A stretch of 47,369 nucleotides of DNA from Parcubacteria group bacterium GW2011_GWC1_45_13 (lineage in GTDB: Bacteria > Patescibacteriota > Minisyncoccia > UBA11713 > 2-01-FULL-45-33), in NCBI GenBank assembly GCA_001001285.1, contig LCKG01000006.1, forward strand, positions 1-47,369, written 5' to 3'. The translations under genes and the position numbers were made by a program. Position 1 is the first letter of the stretch. Each line of letters opens with the position of its first letter. This document shows, piece after piece, positions 1-47,369 of this stretch. The notes under the pieces were generated by a model that was not told where the DNA came from, ran no database searches, and saw only the letters and a list, made by a program, of their open reading frames with translations.

Positions 1-1
1 T

Positions 2-376
2 ACCTTAGACGGCGAAATATCCGCGCAAAAAAGCGTGCGCTTAAAAACAACTATGCCAGAAATTTTATTTTATGAAACCAACGCGCTTACCGGATTAAAA
101 CCCGTGGCACTGAATTCTTTTTTGGGCCGGGCGGGGAATTCGTTTTCAATATTGGCGGAACCTTTTTATTTTGATTTAGGTTCTTTGGTGCGCGCTAAAT
201 TCAATTGGAGCGCGAACGGAGCGGCGGCTACACCGAATCTAAAAAATCCATTGCTTTTGGAGTTGGCCTCTCCGGTAAATACCGATTCAGCAACAACTTT
301 TGATTTAAAAATTGAAGACGGCCAAGCGCTTTTCCAGCGAGCCGAGGCATTAATAAATATCTCCGCCACAAAATGA
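2..376 (+). CDS. hypothetical protein, 5'-truncated by window edge
   Basis: The frame is open from base 2 with no upstream stop. Its stop overlaps the next ATG (ATGA at 373-376), suggesting translational coupling with the pilin-like gene. No motif recognised. Confidence 0.4.
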   Translation, partial: TLDGEISAQKSVRLKTTMPEILFYETNALTGLKPVALNSFLGRAGNSFSILAEPFYFDLGSLVRAKFNWSANGAAATPNLKNPLLLELASPVNTDSATTFDLKIEDGQALFQRAEALINISATK

Positions 377-951
377 AAACCAAAATTTTAATACCAATAT
401 TTTTATTTTTATTGACTGGCACGGCCTTGGCGTATAATTTGCTCCAGCCGCTCCCAGGCGTTGGGCGGACTGTTGATACTTTCCCGGATTATATTACAAA
501 AATAATTCCTTTTATTTTGGGTTTGGCGGCGGTTCTGGCGGTAGTAGAAATCGTTATCGGGGGAATAGAATACGCCGTCACGGAAGCGATTGATTCCAAG
601 GCGGATGCCATAGACCGCATCCGACAAGCGATTTTGGGGCTTTTACTCGCGCTGGCATCCTGGCTGATTCTTTACACTATCAACCCGGAGCTAATAAATT
701 TGAAATTGAATATTCCGGGCCTCCCGGGCGCACAACAAACAGGGCCTGATCCTATTGGCTTGCCATGTACTACACAATCTGAATGCGCGCCCGGATTCTG
801 CGATATTCTGTCCAGACAAAGTGTTGGTACATGCAAACTTTCTGCGGGAACATGCCAAAAGCCGGCTGACTGCTCATCTAATATCTGTAATATTCCCTCA
901 GGAAGCACAATCGGCGCCTGCACCCCCGCCACAATTATACCGCCGCCTTAA
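373..951 (+). CDS. TrbC/VirB2-type (T4SS-pilin-like) membrane protein with C-terminal Cys-rich tandem repeat
   Basis: Signal peptide (MKTKILIPIFLFLLTGTALA). Two hydrophobic helices flank a short charged loop (IIPFILGLAAVLAVVEIVIGGIEYAVTEA...RIRQAILGLLLALASWLILYTINP), as in conjugative-pilin-like proteins common in CPR genomes. The tail carries 8 Cys. Confidence 0.6.
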   Translation: MKTKILIPIFLFLLTGTALAYNLLQPLPGVGRTVDTFPDYITKIIPFILGLAAVLAVVEIVIGGIEYAVTEAIDSKADAIDRIRQAILGLLLALASWLILYTINPELINLKLNIPGLPGAQQTGPDPIGLPCTTQSECAPGFCDILSRQSVGTCKLSAGTCQKPADCSSNICNIPSGSTIGACTPATIIPPP

Positions 952-958
952 AAATAAC

Positions 959-2173
959 ATGGAAAATCTTTTAACAAGAAGGAATATAATAATCGCGGGT
1001 GTGGGAATTGTAATCATTATCGGCCTGCTTATTTATTTTGGGTCAAAGAGCGGGACGGAAAGAACCGGCGGAGGAGGATTTTTGGGGGCCATATTTCCCT
1101 CTTCGGCGCCCTCCCCAACACTCGGTGTCCCGGGGACACCGAGTGTTCCCCTGAGTGGCCCAGCCGAACTTCCCTTAAGTAGTAGCGCGGCCAATGCTCT
1201 GCCGGTTGGCACATTAATCCGCCTAAGCGAAGCCAATATTTCCTCGCTCGTCGGCGTCGGGACGACTTCCGTCCGCTACCACAAAAACATTCCGGAAAAT
1301 CTTGGGCATCTTTTTGAGAGAAGAGCCGACGGGACGGATGCAGAAAAAAGGATATCCAATTTCACAATTCCACAAATTCTCCGCGTCGTCTGGGCGTCAG
1401 ATGCCCAGCGCGCGGTAATTTTTTACAACTTAGACGACCAAGTCAGAAAACTTTTGATTGACTACAGCACCACAACTCCCAAAACTAATTTTCTTCCGGA
1501 CGCCGTTTCGGACGTGGCTTTTTCTCTGGATTCCAAATCGCTGGCGTTTATAAATGATGCGGGCGATAACCAAAATATTTTTACGGCTACGTCAGATTTT
1601 AAGAATCAGAGAAAAATTTTTGATAATATTATTCCGGGTCTGGAAATTTCCTGGTCGGCCGCGAATACTATCGCCCTAAAAACAAAATCTTCTTACGCCG
1701 TGCGCGGATTTCTTTACACCGTAAATCCGTCAACCGGAGCGTTTAATAAAATCGCCGAGGGTTTGGGCTTGGACGTCGTTTTGAACGCCGACGGCTCGGG
1801 CGCTCTTTACTCAACCGTAAGCTCCGACGGGGTTTTGCTTAACTTGAGATTTGTGGACATAAAAAGCGGCGAAGCCAAAGAGCTAAACGTAAAAACCATC
1901 GCCGAAAAATGCGCGTTTCTCAAAACTTTAAAACACGCGGCCTACTGCGCTGTCCCTAAAAACCCCTCCGGAGTGCTTCCCGACGATTGGTGGAAAGGTA
2001 AAGTATCGTTCAGGGACGATTTTGTCTTAATTGACACAGCAACCGGTCAAGTATCGTCTTTCGTCCCAACACCGTTAAACATTATTTCTCCGAAAATCCT
2101 CGCCGACGATTCGTATATTCTATTTCAAGACAAAATCAGCAGTAATCTCTGGAGCCTTAAATTAAAGCCGTAA
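959..2173 (+). CDS. membrane-anchored protein with TolB/PD40-like beta-propeller repeats (hypothetical)
   Basis: The ORF track starts at 755, but that overlaps the previous gene. The in-frame ATG at 959 gives MENLLTRRNIIIAGVGIVIIIGLLIYF (TM anchor), then a Pro/Ser linker. Repeats such as SLDSKSLAFINDAGD resemble PD40 motifs. Confidence 0.55.
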   Translation: MENLLTRRNIIIAGVGIVIIIGLLIYFGSKSGTERTGGGGFLGAIFPSSAPSPTLGVPGTPSVPLSGPAELPLSSSAANALPVGTLIRLSEANISSLVGVGTTSVRYHKNIPENLGHLFERRADGTDAEKRISNFTIPQILRVVWASDAQRAVIFYNLDDQVRKLLIDYSTTTPKTNFLPDAVSDVAFSLDSKSLAFINDAGDNQNIFTATSDFKNQRKIFDNIIPGLEISWSAANTIALKTKSSYAVRGFLYTVNPSTGAFNKIAEGLGLDVVLNADGSGALYSTVSSDGVLLNLRFVDIKSGEAKELNVKTIAEKCAFLKTLKHAAYCAVPKNPSGVLPDDWWKGKVSFRDDFVLIDTATGQVSSFVPTPLNIISPKILADDSYILFQDKISSNLWSLKLKP

Positions 2174-2188
2174 TAAATTAAAAAATCT

Positions 2189-2674
2189 TTAAACCAAATC
2201 CAGCGGTTTGATGACCACCCTACGCTCGGGGCCTTCGCCGGTGCTTTCGGTTGCTATATCAGGATATTCCTGCAAAACCGAGTGCACTATTCTCCGCTCA
2301 TAGGCGTTCATTGGTTTCATCTCCATTGGTTTTTTAAAATAACGGACGCGTTGGGCGTGCATGCGCGCCGCATCTTTTATTTCCTCTATTCTTTTTTTAT
2401 TGTAATCATTGATGTCTATAAAAAAATGGAATTTTTCTCCAGCTGGCGGATTCGGAAATTTTTGTTCATAAATTCTTTTTATAACATGCGAAAACGCGCT
2501 TAGATGCTTGCCGTTGTCGCCAATTAAAAGCGGGGCGTCTTGGGCTTTTATAATAAACCAACTATCCTCGCCGCCATCCTGAAATTCCAAGGAAAAAGAA
2601 AACCCCATCTGATGAAGCAGAGTTTTGATGGCATTTTCAACAAATTCTATGTGCGGTTTTTTATCCTCCTGCAT
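2189..2674 (-). CDS. jag: Jag/KhpB RNA-binding protein (KH + R3H domains)
   Basis: R3H motif (ERRIVHSVLQEYPDI...RRVVIKP). Position immediately downstream of yidC, overlapping it by 14 nt, matches the conserved rnpA-yidC-jag order. Confidence 0.8.
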   Translation of the reverse strand: MQEDKKPHIEFVENAIKTLLHQMGFSFSLEFQDGGEDSWFIIKAQDAPLLIGDNGKHLSAFSHVIKRIYEQKFPNPPAGEKFHFFIDINDYNKKRIEEIKDAARMHAQRVRYFKKPMEMKPMNAYERRIVHSVLQEYPDIATESTGEGPERRVVIKPLDLV

Positions 2675-3386
2675 GTAAAAGCGTCTCGCGCGCTTTTTTG
2701 CGCACGTGCGCTTCGTGCACTATAGCAAAAACATTCATGGCTGTCCAATAAAGAGAGACCGCTGCCGGCAGTTTAAAGCCCAAAATAAAAATAATAAAAG
2801 GAAACACGTAAAGCATCTGCCATTGCATCGCTTGGCCCATATCGCCTTTCGCGGGAGATATAGTTTTGGGCGGAAAAGCTAATTTTGCCTGCCAAAATTG
2901 CGAAAGCGCTGCCAAAGCGGCAAGCCCGATGTTGGCGCTGGTTAAGGAAATAAAACCTAAAAAAATTGTGTTTATATTCTCCGGTATTTTTAAAAAGGAA
3001 TAAACGTCGCCAGCTGGGAAAGGAAGCCCATACAAAAAAACTTGGTACATAGCAAAAAGTATCGGGAGTTGTATTAGTAGAATAAAAAATCCAGAAAGCG
3101 GATTTATACCATGTTTTTTATAAAGTTCCATTAAGGCCTTTGCTTGGTCTTCCTTATTTTTGTTGTCCGCGTAAATTTTCTTAACTTCCGGCTCAATATT
3201 TTTCATAGCATTCTGGGTCTTGAGCATTTTATGCGTCATAGGGAACATCAGTGTTCTGATAATAACGGTGAGCAAAATAACTGCCAAACCCAAATCATGC
3301 CCCGGAAGCACTGTGGTTAAAAATATAAGCGCGTTTAAAATCGGCTTGTAAAAAAATGTGTTAAAAAATATTTTGAGCCAGAACAT
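2661..3386 (-). CDS. yidC: membrane protein insertase YidC (short form)
   Basis: Polytopic YidC/Oxa1-like sequence (PLSGFFILLIQLPILFAMYQ, LYWTAMNVFAIVH). Conserved position after rnpA. Confidence 0.85.
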   Translation of the reverse strand: MFWLKIFFNTFFYKPILNALIFLTTVLPGHDLGLAVILLTVIIRTLMFPMTHKMLKTQNAMKNIEPEVKKIYADNKNKEDQAKALMELYKKHGINPLSGFFILLIQLPILFAMYQVFLYGLPFPAGDVYSFLKIPENINTIFLGFISLTSANIGLAALAALSQFWQAKLAFPPKTISPAKGDMGQAMQWQMLYVFPFIIFILGFKLPAAVSLYWTAMNVFAIVHEAHVRKKARETLLHAGG

Positions 3387-3720
3387 ATTTTATATCTTCT
3401 TTGATCTCTTTAAAGGACGGCGCGAATCTCTCTGATAATTTAATAAAAAAAACAACATCCCGGCCCTGCCCGTCCGGCAGGCGGGCAGCGTGCATTGTTT
3501 TTAAAAAACTTTTCGCGGCTTCGGACATACGCCTTCTGGTTAAGTTACGCAAAACCGCCCCTCGAGTTTTAGGCCCGGAAACTATAAAGGCAAAACGGTT
3601 TGCTTGTCTCTCGTTATTGAGAGTCCTCACGGAAATAATTTTCCCACGGAAACTCCGCGTTTTTGATCTAAAAAGCTTTGCCAAATCTGCTCTGTTGAGC
3701 CTGAACGTTTTTTTCAGCAT
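3361..3720 (-). CDS. rnpA: ribonuclease P protein component
   Basis: Small basic protein (LKKTFRLNRADLAKLFRSK...) directly downstream of rpmH and upstream of yidC. Confidence 0.8.
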   Translation of the reverse strand: MLKKTFRLNRADLAKLFRSKTRSFRGKIISVRTLNNERQANRFAFIVSGPKTRGAVLRNLTRRRMSEAAKSFLKTMHAARLPDGQGRDVVFFIKLSERFAPSFKEIKEDIKYVLAQNIF

Positions 3721-3726
3721 AGCACA

Positions 3727-3861
3727 TTAAACCGCCAGGCGGTGTCTACCCTTCCGGCGTCTTCTGGCGAGAATGTTTTTGCCAGTTTTGGAGCGCATTC
3801 TCTTTAAAAATCCGTGCTTCTTGGATCTTTTTCTTTTTTTGGGCTGGTAAGTGACTGACAT
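3727..3861 (-). CDS. rpmH: 50S ribosomal protein L34
   Basis: Not in the ORF track (44 aa). Manual translation of the minus strand gives [44 protein letters not shown] followed by TAA, the canonical L34 sequence, divergent from dnaA. Confidence 0.92.
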
Positions 3862-3874
3862 AATTTTTTAATTT

Positions 3875-3917
3875 TACAACAATTCCTATTTTTTGCAATA
3901 TTCACAACTCATCCACA
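3875..3917. promoter_or_regulatory. oriC-like module A (TACAACAATT ... ATTCACA ... DnaA-box-like TCATCCACA)
   Basis: AT-rich rpmH-dnaA spacer. TCATCCACA at 3909-3917 is one mismatch from TTATCCACA. The same ordered motif set recurs at 5418-5449. Confidence 0.5.
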
Positions 3918-3971
3918 ATATATTAACATCTTTTATGATGCAAAGTAAAACAATAGTTTTATAGTAATACC

Positions 3972-5336
3972 ATGACCAATGAAGAATTATGGGGTCGGGC
4001 GCTAATCGAAATAGAGCTTGCTGTGTCGCGGGCGAATTTTGTGACCTGGTTTAAAGACACCCGAATTCTTGACTTCGAGGAAGGCGCCGTCACGGTCGGA
4101 GTCCCCAATGGATTTTCCAAAGAATGGCTGGAAAATAAATTTCATAAATTTATTTTGAAATCCTTAAGAACCCATGCTCCGGAAATCCGCGCTATTAACT
4201 ATTCAATAGCCACTCCTTCAACCTCGACCGCGGCTAAAATTAAATTTAAAAAAGAACTCCCATCTCTTCACGAAGAACAGCTTGAATTTAAAGATTTTTA
4301 CGTAGACCCGAAAACCAATCTTAACCCCAAATACACACTTGATACTTTTGTCGTCGGATCCTTTAACGAACTGGCCCACGCGGCGGCCTTAGCTGTGATT
4401 AAAAGCTTGGGCAGGGTTTATAATCCATTATTTCTCTACGGCGGAGTGGGTTTGGGTAAAACCCATCTCTTGCAGGCTATTGGCAACGCCGTAATTAAAG
4501 AAAATCCAGGGAAAAAAGTGCACTACATCACTTCAGAAAAATTCAGCAATGAACTTGTCAGCTCCTTGCAAAATAATTACGTTCATAATTTTAAGGAAAA
4601 ATACAGGGAATTTGATTTATTGATTGTGGATGACGTCCAATTTTTTGCTGGCAAAACCAAAACCCAAGAAGAGTTTTTTTATACTTTTAACGCTTTATAT
4701 GAGGCCGGCAAGCAGGTTGTATTTTCTTCGGACCGTTCGCCGAAATCCATTTCGGATATCGGCGAACGGCTTCAATCGCGCATGGAGGCTGGTGTTATTA
4801 TAGATATTTCGGAGCCTGAATATGAATCGCGCCTGGCTATATTAAAATCCAAAATGTTAGAGAAAAACATCGACCTGCCGGGGAGCACCATTGAGCTTAT
4901 AGCTGTGCTTATTCATAAAAATATACGCGAGCTGGAAGGGGCGTTAAACACCATAAACATTCGGTCAAAATACCAAAATCGGGCACTGACTCAAGACGAA
5001 GTAAAGACTATTTTAAACAAGAATATTAAGCCAAAAAACACCGTAACTCCAAACCAAATAATAAAAACGGTTGCCGAATTCTATGATATTCAAGAAAAAG
5101 CCATATACGAACACACCAGAAAGACCGAGGTGGTAAAGCCGAGGCAAGTGGCTATGTATCTGATCCGAGAAGATTTAAAAGGATCTTATCCGTTTATTGG
5201 CCAGAAGTTCGGTGGCATGGACCACACCACCGCCATCCATGCTTACGAAAAAATTGTTCGAGAATTAAAAAAGGATTCTAAATTAGATGATGAATTAAAA
5301 TCTATCAGAAATAAATATCAAAACATATATAAATAA
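3972..5336 (+). CDS. dnaA: chromosomal replication initiator protein DnaA
   Basis: AAA+ Walker A (GGVGLGKTHL), Walker B (LLIVDDVQF) and the C-terminal DnaA-box-binding HTH (VAMYLIRE...GGMDHTTAIHAYEKI). Confidence 0.97.
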   Translation: MTNEELWGRALIEIELAVSRANFVTWFKDTRILDFEEGAVTVGVPNGFSKEWLENKFHKFILKSLRTHAPEIRAINYSIATPSTSTAAKIKFKKELPSLHEEQLEFKDFYVDPKTNLNPKYTLDTFVVGSFNELAHAAALAVIKSLGRVYNPLFLYGGVGLGKTHLLQAIGNAVIKENPGKKVHYITSEKFSNELVSSLQNNYVHNFKEKYREFDLLIVDDVQFFAGKTKTQEEFFYTFNALYEAGKQVVFSSDRSPKSISDIGERLQSRMEAGVIIDISEPEYESRLAILKSKMLEKNIDLPGSTIELIAVLIHKNIRELEGALNTINIRSKYQNRALTQDEVKTILNKNIKPKNTVTPNQIIKTVAEFYDIQEKAIYEHTRKTEVVKPRQVAMYLIREDLKGSYPFIGQKFGGMDHTTAIHAYEKIVRELKKDSKLDDELKSIRNKYQNIYK

Positions 5337-5417
5337 AATGTGTATTAAAAAATTAAAAATATTTATACGATTAATATACACAGGTTATTTAAAACATTCG
5401 TTACCAAATCCTTAAAA

Positions 5418-5449
5418 TACAACAATTTTTTAAAATTCACATATCCACA
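5418..5449. promoter_or_regulatory. oriC-like module B (TACAACAATT ... ATTCACA + DnaA-box-like ATATCCACA)
   Basis: Very AT-rich dnaA-dnaN spacer. ATATCCACA at 5441-5449 is one mismatch from consensus. It shares TACAACAATT / ATTCACA / ATCCACAATA with module A. Confidence 0.5.
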
Positions 5450-5471
5450 ATACTTAATTATAATAAATTTT

Positions 5472-6575
5472 ATGAAAATTCAATGTTTAAATAAAAATTT
5501 AAAAGAAGCTGTAATTATTGCCGAAAGAAATATTTCAAAGAATCAAACCTTACCAATTTTAAATTCTATATTTTTAGAAGTAAATAAAGATAGAATAAAA
5601 ATCAGAGCGACTAATCTTGAAACGGCGGTTGAGGTTACTGTGTCTGGGAAAATACAGGAAACAGGTATTCTCGCGATTCCAGCTAAGACCATTAGTTCTT
5701 TTCTTGCGAACATTGGAGATGAACAAATTATATTACAAACCCAAAAAAACAACCTATTTATTAAAACTAATGCCATAGAAACAACCATTCATGGTTATCC
5801 ACCGGAAGATTTCCCAATTTTCCCAAAACTTGAATCTCCGGAAACATTTACATTAACATCTCTGGAATTAAAGCAAGGGTTGTCTTCGGTGGCCATAGCT
5901 TCCAGTATTTCGGATATAAAACCAGAGCTGGCCAGTATATTTTTTAATATTTTTAAAAACACAATAAAAATAGCGGCCACAGATTCCTTTAGGCTCGCAG
6001 AAAAAAATCTTGTTTTGAGTAAACTGCGCGCCGAAAAGATGCTTTCTTTTTTGATTCCCCAGAGAGCCGTCAGTGAAATTTTAAGGCTCTTGGAAAACGA
6101 CGAAGACATTGAGGTGGGGGTGAATAAAAACCAGATTATATTTTCCGGAGCAAATTATAAATTCATATCCCGGCTCACGGACGGCAAGTTTCCTGATTAC
6201 GAACAAATCATACCGAAAAAATTTAACGCCGCCGCCGTAGCCAAAAAATCGGATATTTTATCGCATATAAAACTGGCCAGCGTGTTCGTTGGAAAGTTAA
6301 ACGAGCTTGCACTTTCTTTTAATCCGGCGAAAAAAGCAATTTTATTAAACACTTCACATTCCGATGTGGGTGAACACTCCTCAATTGTAGCAGCTACGGC
6401 GCAAGGCGAAAGCATCGTGGCGAAATTTAACTGGAAATATTTATTGGACGGAATTTCCCAGATAAACAATGAATACGTGGAATTTAACATGAATAGCGAC
6501 CAATCGCCTCTGCTCATCAAAGGCAAAGGCGACGCGTCTTATATTTATCTAGTTATGCCAATGAGGGGAGTATAG
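5472..6575 (+). CDS. dnaN: DNA polymerase III beta sliding clamp
   Basis: 367 aa immediately after dnaA, with three-domain clamp-like periodicity and the typical C-terminus (PLLIKG...YLVMPMR). Confidence 0.93.
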   Translation: MKIQCLNKNLKEAVIIAERNISKNQTLPILNSIFLEVNKDRIKIRATNLETAVEVTVSGKIQETGILAIPAKTISSFLANIGDEQIILQTQKNNLFIKTNAIETTIHGYPPEDFPIFPKLESPETFTLTSLELKQGLSSVAIASSISDIKPELASIFFNIFKNTIKIAATDSFRLAEKNLVLSKLRAEKMLSFLIPQRAVSEILRLLENDEDIEVGVNKNQIIFSGANYKFISRLTDGKFPDYEQIIPKKFNAAAVAKKSDILSHIKLASVFVGKLNELALSFNPAKKAILLNTSHSDVGEHSSIVAATAQGESIVAKFNWKYLLDGISQINNEYVEFNMNSDQSPLLIKGKGDASYIYLVMPMRGV

Positions 6576-9001
6576 AACTCGGTGGTGTTGCCGACGGAAT
6601 CGTACGCTTTTACTTTTATAGTGATATAATTTTGCTCTCCCAGACGGGTGAGAAGCAGCGCCAGCTCGAATGGATATGTTTTCATCCCTCCCAGATATTC
6701 ATCGTTGGCGAAATAATCAACTTGTACAATACCAAATTTACTTTCTATCCGCGGACGGAAAACCACAGTGTCGCTTTTGCTGTAAGTAGTTTTTTGCGGA
6801 GATACGTCTAATTTTGTTATTTTAGGAAAGTTTTCCGGAACGTGAACATTATCGTATGCTGTCGGCATAACGCTTTCGTTTTGATCTGAAAGTCCGTTGG
6901 CCAGCGCCCAGGCGCGCACCGGCCCTTCCCAATTTTTCAGTTGCGCGCTTTCCTGGTCAATCCAGTAAAGAATAGAATGCACCTTCCGCACAACTCTTTT
7001 TTCCTGCGTTTCCGGCGGAGTGTATGGTGTCGCAAGCTTCCCGGAAATTTTATCAATAATAAATTCTTCGCCCCCTCGCCATTCTCCGCGAAGATAAGGT
7101 TTGGGTCCGCCAGCCGGCGGTTCAAAAGGATCCGGTGGAACAAAAACTGAAGAGGTGGCGTTAGACGTGGCAAAATCCATAATTTCATGCCACCAGGGAG
7201 CCACGATAAAACCAGCCACCTTTTTTTCCATCGGAGAATTATCGTTATTGCCTGCCCAGGCGCCGATAGCGATATTCGGCGTGTATCCGATTACCCAAGC
7301 ATCCCTATAGTCGTTGGTAGTGCCGGTTTTCGCGGCAACTTGCTTTTCCGTAAAATAAAGCGCTGAGAATTCTCCGAAAGAAGGCGCGCGGGCCTTGTCG
7401 TCGGATAAAATATTGCTTATGGTGCGCGCGATATTTTTATCTATCACCTCTCGGGGCTGGCTTCGGGCTTCGTAAATAATTTTTCCGACAGCGTCTTCAA
7501 TTTTCAAAATATATCTGTAAGGGTTTCTCACACCGTCGTTTGCGAACACGCTGTAGGCTGAAACCAATTCCAGCAGCGAAACTTCTCCGCCGCCTAAAAC
7601 CAAAGTAAGCCCGTATCTGTCTGGTTCATTTAAAGAAGTAATGCCGAAATCCCGGGCGGTGGCCAAAGAATCCGGAATACCGACAAGGTAAAGTGTTTTT
7701 ACAGAAGGAACATTGAGCGATTGTGACAAAGCTTCGCGCAAAGTAACCGGTCCGCGGAATTTATTGTCAAAATTTTGCGGGTGGTAGCATTTATCTTTGT
7801 CCACTCCGGCAGTAGGCTGGCCATCCGGCGTGCACAAGGGATTAAATTCGGTCGGCAAATCAAAAAGTGTTGTCTCCGGCGTGTAGCCCTTTTTAAAAGC
7901 TGTGGCGTAAACAAACGGTTTGAAAGAAGAGCCGGGCTGGCGGTGGGTTGTTGCGATATTAAAATTGCCCTCATGCTCCGTGTCAAAATAATTGCGCGAG
8001 CCAACCATTGCCAGAATATCACCTGTTTTGGGGCCAACGGCCACCACGCCCTCGTTTTTGGCGTTAAAATTCTTTTCATTGCTCTCGGCGTATTTATCCA
8101 CGACATCCTCCGCTTTTTGCTGAAGGCCTGTGTCAAGGGTTGTCGTAACTTTAAATCCGTTCGTTTCCACCGCGTCTTCACCGAATTTATTATTAAGTTC
8201 GTCTCTAACCTCAATTACAAAATGCGGCGCGATAATTCCCTGAGAGCGCGCCGGAGCGAATTTAACTTTTTGGTTTTTCGCGTCCTCATATTCTTTGTCC
8301 GACAAAAAACCCAAATCCTTCATGCGCTTTAAAGCAAATTGGGCGCGGCCGTCCAATTCCTTGGTGTGCTTGCCGTAAGGCGAATAATAACTGGGCGCTT
8401 TCGGCAGAGAAACCAAATAAGCAGACTCTAGGATTGTTAAATCTTTGGCGTGTTTGCTAAAAAATGATTCGGATGCCGCTTCTATTCCGTAAGCTGAACT
8501 GCCGTAAGGTATCTGGTTGAGATAAAAATTAAGTATTTCATCTTTGGAATAACGGCGCTCAATTTTAAAAGCTATAATTATCTCTTTTATTTTTCTTAGG
8601 ATTGTTTTTTCCGGAGTAAGCAGCGTGGTTTTCGCCAATTGCTGGGTTATTGTGGACCCCCCTTGCTCAAAACTGCCGCGCAGTATATTTATAAAAACCG
8701 CGCGCAGGAAAGCGAAAGGCCTAAAGCCGAAATGTTGGTAAAAGGAATCGTCTTCTATAGCGATGGTCGCGTTTTTCACGCTTCTGGGAATTTCATTAAA
8801 AGGAATCACCGTGCGTTTTTCTTCCCCATGCACGTCATAAAGCAGAATATTTCCAGTGCGGTCGTAAATTTTAGTAGACTCCGCGATTTTACGCTCATCA
8901 AAACTATTTAAATTCGGCACACTTACCGAGGCCACAAAAAATAGCAGAGCTCCGCCCAGAAGAATTCCCGCCAGCAATATCCTTATTAAAAACAATCTCA
9001 T
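6545..9001 (-). CDS. class A penicillin-binding protein (glycosyltransferase + transpeptidase)
   Basis: N-terminal TM. GT51 motifs (AIEDDSFYQHFG, GGSTITQQLAK, RKIKE). Transpeptidase SxxK (QPGSSFKP), SLN and KTGTT motifs. About 200 aa of C-terminal extension. Confidence 0.92.
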   Translation of the reverse strand: MRLFLIRILLAGILLGGALLFFVASVSVPNLNSFDERKIAESTKIYDRTGNILLYDVHGEEKRTVIPFNEIPRSVKNATIAIEDDSFYQHFGFRPFAFLRAVFINILRGSFEQGGSTITQQLAKTTLLTPEKTILRKIKEIIIAFKIERRYSKDEILNFYLNQIPYGSSAYGIEAASESFFSKHAKDLTILESAYLVSLPKAPSYYSPYGKHTKELDGRAQFALKRMKDLGFLSDKEYEDAKNQKVKFAPARSQGIIAPHFVIEVRDELNNKFGEDAVETNGFKVTTTLDTGLQQKAEDVVDKYAESNEKNFNAKNEGVVAVGPKTGDILAMVGSRNYFDTEHEGNFNIATTHRQPGSSFKPFVYATAFKKGYTPETTLFDLPTEFNPLCTPDGQPTAGVDKDKCYHPQNFDNKFRGPVTLREALSQSLNVPSVKTLYLVGIPDSLATARDFGITSLNEPDRYGLTLVLGGGEVSLLELVSAYSVFANDGVRNPYRYILKIEDAVGKIIYEARSQPREVIDKNIARTISNILSDDKARAPSFGEFSALYFTEKQVAAKTGTTNDYRDAWVIGYTPNIAIGAWAGNNDNSPMEKKVAGFIVAPWWHEIMDFATSNATSSVFVPPDPFEPPAGGPKPYLRGEWRGGEEFIIDKISGKLATPYTPPETQEKRVVRKVHSILYWIDQESAQLKNWEGPVRAWALANGLSDQNESVMPTAYDNVHVPENFPKITKLDVSPQKTTYSKSDTVVFRPRIESKFGIVQVDYFANDEYLGGMKTYPFELALLLTRLGEQNYITIKVKAYDSVGNTTEFYTPLIGITR

Positions 9002-9053
9002 TTGGCCTATTATAGAAGATTTTTTGCTTTTATGATAGGGTGAAAATAATCTT

Positions 9054-10223
9054 ATGAAAATAAATGAAGGAAAGATTAAAGAAATTTTGGAAAGGGGCGT
9101 AAGTGGAATAATAGAGAAATCTCATCTGGAGCGCGCGCTCCGATCAGGCAAGAAACTCCGGGTTAAGTTCGGTATAGATCCAACCTCTCCGGACCTGCAT
9201 TTGGGGCACGCCGTGCCTTTTAGGAAACTAAAACAATTCCAAGAGGTCGGGCATGAAATTATTTTTATAATCGGCGACTTCACTGCGCGAATCGGCGACC
9301 CCTCAGGCAGGGAAAGCGCGCGCAAGCCTCTTACGCCGAAAGAAGTTAAAAGTAATTTAAAAAAATATCTGTCCTTAGCTGGGAAGATTATAAATATCAA
9401 AAATGCAAAAATGCTCTGTAACAGCAAATGGCTGGCCAACACTGATACTTTACTGCGCTTGGCCAGCATAGGCAGTATTCAGTACGTGATGAAAAGAGAT
9501 GAGTTTAGGACCCGCCAGGTCGGGGGGCAGGAAATAACCATTTTGGAAGCCATGTACCCACTTTTTCAGGGTTATGACTCCGTCAAAATAGGCGCAGACG
9601 TTGAAGTTGGAGGCGCTGACCAGGAACTTAACCTTTTGGCGGGCCGGAAGCTTCAAAAATATTTTGGGCAGAAGGAACAGGATATATTAATGACTCCGCT
9701 TCTTACTGGCACCGACGGCGTTCGCAAAATGAGCAAAAGCTTTAGTAATTATATTGCGCTTAATGACGCGCCTCAAGATATGTTTGGGAAGATTATGTCC
9801 CTGCCAGACAATTTACTAGAACAATATTTCCTGCTTTCTACGGATGTTCCGATGGAAGAAGCCAAGAAACTTTTGGGCCGGAAACCATTTGAAGCAAAAA
9901 AAGTTTTGGCATATGAAATTGTAAAACTTTATCATAGAGAGAATTTTGCCAATAAAGCCAGAGAATATTTTGAGAAAACTTTTTCAAAAAAAGAAATTCC
10001 TGAAAATCTAAGAATTTACCGCGCGAAGGTGAATGAAGAATGGGCCGATTTTTTGACCAGAGAAAAACTTATATCCTCTCATTCAGAAGCCAAAAGATTA
10101 ATTGAAGGCGGCGGGCTGGATTTTAACGGAAAAAAAATTGCCCGCGCGGGCGAGCAAATTTCCGAAAGCGGAACGGTGAAGATCGGCAAGTACAAATTTA
10201 TTAAAATTGATGTCCGCGCCTAA
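9054..10223 (+). CDS. tyrS: tyrosine--tRNA ligase
   Basis: Class I HIGH (HLGH) and KMSKS motifs plus a C-terminal S4-like domain (SEAKRLIEGGGLDFNGKKI). Confidence 0.88.
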   Translation: MKINEGKIKEILERGVSGIIEKSHLERALRSGKKLRVKFGIDPTSPDLHLGHAVPFRKLKQFQEVGHEIIFIIGDFTARIGDPSGRESARKPLTPKEVKSNLKKYLSLAGKIINIKNAKMLCNSKWLANTDTLLRLASIGSIQYVMKRDEFRTRQVGGQEITILEAMYPLFQGYDSVKIGADVEVGGADQELNLLAGRKLQKYFGQKEQDILMTPLLTGTDGVRKMSKSFSNYIALNDAPQDMFGKIMSLPDNLLEQYFLLSTDVPMEEAKKLLGRKPFEAKKVLAYEIVKLYHRENFANKAREYFEKTFSKKEIPENLRIYRAKVNEEWADFLTREKLISSHSEAKRLIEGGGLDFNGKKIARAGEQISESGTVKIGKYKFIKIDVRA

Positions 10224-10226
10224 TTT

Positions 10227-10382
10227 TTATTCATCCAAATCATCCTCTTCAAGCTCCCAAGCATCCAAATTGTCCGGATCTTCCACGCTTTCTTCCCCAT
10301 CTTCAAGCGCTACGCCACTTTCCTTAATCGCGTCGTCGTCACCCGCGCCCTTGTCTAACTTGTCGTCGTCTAAATTTGCCAT
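10227..10382 (-). CDS. possible small highly acidic protein (51 aa)
   Basis: The internal ATG at 10382 gives MANLDDDKLDKGAGDDDAIKESGVALEDGEESVEDPDNLDAWELEEDDLDE. Same strand as ruvC, 55 nt downstream. No SD, low complexity, and the opposite strand is also open. Confidence 0.3.
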   Translation of the reverse strand: MANLDDDKLDKGAGDDDAIKESGVALEDGEESVEDPDNLDAWELEEDDLDE

Positions 10383-10427
10383 GTTTTCATAGAATAAAAA
10401 AGTTTGTTTTGGCTTGCAAATCAGGGT

Positions 10428-10436
10428 TGTGGATAA
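10428..10436 (+). promoter_or_regulatory. perfect DnaA box (TGTGGATAA = reverse complement of TTATCCACA)
   Basis: Exact 9-mer in the ruvC-downstream spacer. The 11-mer TGTGGATAAGT is identical to the one at 19720-19730. Confidence 0.45.
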
Positions 10437-10437
10437 G

Positions 10438-10914
10438 TTATGGAAAAGTGGCGGAAACAAGGCTTGTAAGCGCCAAGGCTAAAGCATCTGTTTCGTCATC
10501 CAGAAGCTTATTTTTAGGCAAATTTATGGAGAGCTTAAGCATTGAAGCCACATTTTCCTTGCTTGCTCGGCCATATCCACAAATAGCTACTTTGACTTCC
10601 AACGGGGCGAATTCTTTTATGGAAAGGCCGTTTTTTTCGGCAACTGCCAATATTACCCCGCGGACTTCTCCTATGACTAAGGCGGTTTTTACATTTTTAG
10701 CAAAAAACAGCTTTTCGGTTGAAAGCCCGTCGGGCTTTTCTTTTTTTATTAATTTATCCAAAAAATCAAAAATTTCCCAAAGCCTCTCGCTTTCCTTCTG
10801 GCTTTTCAGCGTTTTTTTGACTCCGGAGCGGATTCTTGTCAGTTGACCGCTGTTTTTTTCAACAATTCCCCAGCCCAAACGCTCAATGCCGGGATCAATT
10901 CCTAGGATTTTCAT
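10438..10914 (-). CDS. ruvC: crossover junction endodeoxyribonuclease RuvC
   Basis: MKILGIDPGIERLGWGIVEK N-terminus (catalytic Asp), a later acidic DDETDALALAL motif, and about 160 aa length. Confidence 0.9.
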   Translation of the reverse strand: MKILGIDPGIERLGWGIVEKNSGQLTRIRSGVKKTLKSQKESERLWEIFDFLDKLIKKEKPDGLSTEKLFFAKNVKTALVIGEVRGVILAVAEKNGLSIKEFAPLEVKVAICGYGRASKENVASMLKLSINLPKNKLLDDETDALALALTSLVSATFP

Positions 10915-10927
10915 AACTGTTCTTTGT

Positions 10928-11149
10928 TCATAAGCCGTAAAACTCTTCGCGCGATATACCCATTTCTTTTATGAGCTTATTCAGCAATCCTTTCGGTATA
11001 TCACGAGGATGTTTATGAGGAATTGGAATTGTGATCTCTTTTGTTGGATGGAAGTAAATCGTGTGCTTACTTTTCCGGACAGGAACATATCCCGCCCTGG
11101 CGAGTTTCCTTTTGAGTTCATCATAGCCAACAGGCCTAAGCCTTGGCAT
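10928..11149 (-). CDS. hicA: type II toxin HicA (mRNA interferase)
   Basis: MPRLRPVGYDELKRKLARAGYVPVRKSKHTIYFHP is a typical HicA/YcfA N-terminus. Start chosen at the internal ATG 11149. Overlaps hicB. Confidence 0.8.
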   Translation of the reverse strand: MPRLRPVGYDELKRKLARAGYVPVRKSKHTIYFHPTKEITIPIPHKHPRDIPKGLLNKLIKEMGISREEFYGL

Positions 11150-11396
11150 ACTCTGGCACTTTAACAAACGAGAACCCGCGCACTATTTTTGGTTTCAGAG
11201 TTTCTTTTGGTGGTTCCTTTTTAAATTTGGCGAGCACCTCCAAACATTCTTTGATTGCGGCCTGAATATTTTTGTGTGCCTCTTTTAGGGTTTTGCCGCG
11301 CACTACGCAACCGCGGATTGCCGGAGCCGAGGCAATATATCCGCCACCTTCGCCTTTTTCGTAAGCTATATAAAATTGCAGATTTTGTTTTGTCAT
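11136..11396 (-). CDS. hicB: type II antitoxin HicB (UPF0150-like)
   Basis: GGYIASAPAIRGCVVRGKTLKEAHKNIQAAIKECLE is the HicB N-terminal fold signature. It lies directly upstream of and overlapping hicA. Confidence 0.8.
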   Translation of the reverse strand: MTKQNLQFYIAYEKGEGGGYIASAPAIRGCVVRGKTLKEAHKNIQAAIKECLEVLAKFKKEPPKETLKPKIVRGFSFVKVPEYAKA

Positions 11397-11525
11397 GATC
11401 TTACTGTAGCAAGCTTAAACAACATTTGTCCACTTGCACAATTTGCGGGGTCTGTTTGCGTTTAACCCCCAGATCCTTATTATTGATATATGCCTACTAC
11501 CCTAAAAAAACTATGTTTGCGGCAC

Positions 11526-11536
11526 GAGAGAGAGAG
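11526..11536. repeat. (GA)5G dinucleotide tract between an ATG and the large surface-protein ORF
   Basis: Sequence gagagagagag. ATG at 11513 reads ATG TTT GCG GCA CGA GAG AGA GAG TAA. See the finding at 11513-11595. Confidence 0.9.
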
Positions 11537-11592
11537 TAAAAGCCGCCCGCCTGTCGGCGAGGCAGGCCGCGCTGATATTCTGCGCAGTTTTT

Positions 11593-14325
11593 TTGTTTTT
11601 TGGATTGGTAGCGAACGCCCAAGCGGCGACGACTTTTTTAGAACCCGGAGGAGACGCTACGTTTAATGTAGCTACAGTTGCTAATAATGGTTTTTGGAGT
11701 ATTGTGTCGGGTGCGGCAGTTGCTACCGATTTTGTTCATGGCTCTCATATTAAATCTATAAAATATAGAGCGAATTCTTTTGATGTTGTGCAGTCTCCCA
11801 ATGGTGTACTTAATAATACAGGGACCAGAGTAAGTTTTTATTTATATATAAACGCATTGCCCAGTGCCACGACAGGTTTTGCAAACCTTAGAGCCCTCGG
11901 AGGCGCTAATGGGGCAACTATTCGTCTCACTAGTGCTGGGGTTTTACAGCTTTGGAACCAATCGACGGCACAAATAGGAAGCGACGGTTCCGCTCTGTCT
12001 ACTGGAGTTTGGTATAGAATTTCTCTTGCCGCCACAATTACCTCTTCCACAGTAAATAGATTTGAACTATTTAAAGATGGTGTTTCTGATATTTCTGTGA
12101 CCAACGCCACATTAACAAATGTAACCACGGGCGGCAGACTTGTTCTCGGTAATACAGAGGGAAATTCAACTTTAGACATAAGAACCAGCGACCATTATAT
12201 AGACGACTTGTCCTCCCTCACAGACACGGGCAATATATGGGTTACAGCAAAACGCCCCAATACTAACGGCACGGCAAATGAATTTACGACTCAAATAGGC
12301 GAAAGTGGTTCAGGGTTTGGTTCAGGTCATTCTTCACAAGTTAATGAAAGAGCATTAGATACTGCCAATGGCTGGAGTATTCAGGATGCTTCAAAGAAAA
12401 CTGAAGAATATACAATTGAAAGTCTTTCTCAGGGCGATATAGATTTAACAGGGACAGGCATTGTGGATTATGTGGGCTGGGTTTCTGCAAAAGTTGGAAG
12501 CGCAAGTACGGGGAATATAATCGTGGCGGGCTCGGCAACCAATATCAGCGTGACAACCGCGTATCAGATGTTCACTAAGGTGGCGGGTTCTACGACATAT
12601 CCGGCAGGGAATACTGACATTGGTATGGACACCAATTCAGTAAACCAATTATTTAGTTTGGCCGAAGCTGGGATTATTGTGGCGTATAGTCCCAATACTA
12701 AAGCCATCACTGCTTTTGACTTTAACGCTCTGTCTCCAGCTGTCATTGGTGTTATTGATGAGGGAGCGAAGACCGTCACATTAACTGTTCCATATGGTAC
12801 CAGCCTGACTAATTTAGTTCCAACGATCAATCAGACTGGAGCGTCGGTATCGCCGGCGTCAGGTGCGGCTCAGACCTTCGTTGATGGTACTTCAATAAAT
12901 TACACCGTCACGGCCGCTGACGCTTCCACTCAAGTTTATGCGGTGACAGTCAATGTCGGAGATAATCCTGACACATTCGGCGATAAATGGGACTTCGAGA
13001 CGGACTTCGAGACGGACCAACCCCTCGACACGTCGTTCACGCACGCTGGCGGATCTGTGACACGGAATACTACCCAGCCACACGGAGGGTCATATTCGAT
13101 TGAGATGATTACCCCGGCAACAATTTACAAGCGCGCCGCCGTAGTGAAAACATGGAACGCCTCCGAGGGAGGTTTCGAGGGCGGCATTCGTGTCGCAGAC
13201 TTATGGTTCTACTATCCAAATCCGAGCACGGATGGAGCTATCGAAGTAGCTACTGAGGCGTGGAGCGGCACCCAGTCGCACCTTGCGTCCATTCAGCATA
13301 TAAAGTCTGATGCATACGGTCTCGAAGGTTGGCAGTACTGGCGCAATAACCAATGGAACTACATTCCCGGTGGCGGTCAGGGCGCGACCCTAAGTCAGGG
13401 GGCTTGGCACCACTTTAGAAGCGAGGTTAACTATGACCTTAATCAGTATCGGCGCATGACAATTGATGATACTAGCTATGATATGACGGGACTGTCTTAT
13501 GATGTCGCAGCTAGTGGGCTTGTGTCATTCCGGCAATATTCCATTTTGCGCTGGACTCAGACGGCTGGGTCGGTGACAATGTTTGTGGATGACGTGCGAT
13601 TCGGGAGCATGGGCTTGGTTCCTCAAGCCCCCACCATCGGCGCTCCTCAAGCCCAGTCAGCTTCATCAATCAGATGGAACTTCACGGATAATTCCAATGA
13701 TGAAACCGGCTTCAAGATTTATGATAATAATGACAATACTGTTAATTCGGCTACTCCAGACGGCCTTTCATATCTTGATGAAACGGGATTATTATGCAGT
13801 ACCGGCTATTCTGGCAGATACATCAAGGCCTACAACTCCTATGGCGAAAGCGTAGCTTCGGCTGTGGCTTCATCTCAATCTACCAATACTTGCGGAGAAG
13901 GCGTGATTACGGGAATTATTGGCTCTCGCGGCGGAACCTTGGGAATGACAGCTCCTGTTATTCCTTCTCAAGCCACAACCACACTCGCATCGCAGGTCGT
14001 CGGGGCCTCTTCCGTCTTTACCACAACACCAAAACCTTTGGTGTGGAAGTTTACCTCCAACCTCAAACTCGGCATGAAGGGAAACGACGTCAAACAGCTT
14101 CAGATATTCCTGAATCAGCACCTTGACTCCCCGCTTGCTAAATCAGGCCCTGGCTCTACAGGCAATGAAACGGACTTTTTCGGGCCTCTGACCAAAGCCG
14201 CGGTGATTAGATGCCAGGAAAAACACGCCCAAGAAATTTTGGCTCCTTGGGGTTTGACCAAAGGAACGGGCCTTGTCGGAAGAACCACCAGAGCGAAAAT
14301 TAATGAGTTGATTATGAATAAATGA
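11593..14325 (+). CDS. large secreted protein (LamG/ConA-like regions, Ig-like and FN3-like repeats, C-terminal peptidoglycan-binding domain); N-terminus probably upstream
   Basis: The C-terminus (LGMKGNDVKQLQIFLNQ...FFGPLTKAAVIRCQEKH) is a PG_binding_1-type motif, and there is an FN3-like segment (SSIRWNFTDNSNDETGFKIYD). The track start (TTG 11593) falls inside a signal-peptide h-region that continues in frame upstream without a canonical start. Confidence 0.75.
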   Translation: MFFGLVANAQAATTFLEPGGDATFNVATVANNGFWSIVSGAAVATDFVHGSHIKSIKYRANSFDVVQSPNGVLNNTGTRVSFYLYINALPSATTGFANLRALGGANGATIRLTSAGVLQLWNQSTAQIGSDGSALSTGVWYRISLAATITSSTVNRFELFKDGVSDISVTNATLTNVTTGGRLVLGNTEGNSTLDIRTSDHYIDDLSSLTDTGNIWVTAKRPNTNGTANEFTTQIGESGSGFGSGHSSQVNERALDTANGWSIQDASKKTEEYTIESLSQGDIDLTGTGIVDYVGWVSAKVGSASTGNIIVAGSATNISVTTAYQMFTKVAGSTTYPAGNTDIGMDTNSVNQLFSLAEAGIIVAYSPNTKAITAFDFNALSPAVIGVIDEGAKTVTLTVPYGTSLTNLVPTINQTGASVSPASGAAQTFVDGTSINYTVTAADASTQVYAVTVNVGDNPDTFGDKWDFETDFETDQPLDTSFTHAGGSVTRNTTQPHGGSYSIEMITPATIYKRAAVVKTWNASEGGFEGGIRVADLWFYYPNPSTDGAIEVATEAWSGTQSHLASIQHIKSDAYGLEGWQYWRNNQWNYIPGGGQGATLSQGAWHHFRSEVNYDLNQYRRMTIDDTSYDMTGLSYDVAASGLVSFRQYSILRWTQTAGSVTMFVDDVRFGSMGLVPQAPTIGAPQAQSASSIRWNFTDNSNDETGFKIYDNNDNTVNSATPDGLSYLDETGLLCSTGYSGRYIKAYNSYGESVASAVASSQSTNTCGEGVITGIIGSRGGTLGMTAPVIPSQATTTLASQVVGASSVFTTTPKPLVWKFTSNLKLGMKGNDVKQLQIFLNQHLDSPLAKSGPGSTGNETDFFGPLTKAAVIRCQEKHAQEILAPWGLTKGTGLVGRTTRAKINELIMNK

Positions 14326-14350
14326 TGAATTTGAGGGCGTCTTTTGTGGA

Positions 14351-14382
14351 ATGTCCAAAGCTCGGTTTTGGACATTTGTGTC
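14351..14382. terminator. hairpin between convergent genes (bidirectional terminator candidate)
   Basis: ATGTCCAAA (14351-14359) pairs with TTTGGACAT (14367-14375): a 9-bp stem and 7-nt loop, followed by TTGTGTCTT. Confidence 0.55.
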
Positions 14383-14943
14383 TTACGGCAGTTGTGCGTT
14401 TGAATAGACCTCCTGTACGTCGTCGTGGTCGTCTAGCGCGGAGAGGAGCGCGTCAAACTTTTTTGTATCCGTTTCTGAAAGAGTTTGAGGAAATTTGGCG
14501 ATGAAACCGCCTTCGCTGGGGCTTCGGCGGTCAAAGGCCCACAGCGCCGAACCCTCAACTCCGAGTTTCGCGCCGTGCTCTAAAAGAAGATGTTTTATTT
14601 CATTTGTTGTTCGGTTGGAGTTGTCTGTTATAGCCGTAATGATGATCGCCGACCCACCGGGCCCATAGGCCTCATAAATAACCTCTTTTAATTCAGCACT
14701 TTCTTTGGCAGAGGCTTTTTTAATTGCCCGCTCAATATTATCCGACGGCATGTTTGCTTTTCGCGCTTCTTCTATCGTGGTTGTAAGCCGAGAATTTGTT
14801 TTCGGGTCCGGTCCTCCGCCAGCTGGCGGATTCGCAGCGGCAAGCGTAATCATGCGCGAAAGCTTTGAGAAAATTTTTCCTCGCTTAGCGTCGGTTGCGC
14901 CCTTTTTATATTTTATCTGCGCCCACTTAGAGTGGCCGGACAT
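14383..14943 (-). CDS. YebC/PmpR family DNA-binding regulator (compact form)
   Basis: MSGHSKWAQIKYKKGATDAKRGKIFSKL is the hallmark YebC N-terminus. Confidence 0.85.
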   Translation of the reverse strand: MSGHSKWAQIKYKKGATDAKRGKIFSKLSRMITLAAANPPAGGGPDPKTNSRLTTTIEEARKANMPSDNIERAIKKASAKESAELKEVIYEAYGPGGSAIIITAITDNSNRTTNEIKHLLLEHGAKLGVEGSALWAFDRRSPSEGGFIAKFPQTLSETDTKKFDALLSALDDHDDVQEVYSNAQLP

Positions 14944-15433
14944 TTTGTTTTTTGGCGTAGTCCAAGATTAAGTTTTTCGCCCCATAGACATTAGGCGCCT
15001 GCTCAATCTTGAAAGATTGTTCGCCGGCAGTCTGAATTATAATATTGCCGTATTTAAGAAAAGTGGCCATAATATTCGGTATTTCAATTGTAACATCCTG
15101 CACTCTTTCCAGCATAAATTCCGAAATCTCACGGTTGAAAAGCCCTTTTTGATCAATATCAATAATACGTTCCGAAGTTATAATCCAAATGTCCAAATAA
15201 TAATCAATCCAAAAAACAAAAATCACGAGGACCGCCGCCATCAAATAAATCAAAGCAAAAAACCAGAGCGCTATCTGCGGAATACCCAAGACTGATTCTA
15301 AAAAAGGAAAATAGGGAATAGCCAGAAGCGCAAAAATTAACAGAACGGCGCCGATTAAAAATCTCCAAAAGATCGCTATCCAATGGCGGTGGAGAACCAT
15401 CAAGATTTGTTCGTTTGGCAGTAAGTGAATCAT
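14927..15433 (-). CDS. membrane protein with bacterial PH (YdbT/bPH_2-like) domain
   Basis: Two N-terminal TM helices, then a soluble domain (ERIIDIDQKGLFNREISEFMLERVQDVTIE...GNIIIQTAGE) typical of bPH_2 proteins. Confidence 0.6.
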   Translation of the reverse strand: MIHLLPNEQILMVLHRHWIAIFWRFLIGAVLLIFALLAIPYFPFLESVLGIPQIALWFFALIYLMAAVLVIFVFWIDYYLDIWIITSERIIDIDQKGLFNREISEFMLERVQDVTIEIPNIMATFLKYGNIIIQTAGEQSFKIEQAPNVYGAKNLILDYAKKQNVRPL

Positions 15434-15627
15434 AGTTTCAAGCTAAAAAATAATGCCAAAGAAATAATATTGAGTACGGCAATCGTCACCAAAAAAATCC
15501 AGAGGATCCATTTATAAGAATCCTGCGGCATGGAATATTGTTTTACGTGCCACAAAATTGAAAGCACGACAGCCCAATAAACCGCCAAAAAAAGAATGTA
15601 TATAACCAGCGCCACGATAAAGCCCAT
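15430..15627 (-). CDS. small two-TM membrane protein (hypothetical)
   Basis: 65 aa with two hydrophobic helices. Its stop overlaps the start of the downstream PH-domain gene (4-nt overlap). Confidence 0.45.
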   Translation of the reverse strand: MGFIVALVIYILFLAVYWAVVLSILWHVKQYSMPQDSYKWILWIFLVTIAVLNIISLALFFSLKL

Positions 15628-15643
15628 AAGATTATAATAACAC

Positions 15644-16678
15644 TTATATCAATTTCTGTTGGTCTTGTTTCGGCGCCGTGAGCCCCAAATGCTCATAGGC
15701 TCTCGGGGTAGCTAAGCGCCCTCGGGGAGTGCGTTCCAAAAATCCCAACTGCATCAAATAAGGTTCGTAGACTTCTTCAATGGTGTCATCTTCCTCCATT
15801 ATAGAAGCGGCGATGGTTTGGATTCCCACTGGGCCGCCGCCAAATTTTTTAATAACCGTATCCAAAATTTTTCTATCAATGGATTCCAATCCCAGCTCGT
15901 CAATTTCTAAAAGCTTCAAAGCTTCCTTAGCCAGGGGTACCGTGATTATTCCGTCGCCTTTTACTTCAGCGTAGTCCCGAGCGCGTTTTAAAAGGCGATT
16001 AGCTATACGCGGGGTAAATCTGGAGCGCGAGGCAATTAAGGGAATGGCCAAGCTATCAATTTTTACTCCCAAAATTTCCGCGCTTCTTTTTATAATGCGT
16101 TCAATATTTTCTTCAGTATAAAAATCCAATCTGAAAGACCCTCCCGAAAAGCGTGATCTTAAAGGCGAAGAAAGTAAAGCAATGCGCGTGGTGGCCGCGA
16201 CCAATGTGAAGGAAGGAAGTTCCAATTGGATGGTGCGAGCCGACGGGCCTTTTCCTATGATAATATCCAAGGAGCGGTTTTCCATTGCCGGATATAAAAT
16301 TTCCTCAATAAGTTTATTTAAACGGTGCGCTTCGTCTATAAATAAAATATCTCCCGGGGAAAGATTTGTTAGAATAGAAGCCAAATCGCCAACTTTCTCA
16401 ATCGCCGGCCCGGATGTAATTTTAATTTGGCTGGAAGTTTCTTTTGCTACCAAATGCGCCAGCGTTGTCTTGCCCAAACCAGCCGGACCGTAAAAAAGCA
16501 AATGTTCCAAAGGCTCGCTTCTTTTTTTAGCAGCCTCGATTAAAATTTTAAGGTTCTTTTTAATACTTTCCTGGCCGACATATTCGTCAAAAGATTTTGG
16601 GCGCAACGCCAAATCCAGCGAGAGATCGTCGCTCCGTTTTTTGGGGCTTAATTGGTTTCCAGATTCATTACTTGACAT
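15644..16678 (-). CDS. ruvB: Holliday junction branch migration ATPase RuvB
   Basis: [12 protein letters not shown], Walker A ([11 protein letters not shown]), Walker B ([10 protein letters not shown]), and the C-terminal winged helix ([18 protein letters not shown]). Confidence 0.96.
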
Positions 16679-16691
16679 TTTTATTATTATT

Positions 16692-16700
16692 TGCTATAAT
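16692..16700 (+). promoter_or_regulatory. extended -10 element TGCTATAAT (plus strand)
   Basis: The 10-mer TTGCTATAAT also sits just upstream of ruvA (34323-34332). Here it points into the ORF-free pilB-ruvB spacer. Confidence 0.35.
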
Positions 16701-16740
16701 GGGGATGGTTAATAAAATTTTTGTGAAGGTTTCCGGTTAA

Positions 16741-16895
16741 TAGTCTCTAGGCGATTTCCGCCACACCAGCGGAAGCGGGTTTTTCTCTAAGTTTAGGATG
16801 GCTTGGCGCTTTGCTACAAGTAGGGCTAGCTGGGCCATTCCTCGGAGGTAATCTAAGCTCTCTCTACCCATGGAAGAGCAATCGCCTGGAGACTA
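16741..16895. ncRNA. candidate structured RNA of unknown class (about 155 nt, closed by a 16-bp helix)
   Basis: 16741-16756 (tagtctctaggcgatt) pairs with 16880-16895 (aatcgcctggagacta): 15 Watson-Crick pairs plus one pair that is U.G on the plus strand and A.C on the minus. Internal hairpins: UUCCGC/GCGGAA (16756-16774), GGAUGGC/GCCAUUCC (16796-16841), GCUCU/AGAGC (16857-16879). No ORF of 60 aa or more on either strand. Confidence 0.45.
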
Positions 16896-18560
16896 TTCCT
16901 CAGAAACCACTCTATTTAATTCATCAAAGGACGTGATGCCAGCCAAAACTTTTAATATTCCGTCCTGATACATTTTGGCCATGCCTTGTTTTTTAGCAGT
17001 GTCCTCAACATCGGCTCGGGGCGGATTTTTTATAATCAAGCGTTCCATTTCATCATCAATTAAAAATATTTCAAAAATTCCAATGCGGCCTTTGTATCCG
17101 GTCAGATTACAAGCCTCGCATCCAGCCGCTTTCCAGATTTTAAAATCTTTTTTATCCGTCAGCTGGCAGATCTTATTATAAGCCGGAGGCAGCGCTGTAA
17201 CTTCTTTTAAAATTATTTTTTTCTCTTCTTCGGTGGGCTGATCTTCTTTTTTGCACGCCGGACAAAGTATGCGTACCAATCTTTGCGCCATCACTAAATT
17301 CACTGCTGGAGAGATAATATTAGTTTTTACCCCGAGATCTATAAGGCGGGGGATTGTTCCGGCGGCATCGTTAGTATGCAGCGTTGAAAAAACCAAATGC
17401 CCAGTGAGCGCAGCATGCATGGCGATCTCCGCGGTTTCTAAGTCGCGGATTTCTCCGACCAGTATTATGTCGGGATCCTGCCGCAAAATTGAGCGGAGAC
17501 CGTTTGAAAAATCATACCCTTTGGCCGGGTCAATCTGCGTTTGGGTGATGTTTTGAAGGTGGTATTCGATAGGATCTTCAATTGTGATTACTTTTACTTC
17601 CGGCGAGGCGATTGTTTTTAAAAAAGAATAAAGCGTAGTGGTCTTTCCAGATCCGGTAGGGCCGGTGTTGAGAATCATGCCGTTGGGTTTTTTTAATTCC
17701 GCTCTCATCATTTTATAAACCGGAGGTTGCATACCCAAATTCTCAAAAGTAATAGAGATAGTTTTTGGCAAGAGCAATCTCATAACCACGGATTCTCCGA
17801 AGGGGCCGGGCAGAACCGATGTTCTCACCTCAATGTCCTCTTCAGCGGTTTTGATTGTGAACCGTCCGTCTTGTGGTTTGTCATGAACGTTTAATTTGAG
17901 TTCGGAAATAAGTTTTATTCGGGCAAGAATCAATTGAAACAAAGCCGTGGGGATTTCCGCGATGTTCTGCAAAACGCCATCTATCCGTAACCGTATTTTA
18001 GCCTGTTTTTCCGTTGGCTCAATATGAATATCCGAGGCCTCAACCCCTAAAGCGCCAGCCAAGAGAAGCTCCAAAGCGTCTGAAGCTTTTCTAACTTCCT
18101 TTTCGTGAGCCATTATTCCCAGCATTTCTTTAAATTTAGCGAACGATCCTGTTGCTTGGGTGAAGGCGGATAATTTTTCCATGGAGACGTCTACGACGCC
18201 GGCTTTTATTTCTTCAAAACGCCGAATTTCCTTGTATCTGGAGAAAACGCGCTCTATACCAGATGGAGAAACCATGAAAAGCTGAACTTCATACTTTTTT
18301 CTTTTTAGACCATCTACAATTTCTTTAGTGCCTGAGCGGTCCGGGTTGGTGACTGCCGCCTGCAGTTTTTTCCCAACACTTTGAAAAACGGCGACGGAAT
18401 TCGCCCGGGCATCCACCTCAGGAATTATTTTAAGTGAATCCAAATCAACCGTGACGCGCGATAGATCCAGATAAACCAAGTTGTGTTTTTGGGCGAGGAC
18501 GCGCGCCAAATCTTCCTCTTCTTTTTTCCGCAATTTATCTAGAGTGTCGCTTTTAGGCAT
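16893..18560 (-). CDS. pilB: type IV pilus / type II secretion assembly ATPase (PilB/GspE family)
   Basis: Walker A (GPTGSGKTTT), Asp/His boxes (ILVGEIRD, GHLVFSTLHTND), and a tetracysteine motif (CPACKKE...CEACNLTGYKGR). Confidence 0.92.
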   Translation of the reverse strand: MPKSDTLDKLRKKEEEDLARVLAQKHNLVYLDLSRVTVDLDSLKIIPEVDARANSVAVFQSVGKKLQAAVTNPDRSGTKEIVDGLKRKKYEVQLFMVSPSGIERVFSRYKEIRRFEEIKAGVVDVSMEKLSAFTQATGSFAKFKEMLGIMAHEKEVRKASDALELLLAGALGVEASDIHIEPTEKQAKIRLRIDGVLQNIAEIPTALFQLILARIKLISELKLNVHDKPQDGRFTIKTAEEDIEVRTSVLPGPFGESVVMRLLLPKTISITFENLGMQPPVYKMMRAELKKPNGMILNTGPTGSGKTTTLYSFLKTIASPEVKVITIEDPIEYHLQNITQTQIDPAKGYDFSNGLRSILRQDPDIILVGEIRDLETAEIAMHAALTGHLVFSTLHTNDAAGTIPRLIDLGVKTNIISPAVNLVMAQRLVRILCPACKKEDQPTEEEKKIILKEVTALPPAYNKICQLTDKKDFKIWKAAGCEACNLTGYKGRIGIFEIFLIDDEMERLIIKNPPRADVEDTAKKQGMAKMYQDGILKVLAGITSFDELNRVVSEE

Positions 18561-18578
18561 ATATTAATTATAACATTA

Positions 18579-19661
18579 TTACAAAACTTTGCGGATAAAC
18601 CCACGAATTTTTAGCTCTGCTTCGGAAAATGTTGCGAATCCTTTCGCGAAAAAATATGAAGAAGTAGGAAAAGTATGCATAAATTCCGCCAACATTTTTA
18701 ATTTTAGGGCATCATTACTTGCCAGAAGCGCGTTAATTGATTTTGGGGCCGATATTAAAGAACTCTCCCAAAGCAAGGCGAAAAAATTGCTTTCCGGCCT
18801 CAAGCTCCGCATTTCCTCTAAAATGGCCGACAGACTTTCTTCGCTCTCGTTGATTTTTTCAAAATCGGTTTTGGGCAAGAACGACCAAATGGTAGCGGTT
18901 TCTTTTTCAAACGAGCTTCTGGCCAGAGCTCTTCCGAAAAGTTTCCAAAAATCCGAGGGGTGGAGAGCCTCTTTGGCTTTTTTGATTTTTTCATGCGCCA
19001 AATTTTGGTCTAAGAGCTTGCCCAAAAGCGCCAAAGTTTCTTTTTTTGGAAGATAGTTCGTTTTATCTTCGTGTGCTGCCAAAAACCAAAGCGCATCTTT
19101 AAACCCATCGGGAATTTTTCCGAAAAACACTTCCAAAATTTCAGCGGACTTTACTGCCAGGCCTTTCTCTTTAGTTGAAAGCTTTACCGCATTTTTATGC
19201 GCGGTTTCCGAAAGCAAGTCTTCCGCTTCGGCATCGGACGGATCAATTAAAAGCAGCAAATCCAACGGGACCGCTTCTTTTTCCACGGATATGGTTTTGA
19301 GGTCAAAAGATTTTACTTCCGGGCTTTCTAAAATTATTTTAAGCGCGTCGCCGTCCTGTTCGTATTTTAAAGAAGACACGGGAAGATTTTTAGTGTCCAA
19401 TTTTATTAGAATATTTTCTTTGGCGTCGAAATTTTGTCCGAATGGATTAGAGTTTTCATCAAATAAGGCGCTTACGCAATTTTTTATCCGTTCGTTTAGA
19501 GTATCCGAATCAATAGAGGACTTTTTCCCGGCTTTTAAAAAAATCTGGTGGAGAATCGCTCCGGTTAACGCTTTCGCAATATCATTGGCTTTGCACAATC
19601 TCACCGCAATGATCTCGGCGCGGTCTACCATCTCTTTGAATTTCTGCATTGATTCTGACAT
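18579..19661 (-). CDS. hypothetical protein
   Basis: Long ORF directly upstream of pilB on the same strand. No motif recognised with confidence. Confidence 0.6.
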   Translation of the reverse strand: MSESMQKFKEMVDRAEIIAVRLCKANDIAKALTGAILHQIFLKAGKKSSIDSDTLNERIKNCVSALFDENSNPFGQNFDAKENILIKLDTKNLPVSSLKYEQDGDALKIILESPEVKSFDLKTISVEKEAVPLDLLLLIDPSDAEAEDLLSETAHKNAVKLSTKEKGLAVKSAEILEVFFGKIPDGFKDALWFLAAHEDKTNYLPKKETLALLGKLLDQNLAHEKIKKAKEALHPSDFWKLFGRALARSSFEKETATIWSFLPKTDFEKINESEESLSAILEEMRSLRPESNFFALLWESSLISAPKSINALLASNDALKLKMLAEFMHTFPTSSYFFAKGFATFSEAELKIRGFIRKVL

Positions 19662-19719
19662 GATGATTAATTCCTAGCACATGGGCTTTTTGGCGCGCAA
19701 CCCCGAAAAACTCGAAAAA

Positions 19720-19728
19720 TGTGGATAA
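19720..19728 (+). promoter_or_regulatory. perfect DnaA box (TGTGGATAA)
   Basis: Exact 9-mer in an intergenic spacer. The flanking 11-mer is identical to the one at 10428. Confidence 0.45.
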
Positions 19729-19744
19729 GTCTGACGCCTTTTAT

Positions 19745-19778
19745 GGTCGGACCCCCGACCAAAGCGTCGGGGCTTTTT
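19745..19778 (+). terminator. intrinsic-terminator-like hairpin with a competing upstream hairpin
   Basis: CCCCGAC (19753-19759) pairs with GTCGGGG (19766-19772), followed by CTTTTT. The same CCGACC can instead pair with GGTCGG (19745-19750). Confidence 0.5.
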
Positions 19779-19783
19779 GGGAC

Positions 19784-19812
19784 TTGACAACAGGCTTTTT
19801 TGGGAGTATAAT
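19784..19812 (+). promoter_or_regulatory. consensus sigma70-type promoter (TTGACA-17 nt-TATAAT)
   Basis: TTGACA at 19784-19789, an exact 17-nt spacer, and TATAAT at 19807-19812. A GGAGG Shine-Dalgarno and the ATG at 19836 follow. Confidence 0.75.
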
Positions 19813-19835
19813 AGAGACAGAAATGGAGGTGCTCT

Positions 19836-20588
19836 ATGAAAAAAGTATTGTTTTCGGCTTTGGTTTTAAGCTCGTTTTCGTTTTTTTGGCTTTCGGTGCC
19901 AGCACAGGTAAGGGCCCAAGGGGTTGGATTGAGATGCGATACGCCGCATTGCCGCTATGCTCCCTATGATCGCGGCGGGCACTGGTATGGTGAGGGAAGG
20001 CATGATTACTACCAAATGCCACTTCCTATTCCCGGATATTATGCTCCAGTGCCATATCCTTATCCTGATACGGTATACGCCAGGGGCGGAATTAGTATTA
20101 TGAATCCCACACCAGGAACAAGCTTGAAGGTAGAGAAAAAAAGCGGCGGGTTTATCTGTTCGTTATTCAATTTTTGTAGCGAGGAGAAAGTGGATTTTTC
20201 TACCGCTCGTCCGCAAGCAGTTCCACCTTCACCGCAGCCAGCTTCTCTGCCAGCAGAGCCCGCAGAAAAGATAAAAGAGGAAATGATCCTGCCGGCCCCA
20301 GCCAGAGTTTTTGTGAGCGGGGACAATATGGCGGCTGTCTGGGAGGTCATAAAGGCTTTTCAGAAAAAAGGTTTCGCCATCGCGGATAGCAAAATGTCCG
20401 CGGATAAAGAAGCAAGGGTAACATATGCAAAAATCGCCACTTCGGCTCAAATCAGGCTGGAACTGGTAGATATTCAAACCGGCCTGAAGAAAATAGGCGA
20501 AAGTCCACCACGCGTTCCGCCGAAAGATGTGGCAGGTGAGATCAAAGCTTTGGGCGAGGCCGCGGCCGAGGCAGTGGCTAATCTATAG
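19836..20588 (+). CDS. secreted hypothetical protein (signal peptide, Pro-rich linker)
   Basis: MKKVLFSALVLSSFSFFWLSVPAQVRAQ signal peptide. Strong SD and consensus promoter upstream. Confidence 0.65.
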   Translation: MKKVLFSALVLSSFSFFWLSVPAQVRAQGVGLRCDTPHCRYAPYDRGGHWYGEGRHDYYQMPLPIPGYYAPVPYPYPDTVYARGGISIMNPTPGTSLKVEKKSGGFICSLFNFCSEEKVDFSTARPQAVPPSPQPASLPAEPAEKIKEEMILPAPARVFVSGDNMAAVWEVIKAFQKKGFAIADSKMSADKEARVTYAKIATSAQIRLELVDIQTGLKKIGESPPRVPPKDVAGEIKALGEAAAEAVANL

Positions 20589-20614
20589 TAAAGAGCCAGT
20601 AGTTAATTTCGGTA

Positions 20615-20646
20615 AGGGCATCCAGCAGGGTGCCCTCTTCTTTTTT
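20615..20646 (+). terminator. rho-independent terminator candidate
   Basis: AGGGCA (20615-20620) pairs with TGCCCT (20631-20636), followed by CTTCTTTTTT. Confidence 0.55.
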
Positions 20647-20667
20647 CTGTTAAAATACAATATAAAC

Positions 20668-21108
20668 ATGAAAATAGAAATTTTTACAAAAAGCGATAAA
20701 GAGACAAAGAAATTGGGCAAAGTTTTGGCGCGTGAAATTTTAAAAACGAAATCAAAAAAACGCGCGGTTGTAATTAGTTTAGGGGGAGAGCTGGGTTCTG
20801 GCAAAACCACCTTCACGCAGGGGTTTGCAAAAGGATTGGGTGTCAGGGAAACTCCACGTAGCCCAACGTTTGTGATTATGCAGATATATAGATTCAGAAC
20901 AAGAAATCTCGTGCATGTGGATGCTTATCGTTTAAACTCCCGAGATTTCCGCATGCTTAATTGGGACGATTTTATTAAAAATCCCCAGAATATAATTTTG
21001 GTTGAGTGGGGAAACAAAATAAAAAATATTTTGCCGAAAAATTCTGTAAGAATTATTTTTAAACACATCGGGCGTCCGCGCGAGCGCCTAATAAAAATAT
21101 TTATATGA
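20668..21108 (+). CDS. tsaE: tRNA threonylcarbamoyladenosine biosynthesis ATPase TsaE
   Basis: GELGSGKTTFTQGFAKGLG P-loop and about 146 aa from the internal ATG at 20668. The track start at 20527 overlaps the previous gene. Confidence 0.85.
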   Translation: MKIEIFTKSDKETKKLGKVLAREILKTKSKKRAVVISLGGELGSGKTTFTQGFAKGLGVRETPRSPTFVIMQIYRFRTRNLVHVDAYRLNSRDFRMLNWDDFIKNPQNIILVEWGNKIKNILPKNSVRIIFKHIGRPRERLIKIFI

Positions 21109-21980
21109 AAACTCTTGTTTTATTGGATACTCACGCATTAATTCATCGCGCTTATCACGCGTTGCCGAAATTCACGTCTAAAAATACCGGAGAGCCGACG
21201 GGGGCGCTCTACGGATTGTCATCAATGTTGTTTAAAGTTATTCGCGAACTAAAACCGGATTATATTGTGGCGGCTTTTGACCGGCCGGAGCCGACTTTTC
21301 GGCACGATGCCTACGATGGCTATAAAGCCAAGCGCCCGGAAGCGGAAGAAGATTTGGTTAAGCAGCTCATCCGCGCGCGCGATGTCGTGGAGGCGTTTGG
21401 CATCCCGATTTTGGATGCCCCTGGATTTGAGGCGGACGATGTTATTGGGACGATTGTTGAACAAGGCAACAAAATCAAAGATTTACAAGTAGTCATCGTT
21501 TCTGGAGACATGGATGTTTTACAACTGGTAAATGATAATCGCGTAGTTGTCTATACTTTGCGGAAGGGAATTGAAGACACGGTAATTTATGATGAAAAAA
21601 AAGTGGAGGAGCGCTACGGCTTCGGACCGAAGCAAATCCCGGATTTTAAGGGGCTGAAAGGCGACCCATCGGACAATATTATTGGAGTGAAGGGTATTGG
21701 CGAGAAAACAGCGACGGATATCATTAAAAATTTTGGGACGCTGGAGAATTTATATAAAAATTTGGCTGCGGGTAATTTAAAAGAAAGAATTTTGAAGTTG
21801 CTTTTGGACCACAAAAAAGACGCGTTCTTTTCCAAAACACTTGCCACTATCCGCCGCGACGCGCCTGTAAAATTTGATTTGCCAGAAAATGAGTTTGAAA
21901 TCCACAAACCAAAACTAAAAGTCCTATTTGAAGAACTTGGCTTTACGAGCCTAGCAACCCGCTTGGAGGCGGGTAATTAA
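21105..21980 (+). CDS. 5'-3' exonuclease (Pol I N-terminal FEN-like domain) as a separate ORF
   Basis: LLDTHALIHRAYHAL, the acidic clusters, and an H3TH motif (GVKGIGEKTA). The ORF ends exactly at the domain boundary. Confidence 0.9.
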   Translation: MKTLVLLDTHALIHRAYHALPKFTSKNTGEPTGALYGLSSMLFKVIRELKPDYIVAAFDRPEPTFRHDAYDGYKAKRPEAEEDLVKQLIRARDVVEAFGIPILDAPGFEADDVIGTIVEQGNKIKDLQVVIVSGDMDVLQLVNDNRVVVYTLRKGIEDTVIYDEKKVEERYGFGPKQIPDFKGLKGDPSDNIIGVKGIGEKTATDIIKNFGTLENLYKNLAAGNLKERILKLLLDHKKDAFFSKTLATIRRDAPVKFDLPENEFEIHKPKLKVLFEELGFTSLATRLEAGN

Positions 21981-21997
21981 AGAACTAAAATGAAGGC

Positions 21998-23611
21998 ATG
22001 GGAATGTGGGAGGACGCGGGGAAACAGGATAATTTGTATCTCCTTCCTAACGATGGGGGGCATTTGGTGTTAGGCAAATCGCGAGTTTGGGAGATTGGCG
22101 AGGAGAGTTTTAAGAAGGAAAAAGCCAGGTGGGAGAAAATCTTAGAGGAAAAATTGGTTGTCGGATTTTTTTTGAAAGACCTTATTAAGATTTTAAAGAA
22201 ATATAGAATTGCGCTGCCAAAAACAATTTTTGACTGCGGAGTGGCAATGTGGACCGCGGCAAGCTCAATCAAAACCCCAGAACTACCGCAAATCGGCGAG
22301 TTGCCGAAAATTTACTTGTCGCTGGTCAAAAACATCAAAGAAAAACAGCTAGAGAAAATTCTTTACGAAATAGAATTTCCGCTGATCCCGATTTTGGCGG
22401 AAATGGAATCAAACGGTATTGGAGTTGACGGAAAATTCTTGGAAAAATTCAAGAAAGAAATTTTGGGAAAAGCGGCGGAGCTGGAAAACAAAATTTATAA
22501 AGCCTCCGGCGCGCCGTTTAACATCAATTCCCCGGCGCAGGTAAGTGAAATACTGTTTGAAAAGCTGAAAATTGGCGGAGGCGGCAGAAGAACAAAGACC
22601 GGGCGGCGGAGCACGCGCGAATCGGAGCTTGCTAAATTTAAAGACAAGGAACCAATTGTCCGCAATGTTTTGGACTATCGCGAACTGATGAAGTTGCTTA
22701 CTACCTATATTGAGCCACTTTTGGAGCTTTCCGAAAAAGACGGCTCGCCTCGCTCACGCTTTGGCGGAGCGGGCAGGGTTCATACGACTTTTAATCAAAC
22801 TGGGACAGTAACGGGCCGGCTTTCTTCGGAAAATCCCAATTTGCAAAATATCCCGATTCGTAGCGAATTCGGAGCGAAAATCCGCGGTGCTTTCGCCGCG
22901 TCCACCGGATTTACTTTCGCCGCTTTTGATTATTCGCAGATAGAGCTTAAAATTTTAGCAGCGCTATCCGGAGACGCAAAAATGATTGAAGCGTTTAAAC
23001 GTGGCTTGGACATTCACAAATTTACCGCATCCAATATAAATAATGTCCCTATGGAAAAAGTTACGCCGGAGATGCGCGGGCGCGCCAAGACAATAAATTT
23101 CGGCATAGTTTTCGGTATGGGCACGCGGCAGCTTGCCCGGAGCACGGGCATGACTCTGGAAGAAGCGGGGAAATTTTACCGGGAATACTTTAGCGACTTT
23201 CCGCAAATCAGCGCGTATATAAATAAAGCGAAGGAAGACGTGAAGAAAAACGGCTTCACTCAAACGCTTTTTGGCCGAAAGCGCTTTTTTAATTTGGACA
23301 CTGTTTTAGGGGACGATTTTTTGGAGTCGGAAATGGAGCGGATGGCTGTGAACGCGATAATTCAGGGAACAGACGCAGATATTGTGAAAAAGGCAATGAT
23401 TGCTGTAGCCGATACTCTGGATTCCAAGAAAATCCGCCCAATTTTACAGATACACGATGAATTGTTGTACGAAATTGAAGATGATACAATAAGGGAAGCG
23501 ATTCCGCGAATCCGCTCTTTGATGGAGGGAGCGTGCCAGTTTGCAGTGCCATTGTCGGTGGACATTAAAATAGGTAAACGCTGGGGGTCGTTAAAAATTT
23601 ATGCAGAGTAA
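21998..23611 (+). CDS. polA: DNA polymerase I, polymerase domain with vestigial 3'-5' exo region
   Basis: Family A motifs A (DYSQIELKILA), B (RGRAKTINFGIVFGM) and C (QIHDELLYE). Only about 115 aa precede the polymerase domain. Confidence 0.9.
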   Translation: MGMWEDAGKQDNLYLLPNDGGHLVLGKSRVWEIGEESFKKEKARWEKILEEKLVVGFFLKDLIKILKKYRIALPKTIFDCGVAMWTAASSIKTPELPQIGELPKIYLSLVKNIKEKQLEKILYEIEFPLIPILAEMESNGIGVDGKFLEKFKKEILGKAAELENKIYKASGAPFNINSPAQVSEILFEKLKIGGGGRRTKTGRRSTRESELAKFKDKEPIVRNVLDYRELMKLLTTYIEPLLELSEKDGSPRSRFGGAGRVHTTFNQTGTVTGRLSSENPNLQNIPIRSEFGAKIRGAFAASTGFTFAAFDYSQIELKILAALSGDAKMIEAFKRGLDIHKFTASNINNVPMEKVTPEMRGRAKTINFGIVFGMGTRQLARSTGMTLEEAGKFYREYFSDFPQISAYINKAKEDVKKNGFTQTLFGRKRFFNLDTVLGDDFLESEMERMAVNAIIQGTDADIVKKAMIAVADTLDSKKIRPILQIHDELLYEIEDDTIREAIPRIRSLMEGACQFAVPLSVDIKIGKRWGSLKIYAE

Positions 23612-24608
23612 AAAAACAGTTTTCATTATTATATTGGCGATTATCGCAGTTGTTGCCTTGATATTGTTTGTTTCGCCGCCTTTTAAAACATCGCAACCGG
23701 CAACCCCTAAACGCATCGGCGTGCTTACGGCCTCCGACTTGCAACTCGCGACGATTGAGGGGATAAGGGCTGGGTTTAAGGAGTTTGGGCTCACGGAAAA
23801 CAAAGATTTTGTTATCGAACTCAGAAATCCCAAAGGGGATTTAAATTTAGTAAAAACAATGGCTACGGATATTGTGGTTTCAAAGCCGGATTTGATAGTT
23901 TCTGTGTCCACTAGCGCTTCTAGCGCCATGAAAGAAGCGGACGACGGCGCCAAAATTCCTGTTGTGGCTGTGGATGTGGGCAATTTTGCGCAGTTGGGTG
24001 TGGAAAACATTCAGCACCCCGGAGGATTTATGACAGGGGTTATTGTTGACAATGTTGTCACCGCTCCTAAACGGATGGAGATTTTAAAAACCCTTCTTCC
24101 AAAATTGAAAACCGTCGGTATTTTAGCAAATCCAGAAAACGTAAGTTATGGCAATGTTATCAAAATCTACGAGGAAGCGGCAGGCAGACTGGGCCTCCGA
24201 GCGCTTTGGTACAACGTTACTAAAAAAGAAGATATTTTGGCTGCTATGCAAAAAATGATCCGCGACGACGCTGGCGCTTTTATGACTGTTAATGACGCCG
24301 TTATTTCCGGCAATTCCAACCTTATCGTTCCACCGCTTAAGCAAGCTAAAATCCCTTCCATTGATTTTAATGTTGAGCGCGGAGTTTCTTCAGGCTATCT
24401 TATGGTTTACGGCGCCGCTCGGTTTGATGTTGGTAAACAAGGAGCTCGCATGATTTATAAAGTTATGCAGGGAGAAAAGCCAGGCGATATTCCGGTGGAG
24501 TTCTTCTCCGCTCTGACTTTTGAAATAAACACCGCTTTAGCAAGGGAGATGGATGTAAAAATCCCAGAATCTTTACTTCTTCAGGCCAGCAAGGTTTATA
24601 ATCAGTAA
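23601..24608 (+). CDS. periplasmic substrate-binding protein (ABC_sub_bind-like), orphan
   Basis: N-terminal anchor, then KRIGVLTASDLQLATIEGIRAGFKEFGL and a periplasmic-binding-fold pattern. No permease or ATPase genes nearby. Confidence 0.65.
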   Translation: MQSKKTVFIIILAIIAVVALILFVSPPFKTSQPATPKRIGVLTASDLQLATIEGIRAGFKEFGLTENKDFVIELRNPKGDLNLVKTMATDIVVSKPDLIVSVSTSASSAMKEADDGAKIPVVAVDVGNFAQLGVENIQHPGGFMTGVIVDNVVTAPKRMEILKTLLPKLKTVGILANPENVSYGNVIKIYEEAAGRLGLRALWYNVTKKEDILAAMQKMIRDDAGAFMTVNDAVISGNSNLIVPPLKQAKIPSIDFNVERGVSSGYLMVYGAARFDVGKQGARMIYKVMQGEKPGDIPVEFFSALTFEINTALAREMDVKIPESLLLQASKVYNQ

Positions 24609-24613
24609 GCGCC

Positions 24614-26689
24614 ATGAGCGAGTTTCTTTTAGGGCGGAGGTCGCAACTGTGGATTTTGGGCCTAGTTGCGATTTCGGCTTTAATTGCAGCCAACGTCGCC
24701 TGGCTTTTCCCAACATTGGAGGAAATGGACACAGGCGCTTATTTGCTTTACCGAGCCGTTGGCGTGGACGCTAGAAACCAAATCGCTTCTTTCCTAAATA
24801 GTCACGAGTTTGCGTTAAAAAACGCCGCGGATATTATTGCTCAGGGGACAGGGCGCGAGACGGAATTGATATCCAGACTTATGAAGGAAAACCCGCCGTT
24901 CGAGTCTGTGGCACTTCTTGGTTTGGATGGCGTGGAGAGATTCAAAACGCACAGATTTTTGCTTACCACCCCGGCCGACTTAAGAAACAGATCACGGGAT
25001 GAGCTTTTTAAAGCTGTAAGCCGCGGAGAGATTTATCGAGGTCCAGCGCTAATCTCCGGTATTTCGGAGCCTTTAATTACGATCGCTTTGCCATTAAGAA
25101 GAGAATCCGGTTTTTCTGCGATTGTTGCAGATATTAATTTAAAATTTTTACTGGACGTCGTTCGTGGAATAACGACAGGAGATAGAGGTGTGGCTTATAT
25201 TATTGATCGCGATGGCTATATAATTGCCCATCCCAATTCGTCTTTAGTATTCGGCCGCGTCAATGTGCTGGAAAGAAAAATTATCACCGCCACCTTATCC
25301 GGCCGCGAAGCCGACACGCGCAACTCTGATTTTATCTATAAAAATGAGAAGGGAGAAGACATATTCGCTGTAGCTTTACCGTTTGAACTAACCAACTGGG
25401 CTTTGGTTGTTGAGGCACCAAAATCCGTGGCTTTAGCATCTTCCAGAAGAATTCTTTCCGCTGCGCTTATTTCGTTCGGTTTGGAAATAGTGCTTTTGCT
25501 ACTCTTAATTTGGAACTATTTTAATTTAATCAAGACAGCGACGCTTTTTTACAGCGAACGCAACCAGCGCGAAGCCATTTTAAACAGCTTATCTGACGGG
25601 GTAGTTGAATATAACGACAAATCGGAGATAGTTTTAATGAACCCGAAAGCGGAGGAGCTCTTAAATGTCAAATTTAAAGATATACGCGGACTGGCTATAT
25701 CTCCGGACATCGCAAAAACCAATCCAAAAATGAAAGGCCTGGTTGAACTTATGTATCCGGCACTAGCGCCTTACGCATCCCAGACGCGCGAGATTGTCGG
25801 AACGCTTGCGAAAACAATGGAGGTGCATATTTCCAGCCCAGAGCTTAAATTGCTGGTGACAATAACTCAGGTTGTTGAAGAGAGCGGCAGGGTCCGTGGA
25901 TTTTTGAAAATATTGCACGACGTCTCCAGAGAACGATTATTAGGGAGAATGAAATCGGAATTCGTGTCTATCGCGGCGCATCAGCTTCGCACGCCACTCT
26001 CCGCAATCAAGTGGACGCTACAATTGCTTCTCGACGGAGACGCCGGCGCTTTGAGCAAAGAGCAAGGAGATTTTTTGGCCAAAGGATATGAAATCAACGA
26101 GAGGATGATAAAGCTCGTAAATGACCTTCTCTCCGCCGCTAGGATTGAAGAGGGTAGATTCGGCTACGAATTTGCCGAAGTAAATCTGTCGGAATTCTTG
26201 GAGAACGCGATTGCTGGATACGCCGATATAGCCCAAAGGAAAGAGATAACTTTTTCTTTTAAAGACAAAGCAGGCAAGTTGTCGCCAATTTATGCGGATG
26301 CGGAGAAATTATCCTTAGCGTTTAATAATTTATTGGACAACGCCGTAAAATATACCGCTGGTAGTGGCAAGATTGCCGTAACATTGTCAAGAGAAGGAAA
26401 TTTCGCTACGGTCAGTGTTGCGGACACCGGCGTGGGCATACCGACGGAAGAAAACAAGAGGGTATTTTCAAAATTTTTCCGCGCATCAAATGTTATCAGG
26501 ATGGAAACAGAAGGAACCGGACTCGGGCTTTTCATAGCGAAGAACATTATCAGGCGGCACGGCGGCGATATTAGCTTTGTATCTAAAGTTGGCAACGGCA
26601 CTACTTTTACCCTTGCGCTACCTTTAAAAAAAGAGTTGGTGCCGAAAGAAGAAAAGCCGGAGTTGGAGGAATTTTTAGGTTCGGTTTGA
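24614..26689 (+). CDS. sensor histidine kinase (TM - Cache-like - TM - PAS - HisKA - HATPase)
   Basis: H-box (SIAAHQLRTPLS), N-box (LLDNAVKYT), G-boxes (DTGVGIP, GTGLGLFIA), two TM segments flanking an extracytoplasmic domain, and a PAS segment (ILNSLSDGVVEYN). Confidence 0.9.
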   Translation: MSEFLLGRRSQLWILGLVAISALIAANVAWLFPTLEEMDTGAYLLYRAVGVDARNQIASFLNSHEFALKNAADIIAQGTGRETELISRLMKENPPFESVALLGLDGVERFKTHRFLLTTPADLRNRSRDELFKAVSRGEIYRGPALISGISEPLITIALPLRRESGFSAIVADINLKFLLDVVRGITTGDRGVAYIIDRDGYIIAHPNSSLVFGRVNVLERKIITATLSGREADTRNSDFIYKNEKGEDIFAVALPFELTNWALVVEAPKSVALASSRRILSAALISFGLEIVLLLLLIWNYFNLIKTATLFYSERNQREAILNSLSDGVVEYNDKSEIVLMNPKAEELLNVKFKDIRGLAISPDIAKTNPKMKGLVELMYPALAPYASQTREIVGTLAKTMEVHISSPELKLLVTITQVVEESGRVRGFLKILHDVSRERLLGRMKSEFVSIAAHQLRTPLSAIKWTLQLLLDGDAGALSKEQGDFLAKGYEINERMIKLVNDLLSAARIEEGRFGYEFAEVNLSEFLENAIAGYADIAQRKEITFSFKDKAGKLSPIYADAEKLSLAFNNLLDNAVKYTAGSGKIAVTLSREGNFATVSVADTGVGIPTEENKRVFSKFFRASNVIRMETEGTGLGLFIAKNIIRRHGGDISFVSKVGNGTTFTLALPLKKELVPKEEKPELEEFLGSV

Positions 26690-26729
26690 CGTGTATATAA
26701 AAATGGAGATGTGATACAATGATATTATT

Positions 26730-27581
26730 ATGGCTGGACGCAAAATTCTAATAATAGAGGACGAGCCGGTGCATTTAAACGTAATGAAAGCCAAGCTGGA
26801 ATATGAGGGGTATGAAGTCATTGTGGCTACAGACGGGGAAACTGGCTATCAAAAAATAATGGAGGAGAAGCCGGACCTCGTGCTTTTGGATATTATTCTG
26901 CCCAAGCTTGATGGCTTCGGTATTATGGAGCGATTAAGAACTAAGGGTAAACCTGCGCCCACAATAATCGTGGTTTCAAATTCAGGCCAGCCGGTGGAGA
27001 TAGACAAAGCTTTAAAACTTGGGGCGAAAGATTACTTGGTAAAAGCCGAGTTTAATCCGGCTGATGTTTTGGATAAAGTTGAAAAGGCGCTCGGCCCATC
27101 CGTGGCGGAGAAAAAAAACGGAACCAGGAAAAGTGTCCCTGCGGAAAAGTTGACTGTGGCGCCGTCTGCTGATAGAAATTACAGCATTACCGGAAGTGGC
27201 AACAAAGAAAATATTTTGATAGTTGAAGACGATAAATTTTTAAGAGACCTTATCGTACAAAAACTTGGGCGCGAAGGGTTTCGAACCTCAGAAGCTATGG
27301 ATGGCGAGGAAGGATTGAAAGCAGCCAAAGAGATGCGTCCTGATTTGATTTTACTTGATTTGATACTTCCGGGGATGGACGGATTTGAAGTGTTAAAACG
27401 CATTAAGGAAGATAAGGTGACTGCCCAAATACCCGTTATCGTGCTTTCCAATCTGGGTCAGAAAGAAGATATGGACCGGACAGTTGCTTTGGGCGCGGAG
27501 GATTTTATGGTCAAAGCACATTTCACTCCCGGCGAAATTATTACTAAAATAAAGGTCGTTCTTAAAAAGAAGTATTTTTAA
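26730..27581 (+). CDS. response regulator with two receiver domains and no output domain
   Basis: REC1 (ILIIEDEP...DLVLLDIILPKLDG...VVSNSG...KDYLVK) and REC2 (ILIVEDDKF...DLILLDLILPGMDG...VLSNLG...EDFMVK) are joined by a linker of about 45 aa. Confidence 0.85.
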   Translation: MAGRKILIIEDEPVHLNVMKAKLEYEGYEVIVATDGETGYQKIMEEKPDLVLLDIILPKLDGFGIMERLRTKGKPAPTIIVVSNSGQPVEIDKALKLGAKDYLVKAEFNPADVLDKVEKALGPSVAEKKNGTRKSVPAEKLTVAPSADRNYSITGSGNKENILIVEDDKFLRDLIVQKLGREGFRTSEAMDGEEGLKAAKEMRPDLILLDLILPGMDGFEVLKRIKEDKVTAQIPVIVLSNLGQKEDMDRTVALGAEDFMVKAHFTPGEIITKIKVVLKKKYF

Positions 27582-27584
27582 AAA

Positions 27585-28541
27585 ATGCTTACAAAAATTA
27601 TAGTTTTAATAATCATAATTATCGCCGCACTTGCTGGTTGGTACTATTGGGATTCAAATAAGACGGAAACTATCAAACTAAGTTTGGCGGATGCCGAAAA
27701 TCTGAAATTTTTGCTGGCAGTATTGCAGGACAAAGGAATTGCCGAGAAGCACGGATTAAAGCTGGATGTGGCCTTTTCGCCCCCATTTGAAGCAGAACGC
27801 CGTTTAATTGAGAGAGTAGACGGGGTTGAGGTCGGCAGTATAAATCCGTTATCAATCGTTATTGCTAATCAGACCAAAAACACAAAGCTGCGCGCGTTCG
27901 CATCTACTTACCAAACCAATCAAGCCTTGGTAGTGAAAGCAACATCCCCATTCTATAAATTTGAAGATCTCAGAGACGTAAAGGTTGCCATGCATCCAAA
28001 AGGAAGCGCATCTTATACTATGCATGCTTTGGGTATGAAAACGCTGGGATTGGATTTAGAGCGTGATTTCAAGCTTGTTTTTGGCTCATTTCCGCAAAAT
28101 GAGCAGCGTTTAACCAACGGAGAAGTAGAGGCGGCGTTTTTAAACGCAGTTGCCACGGCGCGCTTTTTAGCGACCGGCAACTACAGAGAAATAGTTAACC
28201 TGGGCGAACAATGGGGCAATATAACTGGTTCTTCTATTATACCGTTTGTGGATTTGGCAGCGCACGCAGACTGGATTTCGCAGAATCCAAAGAAAGTTGA
28301 ACGTTTAAGGGAGGCCGTTTTGGATGCCGCAATTTTCATTAGGAAAAATCCGCAGTTGATAGAAGAATACAAAGAGATTTTGGGCGCAACTCGGCCCGAA
28401 GAAATTAATTTGATGAAAGAGCGACTGCCGGCCATTTTTCCACTTGCATGGCTGCCAGAGGCGCATAACGCTCTTTTAAAGAAAGCCTTTGAATTAAACC
28501 TCATTCCAGCATTGCCCAAAGAAAATATTTTTGTTGAGTGA
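27585..28541 (+). CDS. NMT1/THI5-like (NitT/TauT-type) substrate-binding protein, orphan
   Basis: N-terminal anchor plus periplasmic-binding-fold sequence. Paralogous to 28560-29456 and 40523-41539 (shared GxxVAxxPKxSAxY... and EVEAAFL/EVDAAFL patterns). Confidence 0.65.
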   Translation: MLTKIIVLIIIIIAALAGWYYWDSNKTETIKLSLADAENLKFLLAVLQDKGIAEKHGLKLDVAFSPPFEAERRLIERVDGVEVGSINPLSIVIANQTKNTKLRAFASTYQTNQALVVKATSPFYKFEDLRDVKVAMHPKGSASYTMHALGMKTLGLDLERDFKLVFGSFPQNEQRLTNGEVEAAFLNAVATARFLATGNYREIVNLGEQWGNITGSSIIPFVDLAAHADWISQNPKKVERLREAVLDAAIFIRKNPQLIEEYKEILGATRPEEINLMKERLPAIFPLAWLPEAHNALLKKAFELNLIPALPKENIFVE

Positions 28542-28559
28542 TATGGATTTTATTAAAAT

Positions 28560-29456
28560 ATGAATGTAAAAAAACCAGCTTTAATAATTGTTGGAATTGC
28601 GGTTTTAATCGGGATCGCGTTTTGGGCCTGGCCGGCCAAAAAGCCGCCGGAGCCGAAAAAAGTCAGCGCAACATTTGTGGCTACCGGCGCGGAGGGGTTG
28701 CTTAAATACGTAATTGAGCAACTCAAACTTGACAAACAACACGGTCTTGACCTTACTATCCAAGCGGTAGAGCCGGGTGAGGTTGCGCGGAGAACCATTG
28801 CTCGGGAAGTTGATGTTGGCGCCCTTAGTCCTATTGAGCTTGTTCAGTCTCAACAAGCGGGAAGGGATATCCGCGCTTTCGCGCCGCTCCTGACTGCCAT
28901 TCATGGCCTGCTGGTTAAAACCAACTCTAAGTATAGAACCATAGACGACCTAAAAGGAAAAAAGATTGCGGTGTTGCCGAAGGCAACCGCTGGTTACCAA
29001 AGCATGGCTTTGGAGCTTAAGATTTTGGGTATAGATTTAGAAAAAGAGTTTTCTCTTACTTTCGGAGGCATTCCTGATACTCTTTCTTTTCTTAAGGCTG
29101 GTGAGGTGGATGCCGCTTTTCTTCCGGATCCTGTGGCTGCACAACTCATTGTTTCGGGCCAATATCGAGAGCTTCTTAATCTCGCGGATCTGTGGAAGGA
29201 GAAATACAACATTCCTTACTTTTTTAACGCTCGAGTTGCCTATGCCGACTGGATTGCGGCAAATCTGGATACCGCAGAACATTTTGCTGCTATGAGGATT
29301 GAAGCGTCCAAACAAATTAAAGATCATCCGGAAATCGTTGCCAAGTATGCTCGCGAGGTGGTAGGCGCCAAAACTGAAGCGGAAGTAAATTTTATTGTTG
29401 AGCGCCTGTCAAAAGCTTTATTATTTCCGGCCCCCTTTGGTACAATATCGCGATAA
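28560..29456 (+). CDS. NMT1/THI5-like substrate-binding protein, orphan paralog
   Basis: KGKKIAVLPKATAGYQSMALELKILGIDLEKEF, AGEVDAAFLPDP. Shorter C-terminus than its paralogs. Confidence 0.65.
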   Translation: MNVKKPALIIVGIAVLIGIAFWAWPAKKPPEPKKVSATFVATGAEGLLKYVIEQLKLDKQHGLDLTIQAVEPGEVARRTIAREVDVGALSPIELVQSQQAGRDIRAFAPLLTAIHGLLVKTNSKYRTIDDLKGKKIAVLPKATAGYQSMALELKILGIDLEKEFSLTFGGIPDTLSFLKAGEVDAAFLPDPVAAQLIVSGQYRELLNLADLWKEKYNIPYFFNARVAYADWIAANLDTAEHFAAMRIEASKQIKDHPEIVAKYAREVVGAKTEAEVNFIVERLSKALLFPAPFGTISR

Positions 29457-29584
29457 TTTTTGCTATTGGCATTTTTTTAATTGCCGCCAGTTTTTACTGG
29501 CTTTTTCCTGTTCTGAACGGTGTTGAGCAAAACGTCATAACTTCGCAAAATGCTACTACCTCGCACACTGTTGATCTGCTGGAT

Positions 29585-30712
29585 TTGTTTTTGGATCTTA
29601 CCTTTCAAGACCTGTTTCATTTTGGCAGTCACGCCTTAGAAAGCGTTAATGATTACGAAAAGCTTTCTAAAATTTTTTTCGGGAGCAGACACGATTTTTT
29701 AAATTTATTAGTTTTTGATACGAACGGAAAACTTTTGACTTCTTTGGCGGCGCGAGGTGTGAGAGCACAACCTCAATTGTCTGGAGTTTCAGCGCAAAAC
29801 AACTTATTTTTTCAAGAAGCTTTGGGCGGAAAACGCTATATTAGCCCTGTTTTCTTTGGGCCAAACGGCCCTTCAATTCAAATTGCTACCCCAATAACAA
29901 AGAACGGGAAAATCATCGCGGTGGTTTCTGGTGAAATAGATTTTACTCTTCTCTGGGGTGTAGCGAGCAAAACTTCTGTTGAGGAGGGTAAAATATATCT
30001 TGTTGACAACCGCGGCGCAAGGATTTCGGATCCAAATATCGAACTAGCTCGTTCCGGCGAAAATTTGAGATACCGTGAAATTGTCAACTTGCTGGTTCAG
30101 GGTCGCGAGCGAATAGATTTTAATAAATATACGAATGAAGTGGGCGAAAAAGTTTTGGCGTCTGGGGTTAAAATGCCGTCAACCGGATGGGGGGTGGTTG
30201 TAGAACAAAATGAGAATACAGCTCTAAAGCAACGCAATCAAACGTTGATTATTGCTCTTATTTTCGCTGGAGCAAATTTTGCGCTTTTGGCGCTGTTGAT
30301 TTTCAGCACTTTTAGGCTTATGCGCGCGCTTATAAATGTGGGGCGCGAACGCGAAGAGAGAGAAAGAACAATTGCTTTTCTTCCCGACGGCGTCATTGAA
30401 TATACCGGCGAAAACCAAATTTTGGCCATGAATCCGGCAGCCAAACGGCATTTGGATATTGCCGGCTTGCCCATTAACATTTATGTTTCTGAAAGCGCGG
30501 CCATACCGGCGGGGCTTGAAAGGCTTTGGACAATATTTTTTCCCAGGCAAGAGCGCGAAGGCGGACAAGGTAATATATATGAAATAAGTTTTCAAAAACC
30601 GGAGCCCAGGGTGCTTCAAATTATAACTGTCTATATAAAAGGCACCGGGCATTTGGAGGAACAACGCTATCTTAAAATTATCCATGATGTAACCCATGAG
30701 CGGCCATTATGA
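29585..30712 (+). CDS. Cache-PAS sensor-domain protein: kinase-less paralog of the histidine kinase (possible pseudogene)
   Basis: Homologous to the sensor half of 24614-26689, ending ...IIHDVTHERPL where the kinase continues ...ILHDVSRERLLGRMKSEFVS. In-frame homology, including the first TM (WLFPVL vs WLFPTL), extends upstream to about 29414 with no ATG/GTG/TTG. Confidence 0.6.
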   Translation: MFLDLTFQDLFHFGSHALESVNDYEKLSKIFFGSRHDFLNLLVFDTNGKLLTSLAARGVRAQPQLSGVSAQNNLFFQEALGGKRYISPVFFGPNGPSIQIATPITKNGKIIAVVSGEIDFTLLWGVASKTSVEEGKIYLVDNRGARISDPNIELARSGENLRYREIVNLLVQGRERIDFNKYTNEVGEKVLASGVKMPSTGWGVVVEQNENTALKQRNQTLIIALIFAGANFALLALLIFSTFRLMRALINVGREREERERTIAFLPDGVIEYTGENQILAMNPAAKRHLDIAGLPINIYVSESAAIPAGLERLWTIFFPRQEREGGQGNIYEISFQKPEPRVLQIITVYIKGTGHLEEQRYLKIIHDVTHERPL

Positions 30713-31506
30713 TTTATTTTCTTTATGGAGAAAATTCATATAAAGCTTTGCGGAAAATCCGCGAGTTTAAGGCCGCTTTTGTAAAAAAAGCAGGAGACGC
30801 TTATTTGATTGAAGAGTACGATGGCAATGAGGTGCCGATGACAGGTGGAAGTTTCCATTCTGCGCTTGGGCAGATCAGTTTGTTTGCCGAGACGCGTTTG
30901 ATGATTTTCAAAAACGTTATCAACGGAGACATTTTTAAAATTTTAAATGAGAACGGCGGGTATATTAAAACATCGCGCGACATCTTTGTTTTTTGGGAAA
31001 AGGATTTAATGAAGCATAAGGAAATTTTGTCGTTTTTTAAGAAATTTGCTGAAAAAACACAGGAAACGCAACCGCTTGGCCCCAAAGAGTTGGATTTGTG
31101 GCTACGAAGAAAAGCGCAGATACTCGGCATTAAATTAGGTAAAGAGGAGTGTGAAATAATAATTGACGAAGCTAGTGACAGTGCCGAGTGGGCACTGGAA
31201 AATATGTTGGAGAAGATTATGTTAGGCGGAAAAATTGAATCGGCTGGAAAACCAAGCTCGGCAGGCGCGAACCCTTTTGCTTTTATTGAAAAAATGTTTG
31301 GGTCAAAAGCGCTCTGGGCTCTTAAAGAAATGAGTTTAAGCGGCATTGAGCCCCAACGTTTTATTTACTCTTTTTTATGGAAATTAAAACAGAAACGCAT
31401 GGCAGACGCTTACCTACGCGGCATTCTTGCTGAATCTGCAATGAGGAGAAATCCCAAAAACGCCGAAGAAATTCTAGAAAAATTTATTTTTTCACTACAA
31501 GCTTAG
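30709..31506 (+). CDS. holA: DNA polymerase III delta subunit (HolA-like, short)
   Basis: MIYFLYGENSYKALRKI... N-terminus, typical length, and an all-helical C-terminus. Motif-level recognition only. Confidence 0.6.
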   Translation: MIYFLYGENSYKALRKIREFKAAFVKKAGDAYLIEEYDGNEVPMTGGSFHSALGQISLFAETRLMIFKNVINGDIFKILNENGGYIKTSRDIFVFWEKDLMKHKEILSFFKKFAEKTQETQPLGPKELDLWLRRKAQILGIKLGKEECEIIIDEASDSAEWALENMLEKIMLGGKIESAGKPSSAGANPFAFIEKMFGSKALWALKEMSLSGIEPQRFIYSFLWKLKQKRMADAYLRGILAESAMRRNPKNAEEILEKFIFSLQA

Positions 31507-31565
31507 CCAGCCTCGACTAGCCAGCTTCGACTAGCGAAGCTAGGCGAGTCGGGCTAGGCGGGCCA
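31505..31565. repeat. tandem 14-mer (TAGCCAGCCTCGAC / TAGCCAGCTTCGAC) plus imperfect hairpin between convergent holA and rpsT
   Basis: CTAGC-GAA-GCTAG core hairpin with extended imperfect arms. It overlaps the RLARLARLA-coding 3' end of rpsT. Possible terminator. Confidence 0.4.
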
Positions 31566-31779
31566 ACCTCGATTTCATCCTAGCCGCCTTGTTTTTTTTG
31601 ATGAGGCCCTTTTTGGCGGATTTGTCTATGGTTTTGTAGGCGGCCGAAAGAGCGGCTGGTGATTTTTCGGAGACAGCTCTTTTTACCGCGTCGCGGAGCT
31701 TGTCTTTCCAAACAAGGTTTCTTTCCCGCCTTCTGCGAGATTGCCTCAACGCCTTTTTAGCAGATTTTATGATTGGCAT
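31540..31779 (-). CDS. rpsT: 30S ribosomal protein S20
   Basis: MPIIKSAKKALRQSRRRRERN is the canonical S20 N-terminus. Confidence 0.9.
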   Translation of the reverse strand: MPIIKSAKKALRQSRRRRERNLVWKDKLRDAVKRAVSEKSPAALSAAYKTIDKSAKKGLIKKNKAARMKSRLARLARLA

Positions 31780-31796
31780 ATGAGAAGTAGTTTATA

Positions 31797-33725
31797 TTAT
31801 TGTATATTTTTAATCAAGTCTCTAATCTCCGCGGCTTTTTCAAAGTCTAGAGTTTTGGCGGCCTCTAGCATTTCCTCTTCCAACTCCTGCTTTAACTTTT
31901 CTTTGGACATTTGTTTAGACATTTTGGTTAGGTCGAAAGACGTCCGACGTCCACTTGGACGTCGGACGTCTAAGTCAAAAATATTTTCGCCGATTTGACG
32001 CTGAATGGATTTAGGAACAATGCCATATTTCGTGTTGTATTCTTTCTGAATTTGTCTTCTGCGGTCAGTTTCTTCAGCGGCTTTTTTCATTGAATCGGTA
32101 GTCGTATCCGCGTACATTATTACAGTTCCGTGGGTGTGCCGCGCGGCGCGTCCGATGGTCTGGATTAAAGTCTGGGCATTCCGCAAAAATCCCTCTTTGT
32201 CCGCGTCCAAAATTATAACTAGCGACACCTCCGGCAAATCAATTCCCTCGCGCAGAAGATTTATTCCCACAATCACGTCGTAAGTGCCTTTTCTCAAATC
32301 TCGTAAAATTTTATGCCGCTCCAACGTTTTGATGTCCGAATGAAGATATTCGGCTTTGATAGCGGCCTCTTTTAGATAATCAGCTAAGTCTTCCGCCATA
32401 CGCTTGGTGAGGGTTGTTACTATTATTCTTTGGTTTTCTGCTGTGCGTTTTCTAATTTCAGATAAAACATCCATTATTTGATTTTTGGTATCTCGGATTT
32501 CAAGGCGCGGGTCCAAAAGGCCGGTGGGGCGGATGATTTGTTCAACAACGGCATCTTTACTTAAATTTATTTCATATTCTGCTGGCGTTGCCGATACGTA
32601 AACTGTCTGCCAGATTTTTTTATTAAATTCCTCAAATTTTAACGGGCGGTTGTCTATAGCTGAAGGGAGCCTAAAACCGTAATCAACCAACACTTGTTTT
32701 CTTGCGCGATCTCCATTATACATTCCGCGGATTTGTGGAATGGACATATGAGATTCGTCAATAATCGTAATAAAATCTTTAGGTAAATAATCCAGTAAAG
32801 TGGCTGGCGGTTCTCCGGATTTTCTGAAAGAAAGCTGGCGGGAGTAATTTTCTATCCCATGCGTATAGCCAGTTTCGCGGAGCATTTTTAAATCAAAGTT
32901 GGTGCGCTGGGCGATTTTCTGCGCCTCAAGCAATTTGCCGGCCTTTTTCAATTCTGCTGCGCGCTCTTTTAATTCTAACTCAATATTGGAAAGCGCAAGC
33001 TCAAACTTATCATGAGGGGTTACAAAGTGTTTCGCTGGGAAAATTTTTGTCACACCATTTATTTTCTCAATAGTATTTCCGCTCCATTCTATTTTTGTGG
33101 TTGTGTCTCCGGCCGGAGAGAAAATTTCTACGGCTTCCCCGCGGACTCTGAAAGCCCCCGCTTTTTTGTCATAATCATTCCTCTCATATTGCATCTCCAC
33201 TAGTTTTTTCAAAAAGGCGCGCTGGGAAATTGGCAGCCCCTCTTTTATCTCCAGCGCCACCCTTTCATATTCAATGGGGTCGCCGATGCCGTAAATACAG
33301 GAAACCGAGGCAACAATTACGAAATCGCGACGGGTGAGCGCCGTAGCGGTCGTCGCGTGGCGCATCGCGTCAATAAAGTCGTTTATTCTGGCATCTTTTT
33401 CTATATAAGTGTCGCTTTGCGGTATGTACGCCTCGGGCTGATAGTAATCGTAATAGGAAACGAAATAATGAACCGCATTTTCTGGGAAAAAAGTTTTGAA
33501 TTCCTGATAAAGCTGTGCGGCCAAAGTTTTATTGTGGGAAATCACTAAAGCCGGGCGACCTAAATCGGCAATGATGTTAGCCATCGTAAAAGTTTTTCCC
33601 GAACCAGTGACTCCCAAAAGCGTCTGATTTTTATTTCCGGTTTTCAGTAATTTTGAAAGCTCGGCAATCGCCTTTGGCTGGTCCCCGGCCGGCTTATAGG
33701 GCTTGTGTAATTTAAAGATTGACAT
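31797..33725 (-). CDS. uvrB: excinuclease ABC subunit B
   Basis: GVTGSGKTFTMA Walker A, IIDESH, helicase motifs, and the C-terminal UVR domain (EEEMLEAAKTLDFEKAAEIRDLIKNI). Confidence 0.97.
   Translation of the reverse strand: MSIFKLHKPYKPAGDQPKAIAELSKLLKTGNKNQTLLGVTGSGKTFTMANIIADLGRPALVISHNKTLAAQLYQEFKTFFPENAVHYFVSYYDYYQPEAYIPQSDTYIEKDARINDFIDAMRHATTATALTRRDFVIVASVSCIYGIGDPIEYERVALEIKEGLPISQRAFLKKLVEMQYERNDYDKKAGAFRVRGEAVEIFSPAGDTTTKIEWSGNTIEKINGVTKIFPAKHFVTPHDKFELALSNIELELKERAAELKKAGKLLEAQKIAQRTNFDLKMLRETGYTHGIENYSRQLSFRKSGEPPATLLDYLPKDFITIIDESHMSIPQIRGMYNGDRARKQVLVDYGFRLPSAIDNRPLKFEEFNKKIWQTVYVSATPAEYEINLSKDAVVEQIIRPTGLLDPRLEIRDTKNQIMDVLSEIRKRTAENQRIIVTTLTKRMAEDLADYLKEAAIKAEYLHSDIKTLERHKILRDLRKGTYDVIVGINLLREGIDLPEVSLVIILDADKEGFLRNAQTLIQTIGRAARHTHGTVIMYADTTTDSMKKAAEETDRRRQIQKEYNTKYGIVPKSIQRQIGENIFDLDVRRPSGRRTSFDLTKMSKQMSKEKLKQELEEEMLEAAKTLDFEKAAEIRDLIKNIQ
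31938..31971. repeat. perfect inverted repeat (16-nt arms, 2-nt spacer) inside uvrB
   Basis: AGACGTCCGACGTCCA-ct-TGGACGTCGGACGTCT contains four GACGTC hexamers. It encodes VRRPSGRRTS in the linker before the UVR domain. Confidence 0.9.
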
Positions 33726-33773
33726 AGCGAAATAAACGCGAATTTAGCTTATCAAAAATTATTTGATTTCGCA

Positions 33774-33797
33774 ACTACTATGATATATCATAGTAGT
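33774..33797. promoter_or_regulatory. perfect 24-bp palindrome (candidate operator) overlapping the promoter of the TrpR-like gene
   Basis: ACTACTATGATATATCATAGTAGT ends 8 nt before the ATG at 33806. A near-identical copy lies at 34259-34286. Confidence 0.65.
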
Positions 33798-33805
33798 ATA
33801 TCTAT

Positions 33806-34183
33806 ATGCCGCATGTTTCAAGAAAGAAATTAAAAAAGAAAGTTTTTATAAAAATTGGCGAGAAACTATCAGATACAGTCGCCAAAGCAAATTCTGCTCG
33901 AGAAGTGAGATGGATTTTTAAGGAACTAATTACTCCTACCGAGTGCGTTATGTTGGCGAAAAGACTGGCGATAATACTAATGCTAGAAAAAGGCCATTCT
34001 TTCAATACTATCCAAAGAACCCTTAAGGTGACACCGCAGACCATAGTTAGATTTTGGAAAATAACAAAACAAAGTTTGCATAAATCTGTTATTAAAGAAA
34101 TTTCCGCCAGCAAGACAAAGGGCGATTTTTGGCAAGAACTAGAGAAACTTATTTTATTGGGCATGTCGCCAAGAGGCAGATAA
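33806..34183 (+). CDS. TrpR-like (YerC/YecD family) helix-turn-helix protein
   Basis: LITPTECVMLAKRLAIILMLEKGHSFNTIQRTLKVTPQTIVRF resembles the TrpR/YerC HTH core. Confidence 0.65.
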   Translation: MPHVSRKKLKKKVFIKIGEKLSDTVAKANSAREVRWIFKELITPTECVMLAKRLAIILMLEKGHSFNTIQRTLKVTPQTIVRFWKITKQSLHKSVIKEISASKTKGDFWQELEKLILLGMSPRGR

Positions 34184-34258
34184 TGGCAACTTGTGCGGCG
34201 CGTCGCAGAGAAATATTCCTAGCTTTCTAAGTTGTTCTACATAATAAATAAAATAAAC

Positions 34259-34286
34259 AAACTACTATGATATATCATAGTGGTTT
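34259..34286. promoter_or_regulatory. second copy of the palindromic operator, upstream of ruvA
   Basis: AAACTACTATGATATATCATAGTGGTTT is a 28-bp palindrome with one mismatched pair. Its 21-nt core is identical to 33774-33794. Confidence 0.6.
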
Positions 34287-34323
34287 GAGATTGTGGCAGT
34301 CGTTTTGAAGTTATAAATATAGT

Positions 34324-34332
34324 TGCTATAAT
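34324..34332 (+). promoter_or_regulatory. extended -10 TGCTATAAT for ruvA (leaderless-type spacing)
   Basis: The -10 ends 8 nt before the ruvA ATG (34341), and there is no SD. Confidence 0.55.
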
Positions 34333-34340
34333 AAAAGCAA

Positions 34341-34913
34341 ATGATAGGACACGCAGAAGGCAAGATAATATTTAAGGGAGAGCGGTATGTTGTTTTGGAT
34401 GTTGGTGGAGTAGGATATAAAGTTTTTGTCGTAGCGTCTTCTTACAGAAATTTATCTGTGGGGGAGAGTGCCAAGCTTTGGACACATCTGCATGTTAAAG
34501 AAGACGCATTGGAACTTTACGGATTTTCGCATCAAGCCGAGCTCGAATTTTTTGAATCTCTGATTTCAATTTCTGGCATCGGACCGAAATCTGCCTTGGG
34601 CGTTTTGTCTTTAGCGCCGGTGGACACCATAAAACGCGCGATTGCCTCCGGAGACACTTCTTATCTGACAAAAATTTCCGGCATTGGCAGGAAAACCGCA
34701 GAAAAAATCATTTTGGAGCTGAAAGACAAGATGGGCTTCGGAAAAGTTTCATTCGGCGGGGAAGAATTTAAAGAAGACGCGGACATTCTGGACGCGCTTT
34801 TGGCTTTAGGTTATTCCCAGCGTGAGGCCCGCGAAATCTTGCAGAAAGTACCCAGTTTTGTCAAAGGGCGCGAGCAGAGGTTAAAAGAAGCGCTAAAAAT
34901 GTTAGGGAAATAG
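34341..34913 (+). CDS. ruvA: Holliday junction DNA helicase subunit RuvA
   Basis: MIGHAEGKIIFKGERYVVLDVGGVGYKVFV (OB fold) and HhH motifs (ISGIGPKSALGVL, ISGIGRKTAEKI). Confidence 0.92.
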   Translation: MIGHAEGKIIFKGERYVVLDVGGVGYKVFVVASSYRNLSVGESAKLWTHLHVKEDALELYGFSHQAELEFFESLISISGIGPKSALGVLSLAPVDTIKRAIASGDTSYLTKISGIGRKTAEKIILELKDKMGFGKVSFGGEEFKEDADILDALLALGYSQREAREILQKVPSFVKGREQRLKEALKMLGK

Positions 34914-34925
34914 TAAAATAAGCGC

Positions 34926-36122
34926 ATGCTTGATAATATCCTTGCTTTTATTAAAAAATTTATTCCGGTGCCGGTTTTTAATTTGTTTCAACCTTTTTAT
35001 CATTTGTGTCTGGCGTATCTCGCGGCTGCGATCTACGGATTTCCGGCGCGCCGGTTGAAAATTGTGGGAGTCACTGGCACCAATGGAAAATCAACGGTGG
35101 TGCATTTGATAAGTTCTATTTTGGAAGAGGCCGGAGAGAAAGTCGCATCAGTTTCTTCTTTGCGTTTCCGGGTAAATCAACAAGAAGAAAAAAATACTTT
35201 GAAAATGACCATGCCGGGAAGATTCAAGCTCCAGAAATTTTTACGGGAGGCAGTCTGGGCCGGATGCAAATATGGAATTATAGAAATAACATCTGAGGGC
35301 ATAAAACAATACCGGCACGTAGGTATTGTTTTTTACATGGCGGTGCTTACCAATATGACTCCGGAGCATATTGAATCGCACGGAACTTTTGAAAAATACC
35401 GCGCGGTGAAAGCAGAGCTTTTTAAAAGAGCCAAAATCCATGTTTTAAACGGAGAAGATCCTTCTATTGAATATTTTCTTAAAATTCCTGCCCAAAACCG
35501 CATTATCTACTCAAAAAAAGATCTTCCTCCGAATGTACATCTTAAACTTCTGGGTGAATTCAATTTGGAAAACGCCGTGGCAGCGTTCCATGCCGCGAAA
35601 CTTCTGGGCATAGAGTTTAACGCCATCAAACGCGCCTTGGAGAGCGTTAGGGGCGTGCCGGGTAGATTGGAGTTTATGCAAAAAGAACCCTTCTTGGTAG
35701 TGGTGGATTATGCGCACACGCCGGACGCGCTGGAAAAAGTTTACGAGACTTTAGGTGGAAATTTAATTTGTGTTTTGGGTTCGGCCGGCGGAGGAAGGGA
35801 TAAGTGGAAAAGGCCGGAAATGGGAAAAATCGCTGACAAATTCTGCAAAAAAATTATTTTAACCAATGAGGACCCGTATGATGAGAATCCGGAAGCAATT
35901 TTGGCGGAGGTGGAATGTGGCATCGCCCAAAAAAACAAGCTCCAGAAAATTCTGGACCGCAGCGAAGCTATCCGCGAAGCGATAAAATCCGCCAAAGCAG
36001 GAGACACCGTAATCATCACCGGCAAAGGCGCCGAGCCGTGGATTATGGGCCCCAACGGCGCAAAAATTCCTTGGGATGACAGGGAGGTTGTAAGAGAAGA
36101 GCTAGCTATCGCGCAAAAATAA
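34926..36122 (+). CDS. murE: Mur ligase family protein (MurE-like, lacking the N-terminal domain)
   Basis: GVTGTNGKSTV P-loop and DYAHTPDALEKVY, a MurE-type motif. The expected DNPR motif is replaced by TNEDPY. Confidence 0.65.
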   Translation: MLDNILAFIKKFIPVPVFNLFQPFYHLCLAYLAAAIYGFPARRLKIVGVTGTNGKSTVVHLISSILEEAGEKVASVSSLRFRVNQQEEKNTLKMTMPGRFKLQKFLREAVWAGCKYGIIEITSEGIKQYRHVGIVFYMAVLTNMTPEHIESHGTFEKYRAVKAELFKRAKIHVLNGEDPSIEYFLKIPAQNRIIYSKKDLPPNVHLKLLGEFNLENAVAAFHAAKLLGIEFNAIKRALESVRGVPGRLEFMQKEPFLVVVDYAHTPDALEKVYETLGGNLICVLGSAGGGRDKWKRPEMGKIADKFCKKIILTNEDPYDENPEAILAEVECGIAQKNKLQKILDRSEAIREAIKSAKAGDTVIITGKGAEPWIMGPNGAKIPWDDREVVREELAIAQK

Positions 36123-36277
36123 AAAAAGCCCAGCGATTCTGATGCTAGGCTCCACGGAAATTTATCTCATAACGGAAGGGAAGATAATGGCGGAAGCGGT
36201 GTTTTTTCTTTCATTTTTATTTCGTCTAGTTGTCCATCGCAGATACCGATAATAAACACACCGTTTACATCTTTTAA

Positions 36278-36493
36278 CTACCTTATCTTTATGTCAAAAT
36301 ATTTATCTTTCCCATCCTGTACTAGGAGAGCTTCTTTTACCTCAGGATCTTCCGGCGGCAGTACTGGCGCGAGTTTTGTTTGGGCTTGGTCTACCGAATC
36401 AGCTTCTACAACAAAGAGATGCGGGTCGCTCCACGCCGTCCAGTGATGCATTCCAATGAAAGGAATAAAAACTTCTACAAGAAATAGGCTCAT
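36278..36493 (-). CDS. hypothetical small protein
   Basis: 71-aa ORF with a strong SD (AAGGAGGGTGCTATATG). No recognisable motif. Confidence 0.5.
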   Translation of the reverse strand: MSLFLVEVFIPFIGMHHWTAWSDPHLFVVEADSVDQAQTKLAPVLPPEDPEVKEALLVQDGKDKYFDIKIR

Positions 36494-36531
36494 ATAGCAC
36501 CCTCCTTATTTTTTCATTTCCCGTTTGGGAT

Positions 36532-36560
36532 TTGTGATAACATAATCCATTTCGTATAAT
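36532..36560 (+). promoter_or_regulatory. sigma70-type promoter (TTGTGA-17 nt-TATAAT)
   Basis: Hexamers at 36532-36537 and 36555-36560 with an exact 17-nt spacer, upstream of the hydrolase gene, which has an SD (GAAGGAGGAGG). Confidence 0.5.
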
Positions 36561-36638
36561 ACTCCAGTAATTCAAGAAGTCAAGTTGCAAAAAATGTAAG
36601 ATGATGCTAAAACAAATGAAGAAGGAGGAGGACGCTTT

Positions 36639-37343
36639 ATGGAAAAATTTTGGGTTGAAACACATGAGAATGGTGTTGAAAACAAAAAAGCAATTTTGAT
36701 TTTCCCGCACTGGGGAGCGCAACTCTGGCAGTATCAATTATTCGCGAAGTGGTTTTCAGGTTTTCGCACAATTATTTTTCATTGTCCGGATTCGCTTTTA
36801 AGTTCGGACATTGAGGCTACGTTTCGTAATTTTGATCTTTTGGAATCGGTGATTTTGAGCGATATCGGGCATTTAAAGAGCAAAGGCATTTACGATTTTA
36901 GTTTTTACGGAGCTAGCTTGGGAAGCGTTATGGCTTTGCGCGCCGCCAATATCTTAGCATTCGCGGACGGCAGGGTCGGCGGAGTAGTTGTAAATTTAAG
37001 TTGCGCTGATTTTCCGTTTGCGACTTGGAACGGCAGCGCGACAAAATCACTTAGGGAAGATTGGAGGAAAAATGGCGTAAGCTACTCAGAGGTAAATCAG
37101 GCATGGTCCTATCTTTCGCCCATTAACAATTTATCGCGCCTCAAGGAAACAAAAATATTATTTTTTGCTTCCAAAAATGATGCGGTTATGAATCCCCCAA
37201 ATGTTATGGGTTTAGCCGATACGTTTGCCAATTATTTTCCTAAAGCCGAAGTTCACACTAACGCTTTTTTAGGGCACTATTTGGGCGGCGCCAAGAATTT
37301 TCTGCGCCTGCGCACCATGAGAAACTTTTTAGAGAGGCCCTGA
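36639..37343 (+). CDS. alpha/beta hydrolase fold protein
   Basis: Nucleophile elbow G-A-S-L-G-S (FYGASLGSVMA). Late Asp/His candidates (SKNDAV, FLGHYL). Confidence 0.65.
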   Translation: MEKFWVETHENGVENKKAILIFPHWGAQLWQYQLFAKWFSGFRTIIFHCPDSLLSSDIEATFRNFDLLESVILSDIGHLKSKGIYDFSFYGASLGSVMALRAANILAFADGRVGGVVVNLSCADFPFATWNGSATKSLREDWRKNGVSYSEVNQAWSYLSPINNLSRLKETKILFFASKNDAVMNPPNVMGLADTFANYFPKAEVHTNAFLGHYLGGAKNFLRLRTMRNFLERP

Positions 37344-37394
37344 CCATCCGGCGGGGCTTTTTATTTTTAGTCCATTTTGTGATATTATAAATCT

Positions 37395-38162
37395 ATGGAC
37401 ATAAACGAATCAAAATACCTGTATATCAGGCCGCCGAAGGAAGCGCTTTGGGCGATGACAGTATTTTTGGCGCTGGCCAGCGTATTTATGGCGGTAAAAA
37501 TCAACGGCGAATGGCGCGGCTATGGCAGGACCATTCCGCCCAACACGATTATGGTTTCCGGCGAGGGAAAAGTTTTGGTAAAGCCGGATATCGCGGTTGT
37601 TAATATCGGAGTTATAAAAGAAGACGCTGATTTGGGAAAAGTTCAGCAAAACACGGCTGAAATTATGGGACAGCTCGCGAAATTTTTGAAAGAAAATAAA
37701 GTGGATGAAAAAGACATCAAAACAACTTCATACAGCATCAGCCCGCGGTATGATTATAAGGAAGGCGAGCAAAAACTGCGCGGTTATGAAGTTTTTCAAA
37801 ATCTTGAAGTGAAAATAAGGGACCTGGGAAAAGTCGGCGCGGTTCTTTCCGGCGCGGCCGCCCGCGGGGCGAACCAAGTCGGCTCCCTTACTTTTTCGGT
37901 GGACGACCCTAAAAAAGCCAAAGAGGAAGCGAGAGCCATTGCAATAAAAGACGCCAGAGAAAAAGCAGGCAGGCTTTCGGCGGATTTGGGAGTGAGTTTG
38001 AAAAAAATAGTAAACTACGGAGAATCGGGCGGAGGCGGGCCGCAGCCGATTTACGCGCAAGCTGATTTTGGATTTGGAAAGGGAGGAGGTTTTCCGGTTC
38101 CGGCGCCTTCCGGCGAAAATGAGATAATCATCACGGTTAATCTGACTTACGAAATAAAGTAA
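37395..38162 (+). CDS. SIMPL domain (DUF541) protein
   Basis: TM anchor, then IMVSGEGKVLVKPDIAVVNIGV...TTSYSISPRYDY...GYEVFQNLEVKIRDL, the SIMPL/BP26 pattern. Confidence 0.78.
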   Translation: MDINESKYLYIRPPKEALWAMTVFLALASVFMAVKINGEWRGYGRTIPPNTIMVSGEGKVLVKPDIAVVNIGVIKEDADLGKVQQNTAEIMGQLAKFLKENKVDEKDIKTTSYSISPRYDYKEGEQKLRGYEVFQNLEVKIRDLGKVGAVLSGAAARGANQVGSLTFSVDDPKKAKEEARAIAIKDAREKAGRLSADLGVSLKKIVNYGESGGGGPQPIYAQADFGFGKGGGFPVPAPSGENEIIITVNLTYEIK

Positions 38163-38165
38163 GGG

Positions 38166-38657
38166 ATGAAAATTTTTCTTGTTTTGCATAATATCCGGAG
38201 CTTACATAATGTCGGCTCCATTTTCCGGACGGCCGAAGGGCTGGGCGTTAAAAAAATATATTTAACGGGATACACGCCCGAACCGCGCGACATTTTTGGA
38301 AAACTCCGGAAAGATTTCGCAAAAACCGCGCTTGGCGCGGAAAAATACGCTGATTGGGCGCGGATTAAAAATATTCACGCGCTGATTAAACGCTTAAAGA
38401 AAGACAGAACTAAAATCGTCGCTTTGGAGCAGTCAAAAAATAGCATTCCACTTAGCTTACTTAGCAATCGGATTGCTAAACGGGACATTGCTTTAATTTT
38501 AGGCAACGAAATCAACGGCATCCCTAAAAGTGTGCTTCAAAAATGCGATAAAATTATAGAAATCCCAATGCACGGCAAAAAAGAATCGCTGAATGTTTCC
38601 ATAGCCGCAGGCATCGCGATTTACGAGCTTACTAACCTCCCTACAACCCCTCCCTAA
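38166..38657 (+). CDS. SpoU/TrmH family RNA 2'-O-methyltransferase
   Basis: HNVGSIFRTAEGLGV, LILGNEINGIP and IPMHGKKESLNVSIAAGIAIYEL are SPOUT motifs 1-3. Confidence 0.85.
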   Translation: MKIFLVLHNIRSLHNVGSIFRTAEGLGVKKIYLTGYTPEPRDIFGKLRKDFAKTALGAEKYADWARIKNIHALIKRLKKDRTKIVALEQSKNSIPLSLLSNRIAKRDIALILGNEINGIPKSVLQKCDKIIEIPMHGKKESLNVSIAAGIAIYELTNLPTTPP

Positions 38658-39087
38658 TTAAGGAGGGGACCCACTTTCATTCCCAATGACCCATGACACT
38701 TTTACGCTTTTTTGAGAGGGAGATATATATGACATACGCAGAAAAAGAACTTCAATCTTTCGGTTTTCATCGGGTGAGTCAAAAGCTAGACTGAGTGGGC
38801 TTTGAACAACAAGTAGTTCTTTCCATCGGTCACCTCAAGCTTCTATTCGATTGTATTTGTCCCGCATATCCTAGTATCAGAGCGCTTGGATGTCCACTTC
38901 ATCATGATGGCTCGGGTGGTTCTTGGCCAATAGAAGAGGCCAAAAAAATTCCGACAGCAATCGTATAATCATCACATCTTCTTTTTCGCCGCATGGTTCG
39001 CCCAGCGGTCTTTTCTTTTTCCTACTTCCCATGACGCTTTGTATTTTTTTATCCCCTTCTTTACAAGGAGGGGTGGAGGGGATGTAG

Positions 39088-40023
39088 TTAGTAACTTGTC
39101 TCCGTAACTAAATTTCCTGATTGGTCAAAAAGCTGGATGTTTTCGTGCCTATTGCCCCACATCTCGGCATTTTTGCCTAAATAAATTCTCCATTCCGGCT
39201 GGTTGAAATCATAATCATTTTTATGATCGGTCACGCACCCGGCATAGCTGGCGTGTTGCGAGACGAACTCGGCACAGTCGTTATTTATTCCGGTGTCGGC
39301 ATTTATCGTGGGCGAGACGCAGGAGCTTAAACTCTCAATATAATCTATGCATCTATTATTTAAATTTCTCGGCAAGGACAAATCCGATATCCGCGGGCAG
39401 GAAAAAGACATTGAGGGCGAAATATTTTTACCTTGCGCCAAATAACCAGAGCATTTGTTTATTTTAAAATTTTTGCCAAGCTGGCTTTCGCCAGTGGCTA
39501 TAATTGCGCGCTCGCCATAATTTAACGCGACACTATTTCCATATTCGTCTTTACCGATTGTTGCCAAAACTCTGTCTCTATTTTGAAGTTTCATGCCAGA
39601 AATAACCGCGGTTTGTTTATTGTCGTAATCAAAATTTTCCAAAGAAATATATTCTTGCGAGAAATCTCCGTAAGTAGCCCCACCGCTATTTATGCGGATG
39701 GCAAGTTTTTTAGGGGTGCTTGCCGGAGGCGCCGGCGATGGCGGAGTAGGCTGCGTCACCTTTTTAATGGGGTTTTGAATGATTGGCGGCGGCGTGGTTA
39801 TGTCTGGTAAAGTGAAAAAAGAGCTGTTTGTAGACTGGCTTGGCGGCACTGGAGACGGAGCCGCCTGGGAACCCGAAGTGCCCGCGGAGCCATGCTCTGG
39901 AAATTGTCCTGGGATCTGCGTTTGCTGGCTTTTTGGGAATAAGTTTAAATTTTTTCTTTGAAAACTAAAAACTATGCCAACGATGACTAGCACGAATATC
40001 AGCCACATGACATCTTTATTCAT
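39088..40023 (-). CDS. membrane-anchored secreted protein (hypothetical; possible lamin-tail-like beta-sandwich plus Cys-rich C-terminus)
   Basis: N-terminal TM, Pro/Ser-rich linker, EYISLENFDYDNKQTAVISGMKLQN resembling an LTD motif, and several conserved-looking Cys. Confidence 0.6.
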   Translation of the reverse strand: MNKDVMWLIFVLVIVGIVFSFQRKNLNLFPKSQQTQIPGQFPEHGSAGTSGSQAAPSPVPPSQSTNSSFFTLPDITTPPPIIQNPIKKVTQPTPPSPAPPASTPKKLAIRINSGGATYGDFSQEYISLENFDYDNKQTAVISGMKLQNRDRVLATIGKDEYGNSVALNYGERAIIATGESQLGKNFKINKCSGYLAQGKNISPSMSFSCPRISDLSLPRNLNNRCIDYIESLSSCVSPTINADTGINNDCAEFVSQHASYAGCVTDHKNDYDFNQPEWRIYLGKNAEMWGNRHENIQLFDQSGNLVTETSY

Positions 40024-40027
40024 ATTT

Positions 40028-40035
40028 TGTATAAT
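40028..40035 (+). promoter_or_regulatory. extended -10-like TGTATAAT upstream of doxX
   Basis: It ends 6 nt before an ATG at 40042. That ATG opens a 21-codon ORF (MSEKPKEGELFPNIERKIKPC) whose stop (40105-40107) overlaps the doxX ATG (40101). Confidence 0.35.
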
Positions 40036-40100
40036 ACGCTTATGAGCGAAAAACCGAAAGAGGGCGAGCTTTTTCCGAACATAGAGCGCAAAATAAAACC

Positions 40101-40502
40101 ATGCTAAGTATTTTGCCGCAACTTCTTGATTTCCAATTTTATGTGCCGCTCCTTTTGAGGCTTGCTTTGGGAGCGATTTTTTTGGCGCATGGCTGGCAAA
40201 AATTGAGGTCCGATAAAATCCAACTCGCCGGCTGGCTGGAATCGATGAAATTCAAGCCTGGAGAGTTTTGGGCATGGGTCGTCACTTTGGTTGAATGCTT
40301 GGGCGGCATTGCTTTGGTTGTTGGGCTGTTCATGCAATTGACCGCTTTGATTTTGGCCATTCAATTTATAGTTATAATTTTGTATATCAAGCGCGGCCAG
40401 AAATTTATCGGCGGGTGGGAGTTTGATTTTTTGATTTTTACGGCACTCATAGCATTGTTGGTTTTAGGCCCCGGCGCCTGGGCGTTTGACTTGCCGCTTT
40501 AG
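40101..40502 (+). CDS. DoxX family membrane protein
   Basis: LLRLALGAIFLAHGWQKL motif and four TM helices. Confidence 0.8.
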   Translation: MLSILPQLLDFQFYVPLLLRLALGAIFLAHGWQKLRSDKIQLAGWLESMKFKPGEFWAWVVTLVECLGGIALVVGLFMQLTALILAIQFIVIILYIKRGQKFIGGWEFDFLIFTALIALLVLGPGAWAFDLPL

Positions 40503-40522
40503 GAATATGGTATAATTGGTTT

Positions 40523-41539
40523 ATGGCTAATCTTAAAACAAGTCTTTTGGTCGCTGGCGCGGTTGTGTTATTGGTGGCGGTTTTTTGGTGGATTCAGCCC
40601 AATTTTTGGAAGAAAGAGCCTGTTAAAGAGCCTGTTAAGGTACAATATCAGGTTGCGGCAGGCGGGGCCAATGAACTGCGGGCGCAGGTGATTAAAAAAT
40701 ACGGCATTGATAAAAAGCATGGCATTGATTTTGAGATTGTCACCACCGATCCGGGCGAATTGGAAAGAAGAATAGCTAACGGCGAATCTTATTTGGCGGA
40801 TATCTCGCCATTCACTATTTTAGCGGCGAAGCAAAAGAATATAAATTTGTTGGTCATTAGCCCGTCGGTGCTTTACCGCTATCATGTGCTTGTTTCTATC
40901 GACTCTCACATAGCTTCTGTTCAGGAATTGAAGGGGAAGAAAATCGGAACACAGCCGAAAGTTACCGCAGCTTATATTGCCACCGCCATAGCGCTCAAGG
41001 CGGGAGGCATTGACGTTGAAAAGGATGTCAGTATGGTTTTTGGAAATATTCCTCAAACTGCGGCTGCGGTAGAAAAAGGTGAGGCCGACGCGGCTATGGT
41101 GGCTTATCCACCCGCGGCCTCCCTTATTGCAAGCGGAAAATTCAAGAGCGCGGCGGCATTAGGAGATATTTGGAGCCAAAAAGAAGGCGGGCTTGTCCTT
41201 CCGTTCGTTGCGCTCGTTGCCAACAAAGACTGGTATGAGCACAATAAAGACACGGCAAAAAGAGCGGTGGAGACCATTTTGGACGCGGGGCGTTTTATCC
41301 AGGAGCGGCCTAGCGCGATTTCCGAGCTCACCGATTATCTTAATAAATATAATCTTAATACGCCACCGATTAGAGCATTGCTTGAAACAAATAGCCCAAA
41401 ACAGTTTCCTAATAATTACGGCGAGAAAGAAGTAATGGCGTTTGAAAGATATTTTGCGCAGGCCAAGGAGCTGAAGATTATACCAGCCGATGCTCCAATG
41501 GATAGTTTCCTTGTGAAGCCCTCCGAGCTCGGGCTTTAA
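40523..41539 (+). CDS. NMT1/THI5-like substrate-binding protein, third orphan paralog
   Basis: LKGKKIGTQPKVTAAYIATAIALKAGGIDVEKD and KGEADAAMVAYPP parallel the 27585 and 28560 proteins. Confidence 0.65.
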   Translation: MANLKTSLLVAGAVVLLVAVFWWIQPNFWKKEPVKEPVKVQYQVAAGGANELRAQVIKKYGIDKKHGIDFEIVTTDPGELERRIANGESYLADISPFTILAAKQKNINLLVISPSVLYRYHVLVSIDSHIASVQELKGKKIGTQPKVTAAYIATAIALKAGGIDVEKDVSMVFGNIPQTAAAVEKGEADAAMVAYPPAASLIASGKFKSAAALGDIWSQKEGGLVLPFVALVANKDWYEHNKDTAKRAVETILDAGRFIQERPSAISELTDYLNKYNLNTPPIRALLETNSPKQFPNNYGEKEVMAFERYFAQAKELKIIPADAPMDSFLVKPSELGL

Positions 41540-41581
41540 ACCGGCTTTATAAAGCAATCTCTTTGTGGTATAAATTATCCT

Positions 41582-42172
41582 ATGGATGACGGGGATATTG
41601 TATTTGATATAGAAACGAAGAAATCTTTTGACGAAGTGGGCGGGAGAAATAATTTCGGGAAATTGGGTGTATCAGTTGTCGGCGCATATATTTACGGGCC
41701 TGGCCAATATTTAACTTTTGAAGAACACGAAATTCCTGAATTTGAAAAATTGCTCCAAAAAGCTGGCCGCGTGGTCGGTTTTAATATCCACCATTTTGAC
41801 CTTGAGGTTTTGCGTCCTTATATCTCCTGGGACGTTAGAAAACTTTCCACGCTTGATTTAATGGATGATGTGAAAAAATCGCTTGGCCATCGGCTTTATT
41901 TAGATAGCTTAGCCGAGGCGACCTTGGGCGTCCGAAAAAGCGGAGACGGAATGCAAGCCCTGAAGTGGTACAAAGAGGGCAAAATTGATGAGATTAAAAA
42001 GTATTGCCTAAAAGACGTTGAGATCACAAAGAATCTTTACGACTTCGGCAGAAAAAACGGCCACGTTTTGTTTTATTCAAGGAGCGCCGGCGGGCGAGTG
42101 GCTATTCCTGTTGCATGGGAAAAGCAAAGCGTGCTAGAACTAAATAAAGATGCCCAACTCAAAATTTTTTAA
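41582..42172 (+). CDS. RNase H-like DEDDy 3'-5' exonuclease family protein (PolB-exo-like)
   Basis: Exo I (FDIET), Exo II (GFNIHHFDL) and Exo III (YCLKDV) motifs. Confidence 0.65.
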   Translation: MDDGDIVFDIETKKSFDEVGGRNNFGKLGVSVVGAYIYGPGQYLTFEEHEIPEFEKLLQKAGRVVGFNIHHFDLEVLRPYISWDVRKLSTLDLMDDVKKSLGHRLYLDSLAEATLGVRKSGDGMQALKWYKEGKIDEIKKYCLKDVEITKNLYDFGRKNGHVLFYSRSAGGRVAIPVAWEKQSVLELNKDAQLKIF

Positions 42173-42632
42173 TATATTAGGAGCGGAGCTGGGCCTGGAC
42201 GAAGTCGTCCAGGCAATTTACGATTTTATAACATTGAAACCGCAGAGAAAATATAAAATAATAGTGGGGACGGATTCGGCCGCGAGGAGCGAAGTGAATT
42301 TTGTGACAGCTGTCACTATCTGGCGGGTTGGTAATGGAGGAATACATTTCTGGACACGCTCGGAGAAAACGCACTGCCACGATTTACGCGAGCGGATTTA
42401 CAAGGAAACGATTCATTCCATAACTTTGGCGCAGGAACTCCGCGGGCGGCTCAAAGAAAAATTGGGGGATGAGTTTTTCTGGAACGATCAGATTCATATT
42501 GACGTTGGCGAAAACGGTCCGACAAAAGATTTTATAGAAACAGTTGTAGGCATGGTTAGGGGCTACGGCTTTGACGCCGTAATCAAGCCCAATTCTTTCG
42601 GGGCTTCAATAGTGGCGGATAGGCACACGTAA
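42150..42632 (+). CDS. YkuK/DUF458-like RNase H-fold protein
   Basis: YKIIVGTDSAARSEVNFVTAVTIWRVGNGG...RIYKETIHSITLAQELR resembles the DUF458 pattern. Overlaps the previous gene by 23 nt. Confidence 0.65.
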   Translation: MPNSKFFNILGAELGLDEVVQAIYDFITLKPQRKYKIIVGTDSAARSEVNFVTAVTIWRVGNGGIHFWTRSEKTHCHDLRERIYKETIHSITLAQELRGRLKEKLGDEFFWNDQIHIDVGENGPTKDFIETVVGMVRGYGFDAVIKPNSFGASIVADRHT

Positions 42633-42633
42633 A

Positions 42634-42666
42634 TCACTTGGGTGTCGGACACCCAAGTGATTTTTT
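42634..42666 (+). terminator. rho-independent terminator
   Basis: TCACTTGGGTGTC-g-GACACCCAAGTGA (13-nt arms) followed by TTTTTT, directly after the stop at 42632. Confidence 0.85.
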
Positions 42667-42740
42667 GTCCTCGTAGCTCAACTGGATAGAGCGTTGGCCT
42701 CCGAAGCCAAAGGTTGCGCGTTCAAATCGCGCCGAGGGCA
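42667..42740 (+). tRNA. tRNA-Arg (anticodon CCG)
   Basis: Manual cloverleaf: acceptor GTCCTCG/CGAGGGC, D arm GCTC-AACTGGATA-GAGC, anticodon arm TTGGC-CTCCGAA-GCCAA, T arm GCGCG-TTCAAAT-CGCGC, discriminator A. No encoded CCA. Confidence 0.93.
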
Positions 42741-42748
42741 CAAAAATT

Positions 42749-42777
42749 TTGACGCCGAAATTTTTAATTTATATTAT
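42749..42777 (+). promoter_or_regulatory. sigma70-type promoter (TTGACG-17 nt-TATTAT)
   Basis: Hexamers at 42749-42754 and 42772-42777 with an exact 17-nt spacer, upstream of the gene at 42813. Confidence 0.5.
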
Positions 42778-42812
42778 ATGAATATACCCTATTTTGGGGG
42801 AAGAAAATTTTT

Positions 42813-43580
42813 ATGAATAAATTTTTTCCAACAAGCACAATCACAGGCTTACTGGTAGGAACTGTATTTGCAGGTCTAAACTTTCTCAGATTTTTTTGTT
42901 CGGAGTCTACATCATTCACCTGTGCTTTCCCTAAAGCCTTCGCTTACTATTCACCTGTATGGTGGCTATATGCAACTATTAATTTTAGCCTTGGTCCTTT
43001 TATTGCCCTAGCTCTTACAATAGTTATCTTTGGTTTCCTTGGTGCGATTGTAGGTAAAATACTTGGCTTTTTTTCGGAATCGAGGTTATTTAAATATGTA
43101 CTGTGGATAGTTCTGATTTTGATCGTATTGCTGTATGTCGGGGCGACTATTCAAAGAACCTCAAAAGAATTAGGAAGCTCAAATAGAATTCAGATACAAG
43201 CTAATAAGGAATGGGAAATTCTGCAATCCGTTCTGTCTGGCAATTCTACGGAGATGGTTTGTTCGGACGGAGACCTCGCTAAGAATACTTGCTATATCAT
43301 GGCCGCTTTAAAGTACGAAAACCCGGAAACGTGTTTTAAATTATCTTACGCCGCCGAAAGTCAGGCTGGGTCGGAACTTTGCAGAAATCTCGCCGAAGAA
43401 GCCAGAAATAACCAATTATCTAGGGATTCGTGCGATAAAGATAAATTATCGGGCGAAAATAAATTAAAAGGCCCTAATAAACACCAAGATTGTTATTTTA
43501 ACCTTGGAATATATTTTCAAGACAAATCTATCTGTGCTAAATCATTTCAGGAACATGGCTGTGAAAGATATATTCAGTAG
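42813..43580 (+). CDS. integral membrane protein with Cys-rich soluble C-terminal half (hypothetical)
   Basis: Several N-terminal TM helices. The C-terminal half contains multiple Cys. No family recognised. Confidence 0.6.
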   Translation: MNKFFPTSTITGLLVGTVFAGLNFLRFFCSESTSFTCAFPKAFAYYSPVWWLYATINFSLGPFIALALTIVIFGFLGAIVGKILGFFSESRLFKYVLWIVLILIVLLYVGATIQRTSKELGSSNRIQIQANKEWEILQSVLSGNSTEMVCSDGDLAKNTCYIMAALKYENPETCFKLSYAAESQAGSELCRNLAEEARNNQLSRDSCDKDKLSGENKLKGPNKHQDCYFNLGIYFQDKSICAKSFQEHGCERYIQ

Positions 43581-43676
43581 GAATGCGTTTGTAAAAGAAT
43601 TTGCCGCCAAAGAAAAACTTGTCCCGACTAATTCAAGAATACTGCACCATAATCCAACTGAAAGATTTTTTTCCCG

Positions 43677-43715
43677 CCAAACAATGGACTTCCATTGCGG
43701 AAGCCCATTGTTTGG
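43677..43715. repeat. strong 39-nt hairpin (11-bp + 4-bp stems)
   Basis: CCAAACAATGG-ac-TTCC-attgc-GGAA-gc-CCATTGTTTGG. No adjacent downstream T-tract on either strand. Confidence 0.8.
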
Positions 43716-43792
43716 AAAATAAAAAACCTGTTAGTTTCTTATTGGTGGGATTATACGCTAATTTACTAACCTATTTTACCAAGAATTATTGA

Positions 43793-44110
43793 GGTTTACC
43801 TAGTCATACGGGTAGTCATTCGCCCTATCTCCGTATGACTACGGTTTACCCCTTCACGCACCCCTTCACTCGCTCGGTGCTGGGTTGAAGGGGTACGCCG
43901 CCTCAATCTCCCCGCCAATGCTTGTCTTTTTGCTCTCGCACCCCAATATTCCCAAGTCCGACTTCACTCCGCTACGCCCCCATTCCACGCTTGTGCTGTT
44001 TCCCACAATATCCGCCTTCGGCGGATTGGCTCGCCGCCCTGCTGGTCGGCTCGCTGAACGCGCCGGAATTCCTCCCCCCACAAAATTTATAGCTCGAGGC
44101 CACATGGCCG
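43793..44110. other. GC-rich, ORF-poor, repeat- and hairpin-dense segment (candidate structured RNA or relic mobile-element end)
   Basis: Direct GGTTTACC repeats (43793-43800, 43843-43850) bracket the 11-bp hairpin TAGTCATACGG/CCGTATGACTA (43801-43811 / 43831-43841). Tandem CCCCTTCAC (43849-43857, 43861-43869) pairs with TTGAAGGGG (43885-43893). A CCGCC-TTC-GGCGG hairpin lies at 44012-44024. Both strands are open (compositional), with no start context. Confidence 0.5.
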
Positions 44111-44117
44111 AGAGACA

Positions 44118-44450
44118 TTATTGATTTTTTAAATATTTCTTAATTCGTTCGCGGTCTTCATTTTCCTTGTCGCCTTTATAATATAACTCGATAAATTCAA
44201 TCTGTTGATTTTGTTTGAAGTAAGCATAGATAATCCGCAAAGATGTTCCTTTCAAGTATCTACAAAATAACCGTGCTTTAATAATATGCAAAACCTCGGT
44301 TTGCATTATGACATTAAAATGTTTGCTGTTTCCAAGCGGAACAGCAGAAACTACATTCCGAAATTCTTGCAGATCGTTTAAGAGTGATTTGTATTTTTTA
44401 CCAAGCCACTTGAGTTCTTTTTGAAATTCCGGCAGTTCATTAAAGTTCAT
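44118..44450 (-). CDS. RelE/ParE-superfamily-like small toxin
   Basis: 110 aa. ...GTSLRIIYAYFKQNQQIEFIELYYKGDKENED resembles the C-terminal beta-strands of RelE/ParE/Gp49-type toxins. Overlaps the upstream antitoxin-like gene by 11 nt. Confidence 0.55.
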   Translation of the reverse strand: MNFNELPEFQKELKWLGKKYKSLLNDLQEFRNVVSAVPLGNSKHFNVIMQTEVLHIIKARLFCRYLKGTSLRIIYAYFKQNQQIEFIELYYKGDKENEDRERIKKYLKNQ

Positions 44451-45207
44451 CGCTATAGTTTCTTACGGAGTATCTTTCATCGCGGTAAAAGACGCTCTCA
44501 TAAGAAAGCGGCTGCCCTTCTGTTGCGGATTTCCACGGAATATCCTCGTGCGAGTAATTTTCTATCTCCGCGGCGTTCTTGTCTGAAAGGCGAGCCAACA
44601 CATCATCAATGTGGTCAATTTCGCGTGCCGAAAGTATATCGAGATTTGGACGCTTTCGCGGGAGATATTTTTTCTGGCTGTATTTGAAATACTGACTTTT
44701 TACAGCTTCCAACTCTCCTTGTTCTTGCATATCCTTAACGATCGCACCAAGCTCAATTGAAGTAGGACCATGGTGGTTCTTAATATATGTCGCTCCCATC
44801 AAGTTTTCTTCGAACTTCTCGTAATAATCAAAATCAATGAAGTAGAGTAACTTGTGCAATACCGTCTCGCCAACATTTGGTTTACTGCCTACCTTGCCTA
44901 GGACATACAGTAATACCTGTTTGAATTTATCAAGATTTTTTTCTGTAACACGAATTTGCAAGTCGTCTGATTTTTTTGCGGACTCCTTTTCAATAGTTAC
45001 ATTGTGTTTTGGCTCCTTCCCCTCTAAAAACTTCTCAAAAGGGATATCAAAAACCTCTGCCAGTTTTTTGGCTTCGGTAATCGTTAAGTCGCGCTCACCT
45101 TGTTCAATCTGCATATAGGTTGGGCGGGAAATTTTGAGCGCGGATGCTAAAAATTCCTGCGGCAGATTACGCTTTTTACGTTGTTCTTGAATGAATTTAG
45201 CAAGCAT
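44440..45207 (-). CDS. XRE-family HTH fused to Panacea (DUF4065/SocA-like) antitoxin domain
   Basis: N-terminus RKKRNLPQEFLASALKISRPTYMQIEQGERDLTITEAKKLAEVF (HTH_3). C-terminal part LHKLLYFIDFDYYEKFEENLMGATYIKNHHGPTS...DVLARLSDKNAAEIENYSHED fits the DUF4065 pattern. Confidence 0.78.
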   Translation of the reverse strand: MLAKFIQEQRKKRNLPQEFLASALKISRPTYMQIEQGERDLTITEAKKLAEVFDIPFEKFLEGKEPKHNVTIEKESAKKSDDLQIRVTEKNLDKFKQVLLYVLGKVGSKPNVGETVLHKLLYFIDFDYYEKFEENLMGATYIKNHHGPTSIELGAIVKDMQEQGELEAVKSQYFKYSQKKYLPRKRPNLDILSAREIDHIDDVLARLSDKNAAEIENYSHEDIPWKSATEGQPLSYESVFYRDERYSVRNYSDEL

Positions 45208-45211
45208 GATT

Positions 45212-45682
45212 TTAAGTTGATGATTCGCTAATTTTTCCGACTTTTTTTTCTAATCGCTGGATCATATCCCAAACCAAACTGTCATATTCTTTGTAGATGC
45301 GTAGAACCTTGCTCTCAACCACTTCGGTATCTTCTGATAATAAATTATGGATATATTCATTCCGCTTCGCTTTAAATTGCTCAAGCTTTTTGAATTTCTC
45401 TGTATCAATTACTCCAAGTAAATAAAGGTCATTAATCGCGTTATCGTAGCCATACCACTTATTTCTTTTTCCCTTTAATGCACTTAAGTTAGCTTTACCA
45501 TCCAATAGCTTTAGTCCATAACTCACAAGCACTCCTTCCAGCAAAGCTGTCTGCAGTAGGAACGCTTCAATGTGTCTTGTTTCCTTTCCTTTTCTTCGTC
45601 TTGTCCGGCTGTGCGCCCCTGCCCGAATATAAAGACGTTTGATGTCCTCTATGCTCGCTGAAGTTTTTGACCTCGCGGACAT
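45212..45682 (-). CDS. HEPN-like protein (R-x4-H motif), hypothetical
   Basis: 156 aa, helical-looking, with KRNEYIHN (R-N-x3-H) as in HEPN RNase active sites. There are 3-nt and 4-nt gaps to the neighbouring genes. Confidence 0.45.
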   Translation of the reverse strand: MSARSKTSASIEDIKRLYIRAGAHSRTRRRKGKETRHIEAFLLQTALLEGVLVSYGLKLLDGKANLSALKGKRNKWYGYDNAINDLYLLGVIDTEKFKKLEQFKAKRNEYIHNLLSEDTEVVESKVLRIYKEYDSLVWDMIQRLEKKVGKISESST

Positions 45683-45685
45683 AGT

Positions 45686-45973
45686 TTATTTATCTTTGTT
45701 CTTTGGCGGTTTGTACTCGCGGATTTCTCTACGCTCAAGGCTTTCAGCAGCTTCTTTGCTCGGTGTTGTCTTATACTGAAACCGCGTGCCTCCTTCAAAC
45801 TCGCCTTTGTGCTCCGCAATCCGGTCATCTAAGCGGCCGCCTTTTGCCTTGCCGATGTAAAGAACATCTCCCTCGGCGTTTTTAATGCGATACACGCCCG
45901 GCTTATCGCCCGGAACCTTTTCAATGTTTCCCTTCGTGATCGTTCTCACGGGGCTAAATTTCTTCATGGCCAT
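45686..45973 (-). CDS. stand-alone GIY-YIG nuclease domain protein
   Basis: GVYRIKNAEGDVLYIGKA (GIY-10 aa-YIG), the following Arg (RLDDRIAEH), and SLERREIREYKPPKN (Glu/Asn region). Confidence 0.75.
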   Translation of the reverse strand: MAMKKFSPVRTITKGNIEKVPGDKPGVYRIKNAEGDVLYIGKAKGGRLDDRIAEHKGEFEGGTRFQYKTTPSKEAAESLERREIREYKPPKNKDK

Positions 45974-46130
45974 AGTGGTTGAAAAAAATTATGGTTAATT
46001 AATACGACTATACTGTCAGTATGGGGGATGCAGGATTCCTTGTCAAGTGGTATGTAAAGAAGTTATACATGGTTAAAACAGCCTCCTTATGTGTCCAATC
46101 CAAACGGGTGAGCCGGAAGGAGGAGATCCG

Positions 46131-47117
46131 CTATGAGAAAAAGTCAACAACTTTCTCCTGTGGATAGCGATATTCGGTTTTGTGTCCCATCATCATCCAT
46201 ACCACATTGACCAGCTGACGACGCAGGCAGACCAGAGCCTGCGCTTTTGTTTTGCCTTCGGATATCTTTCTCTTGAAATACACTCTGGCAGCGTCATTGC
46301 CCGACCTTGAGATTTGCGATAATGCCATTCGGTGAAAGGAACGATTGAGTCGTCGGTTGCCCGACTTTGTTTTTCTCCAGCGTATGGTCTTGCCCGAGGA
46401 GTGTTCCCTCGGAGCGCAGCCGGCATACTTAGCCAATGCTCCCGGAGAATGAAAACGAGCAATATCTCCAATCTCACCGATCATCTCGGCGGCGATGACC
46501 GTGCCGCAGCCGGAAGCGGTTGAGAGTGTTTGCTTGTTTTCTTTCATCATTGTTTCAAGTTCTTCTTCAATCTCTTGGATTTCTTCCCGCAGATCAAGGA
46601 TGCGGCGCAAAGCTCGTTTCGTTCGTTGCGCGAGTATCGCGTCAGTATTTTTTGGAATTGAGCGCGACCAATAGCGTAAGGCTTTCTTGGAGAACGGGTC
46701 TTTGAACTTGGCGCGATAGCCGGTGTTGTGGATCCGATGGAGCAGGATGTGGAGCTGATTCTTGAGCCGTGAACGTTCTTTGACCAGCCACTCTCTTTCC
46801 AGTGATAACTCTCGTATTTGCTTGGCTTCTTGGGCCTCTTCGGTTAATGTATAGACAGGTAGCGTGTCAATCTTTTGGATCATGACTTCTGCTACCCCTT
46901 GCGCATCCAGAGAATCCAGCCCGAAAGAAGGAACGAGTCCTGATTTTTCTGCCTCGACCTTTGTTTTTTCAACCAAGGAGATGAAATCCTCGGCTTCATT
47001 GCCGATGGTCATCTCAAATATCTTTTTCCCGAACGGCGAGAGCGCTACCGCCGTATGGGTATCTTTGTGAACATCCACGCCCACAAAGAGGGTTTGCGAA
47101 CGATGTATCGTTTGCAT
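46131..47117 (-). CDS. IS110-family transposase (DEDD RuvC-like N-domain + C-terminal IS116/IS110/IS902 domain)
   Basis: MQTIHRSQTLFVGVDVHKDTHTAVAL N-terminus from the internal ATG at 47117. C-terminal GCGTVIAAEMIGEIGDIARFHSPGALAKYAGCAPREHSSGKT motif. The track's TTG start at 47297 adds 60 atypical residues. Confidence 0.9.
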   Translation of the reverse strand: MQTIHRSQTLFVGVDVHKDTHTAVALSPFGKKIFEMTIGNEAEDFISLVEKTKVEAEKSGLVPSFGLDSLDAQGVAEVMIQKIDTLPVYTLTEEAQEAKQIRELSLEREWLVKERSRLKNQLHILLHRIHNTGYRAKFKDPFSKKALRYWSRSIPKNTDAILAQRTKRALRRILDLREEIQEIEEELETMMKENKQTLSTASGCGTVIAAEMIGEIGDIARFHSPGALAKYAGCAPREHSSGKTIRWRKTKSGNRRLNRSFHRMALSQISRSGNDAARVYFKRKISEGKTKAQALVCLRRQLVNVVWMMMGHKTEYRYPQEKVVDFFS

Positions 47118-47369
47118 AGATTTTGTTATGATTAGTTTACCTTCCCGCTGTCCGACGAAACAGCAGGCGTGCTTGAGCAGAAATCCCAGTATGCGAGAGT
47201 CATTCCCCGAAAGGGCGACCAATCCGCTATTTGTGCATTGCTCGTGCACAGAGGCGGAGCGGAACAATCCCCTATGGGTCTTTCCCAGCCCTTTCAAAGA
47301 AAGGGCTGGACGACAGGGTCAGGGTAAGTAATGCCGCTTCGCTTCTCTACACTCTACCGGAAAACAAAA
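47118..47369 (-). ncRNA. candidate IS110 bridge-RNA-type non-coding region (5' of the transposase)
   Basis: Dense hairpins read on the minus strand: CCAGCCCTTTC-ttt-GAAAGGGCTGG (47286-47310), TGTGCA-n7-TGCACA (47232-47250), and CCTGCTG-n10-CAGCGGG (47144-47167). The position matches where IS110-group elements encode their guide RNA. Confidence 0.35.

Follow-up and report, generated by a model that had tools for sequence, protein, structure and literature searches.

The window analysed here, a stretch of 47,369 nucleotides, carries four contiguous open reading frames on the minus strand, spaced as the original prediction had described: gaps of 3 and 4 nt lie between the first three, and the last two overlap by 11 nt. 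Together with a predicted promoter they lie between a GC-rich repeat and an insertion sequence, and the following features are assigned (coordinates, strand, description and basis).

46124–47369, minus: IS110-family insertion sequence, continuing past the end of the window (Pfam Transposase_20, DEDD_Tnp_IS110)
46016–46071, minus: sigma-70-type promoter flanked by TTTACAT repeats, presumably the operator of the PanA HTH (consensus match, nhmmer)
46046–46041 and 46023–46018, minus: predicted promoter hexamers, −35 TTGACA and −10 CATACT
45686–45973, minus: stand-alone GIY-YIG nuclease, 95 aa, first cargo gene (Pfam, catalytic residues, dN/dS)
45212–45682, minus: all-helical HEPN-like protein (DUF4145/DUF86-like), 156 aa, second cargo gene (motif, model, weak matches)
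44440–45207, minus: PanA, XRE-type HTH plus Panacea/DUF4065 antitoxin, 255 aa (Pfam, position 5' of the toxin gene)
44118–44450, minus: T110, probable divergent RelE/ParE-superfamily (HigB-2-like) toxin, 110 aa (family profiles, sub-threshold Pfam)
44082–46123, minus: segment enclosed by inverted repeats, with the four genes and the promoter (homology breakpoints)
43742–44081, no strand assigned: GC-rich structured repeat, one inverted-repeat arm (RNA fold, comparison with IS-free relatives)

The gene order GIY-YIG, 156-aa gene, panA, toxin gene recurs in ~30 independent metagenomic and genomic loci, and purifying selection acts on each of the four (dN/dS 0.09–0.17, ratios that are only approximate because dS is saturated). 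That the genes form one operon is supported by a single conserved promoter 5' of the GIY-YIG gene. This is the best promoter match of the region (10/12), although promoter and operator are both assigned by consensus and Patescibacteria promoters are poorly known. With an nhmmer profile, exactly one promoter copy per locus was found in 87 loci, 3–50 nt 5' of panA where only two genes are present and just 5' of the GIY-YIG gene, ~800 nt 5' of panA, in four-gene loci; the profile detected no second copy between the 156-aa gene and panA.

The flanks agree with the earlier description of a cassette bracketed by an IS110 and a structured element in a tRNA-adjacent setting. On one side, the IS110 (Transposase_20 6e-22, DEDD_Tnp_IS110 3e-14) abuts the cassette boundary; on the opposite side, the GC-rich element has an RNA fold z of −4.9 and found no match in Rfam, whether thresholds were set to gathering or to permissive values; a tRNA-Arg lies 1.4 kb from the cassette. 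In IS-free relatives the cassette is flanked by both arms of a perfect inverted repeat, the second arm occupying the position of the IS110. The arms in one such relative, L120, are 418 nt long, 100% complementary and 2,043 nt apart, and the window's copy is shorter by 73 nt. Three relatives that lack the IS110, L120, L121 and L123, show 100% identity elsewhere. Homology breakpoints at 44081/44082 and 46123/46124 are found in nine other assemblies. The segment occurs in both orientations among assemblies; a real inversion was considered and withdrawn, because the perfect 418-nt repeat is longer than short reads and leaves the orientation undecidable for short-read assemblers. Cassettes of other lineages showed no flanking repeats, which are thus not a general cassette feature.

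The 255-aa protein had been predicted to join an HTH to a Panacea domain, and Pfam recognizes both (HTH_3 1e-12; SocA_Panacea 2.5e-16, 61 bits with the cut-off at 25.7). For the 110-aa protein, the predicted RelE/ParE-like assignment has support below thresholds. T110 family profiles match Vibrio cholerae HigB-2 structures, but the Pfam matches of its relatives are all below cut-off; the commonest among 88 relatives are PF06296 RelE (7/88) and ParE_toxin (5/88). UniRef and JGI name T110 relatives RelE, and a haemagglutinin-repeat protein of 3,334 aa carries a T-like domain at its C-terminal end. Searches with T110 alone against Pfam, NCBIfam, PADLOC and the PDB yielded nothing useful, and a narrow T110 alignment was also without a match in the PDB. 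The AlphaFold model built from this narrow alignment shows the element order of the superfamily's alpha/beta fold, two N-terminal helices and a four-stranded antiparallel sheet, with a pLDDT of 62 that makes it unusable and its Foldseek search uninformative. HigB-2, of the V. cholerae HigB-2/HigA-2 pair (RelE superfamily, PF06296), is the best solved-structure match of the T110 profile; both are small basic proteins, with a helix-helix-strands order predicted for T110, and the match spans the C-terminal beta-sheet 'KGKGKRGGSRIIYYF...LLTIYGKNE'. By contrast, the similarity is marginal (E 0.004–0.009) and covers only ~45 residues, and the antitoxin of T110 is a Panacea protein that is unrelated to HigA and encoded in the opposite gene order. 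This convergent, sub-threshold evidence suggests that T110 is RelE/HigB-2-like.

Across 80 genome loci from many phyla, panA lies directly 5' of the toxin gene in every case, with an overlap of 8–11 nt. The GIY-YIG and 156-aa genes accompany this pair in three loci, and the pair stands alone in the other 77. Panacea domains are neutralizers of many unrelated toxin folds (PMC8832971). As in PanAT systems, an N-terminal HTH precedes a Panacea domain in the antitoxin, whose gene comes first and overlaps that of the toxin; PanAT pairs are recognized by a small partner within 100 nt that is conserved across species, an arrangement present in 80/80 loci. PanA–T110 is best read as a self-sufficient, widespread PanAT-type type II toxin–antitoxin pair, an assignment made from sequence.

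The 95-aa protein is a GIY-YIG catalytic domain alone according to Pfam (E 4.1e-7; score 30.7 bits, cut-off 22.6), without a DNA-binding or specificity domain. DUF7508 also matches it above its own cut-off (4.7e-7); our literature search found no paper naming this family. The predicted catalytic elements are intact, with Tyr, Tyr, Arg, Glu and Asn invariant across 22 distinct homologues, and the gene is the most constrained of the four (dN/dS 0.09). The KRNEYIH motif predicted for the 156-aa protein is confirmed, and R107-N108-x3-H112 does not vary among 28 homologues down to 43% identity. The HEPN assignment drawn from this motif stands with reservation, since family matches are sub-threshold: DUF4145 reaches 13.3 bits where the cut-off is 23.1, and no Pfam family of the HEPN clan was found above cut-off for this protein. 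DUF4145 matches weakly in 12 of the 28 family members (best E 0.009), and one UniRef cluster member is named 'DUF86 domain-containing protein'. The AlphaFold model is all-helical (pLDDT 88); its best Foldseek matches, although weak, are YutE and HepT/DUF86 HEPN proteins (probability 0.87–0.90, TM ~0.5, E 0.3–0.5), and the best PDB entries are the HEPN structures 1ylm, 6m6u, 5yep and 7ae8 (E 0.3–2.5, TM ~0.5). Sequence and profile searches of the PDB gave chance matches only, and Foldseek against viral structures nothing informative. The protein resembles HEPN toxins (HepT/DUF86, DUF4145) in its Rx4H motif, where Arg is followed by a polar residue, and in its modelled all-helical bundle, and differs from them in that its sequence matches lie below the family thresholds. 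It also differs from HEPN-MNT pairs: Pfam detects no nucleotidyltransferase domain here, and its neighbours are the GIY-YIG gene and panA. Taken together, sequence and model converge, at sub-threshold level, on a HEPN-like protein. According to Anantharaman et al. 2013 (PMC3710099), DUF4145 HEPN domains are often coupled to DNases and restriction-modification systems, either by fusion or by a shared operon, a coupling paralleled by the GIY-YIG and 156-aa genes beside restriction-modification genes; that survey makes no mention of a GIY-YIG partner.

Since the promoter stands 5' of panA in two-gene loci and 5' of the GIY-YIG gene in four-gene loci, a variable slot is defined between promoter and panA. 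The slot is empty in 30 loci and holds an HNH gene in 12, a DUF2188 gene in six, the GIY-YIG and 156-aa genes in three and remnants of the 156-aa gene's 3' end in two; these and the other locus counts are not independent because the loci are partly related. The HNH nuclease (Pfam HNH 1e-5) has 70 aa and comes with or without a 100-aa partner, and the DUF2188 protein is matched at 1.4e-20. Many loci retain merely 3' remnants of HNH, 156-aa or DUF2188 genes. Anchored on the 156-aa gene, loci have the GIY-YIG gene 5' of it in 27/28 and panA 3' of it in 30/32. Two loci, L105 and L111, have GIY-YIG and 156-aa genes without PanAT, and L111 retains a similar promoter.

Co-variation, measured over 16 loci only, separates the cassette into two blocks. 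The GIY-YIG protein, the 156-aa protein and the PanA HTH co-vary (rho 0.44–0.70), as do the PanA linker, the Panacea domain and the toxin (rho 0.64–0.75), whereas between-block values range from −0.05 to 0.38. For the Panacea domain, rho is 0.65 with T110 and 0.10–0.19 with the GIY-YIG and 156-aa proteins. In L082, the GIY-YIG protein is 100% and the 156-aa protein 94% identical to that of the window; for the Panacea domain and the toxin, identity is 53% and 42%. These data do not sustain the proposal that one PanA controls three effectors. A single Panacea antitoxin neutralizing a DNase, an RNase and an mRNA interferase would draw on the breadth of toxin folds that Panacea domains neutralize (PMC8832971) and on the co-transcription of all four genes from one promoter. 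Yet the Panacea domain co-evolves with the toxin only, the L082 Panacea–toxin block has been swapped while the GIY-YIG and 156-aa proteins stayed 94–100% identical, PanAT is autonomous in 77/80 loci, the GIY-YIG and 156-aa genes persist without PanA in two, and unrelated HNH and DUF2188 cargo is found in the same slot. We regard such a module as highly improbable.

With slightly better than even confidence, we instead read the operon as two modules, a PanAT pair and an optional GIY-YIG/HEPN-like cargo carried in the slot. The fallback of the original prediction, two nested toxin–antitoxin pairs, comes closer to this, in that two modules are nested; the PanA/HigB-2-like pair among them had already been catalogued. 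A related possibility is that GIY-YIG and the HEPN-like protein form a toxin–immunity or toxin–antitoxin pair of their own, analogous to HEPN-MNT, so that two independent conflict modules share a promoter. It would account for the loci without PanAT, one of them with a similar promoter; the 3-nt spacing of the two genes suggests translational coupling; and HEPN proteins are often toxins, those of DUF4145 type often being coupled to DNases and restriction-modification (PMC3710099). However, 28 of the 30 assessable GIY-YIG/156-aa pairs are joined to PanAT under one promoter, far more often than independent modules would predict; neither protein looks like any known antitoxin, and catalytic motifs are intact in both. 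This alternative appears decidedly unlikely.

Among free-standing homing endonucleases, GIY-YIG and HNH are the classic families. The presence of both as cargo raises the possibility of selfish homing-type nucleases that enter the promoter–panA junction or mobilize the cassette, ride on the toxin–antitoxin pair and decay once fixed. Such elements would fit a cargo that is sporadic (GIY-YIG/156-aa, 3/80) in otherwise homologous cassettes, leaves 3' remnants of HNH, 156-aa and DUF2188 genes and is mosaic with respect to the Panacea–toxin block, in cassettes that are 60–89% identical between distant phyla. They fit less well with nucleases of 95 and 70 aa that both lack a DNA-binding domain, with the obligate pairing of GIY-YIG to a HEPN-like protein whose RNx3H is invariant, with the strong constraint on GIY-YIG (dN/dS 0.09, the lowest of the four genes), with a non-nuclease, DUF2188, in the same slot, or with flanking repeats that are absent outside the window's lineage. 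We judge this explanation unlikely.

The PanAT pair with optional cargo departs from described systems in the slot. Kurata et al. 2022 (PMC8832971) already list PanA with a HigB-2-like toxin, and their supplementary cluster T8 (Jettenia, Nitrospirae; gap −8) is probably the T110 family. The same authors noted 'accessory' third genes, nucleases included, with PanAT; here the accessory part differs in being a GIY-YIG and HEPN-like pair, located between operator and antitoxin gene. A search of PADLOC-DB v2 for known anti-phage systems gave no model for the GIY-YIG, 156-aa or T110 protein, and PanA met generic HTH models only. In the literature, we found no paper joining GIY-YIG, HEPN and Panacea. 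What is new is PanAT with a GIY-YIG/HEPN-like cargo slot; the PanA–HigB-2-like pairing itself is already known. The four-gene operon of the window exceeds the limit of three genes applied by Kurata et al., within which its two-gene relatives fall. PanAT surveys (PMC8832971; NetFlax, PMC10440598) left out operons of more than three or more than two genes; systematic toxin–antitoxin surveys end there and therefore miss multigene variants by design. Three-component operons (paaR-paaA-parE, mazEF-mazG, toxin-antitoxin-chaperone) similarly have a conserved extra gene co-transcribed with a type II pair. There the extra gene is a regulator or chaperone, unlike the slot cargo, whose genes are nucleases, interchangeable among loci and 5' of the antitoxin gene.

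The most likely way for the PanAT pair and its cargo to work together can be outlined from family knowledge. We infer that the Panacea domain binds and neutralizes T110, for which their co-variation gives indirect support, and that the N-terminal HTH of PanA represses the TTTACAT-flanked promoter. With PanA plentiful, T110 would be sequestered and the entire operon repressed; stress or infection would deplete PanA, T110 would cut mRNA and the promoter would open, allowing expression of the GIY-YIG and 156-aa proteins as an extra DNA/RNA-directed effector. A derepressed nuclease pair in this role fits the defence islands that hold cargo-bearing cassettes. Counting against the mechanism, translation shutdown by T110 may block translation of the fresh cargo mRNA, and the frequent decay of cargo to remnants fits dispensable or selfish genes equally well as effectors. 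In a bolder version, PanAT would be a regulated chassis with interchangeable small nucleases in its slot, serving multi-effector abortive infection: loss of the antitoxin-repressor would free an mRNA interferase and turn on DNA- and RNA-degrading effectors, a design moving with restriction-modification islands through Patescibacteria and beyond. This version is possible but tentative, and we place it well short of an even chance.

In 8 of the 11 lineages with cargo, restriction-modification or type IV restriction genes adjoin the cassette, whereas among 119 neighbours of two-gene loci each restriction-modification family is matched by only 2–3 members. Adjacency is far commoner for cargo-bearing than for cargo-less cassettes, an association that could simply be island co-location. 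A phage-borne origin was considered and rejected: cultured phages and PLSDB plasmids contained no T110 relatives, cultured phages and IMG/VR viral contigs no relatives of the 156-aa protein, and IMG/VR a single distant match to the toxin.

In a PanAT family that has been widely transferred, a fixed promoter/operator beside a slot that repeatedly gains and loses small nucleases raises the question of whether antitoxin-repressors gate additional effectors. Slot versions that are empty, filled by HNH, filled by GIY-YIG and HEPN-like genes or reduced to a remnant form a clean comparative series, and the conserved, presumed operator is suited to DNA-binding assays. Two families also gain a candidate role: the toxin family comprises ~800 clusters at 50% identity and the HEPN-like family 87 clusters at 90% identity, both consisting mostly of 'hypothetical' proteins and frequent in uncultivated groundwater bacteria.

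In the window, the four ORFs of the cassette lie on the minus strand where they had been predicted, with gaps of 3 nt and 4 nt followed by an 11-nt overlap. The proposed setting, between an IS110 element and a structured element near a tRNA gene, is likewise confirmed:

45686-45973, minus strand, GIY-YIG ORF (GIY), 95 aa
45212-45682, minus strand, 156-aa ORF
44440-45207, minus strand, HTH-Panacea antitoxin ORF (PanA), 255 aa
44118-44450, minus strand, putative toxin ORF (T110), 110 aa
46131-47297, IS110-family transposase (Pfam Transposase_20 6e-22, DEDD_Tnp_IS110 3e-14)
~43742-44110, GC-rich structured element, folding better than 100 of 100 shuffles (z = -4.9)
42667-42741, tRNA-Arg

Purifying selection acts on each of the four genes: dN/dS (dS near saturation) is 0.09 for GIY and 0.15, 0.15 and 0.17 for the others. 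GIY matches Pfam GIY-YIG (E 4.1e-7) and DUF7508 (E 4.7e-7), each above its cut-off, and shows NCBIfam similarity to the GIY-YIG modules of UvrC and DEDD-exonuclease; none of 22 distinct homologues departs from its GxY, YxG, Arg, Glu and Asn residues, the motif elements that were predicted to be intact in this stand-alone domain. PanA matches HTH_3 (1e-12) and SocA_Panacea (2.5e-16), in agreement with the predicted fusion of an XRE-type HTH to a Panacea domain. The HEPN assignment of the 156-aa protein holds in part: R107-N108-x3-H112 is invariant across 28 homologues with identity down to 43%, but all family and structure matches are sub-threshold or weak, and domain searches with the protein gave no match at curated threshold. 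DUF4145, which is one of the HEPN families in Pfam clan CL0291 (PMC3710099), matches weakly over the motif region in 12 of the 28 members. The AlphaFold model is all-helical and confident (pLDDT 88), and its closest PDB neighbours, with weak scores (probability 0.87-0.90, TM ~0.5, E 0.3-0.5), are the HEPN proteins YutE/DUF86 and HepT of MntA-HepT systems; one member of the same 90% UniRef cluster is labelled 'DUF86 domain-containing protein'. Motif, DUF4145, model neighbours and UniRef label are four weak lines that agree on a HEPN-like protein. Its family is small (87 clusters); the same protein is encoded on over 20 contigs from groundwater, and a near-identical relative carries the name Candidatus Taylorbacteria.

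As a single query, T110 matched nothing in Pfam, NCBIfam, PADLOC and PDB searches, and its AlphaFold model was too poor for use. Profiles from broader T110 alignments match the C-terminal sheet of Vibrio cholerae HigB-2 structures (E 0.009 and 0.004), the commonest sub-threshold Pfam families among 88 diverse relatives are PF06296 RelE (7) and ParE_toxin (5), and some relatives are named RelE in JGI and UniRef. The predicted RelE/ParE likeness is thus recovered from family profiles but not from T110 itself, and points to a divergent toxin of the RelE/ParE superfamily, putatively of HigB-2 type. A T-like domain also forms the extreme C terminus (residues 3216-3330) of P0468, a 3,334-aa protein with filamentous-haemagglutinin repeats. 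Since a C-terminal toxin domain behind haemagglutinin repeats is the layout of contact-dependent-inhibition toxins, this location lends independent support to the toxin nature of the T110 fold. The toxin family comprises 1,259 clusters at 90% identity of the T110 type, 2,126 clusters of a 124-aa variant and 794 representatives at 50% identity, and spans Patescibacteria, Nitrospirales, Brocadiales, Actinomycetota, Omnitrophota and Proteobacteria (60-89% identity).

Alignment of upstream regions from 85 distinct loci revealed a conserved promoter, TGTatAanTtnTTTACATtnctnTTGACAAanAatttTACATngcnTAtAcT, and a scan with an nhmmer profile gave a single copy at each locus. In 30 two-gene loci that copy lies 3-50 nt upstream of panA; in all four-gene loci whose upstream sequence is available, it lies ~800 nt upstream of panA and shortly precedes GIY. 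The window copy (46016-46071) is the best sigma-70 match in the region, and the profile found no second copy between the 156-aa gene and panA. The four genes thus constitute one transcription unit, as originally proposed, apparently under the promoter from which panA is normally expressed. The TTTACAT repeats on either side of the -35 are likely the PanA operator, given the XRE-type HTH of PanA. Of the 65 genome loci in which a promoter was detected, 35 have at least 55 nt between it and panA. This interval contains a 70-aa HNH endonuclease (Pfam HNH 1e-5) in 12 loci, intact in 3-4 and otherwise as 3' remnants; a 100-aa partner protein in 3, one of them also in the HNH count; a DUF2188 protein, intact or remnant, in 6 (1.4e-20); GIY with the 156-aa gene in 3; a remnant of the 156-aa gene, its 3' part joined to the sequence after the promoter, in 2 (L010 and L047); and unmatched sequence in 10. 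Genes therefore come and go in a slot between operator and antitoxin gene, and GIY plus the 156-aa protein is one among several alternative cargoes. At L001:4703-5241 the HNH cargo is a two-gene unit, in which the 70-aa HNH is preceded by the 100-aa protein, whose likeness to GIY-YIG is faint and not significant (E 0.054); a type I HsdM-HsdS fusion gene immediately precedes this locus. In three loci (L096:6001-6467, L097 and L107) a frameshift splits the 156-aa gene while the GIY, PanA and toxin genes are intact, which is cargo decay in progress. A further four-gene locus has, directly 3' of the toxin gene, a 155-aa ORF (L055:6340-6807) with an R-N-x3-H motif (RLRNTMAH), possibly another HEPN/Abi-like protein.

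PanA lies immediately upstream of the toxin gene, with an 8-nt overlap, in all 80 genome loci anchored on T110, and only 3 of these carry GIY and the 156-aa gene. With the 156-aa gene as anchor, 32 metagenomic loci keep the order GIY-156-PanA-T, with PanA downstream in 30 of 32 and GIY upstream in 27 of the 28 with enough sequence; the four genes do, then, co-occur elsewhere. Two loci (L105 and L111) have GIY and the 156-aa gene without the PanA-toxin pair. Spearman rho between pairwise identities, computed over 16 complete four-gene loci, separates two blocks: GIY, the 156-aa protein and the PanA HTH (0.44-0.70), and the PanA linker, Panacea domain and toxin (0.64-0.75), against -0.05 to 0.38 between blocks. 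Compared with the window, L082 is 100% identical in GIY, 94% in the 156-aa protein and 87% in the HTH, but 53% in the Panacea domain and 42% in the toxin, and DNA homology ends near panA codon 150. The Panacea domain therefore tracks the toxin, a pattern that would be expected of a neutraliser and its target, and is indifferent to GIY and its partner. The original prediction of one PanA neutralising three effectors becomes very improbable, as the PanA-toxin pair is autonomous in 77 of the 80 loci, the cargo occurs without PanA in two loci and unrelated cargo occupies the same slot. That GIY and the 156-aa protein are an independent toxin-immunity pair under a shared promoter seems distinctly unlikely. 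One Patescibacteria contig bears two divergent PanA-toxin modules in tandem (L022:2639-3758 and 5244-6327), the second 48% and 35% identical to the window proteins.

With modest confidence, we favour a PanA-toxin pair with antitoxin-gated nuclease cargo, an architecture seen directly in the loci, with activities and regulation deduced from protein families. The Panacea domain would sequester the HigB-2-like toxin and the HTH would repress the operon; on loss of PanA, the toxin would cleave mRNA and the promoter would open, and the GIY-YIG DNase and HEPN-like protein might then be produced as additional effectors within the setting of a defence island. Sporadic distribution and remnants of the cargo would also fit a selfish nuclease of homing type that is carried along by an addictive module, but this is unlikely given that the cargo has no DNA-binding domain and that GIY has an obligate HEPN-like partner and is strongly constrained.

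PanA with HigB-2/RelE-like toxins, HTH-bearing PanAs and nuclease 'accessory' third genes are already catalogued (PMC8832971); cluster T8 of that survey, untested there (Jettenia, Nitrospirae; antitoxin-toxin order; gap -8), is probably the same toxin family as T110. The present cassette resembles these pairs in its HTH-bearing PanA and its toxin but has four genes, with GIY-YIG and HEPN-like cargo, and the surveys left out operons longer than three (PMC8832971) or two (PMC10440598) genes. No publication connecting GIY-YIG, HEPN and Panacea emerged from a literature search, and no PADLOC model matches GIY, the 156-aa protein or T110, consistent with the claim of an unnamed architecture. The main appeal is a defined nuclease slot, repeatedly reloaded, under a conserved operator and associated with restriction-modification (R-M) genes.

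R-M or type IV restriction genes directly adjoin cargo-bearing cassettes in 8 of 11 independent lineages. The neighbours are a DNA methylase and type III restriction subunit (L090), a DNA methylase (L097/L099), HsdR (L087), GmrSD_N+HNH (L101), HsdM-HsdS (L108), a GmrSD-like protein (L086), a methylase (L105) and, in the window lineage as read from L120, GmrSD_N+HNH, T5orf172 and an EcoRI-like methylase; L002 has HEPN_Cthe2314 in place of R-M. As a rough control, a scan of 119 nearest neighbours of two-gene loci gave few matches to R-M families: N6_Mtase 3, ResIII 3, Eco57I 3 and Methylase_S 2. Searches of phages, plasmids and viral contigs show that these carry essentially no copies of the cassette. 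Of 60 loci scanned, 11 (L008, L010, L022, L032, L041, L047, L051, L052, L055, L057 and L067) have a tRNA gene, not always the same one, no more than ~310 nt from the cassette boundary; by rough estimate this is several-fold above expectation, which suggests insertion next to tRNA genes.

The IS-free scaffold L120 is 100% identical to window 35077-46123. In L120, perfect 418-nt inverted repeats (8666-9083 and 11127-11544) enclose a 2,043-nt segment corresponding to window 44082-46123. The window arm (43742-44081) is the GC-rich structured element, which has no Rfam match and has lost 73 nt at 43838-43842, bounded by the 5-nt direct repeat GTAGT; all other assemblies (L081, L082 and L114-L123) retain these 73 nt. 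IS110 (46124-47369) abuts 46123|46124 exactly, where IS-free relatives have the second arm, and its upstream non-coding end extends past the window edge; L120, L121 and L123 lack it and are otherwise 100% identical. Beyond the repeat, L120:11809-16445 encodes GmrSD_N+HNH, T5orf172/MUG113, the EcoRI-like methylase, a small HTH protein and a 514-aa large serine recombinase, after which sigma-70/housekeeping genes follow; the cassette thus belongs to a small recombinase-bearing defence island, compact and next to tRNA-Arg. The orientation of the 2,043-nt segment against the same host flank differs between assemblies, both being represented; because a perfect 418-nt repeat exceeds short reads, so that orientation in assemblies is not resolvable, true inversion is no more than a possibility. 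Flanking inverted repeats were sought in other lineages and none were found. In 10 of 89 loci, belonging to several lineages, the motif GGGGGG(A)AGGAATT(CC) follows the stop codon of the toxin gene at a distance of 40-160 nt (~0.2 expected); these include L001, L002, L004, L090, L100-L102 and the window, where the motif (44067-44081) delimits the inverted repeat on its inner side. A 31-nt stretch (46117-46147) is also found inverted, 3' of the toxin gene in L086.
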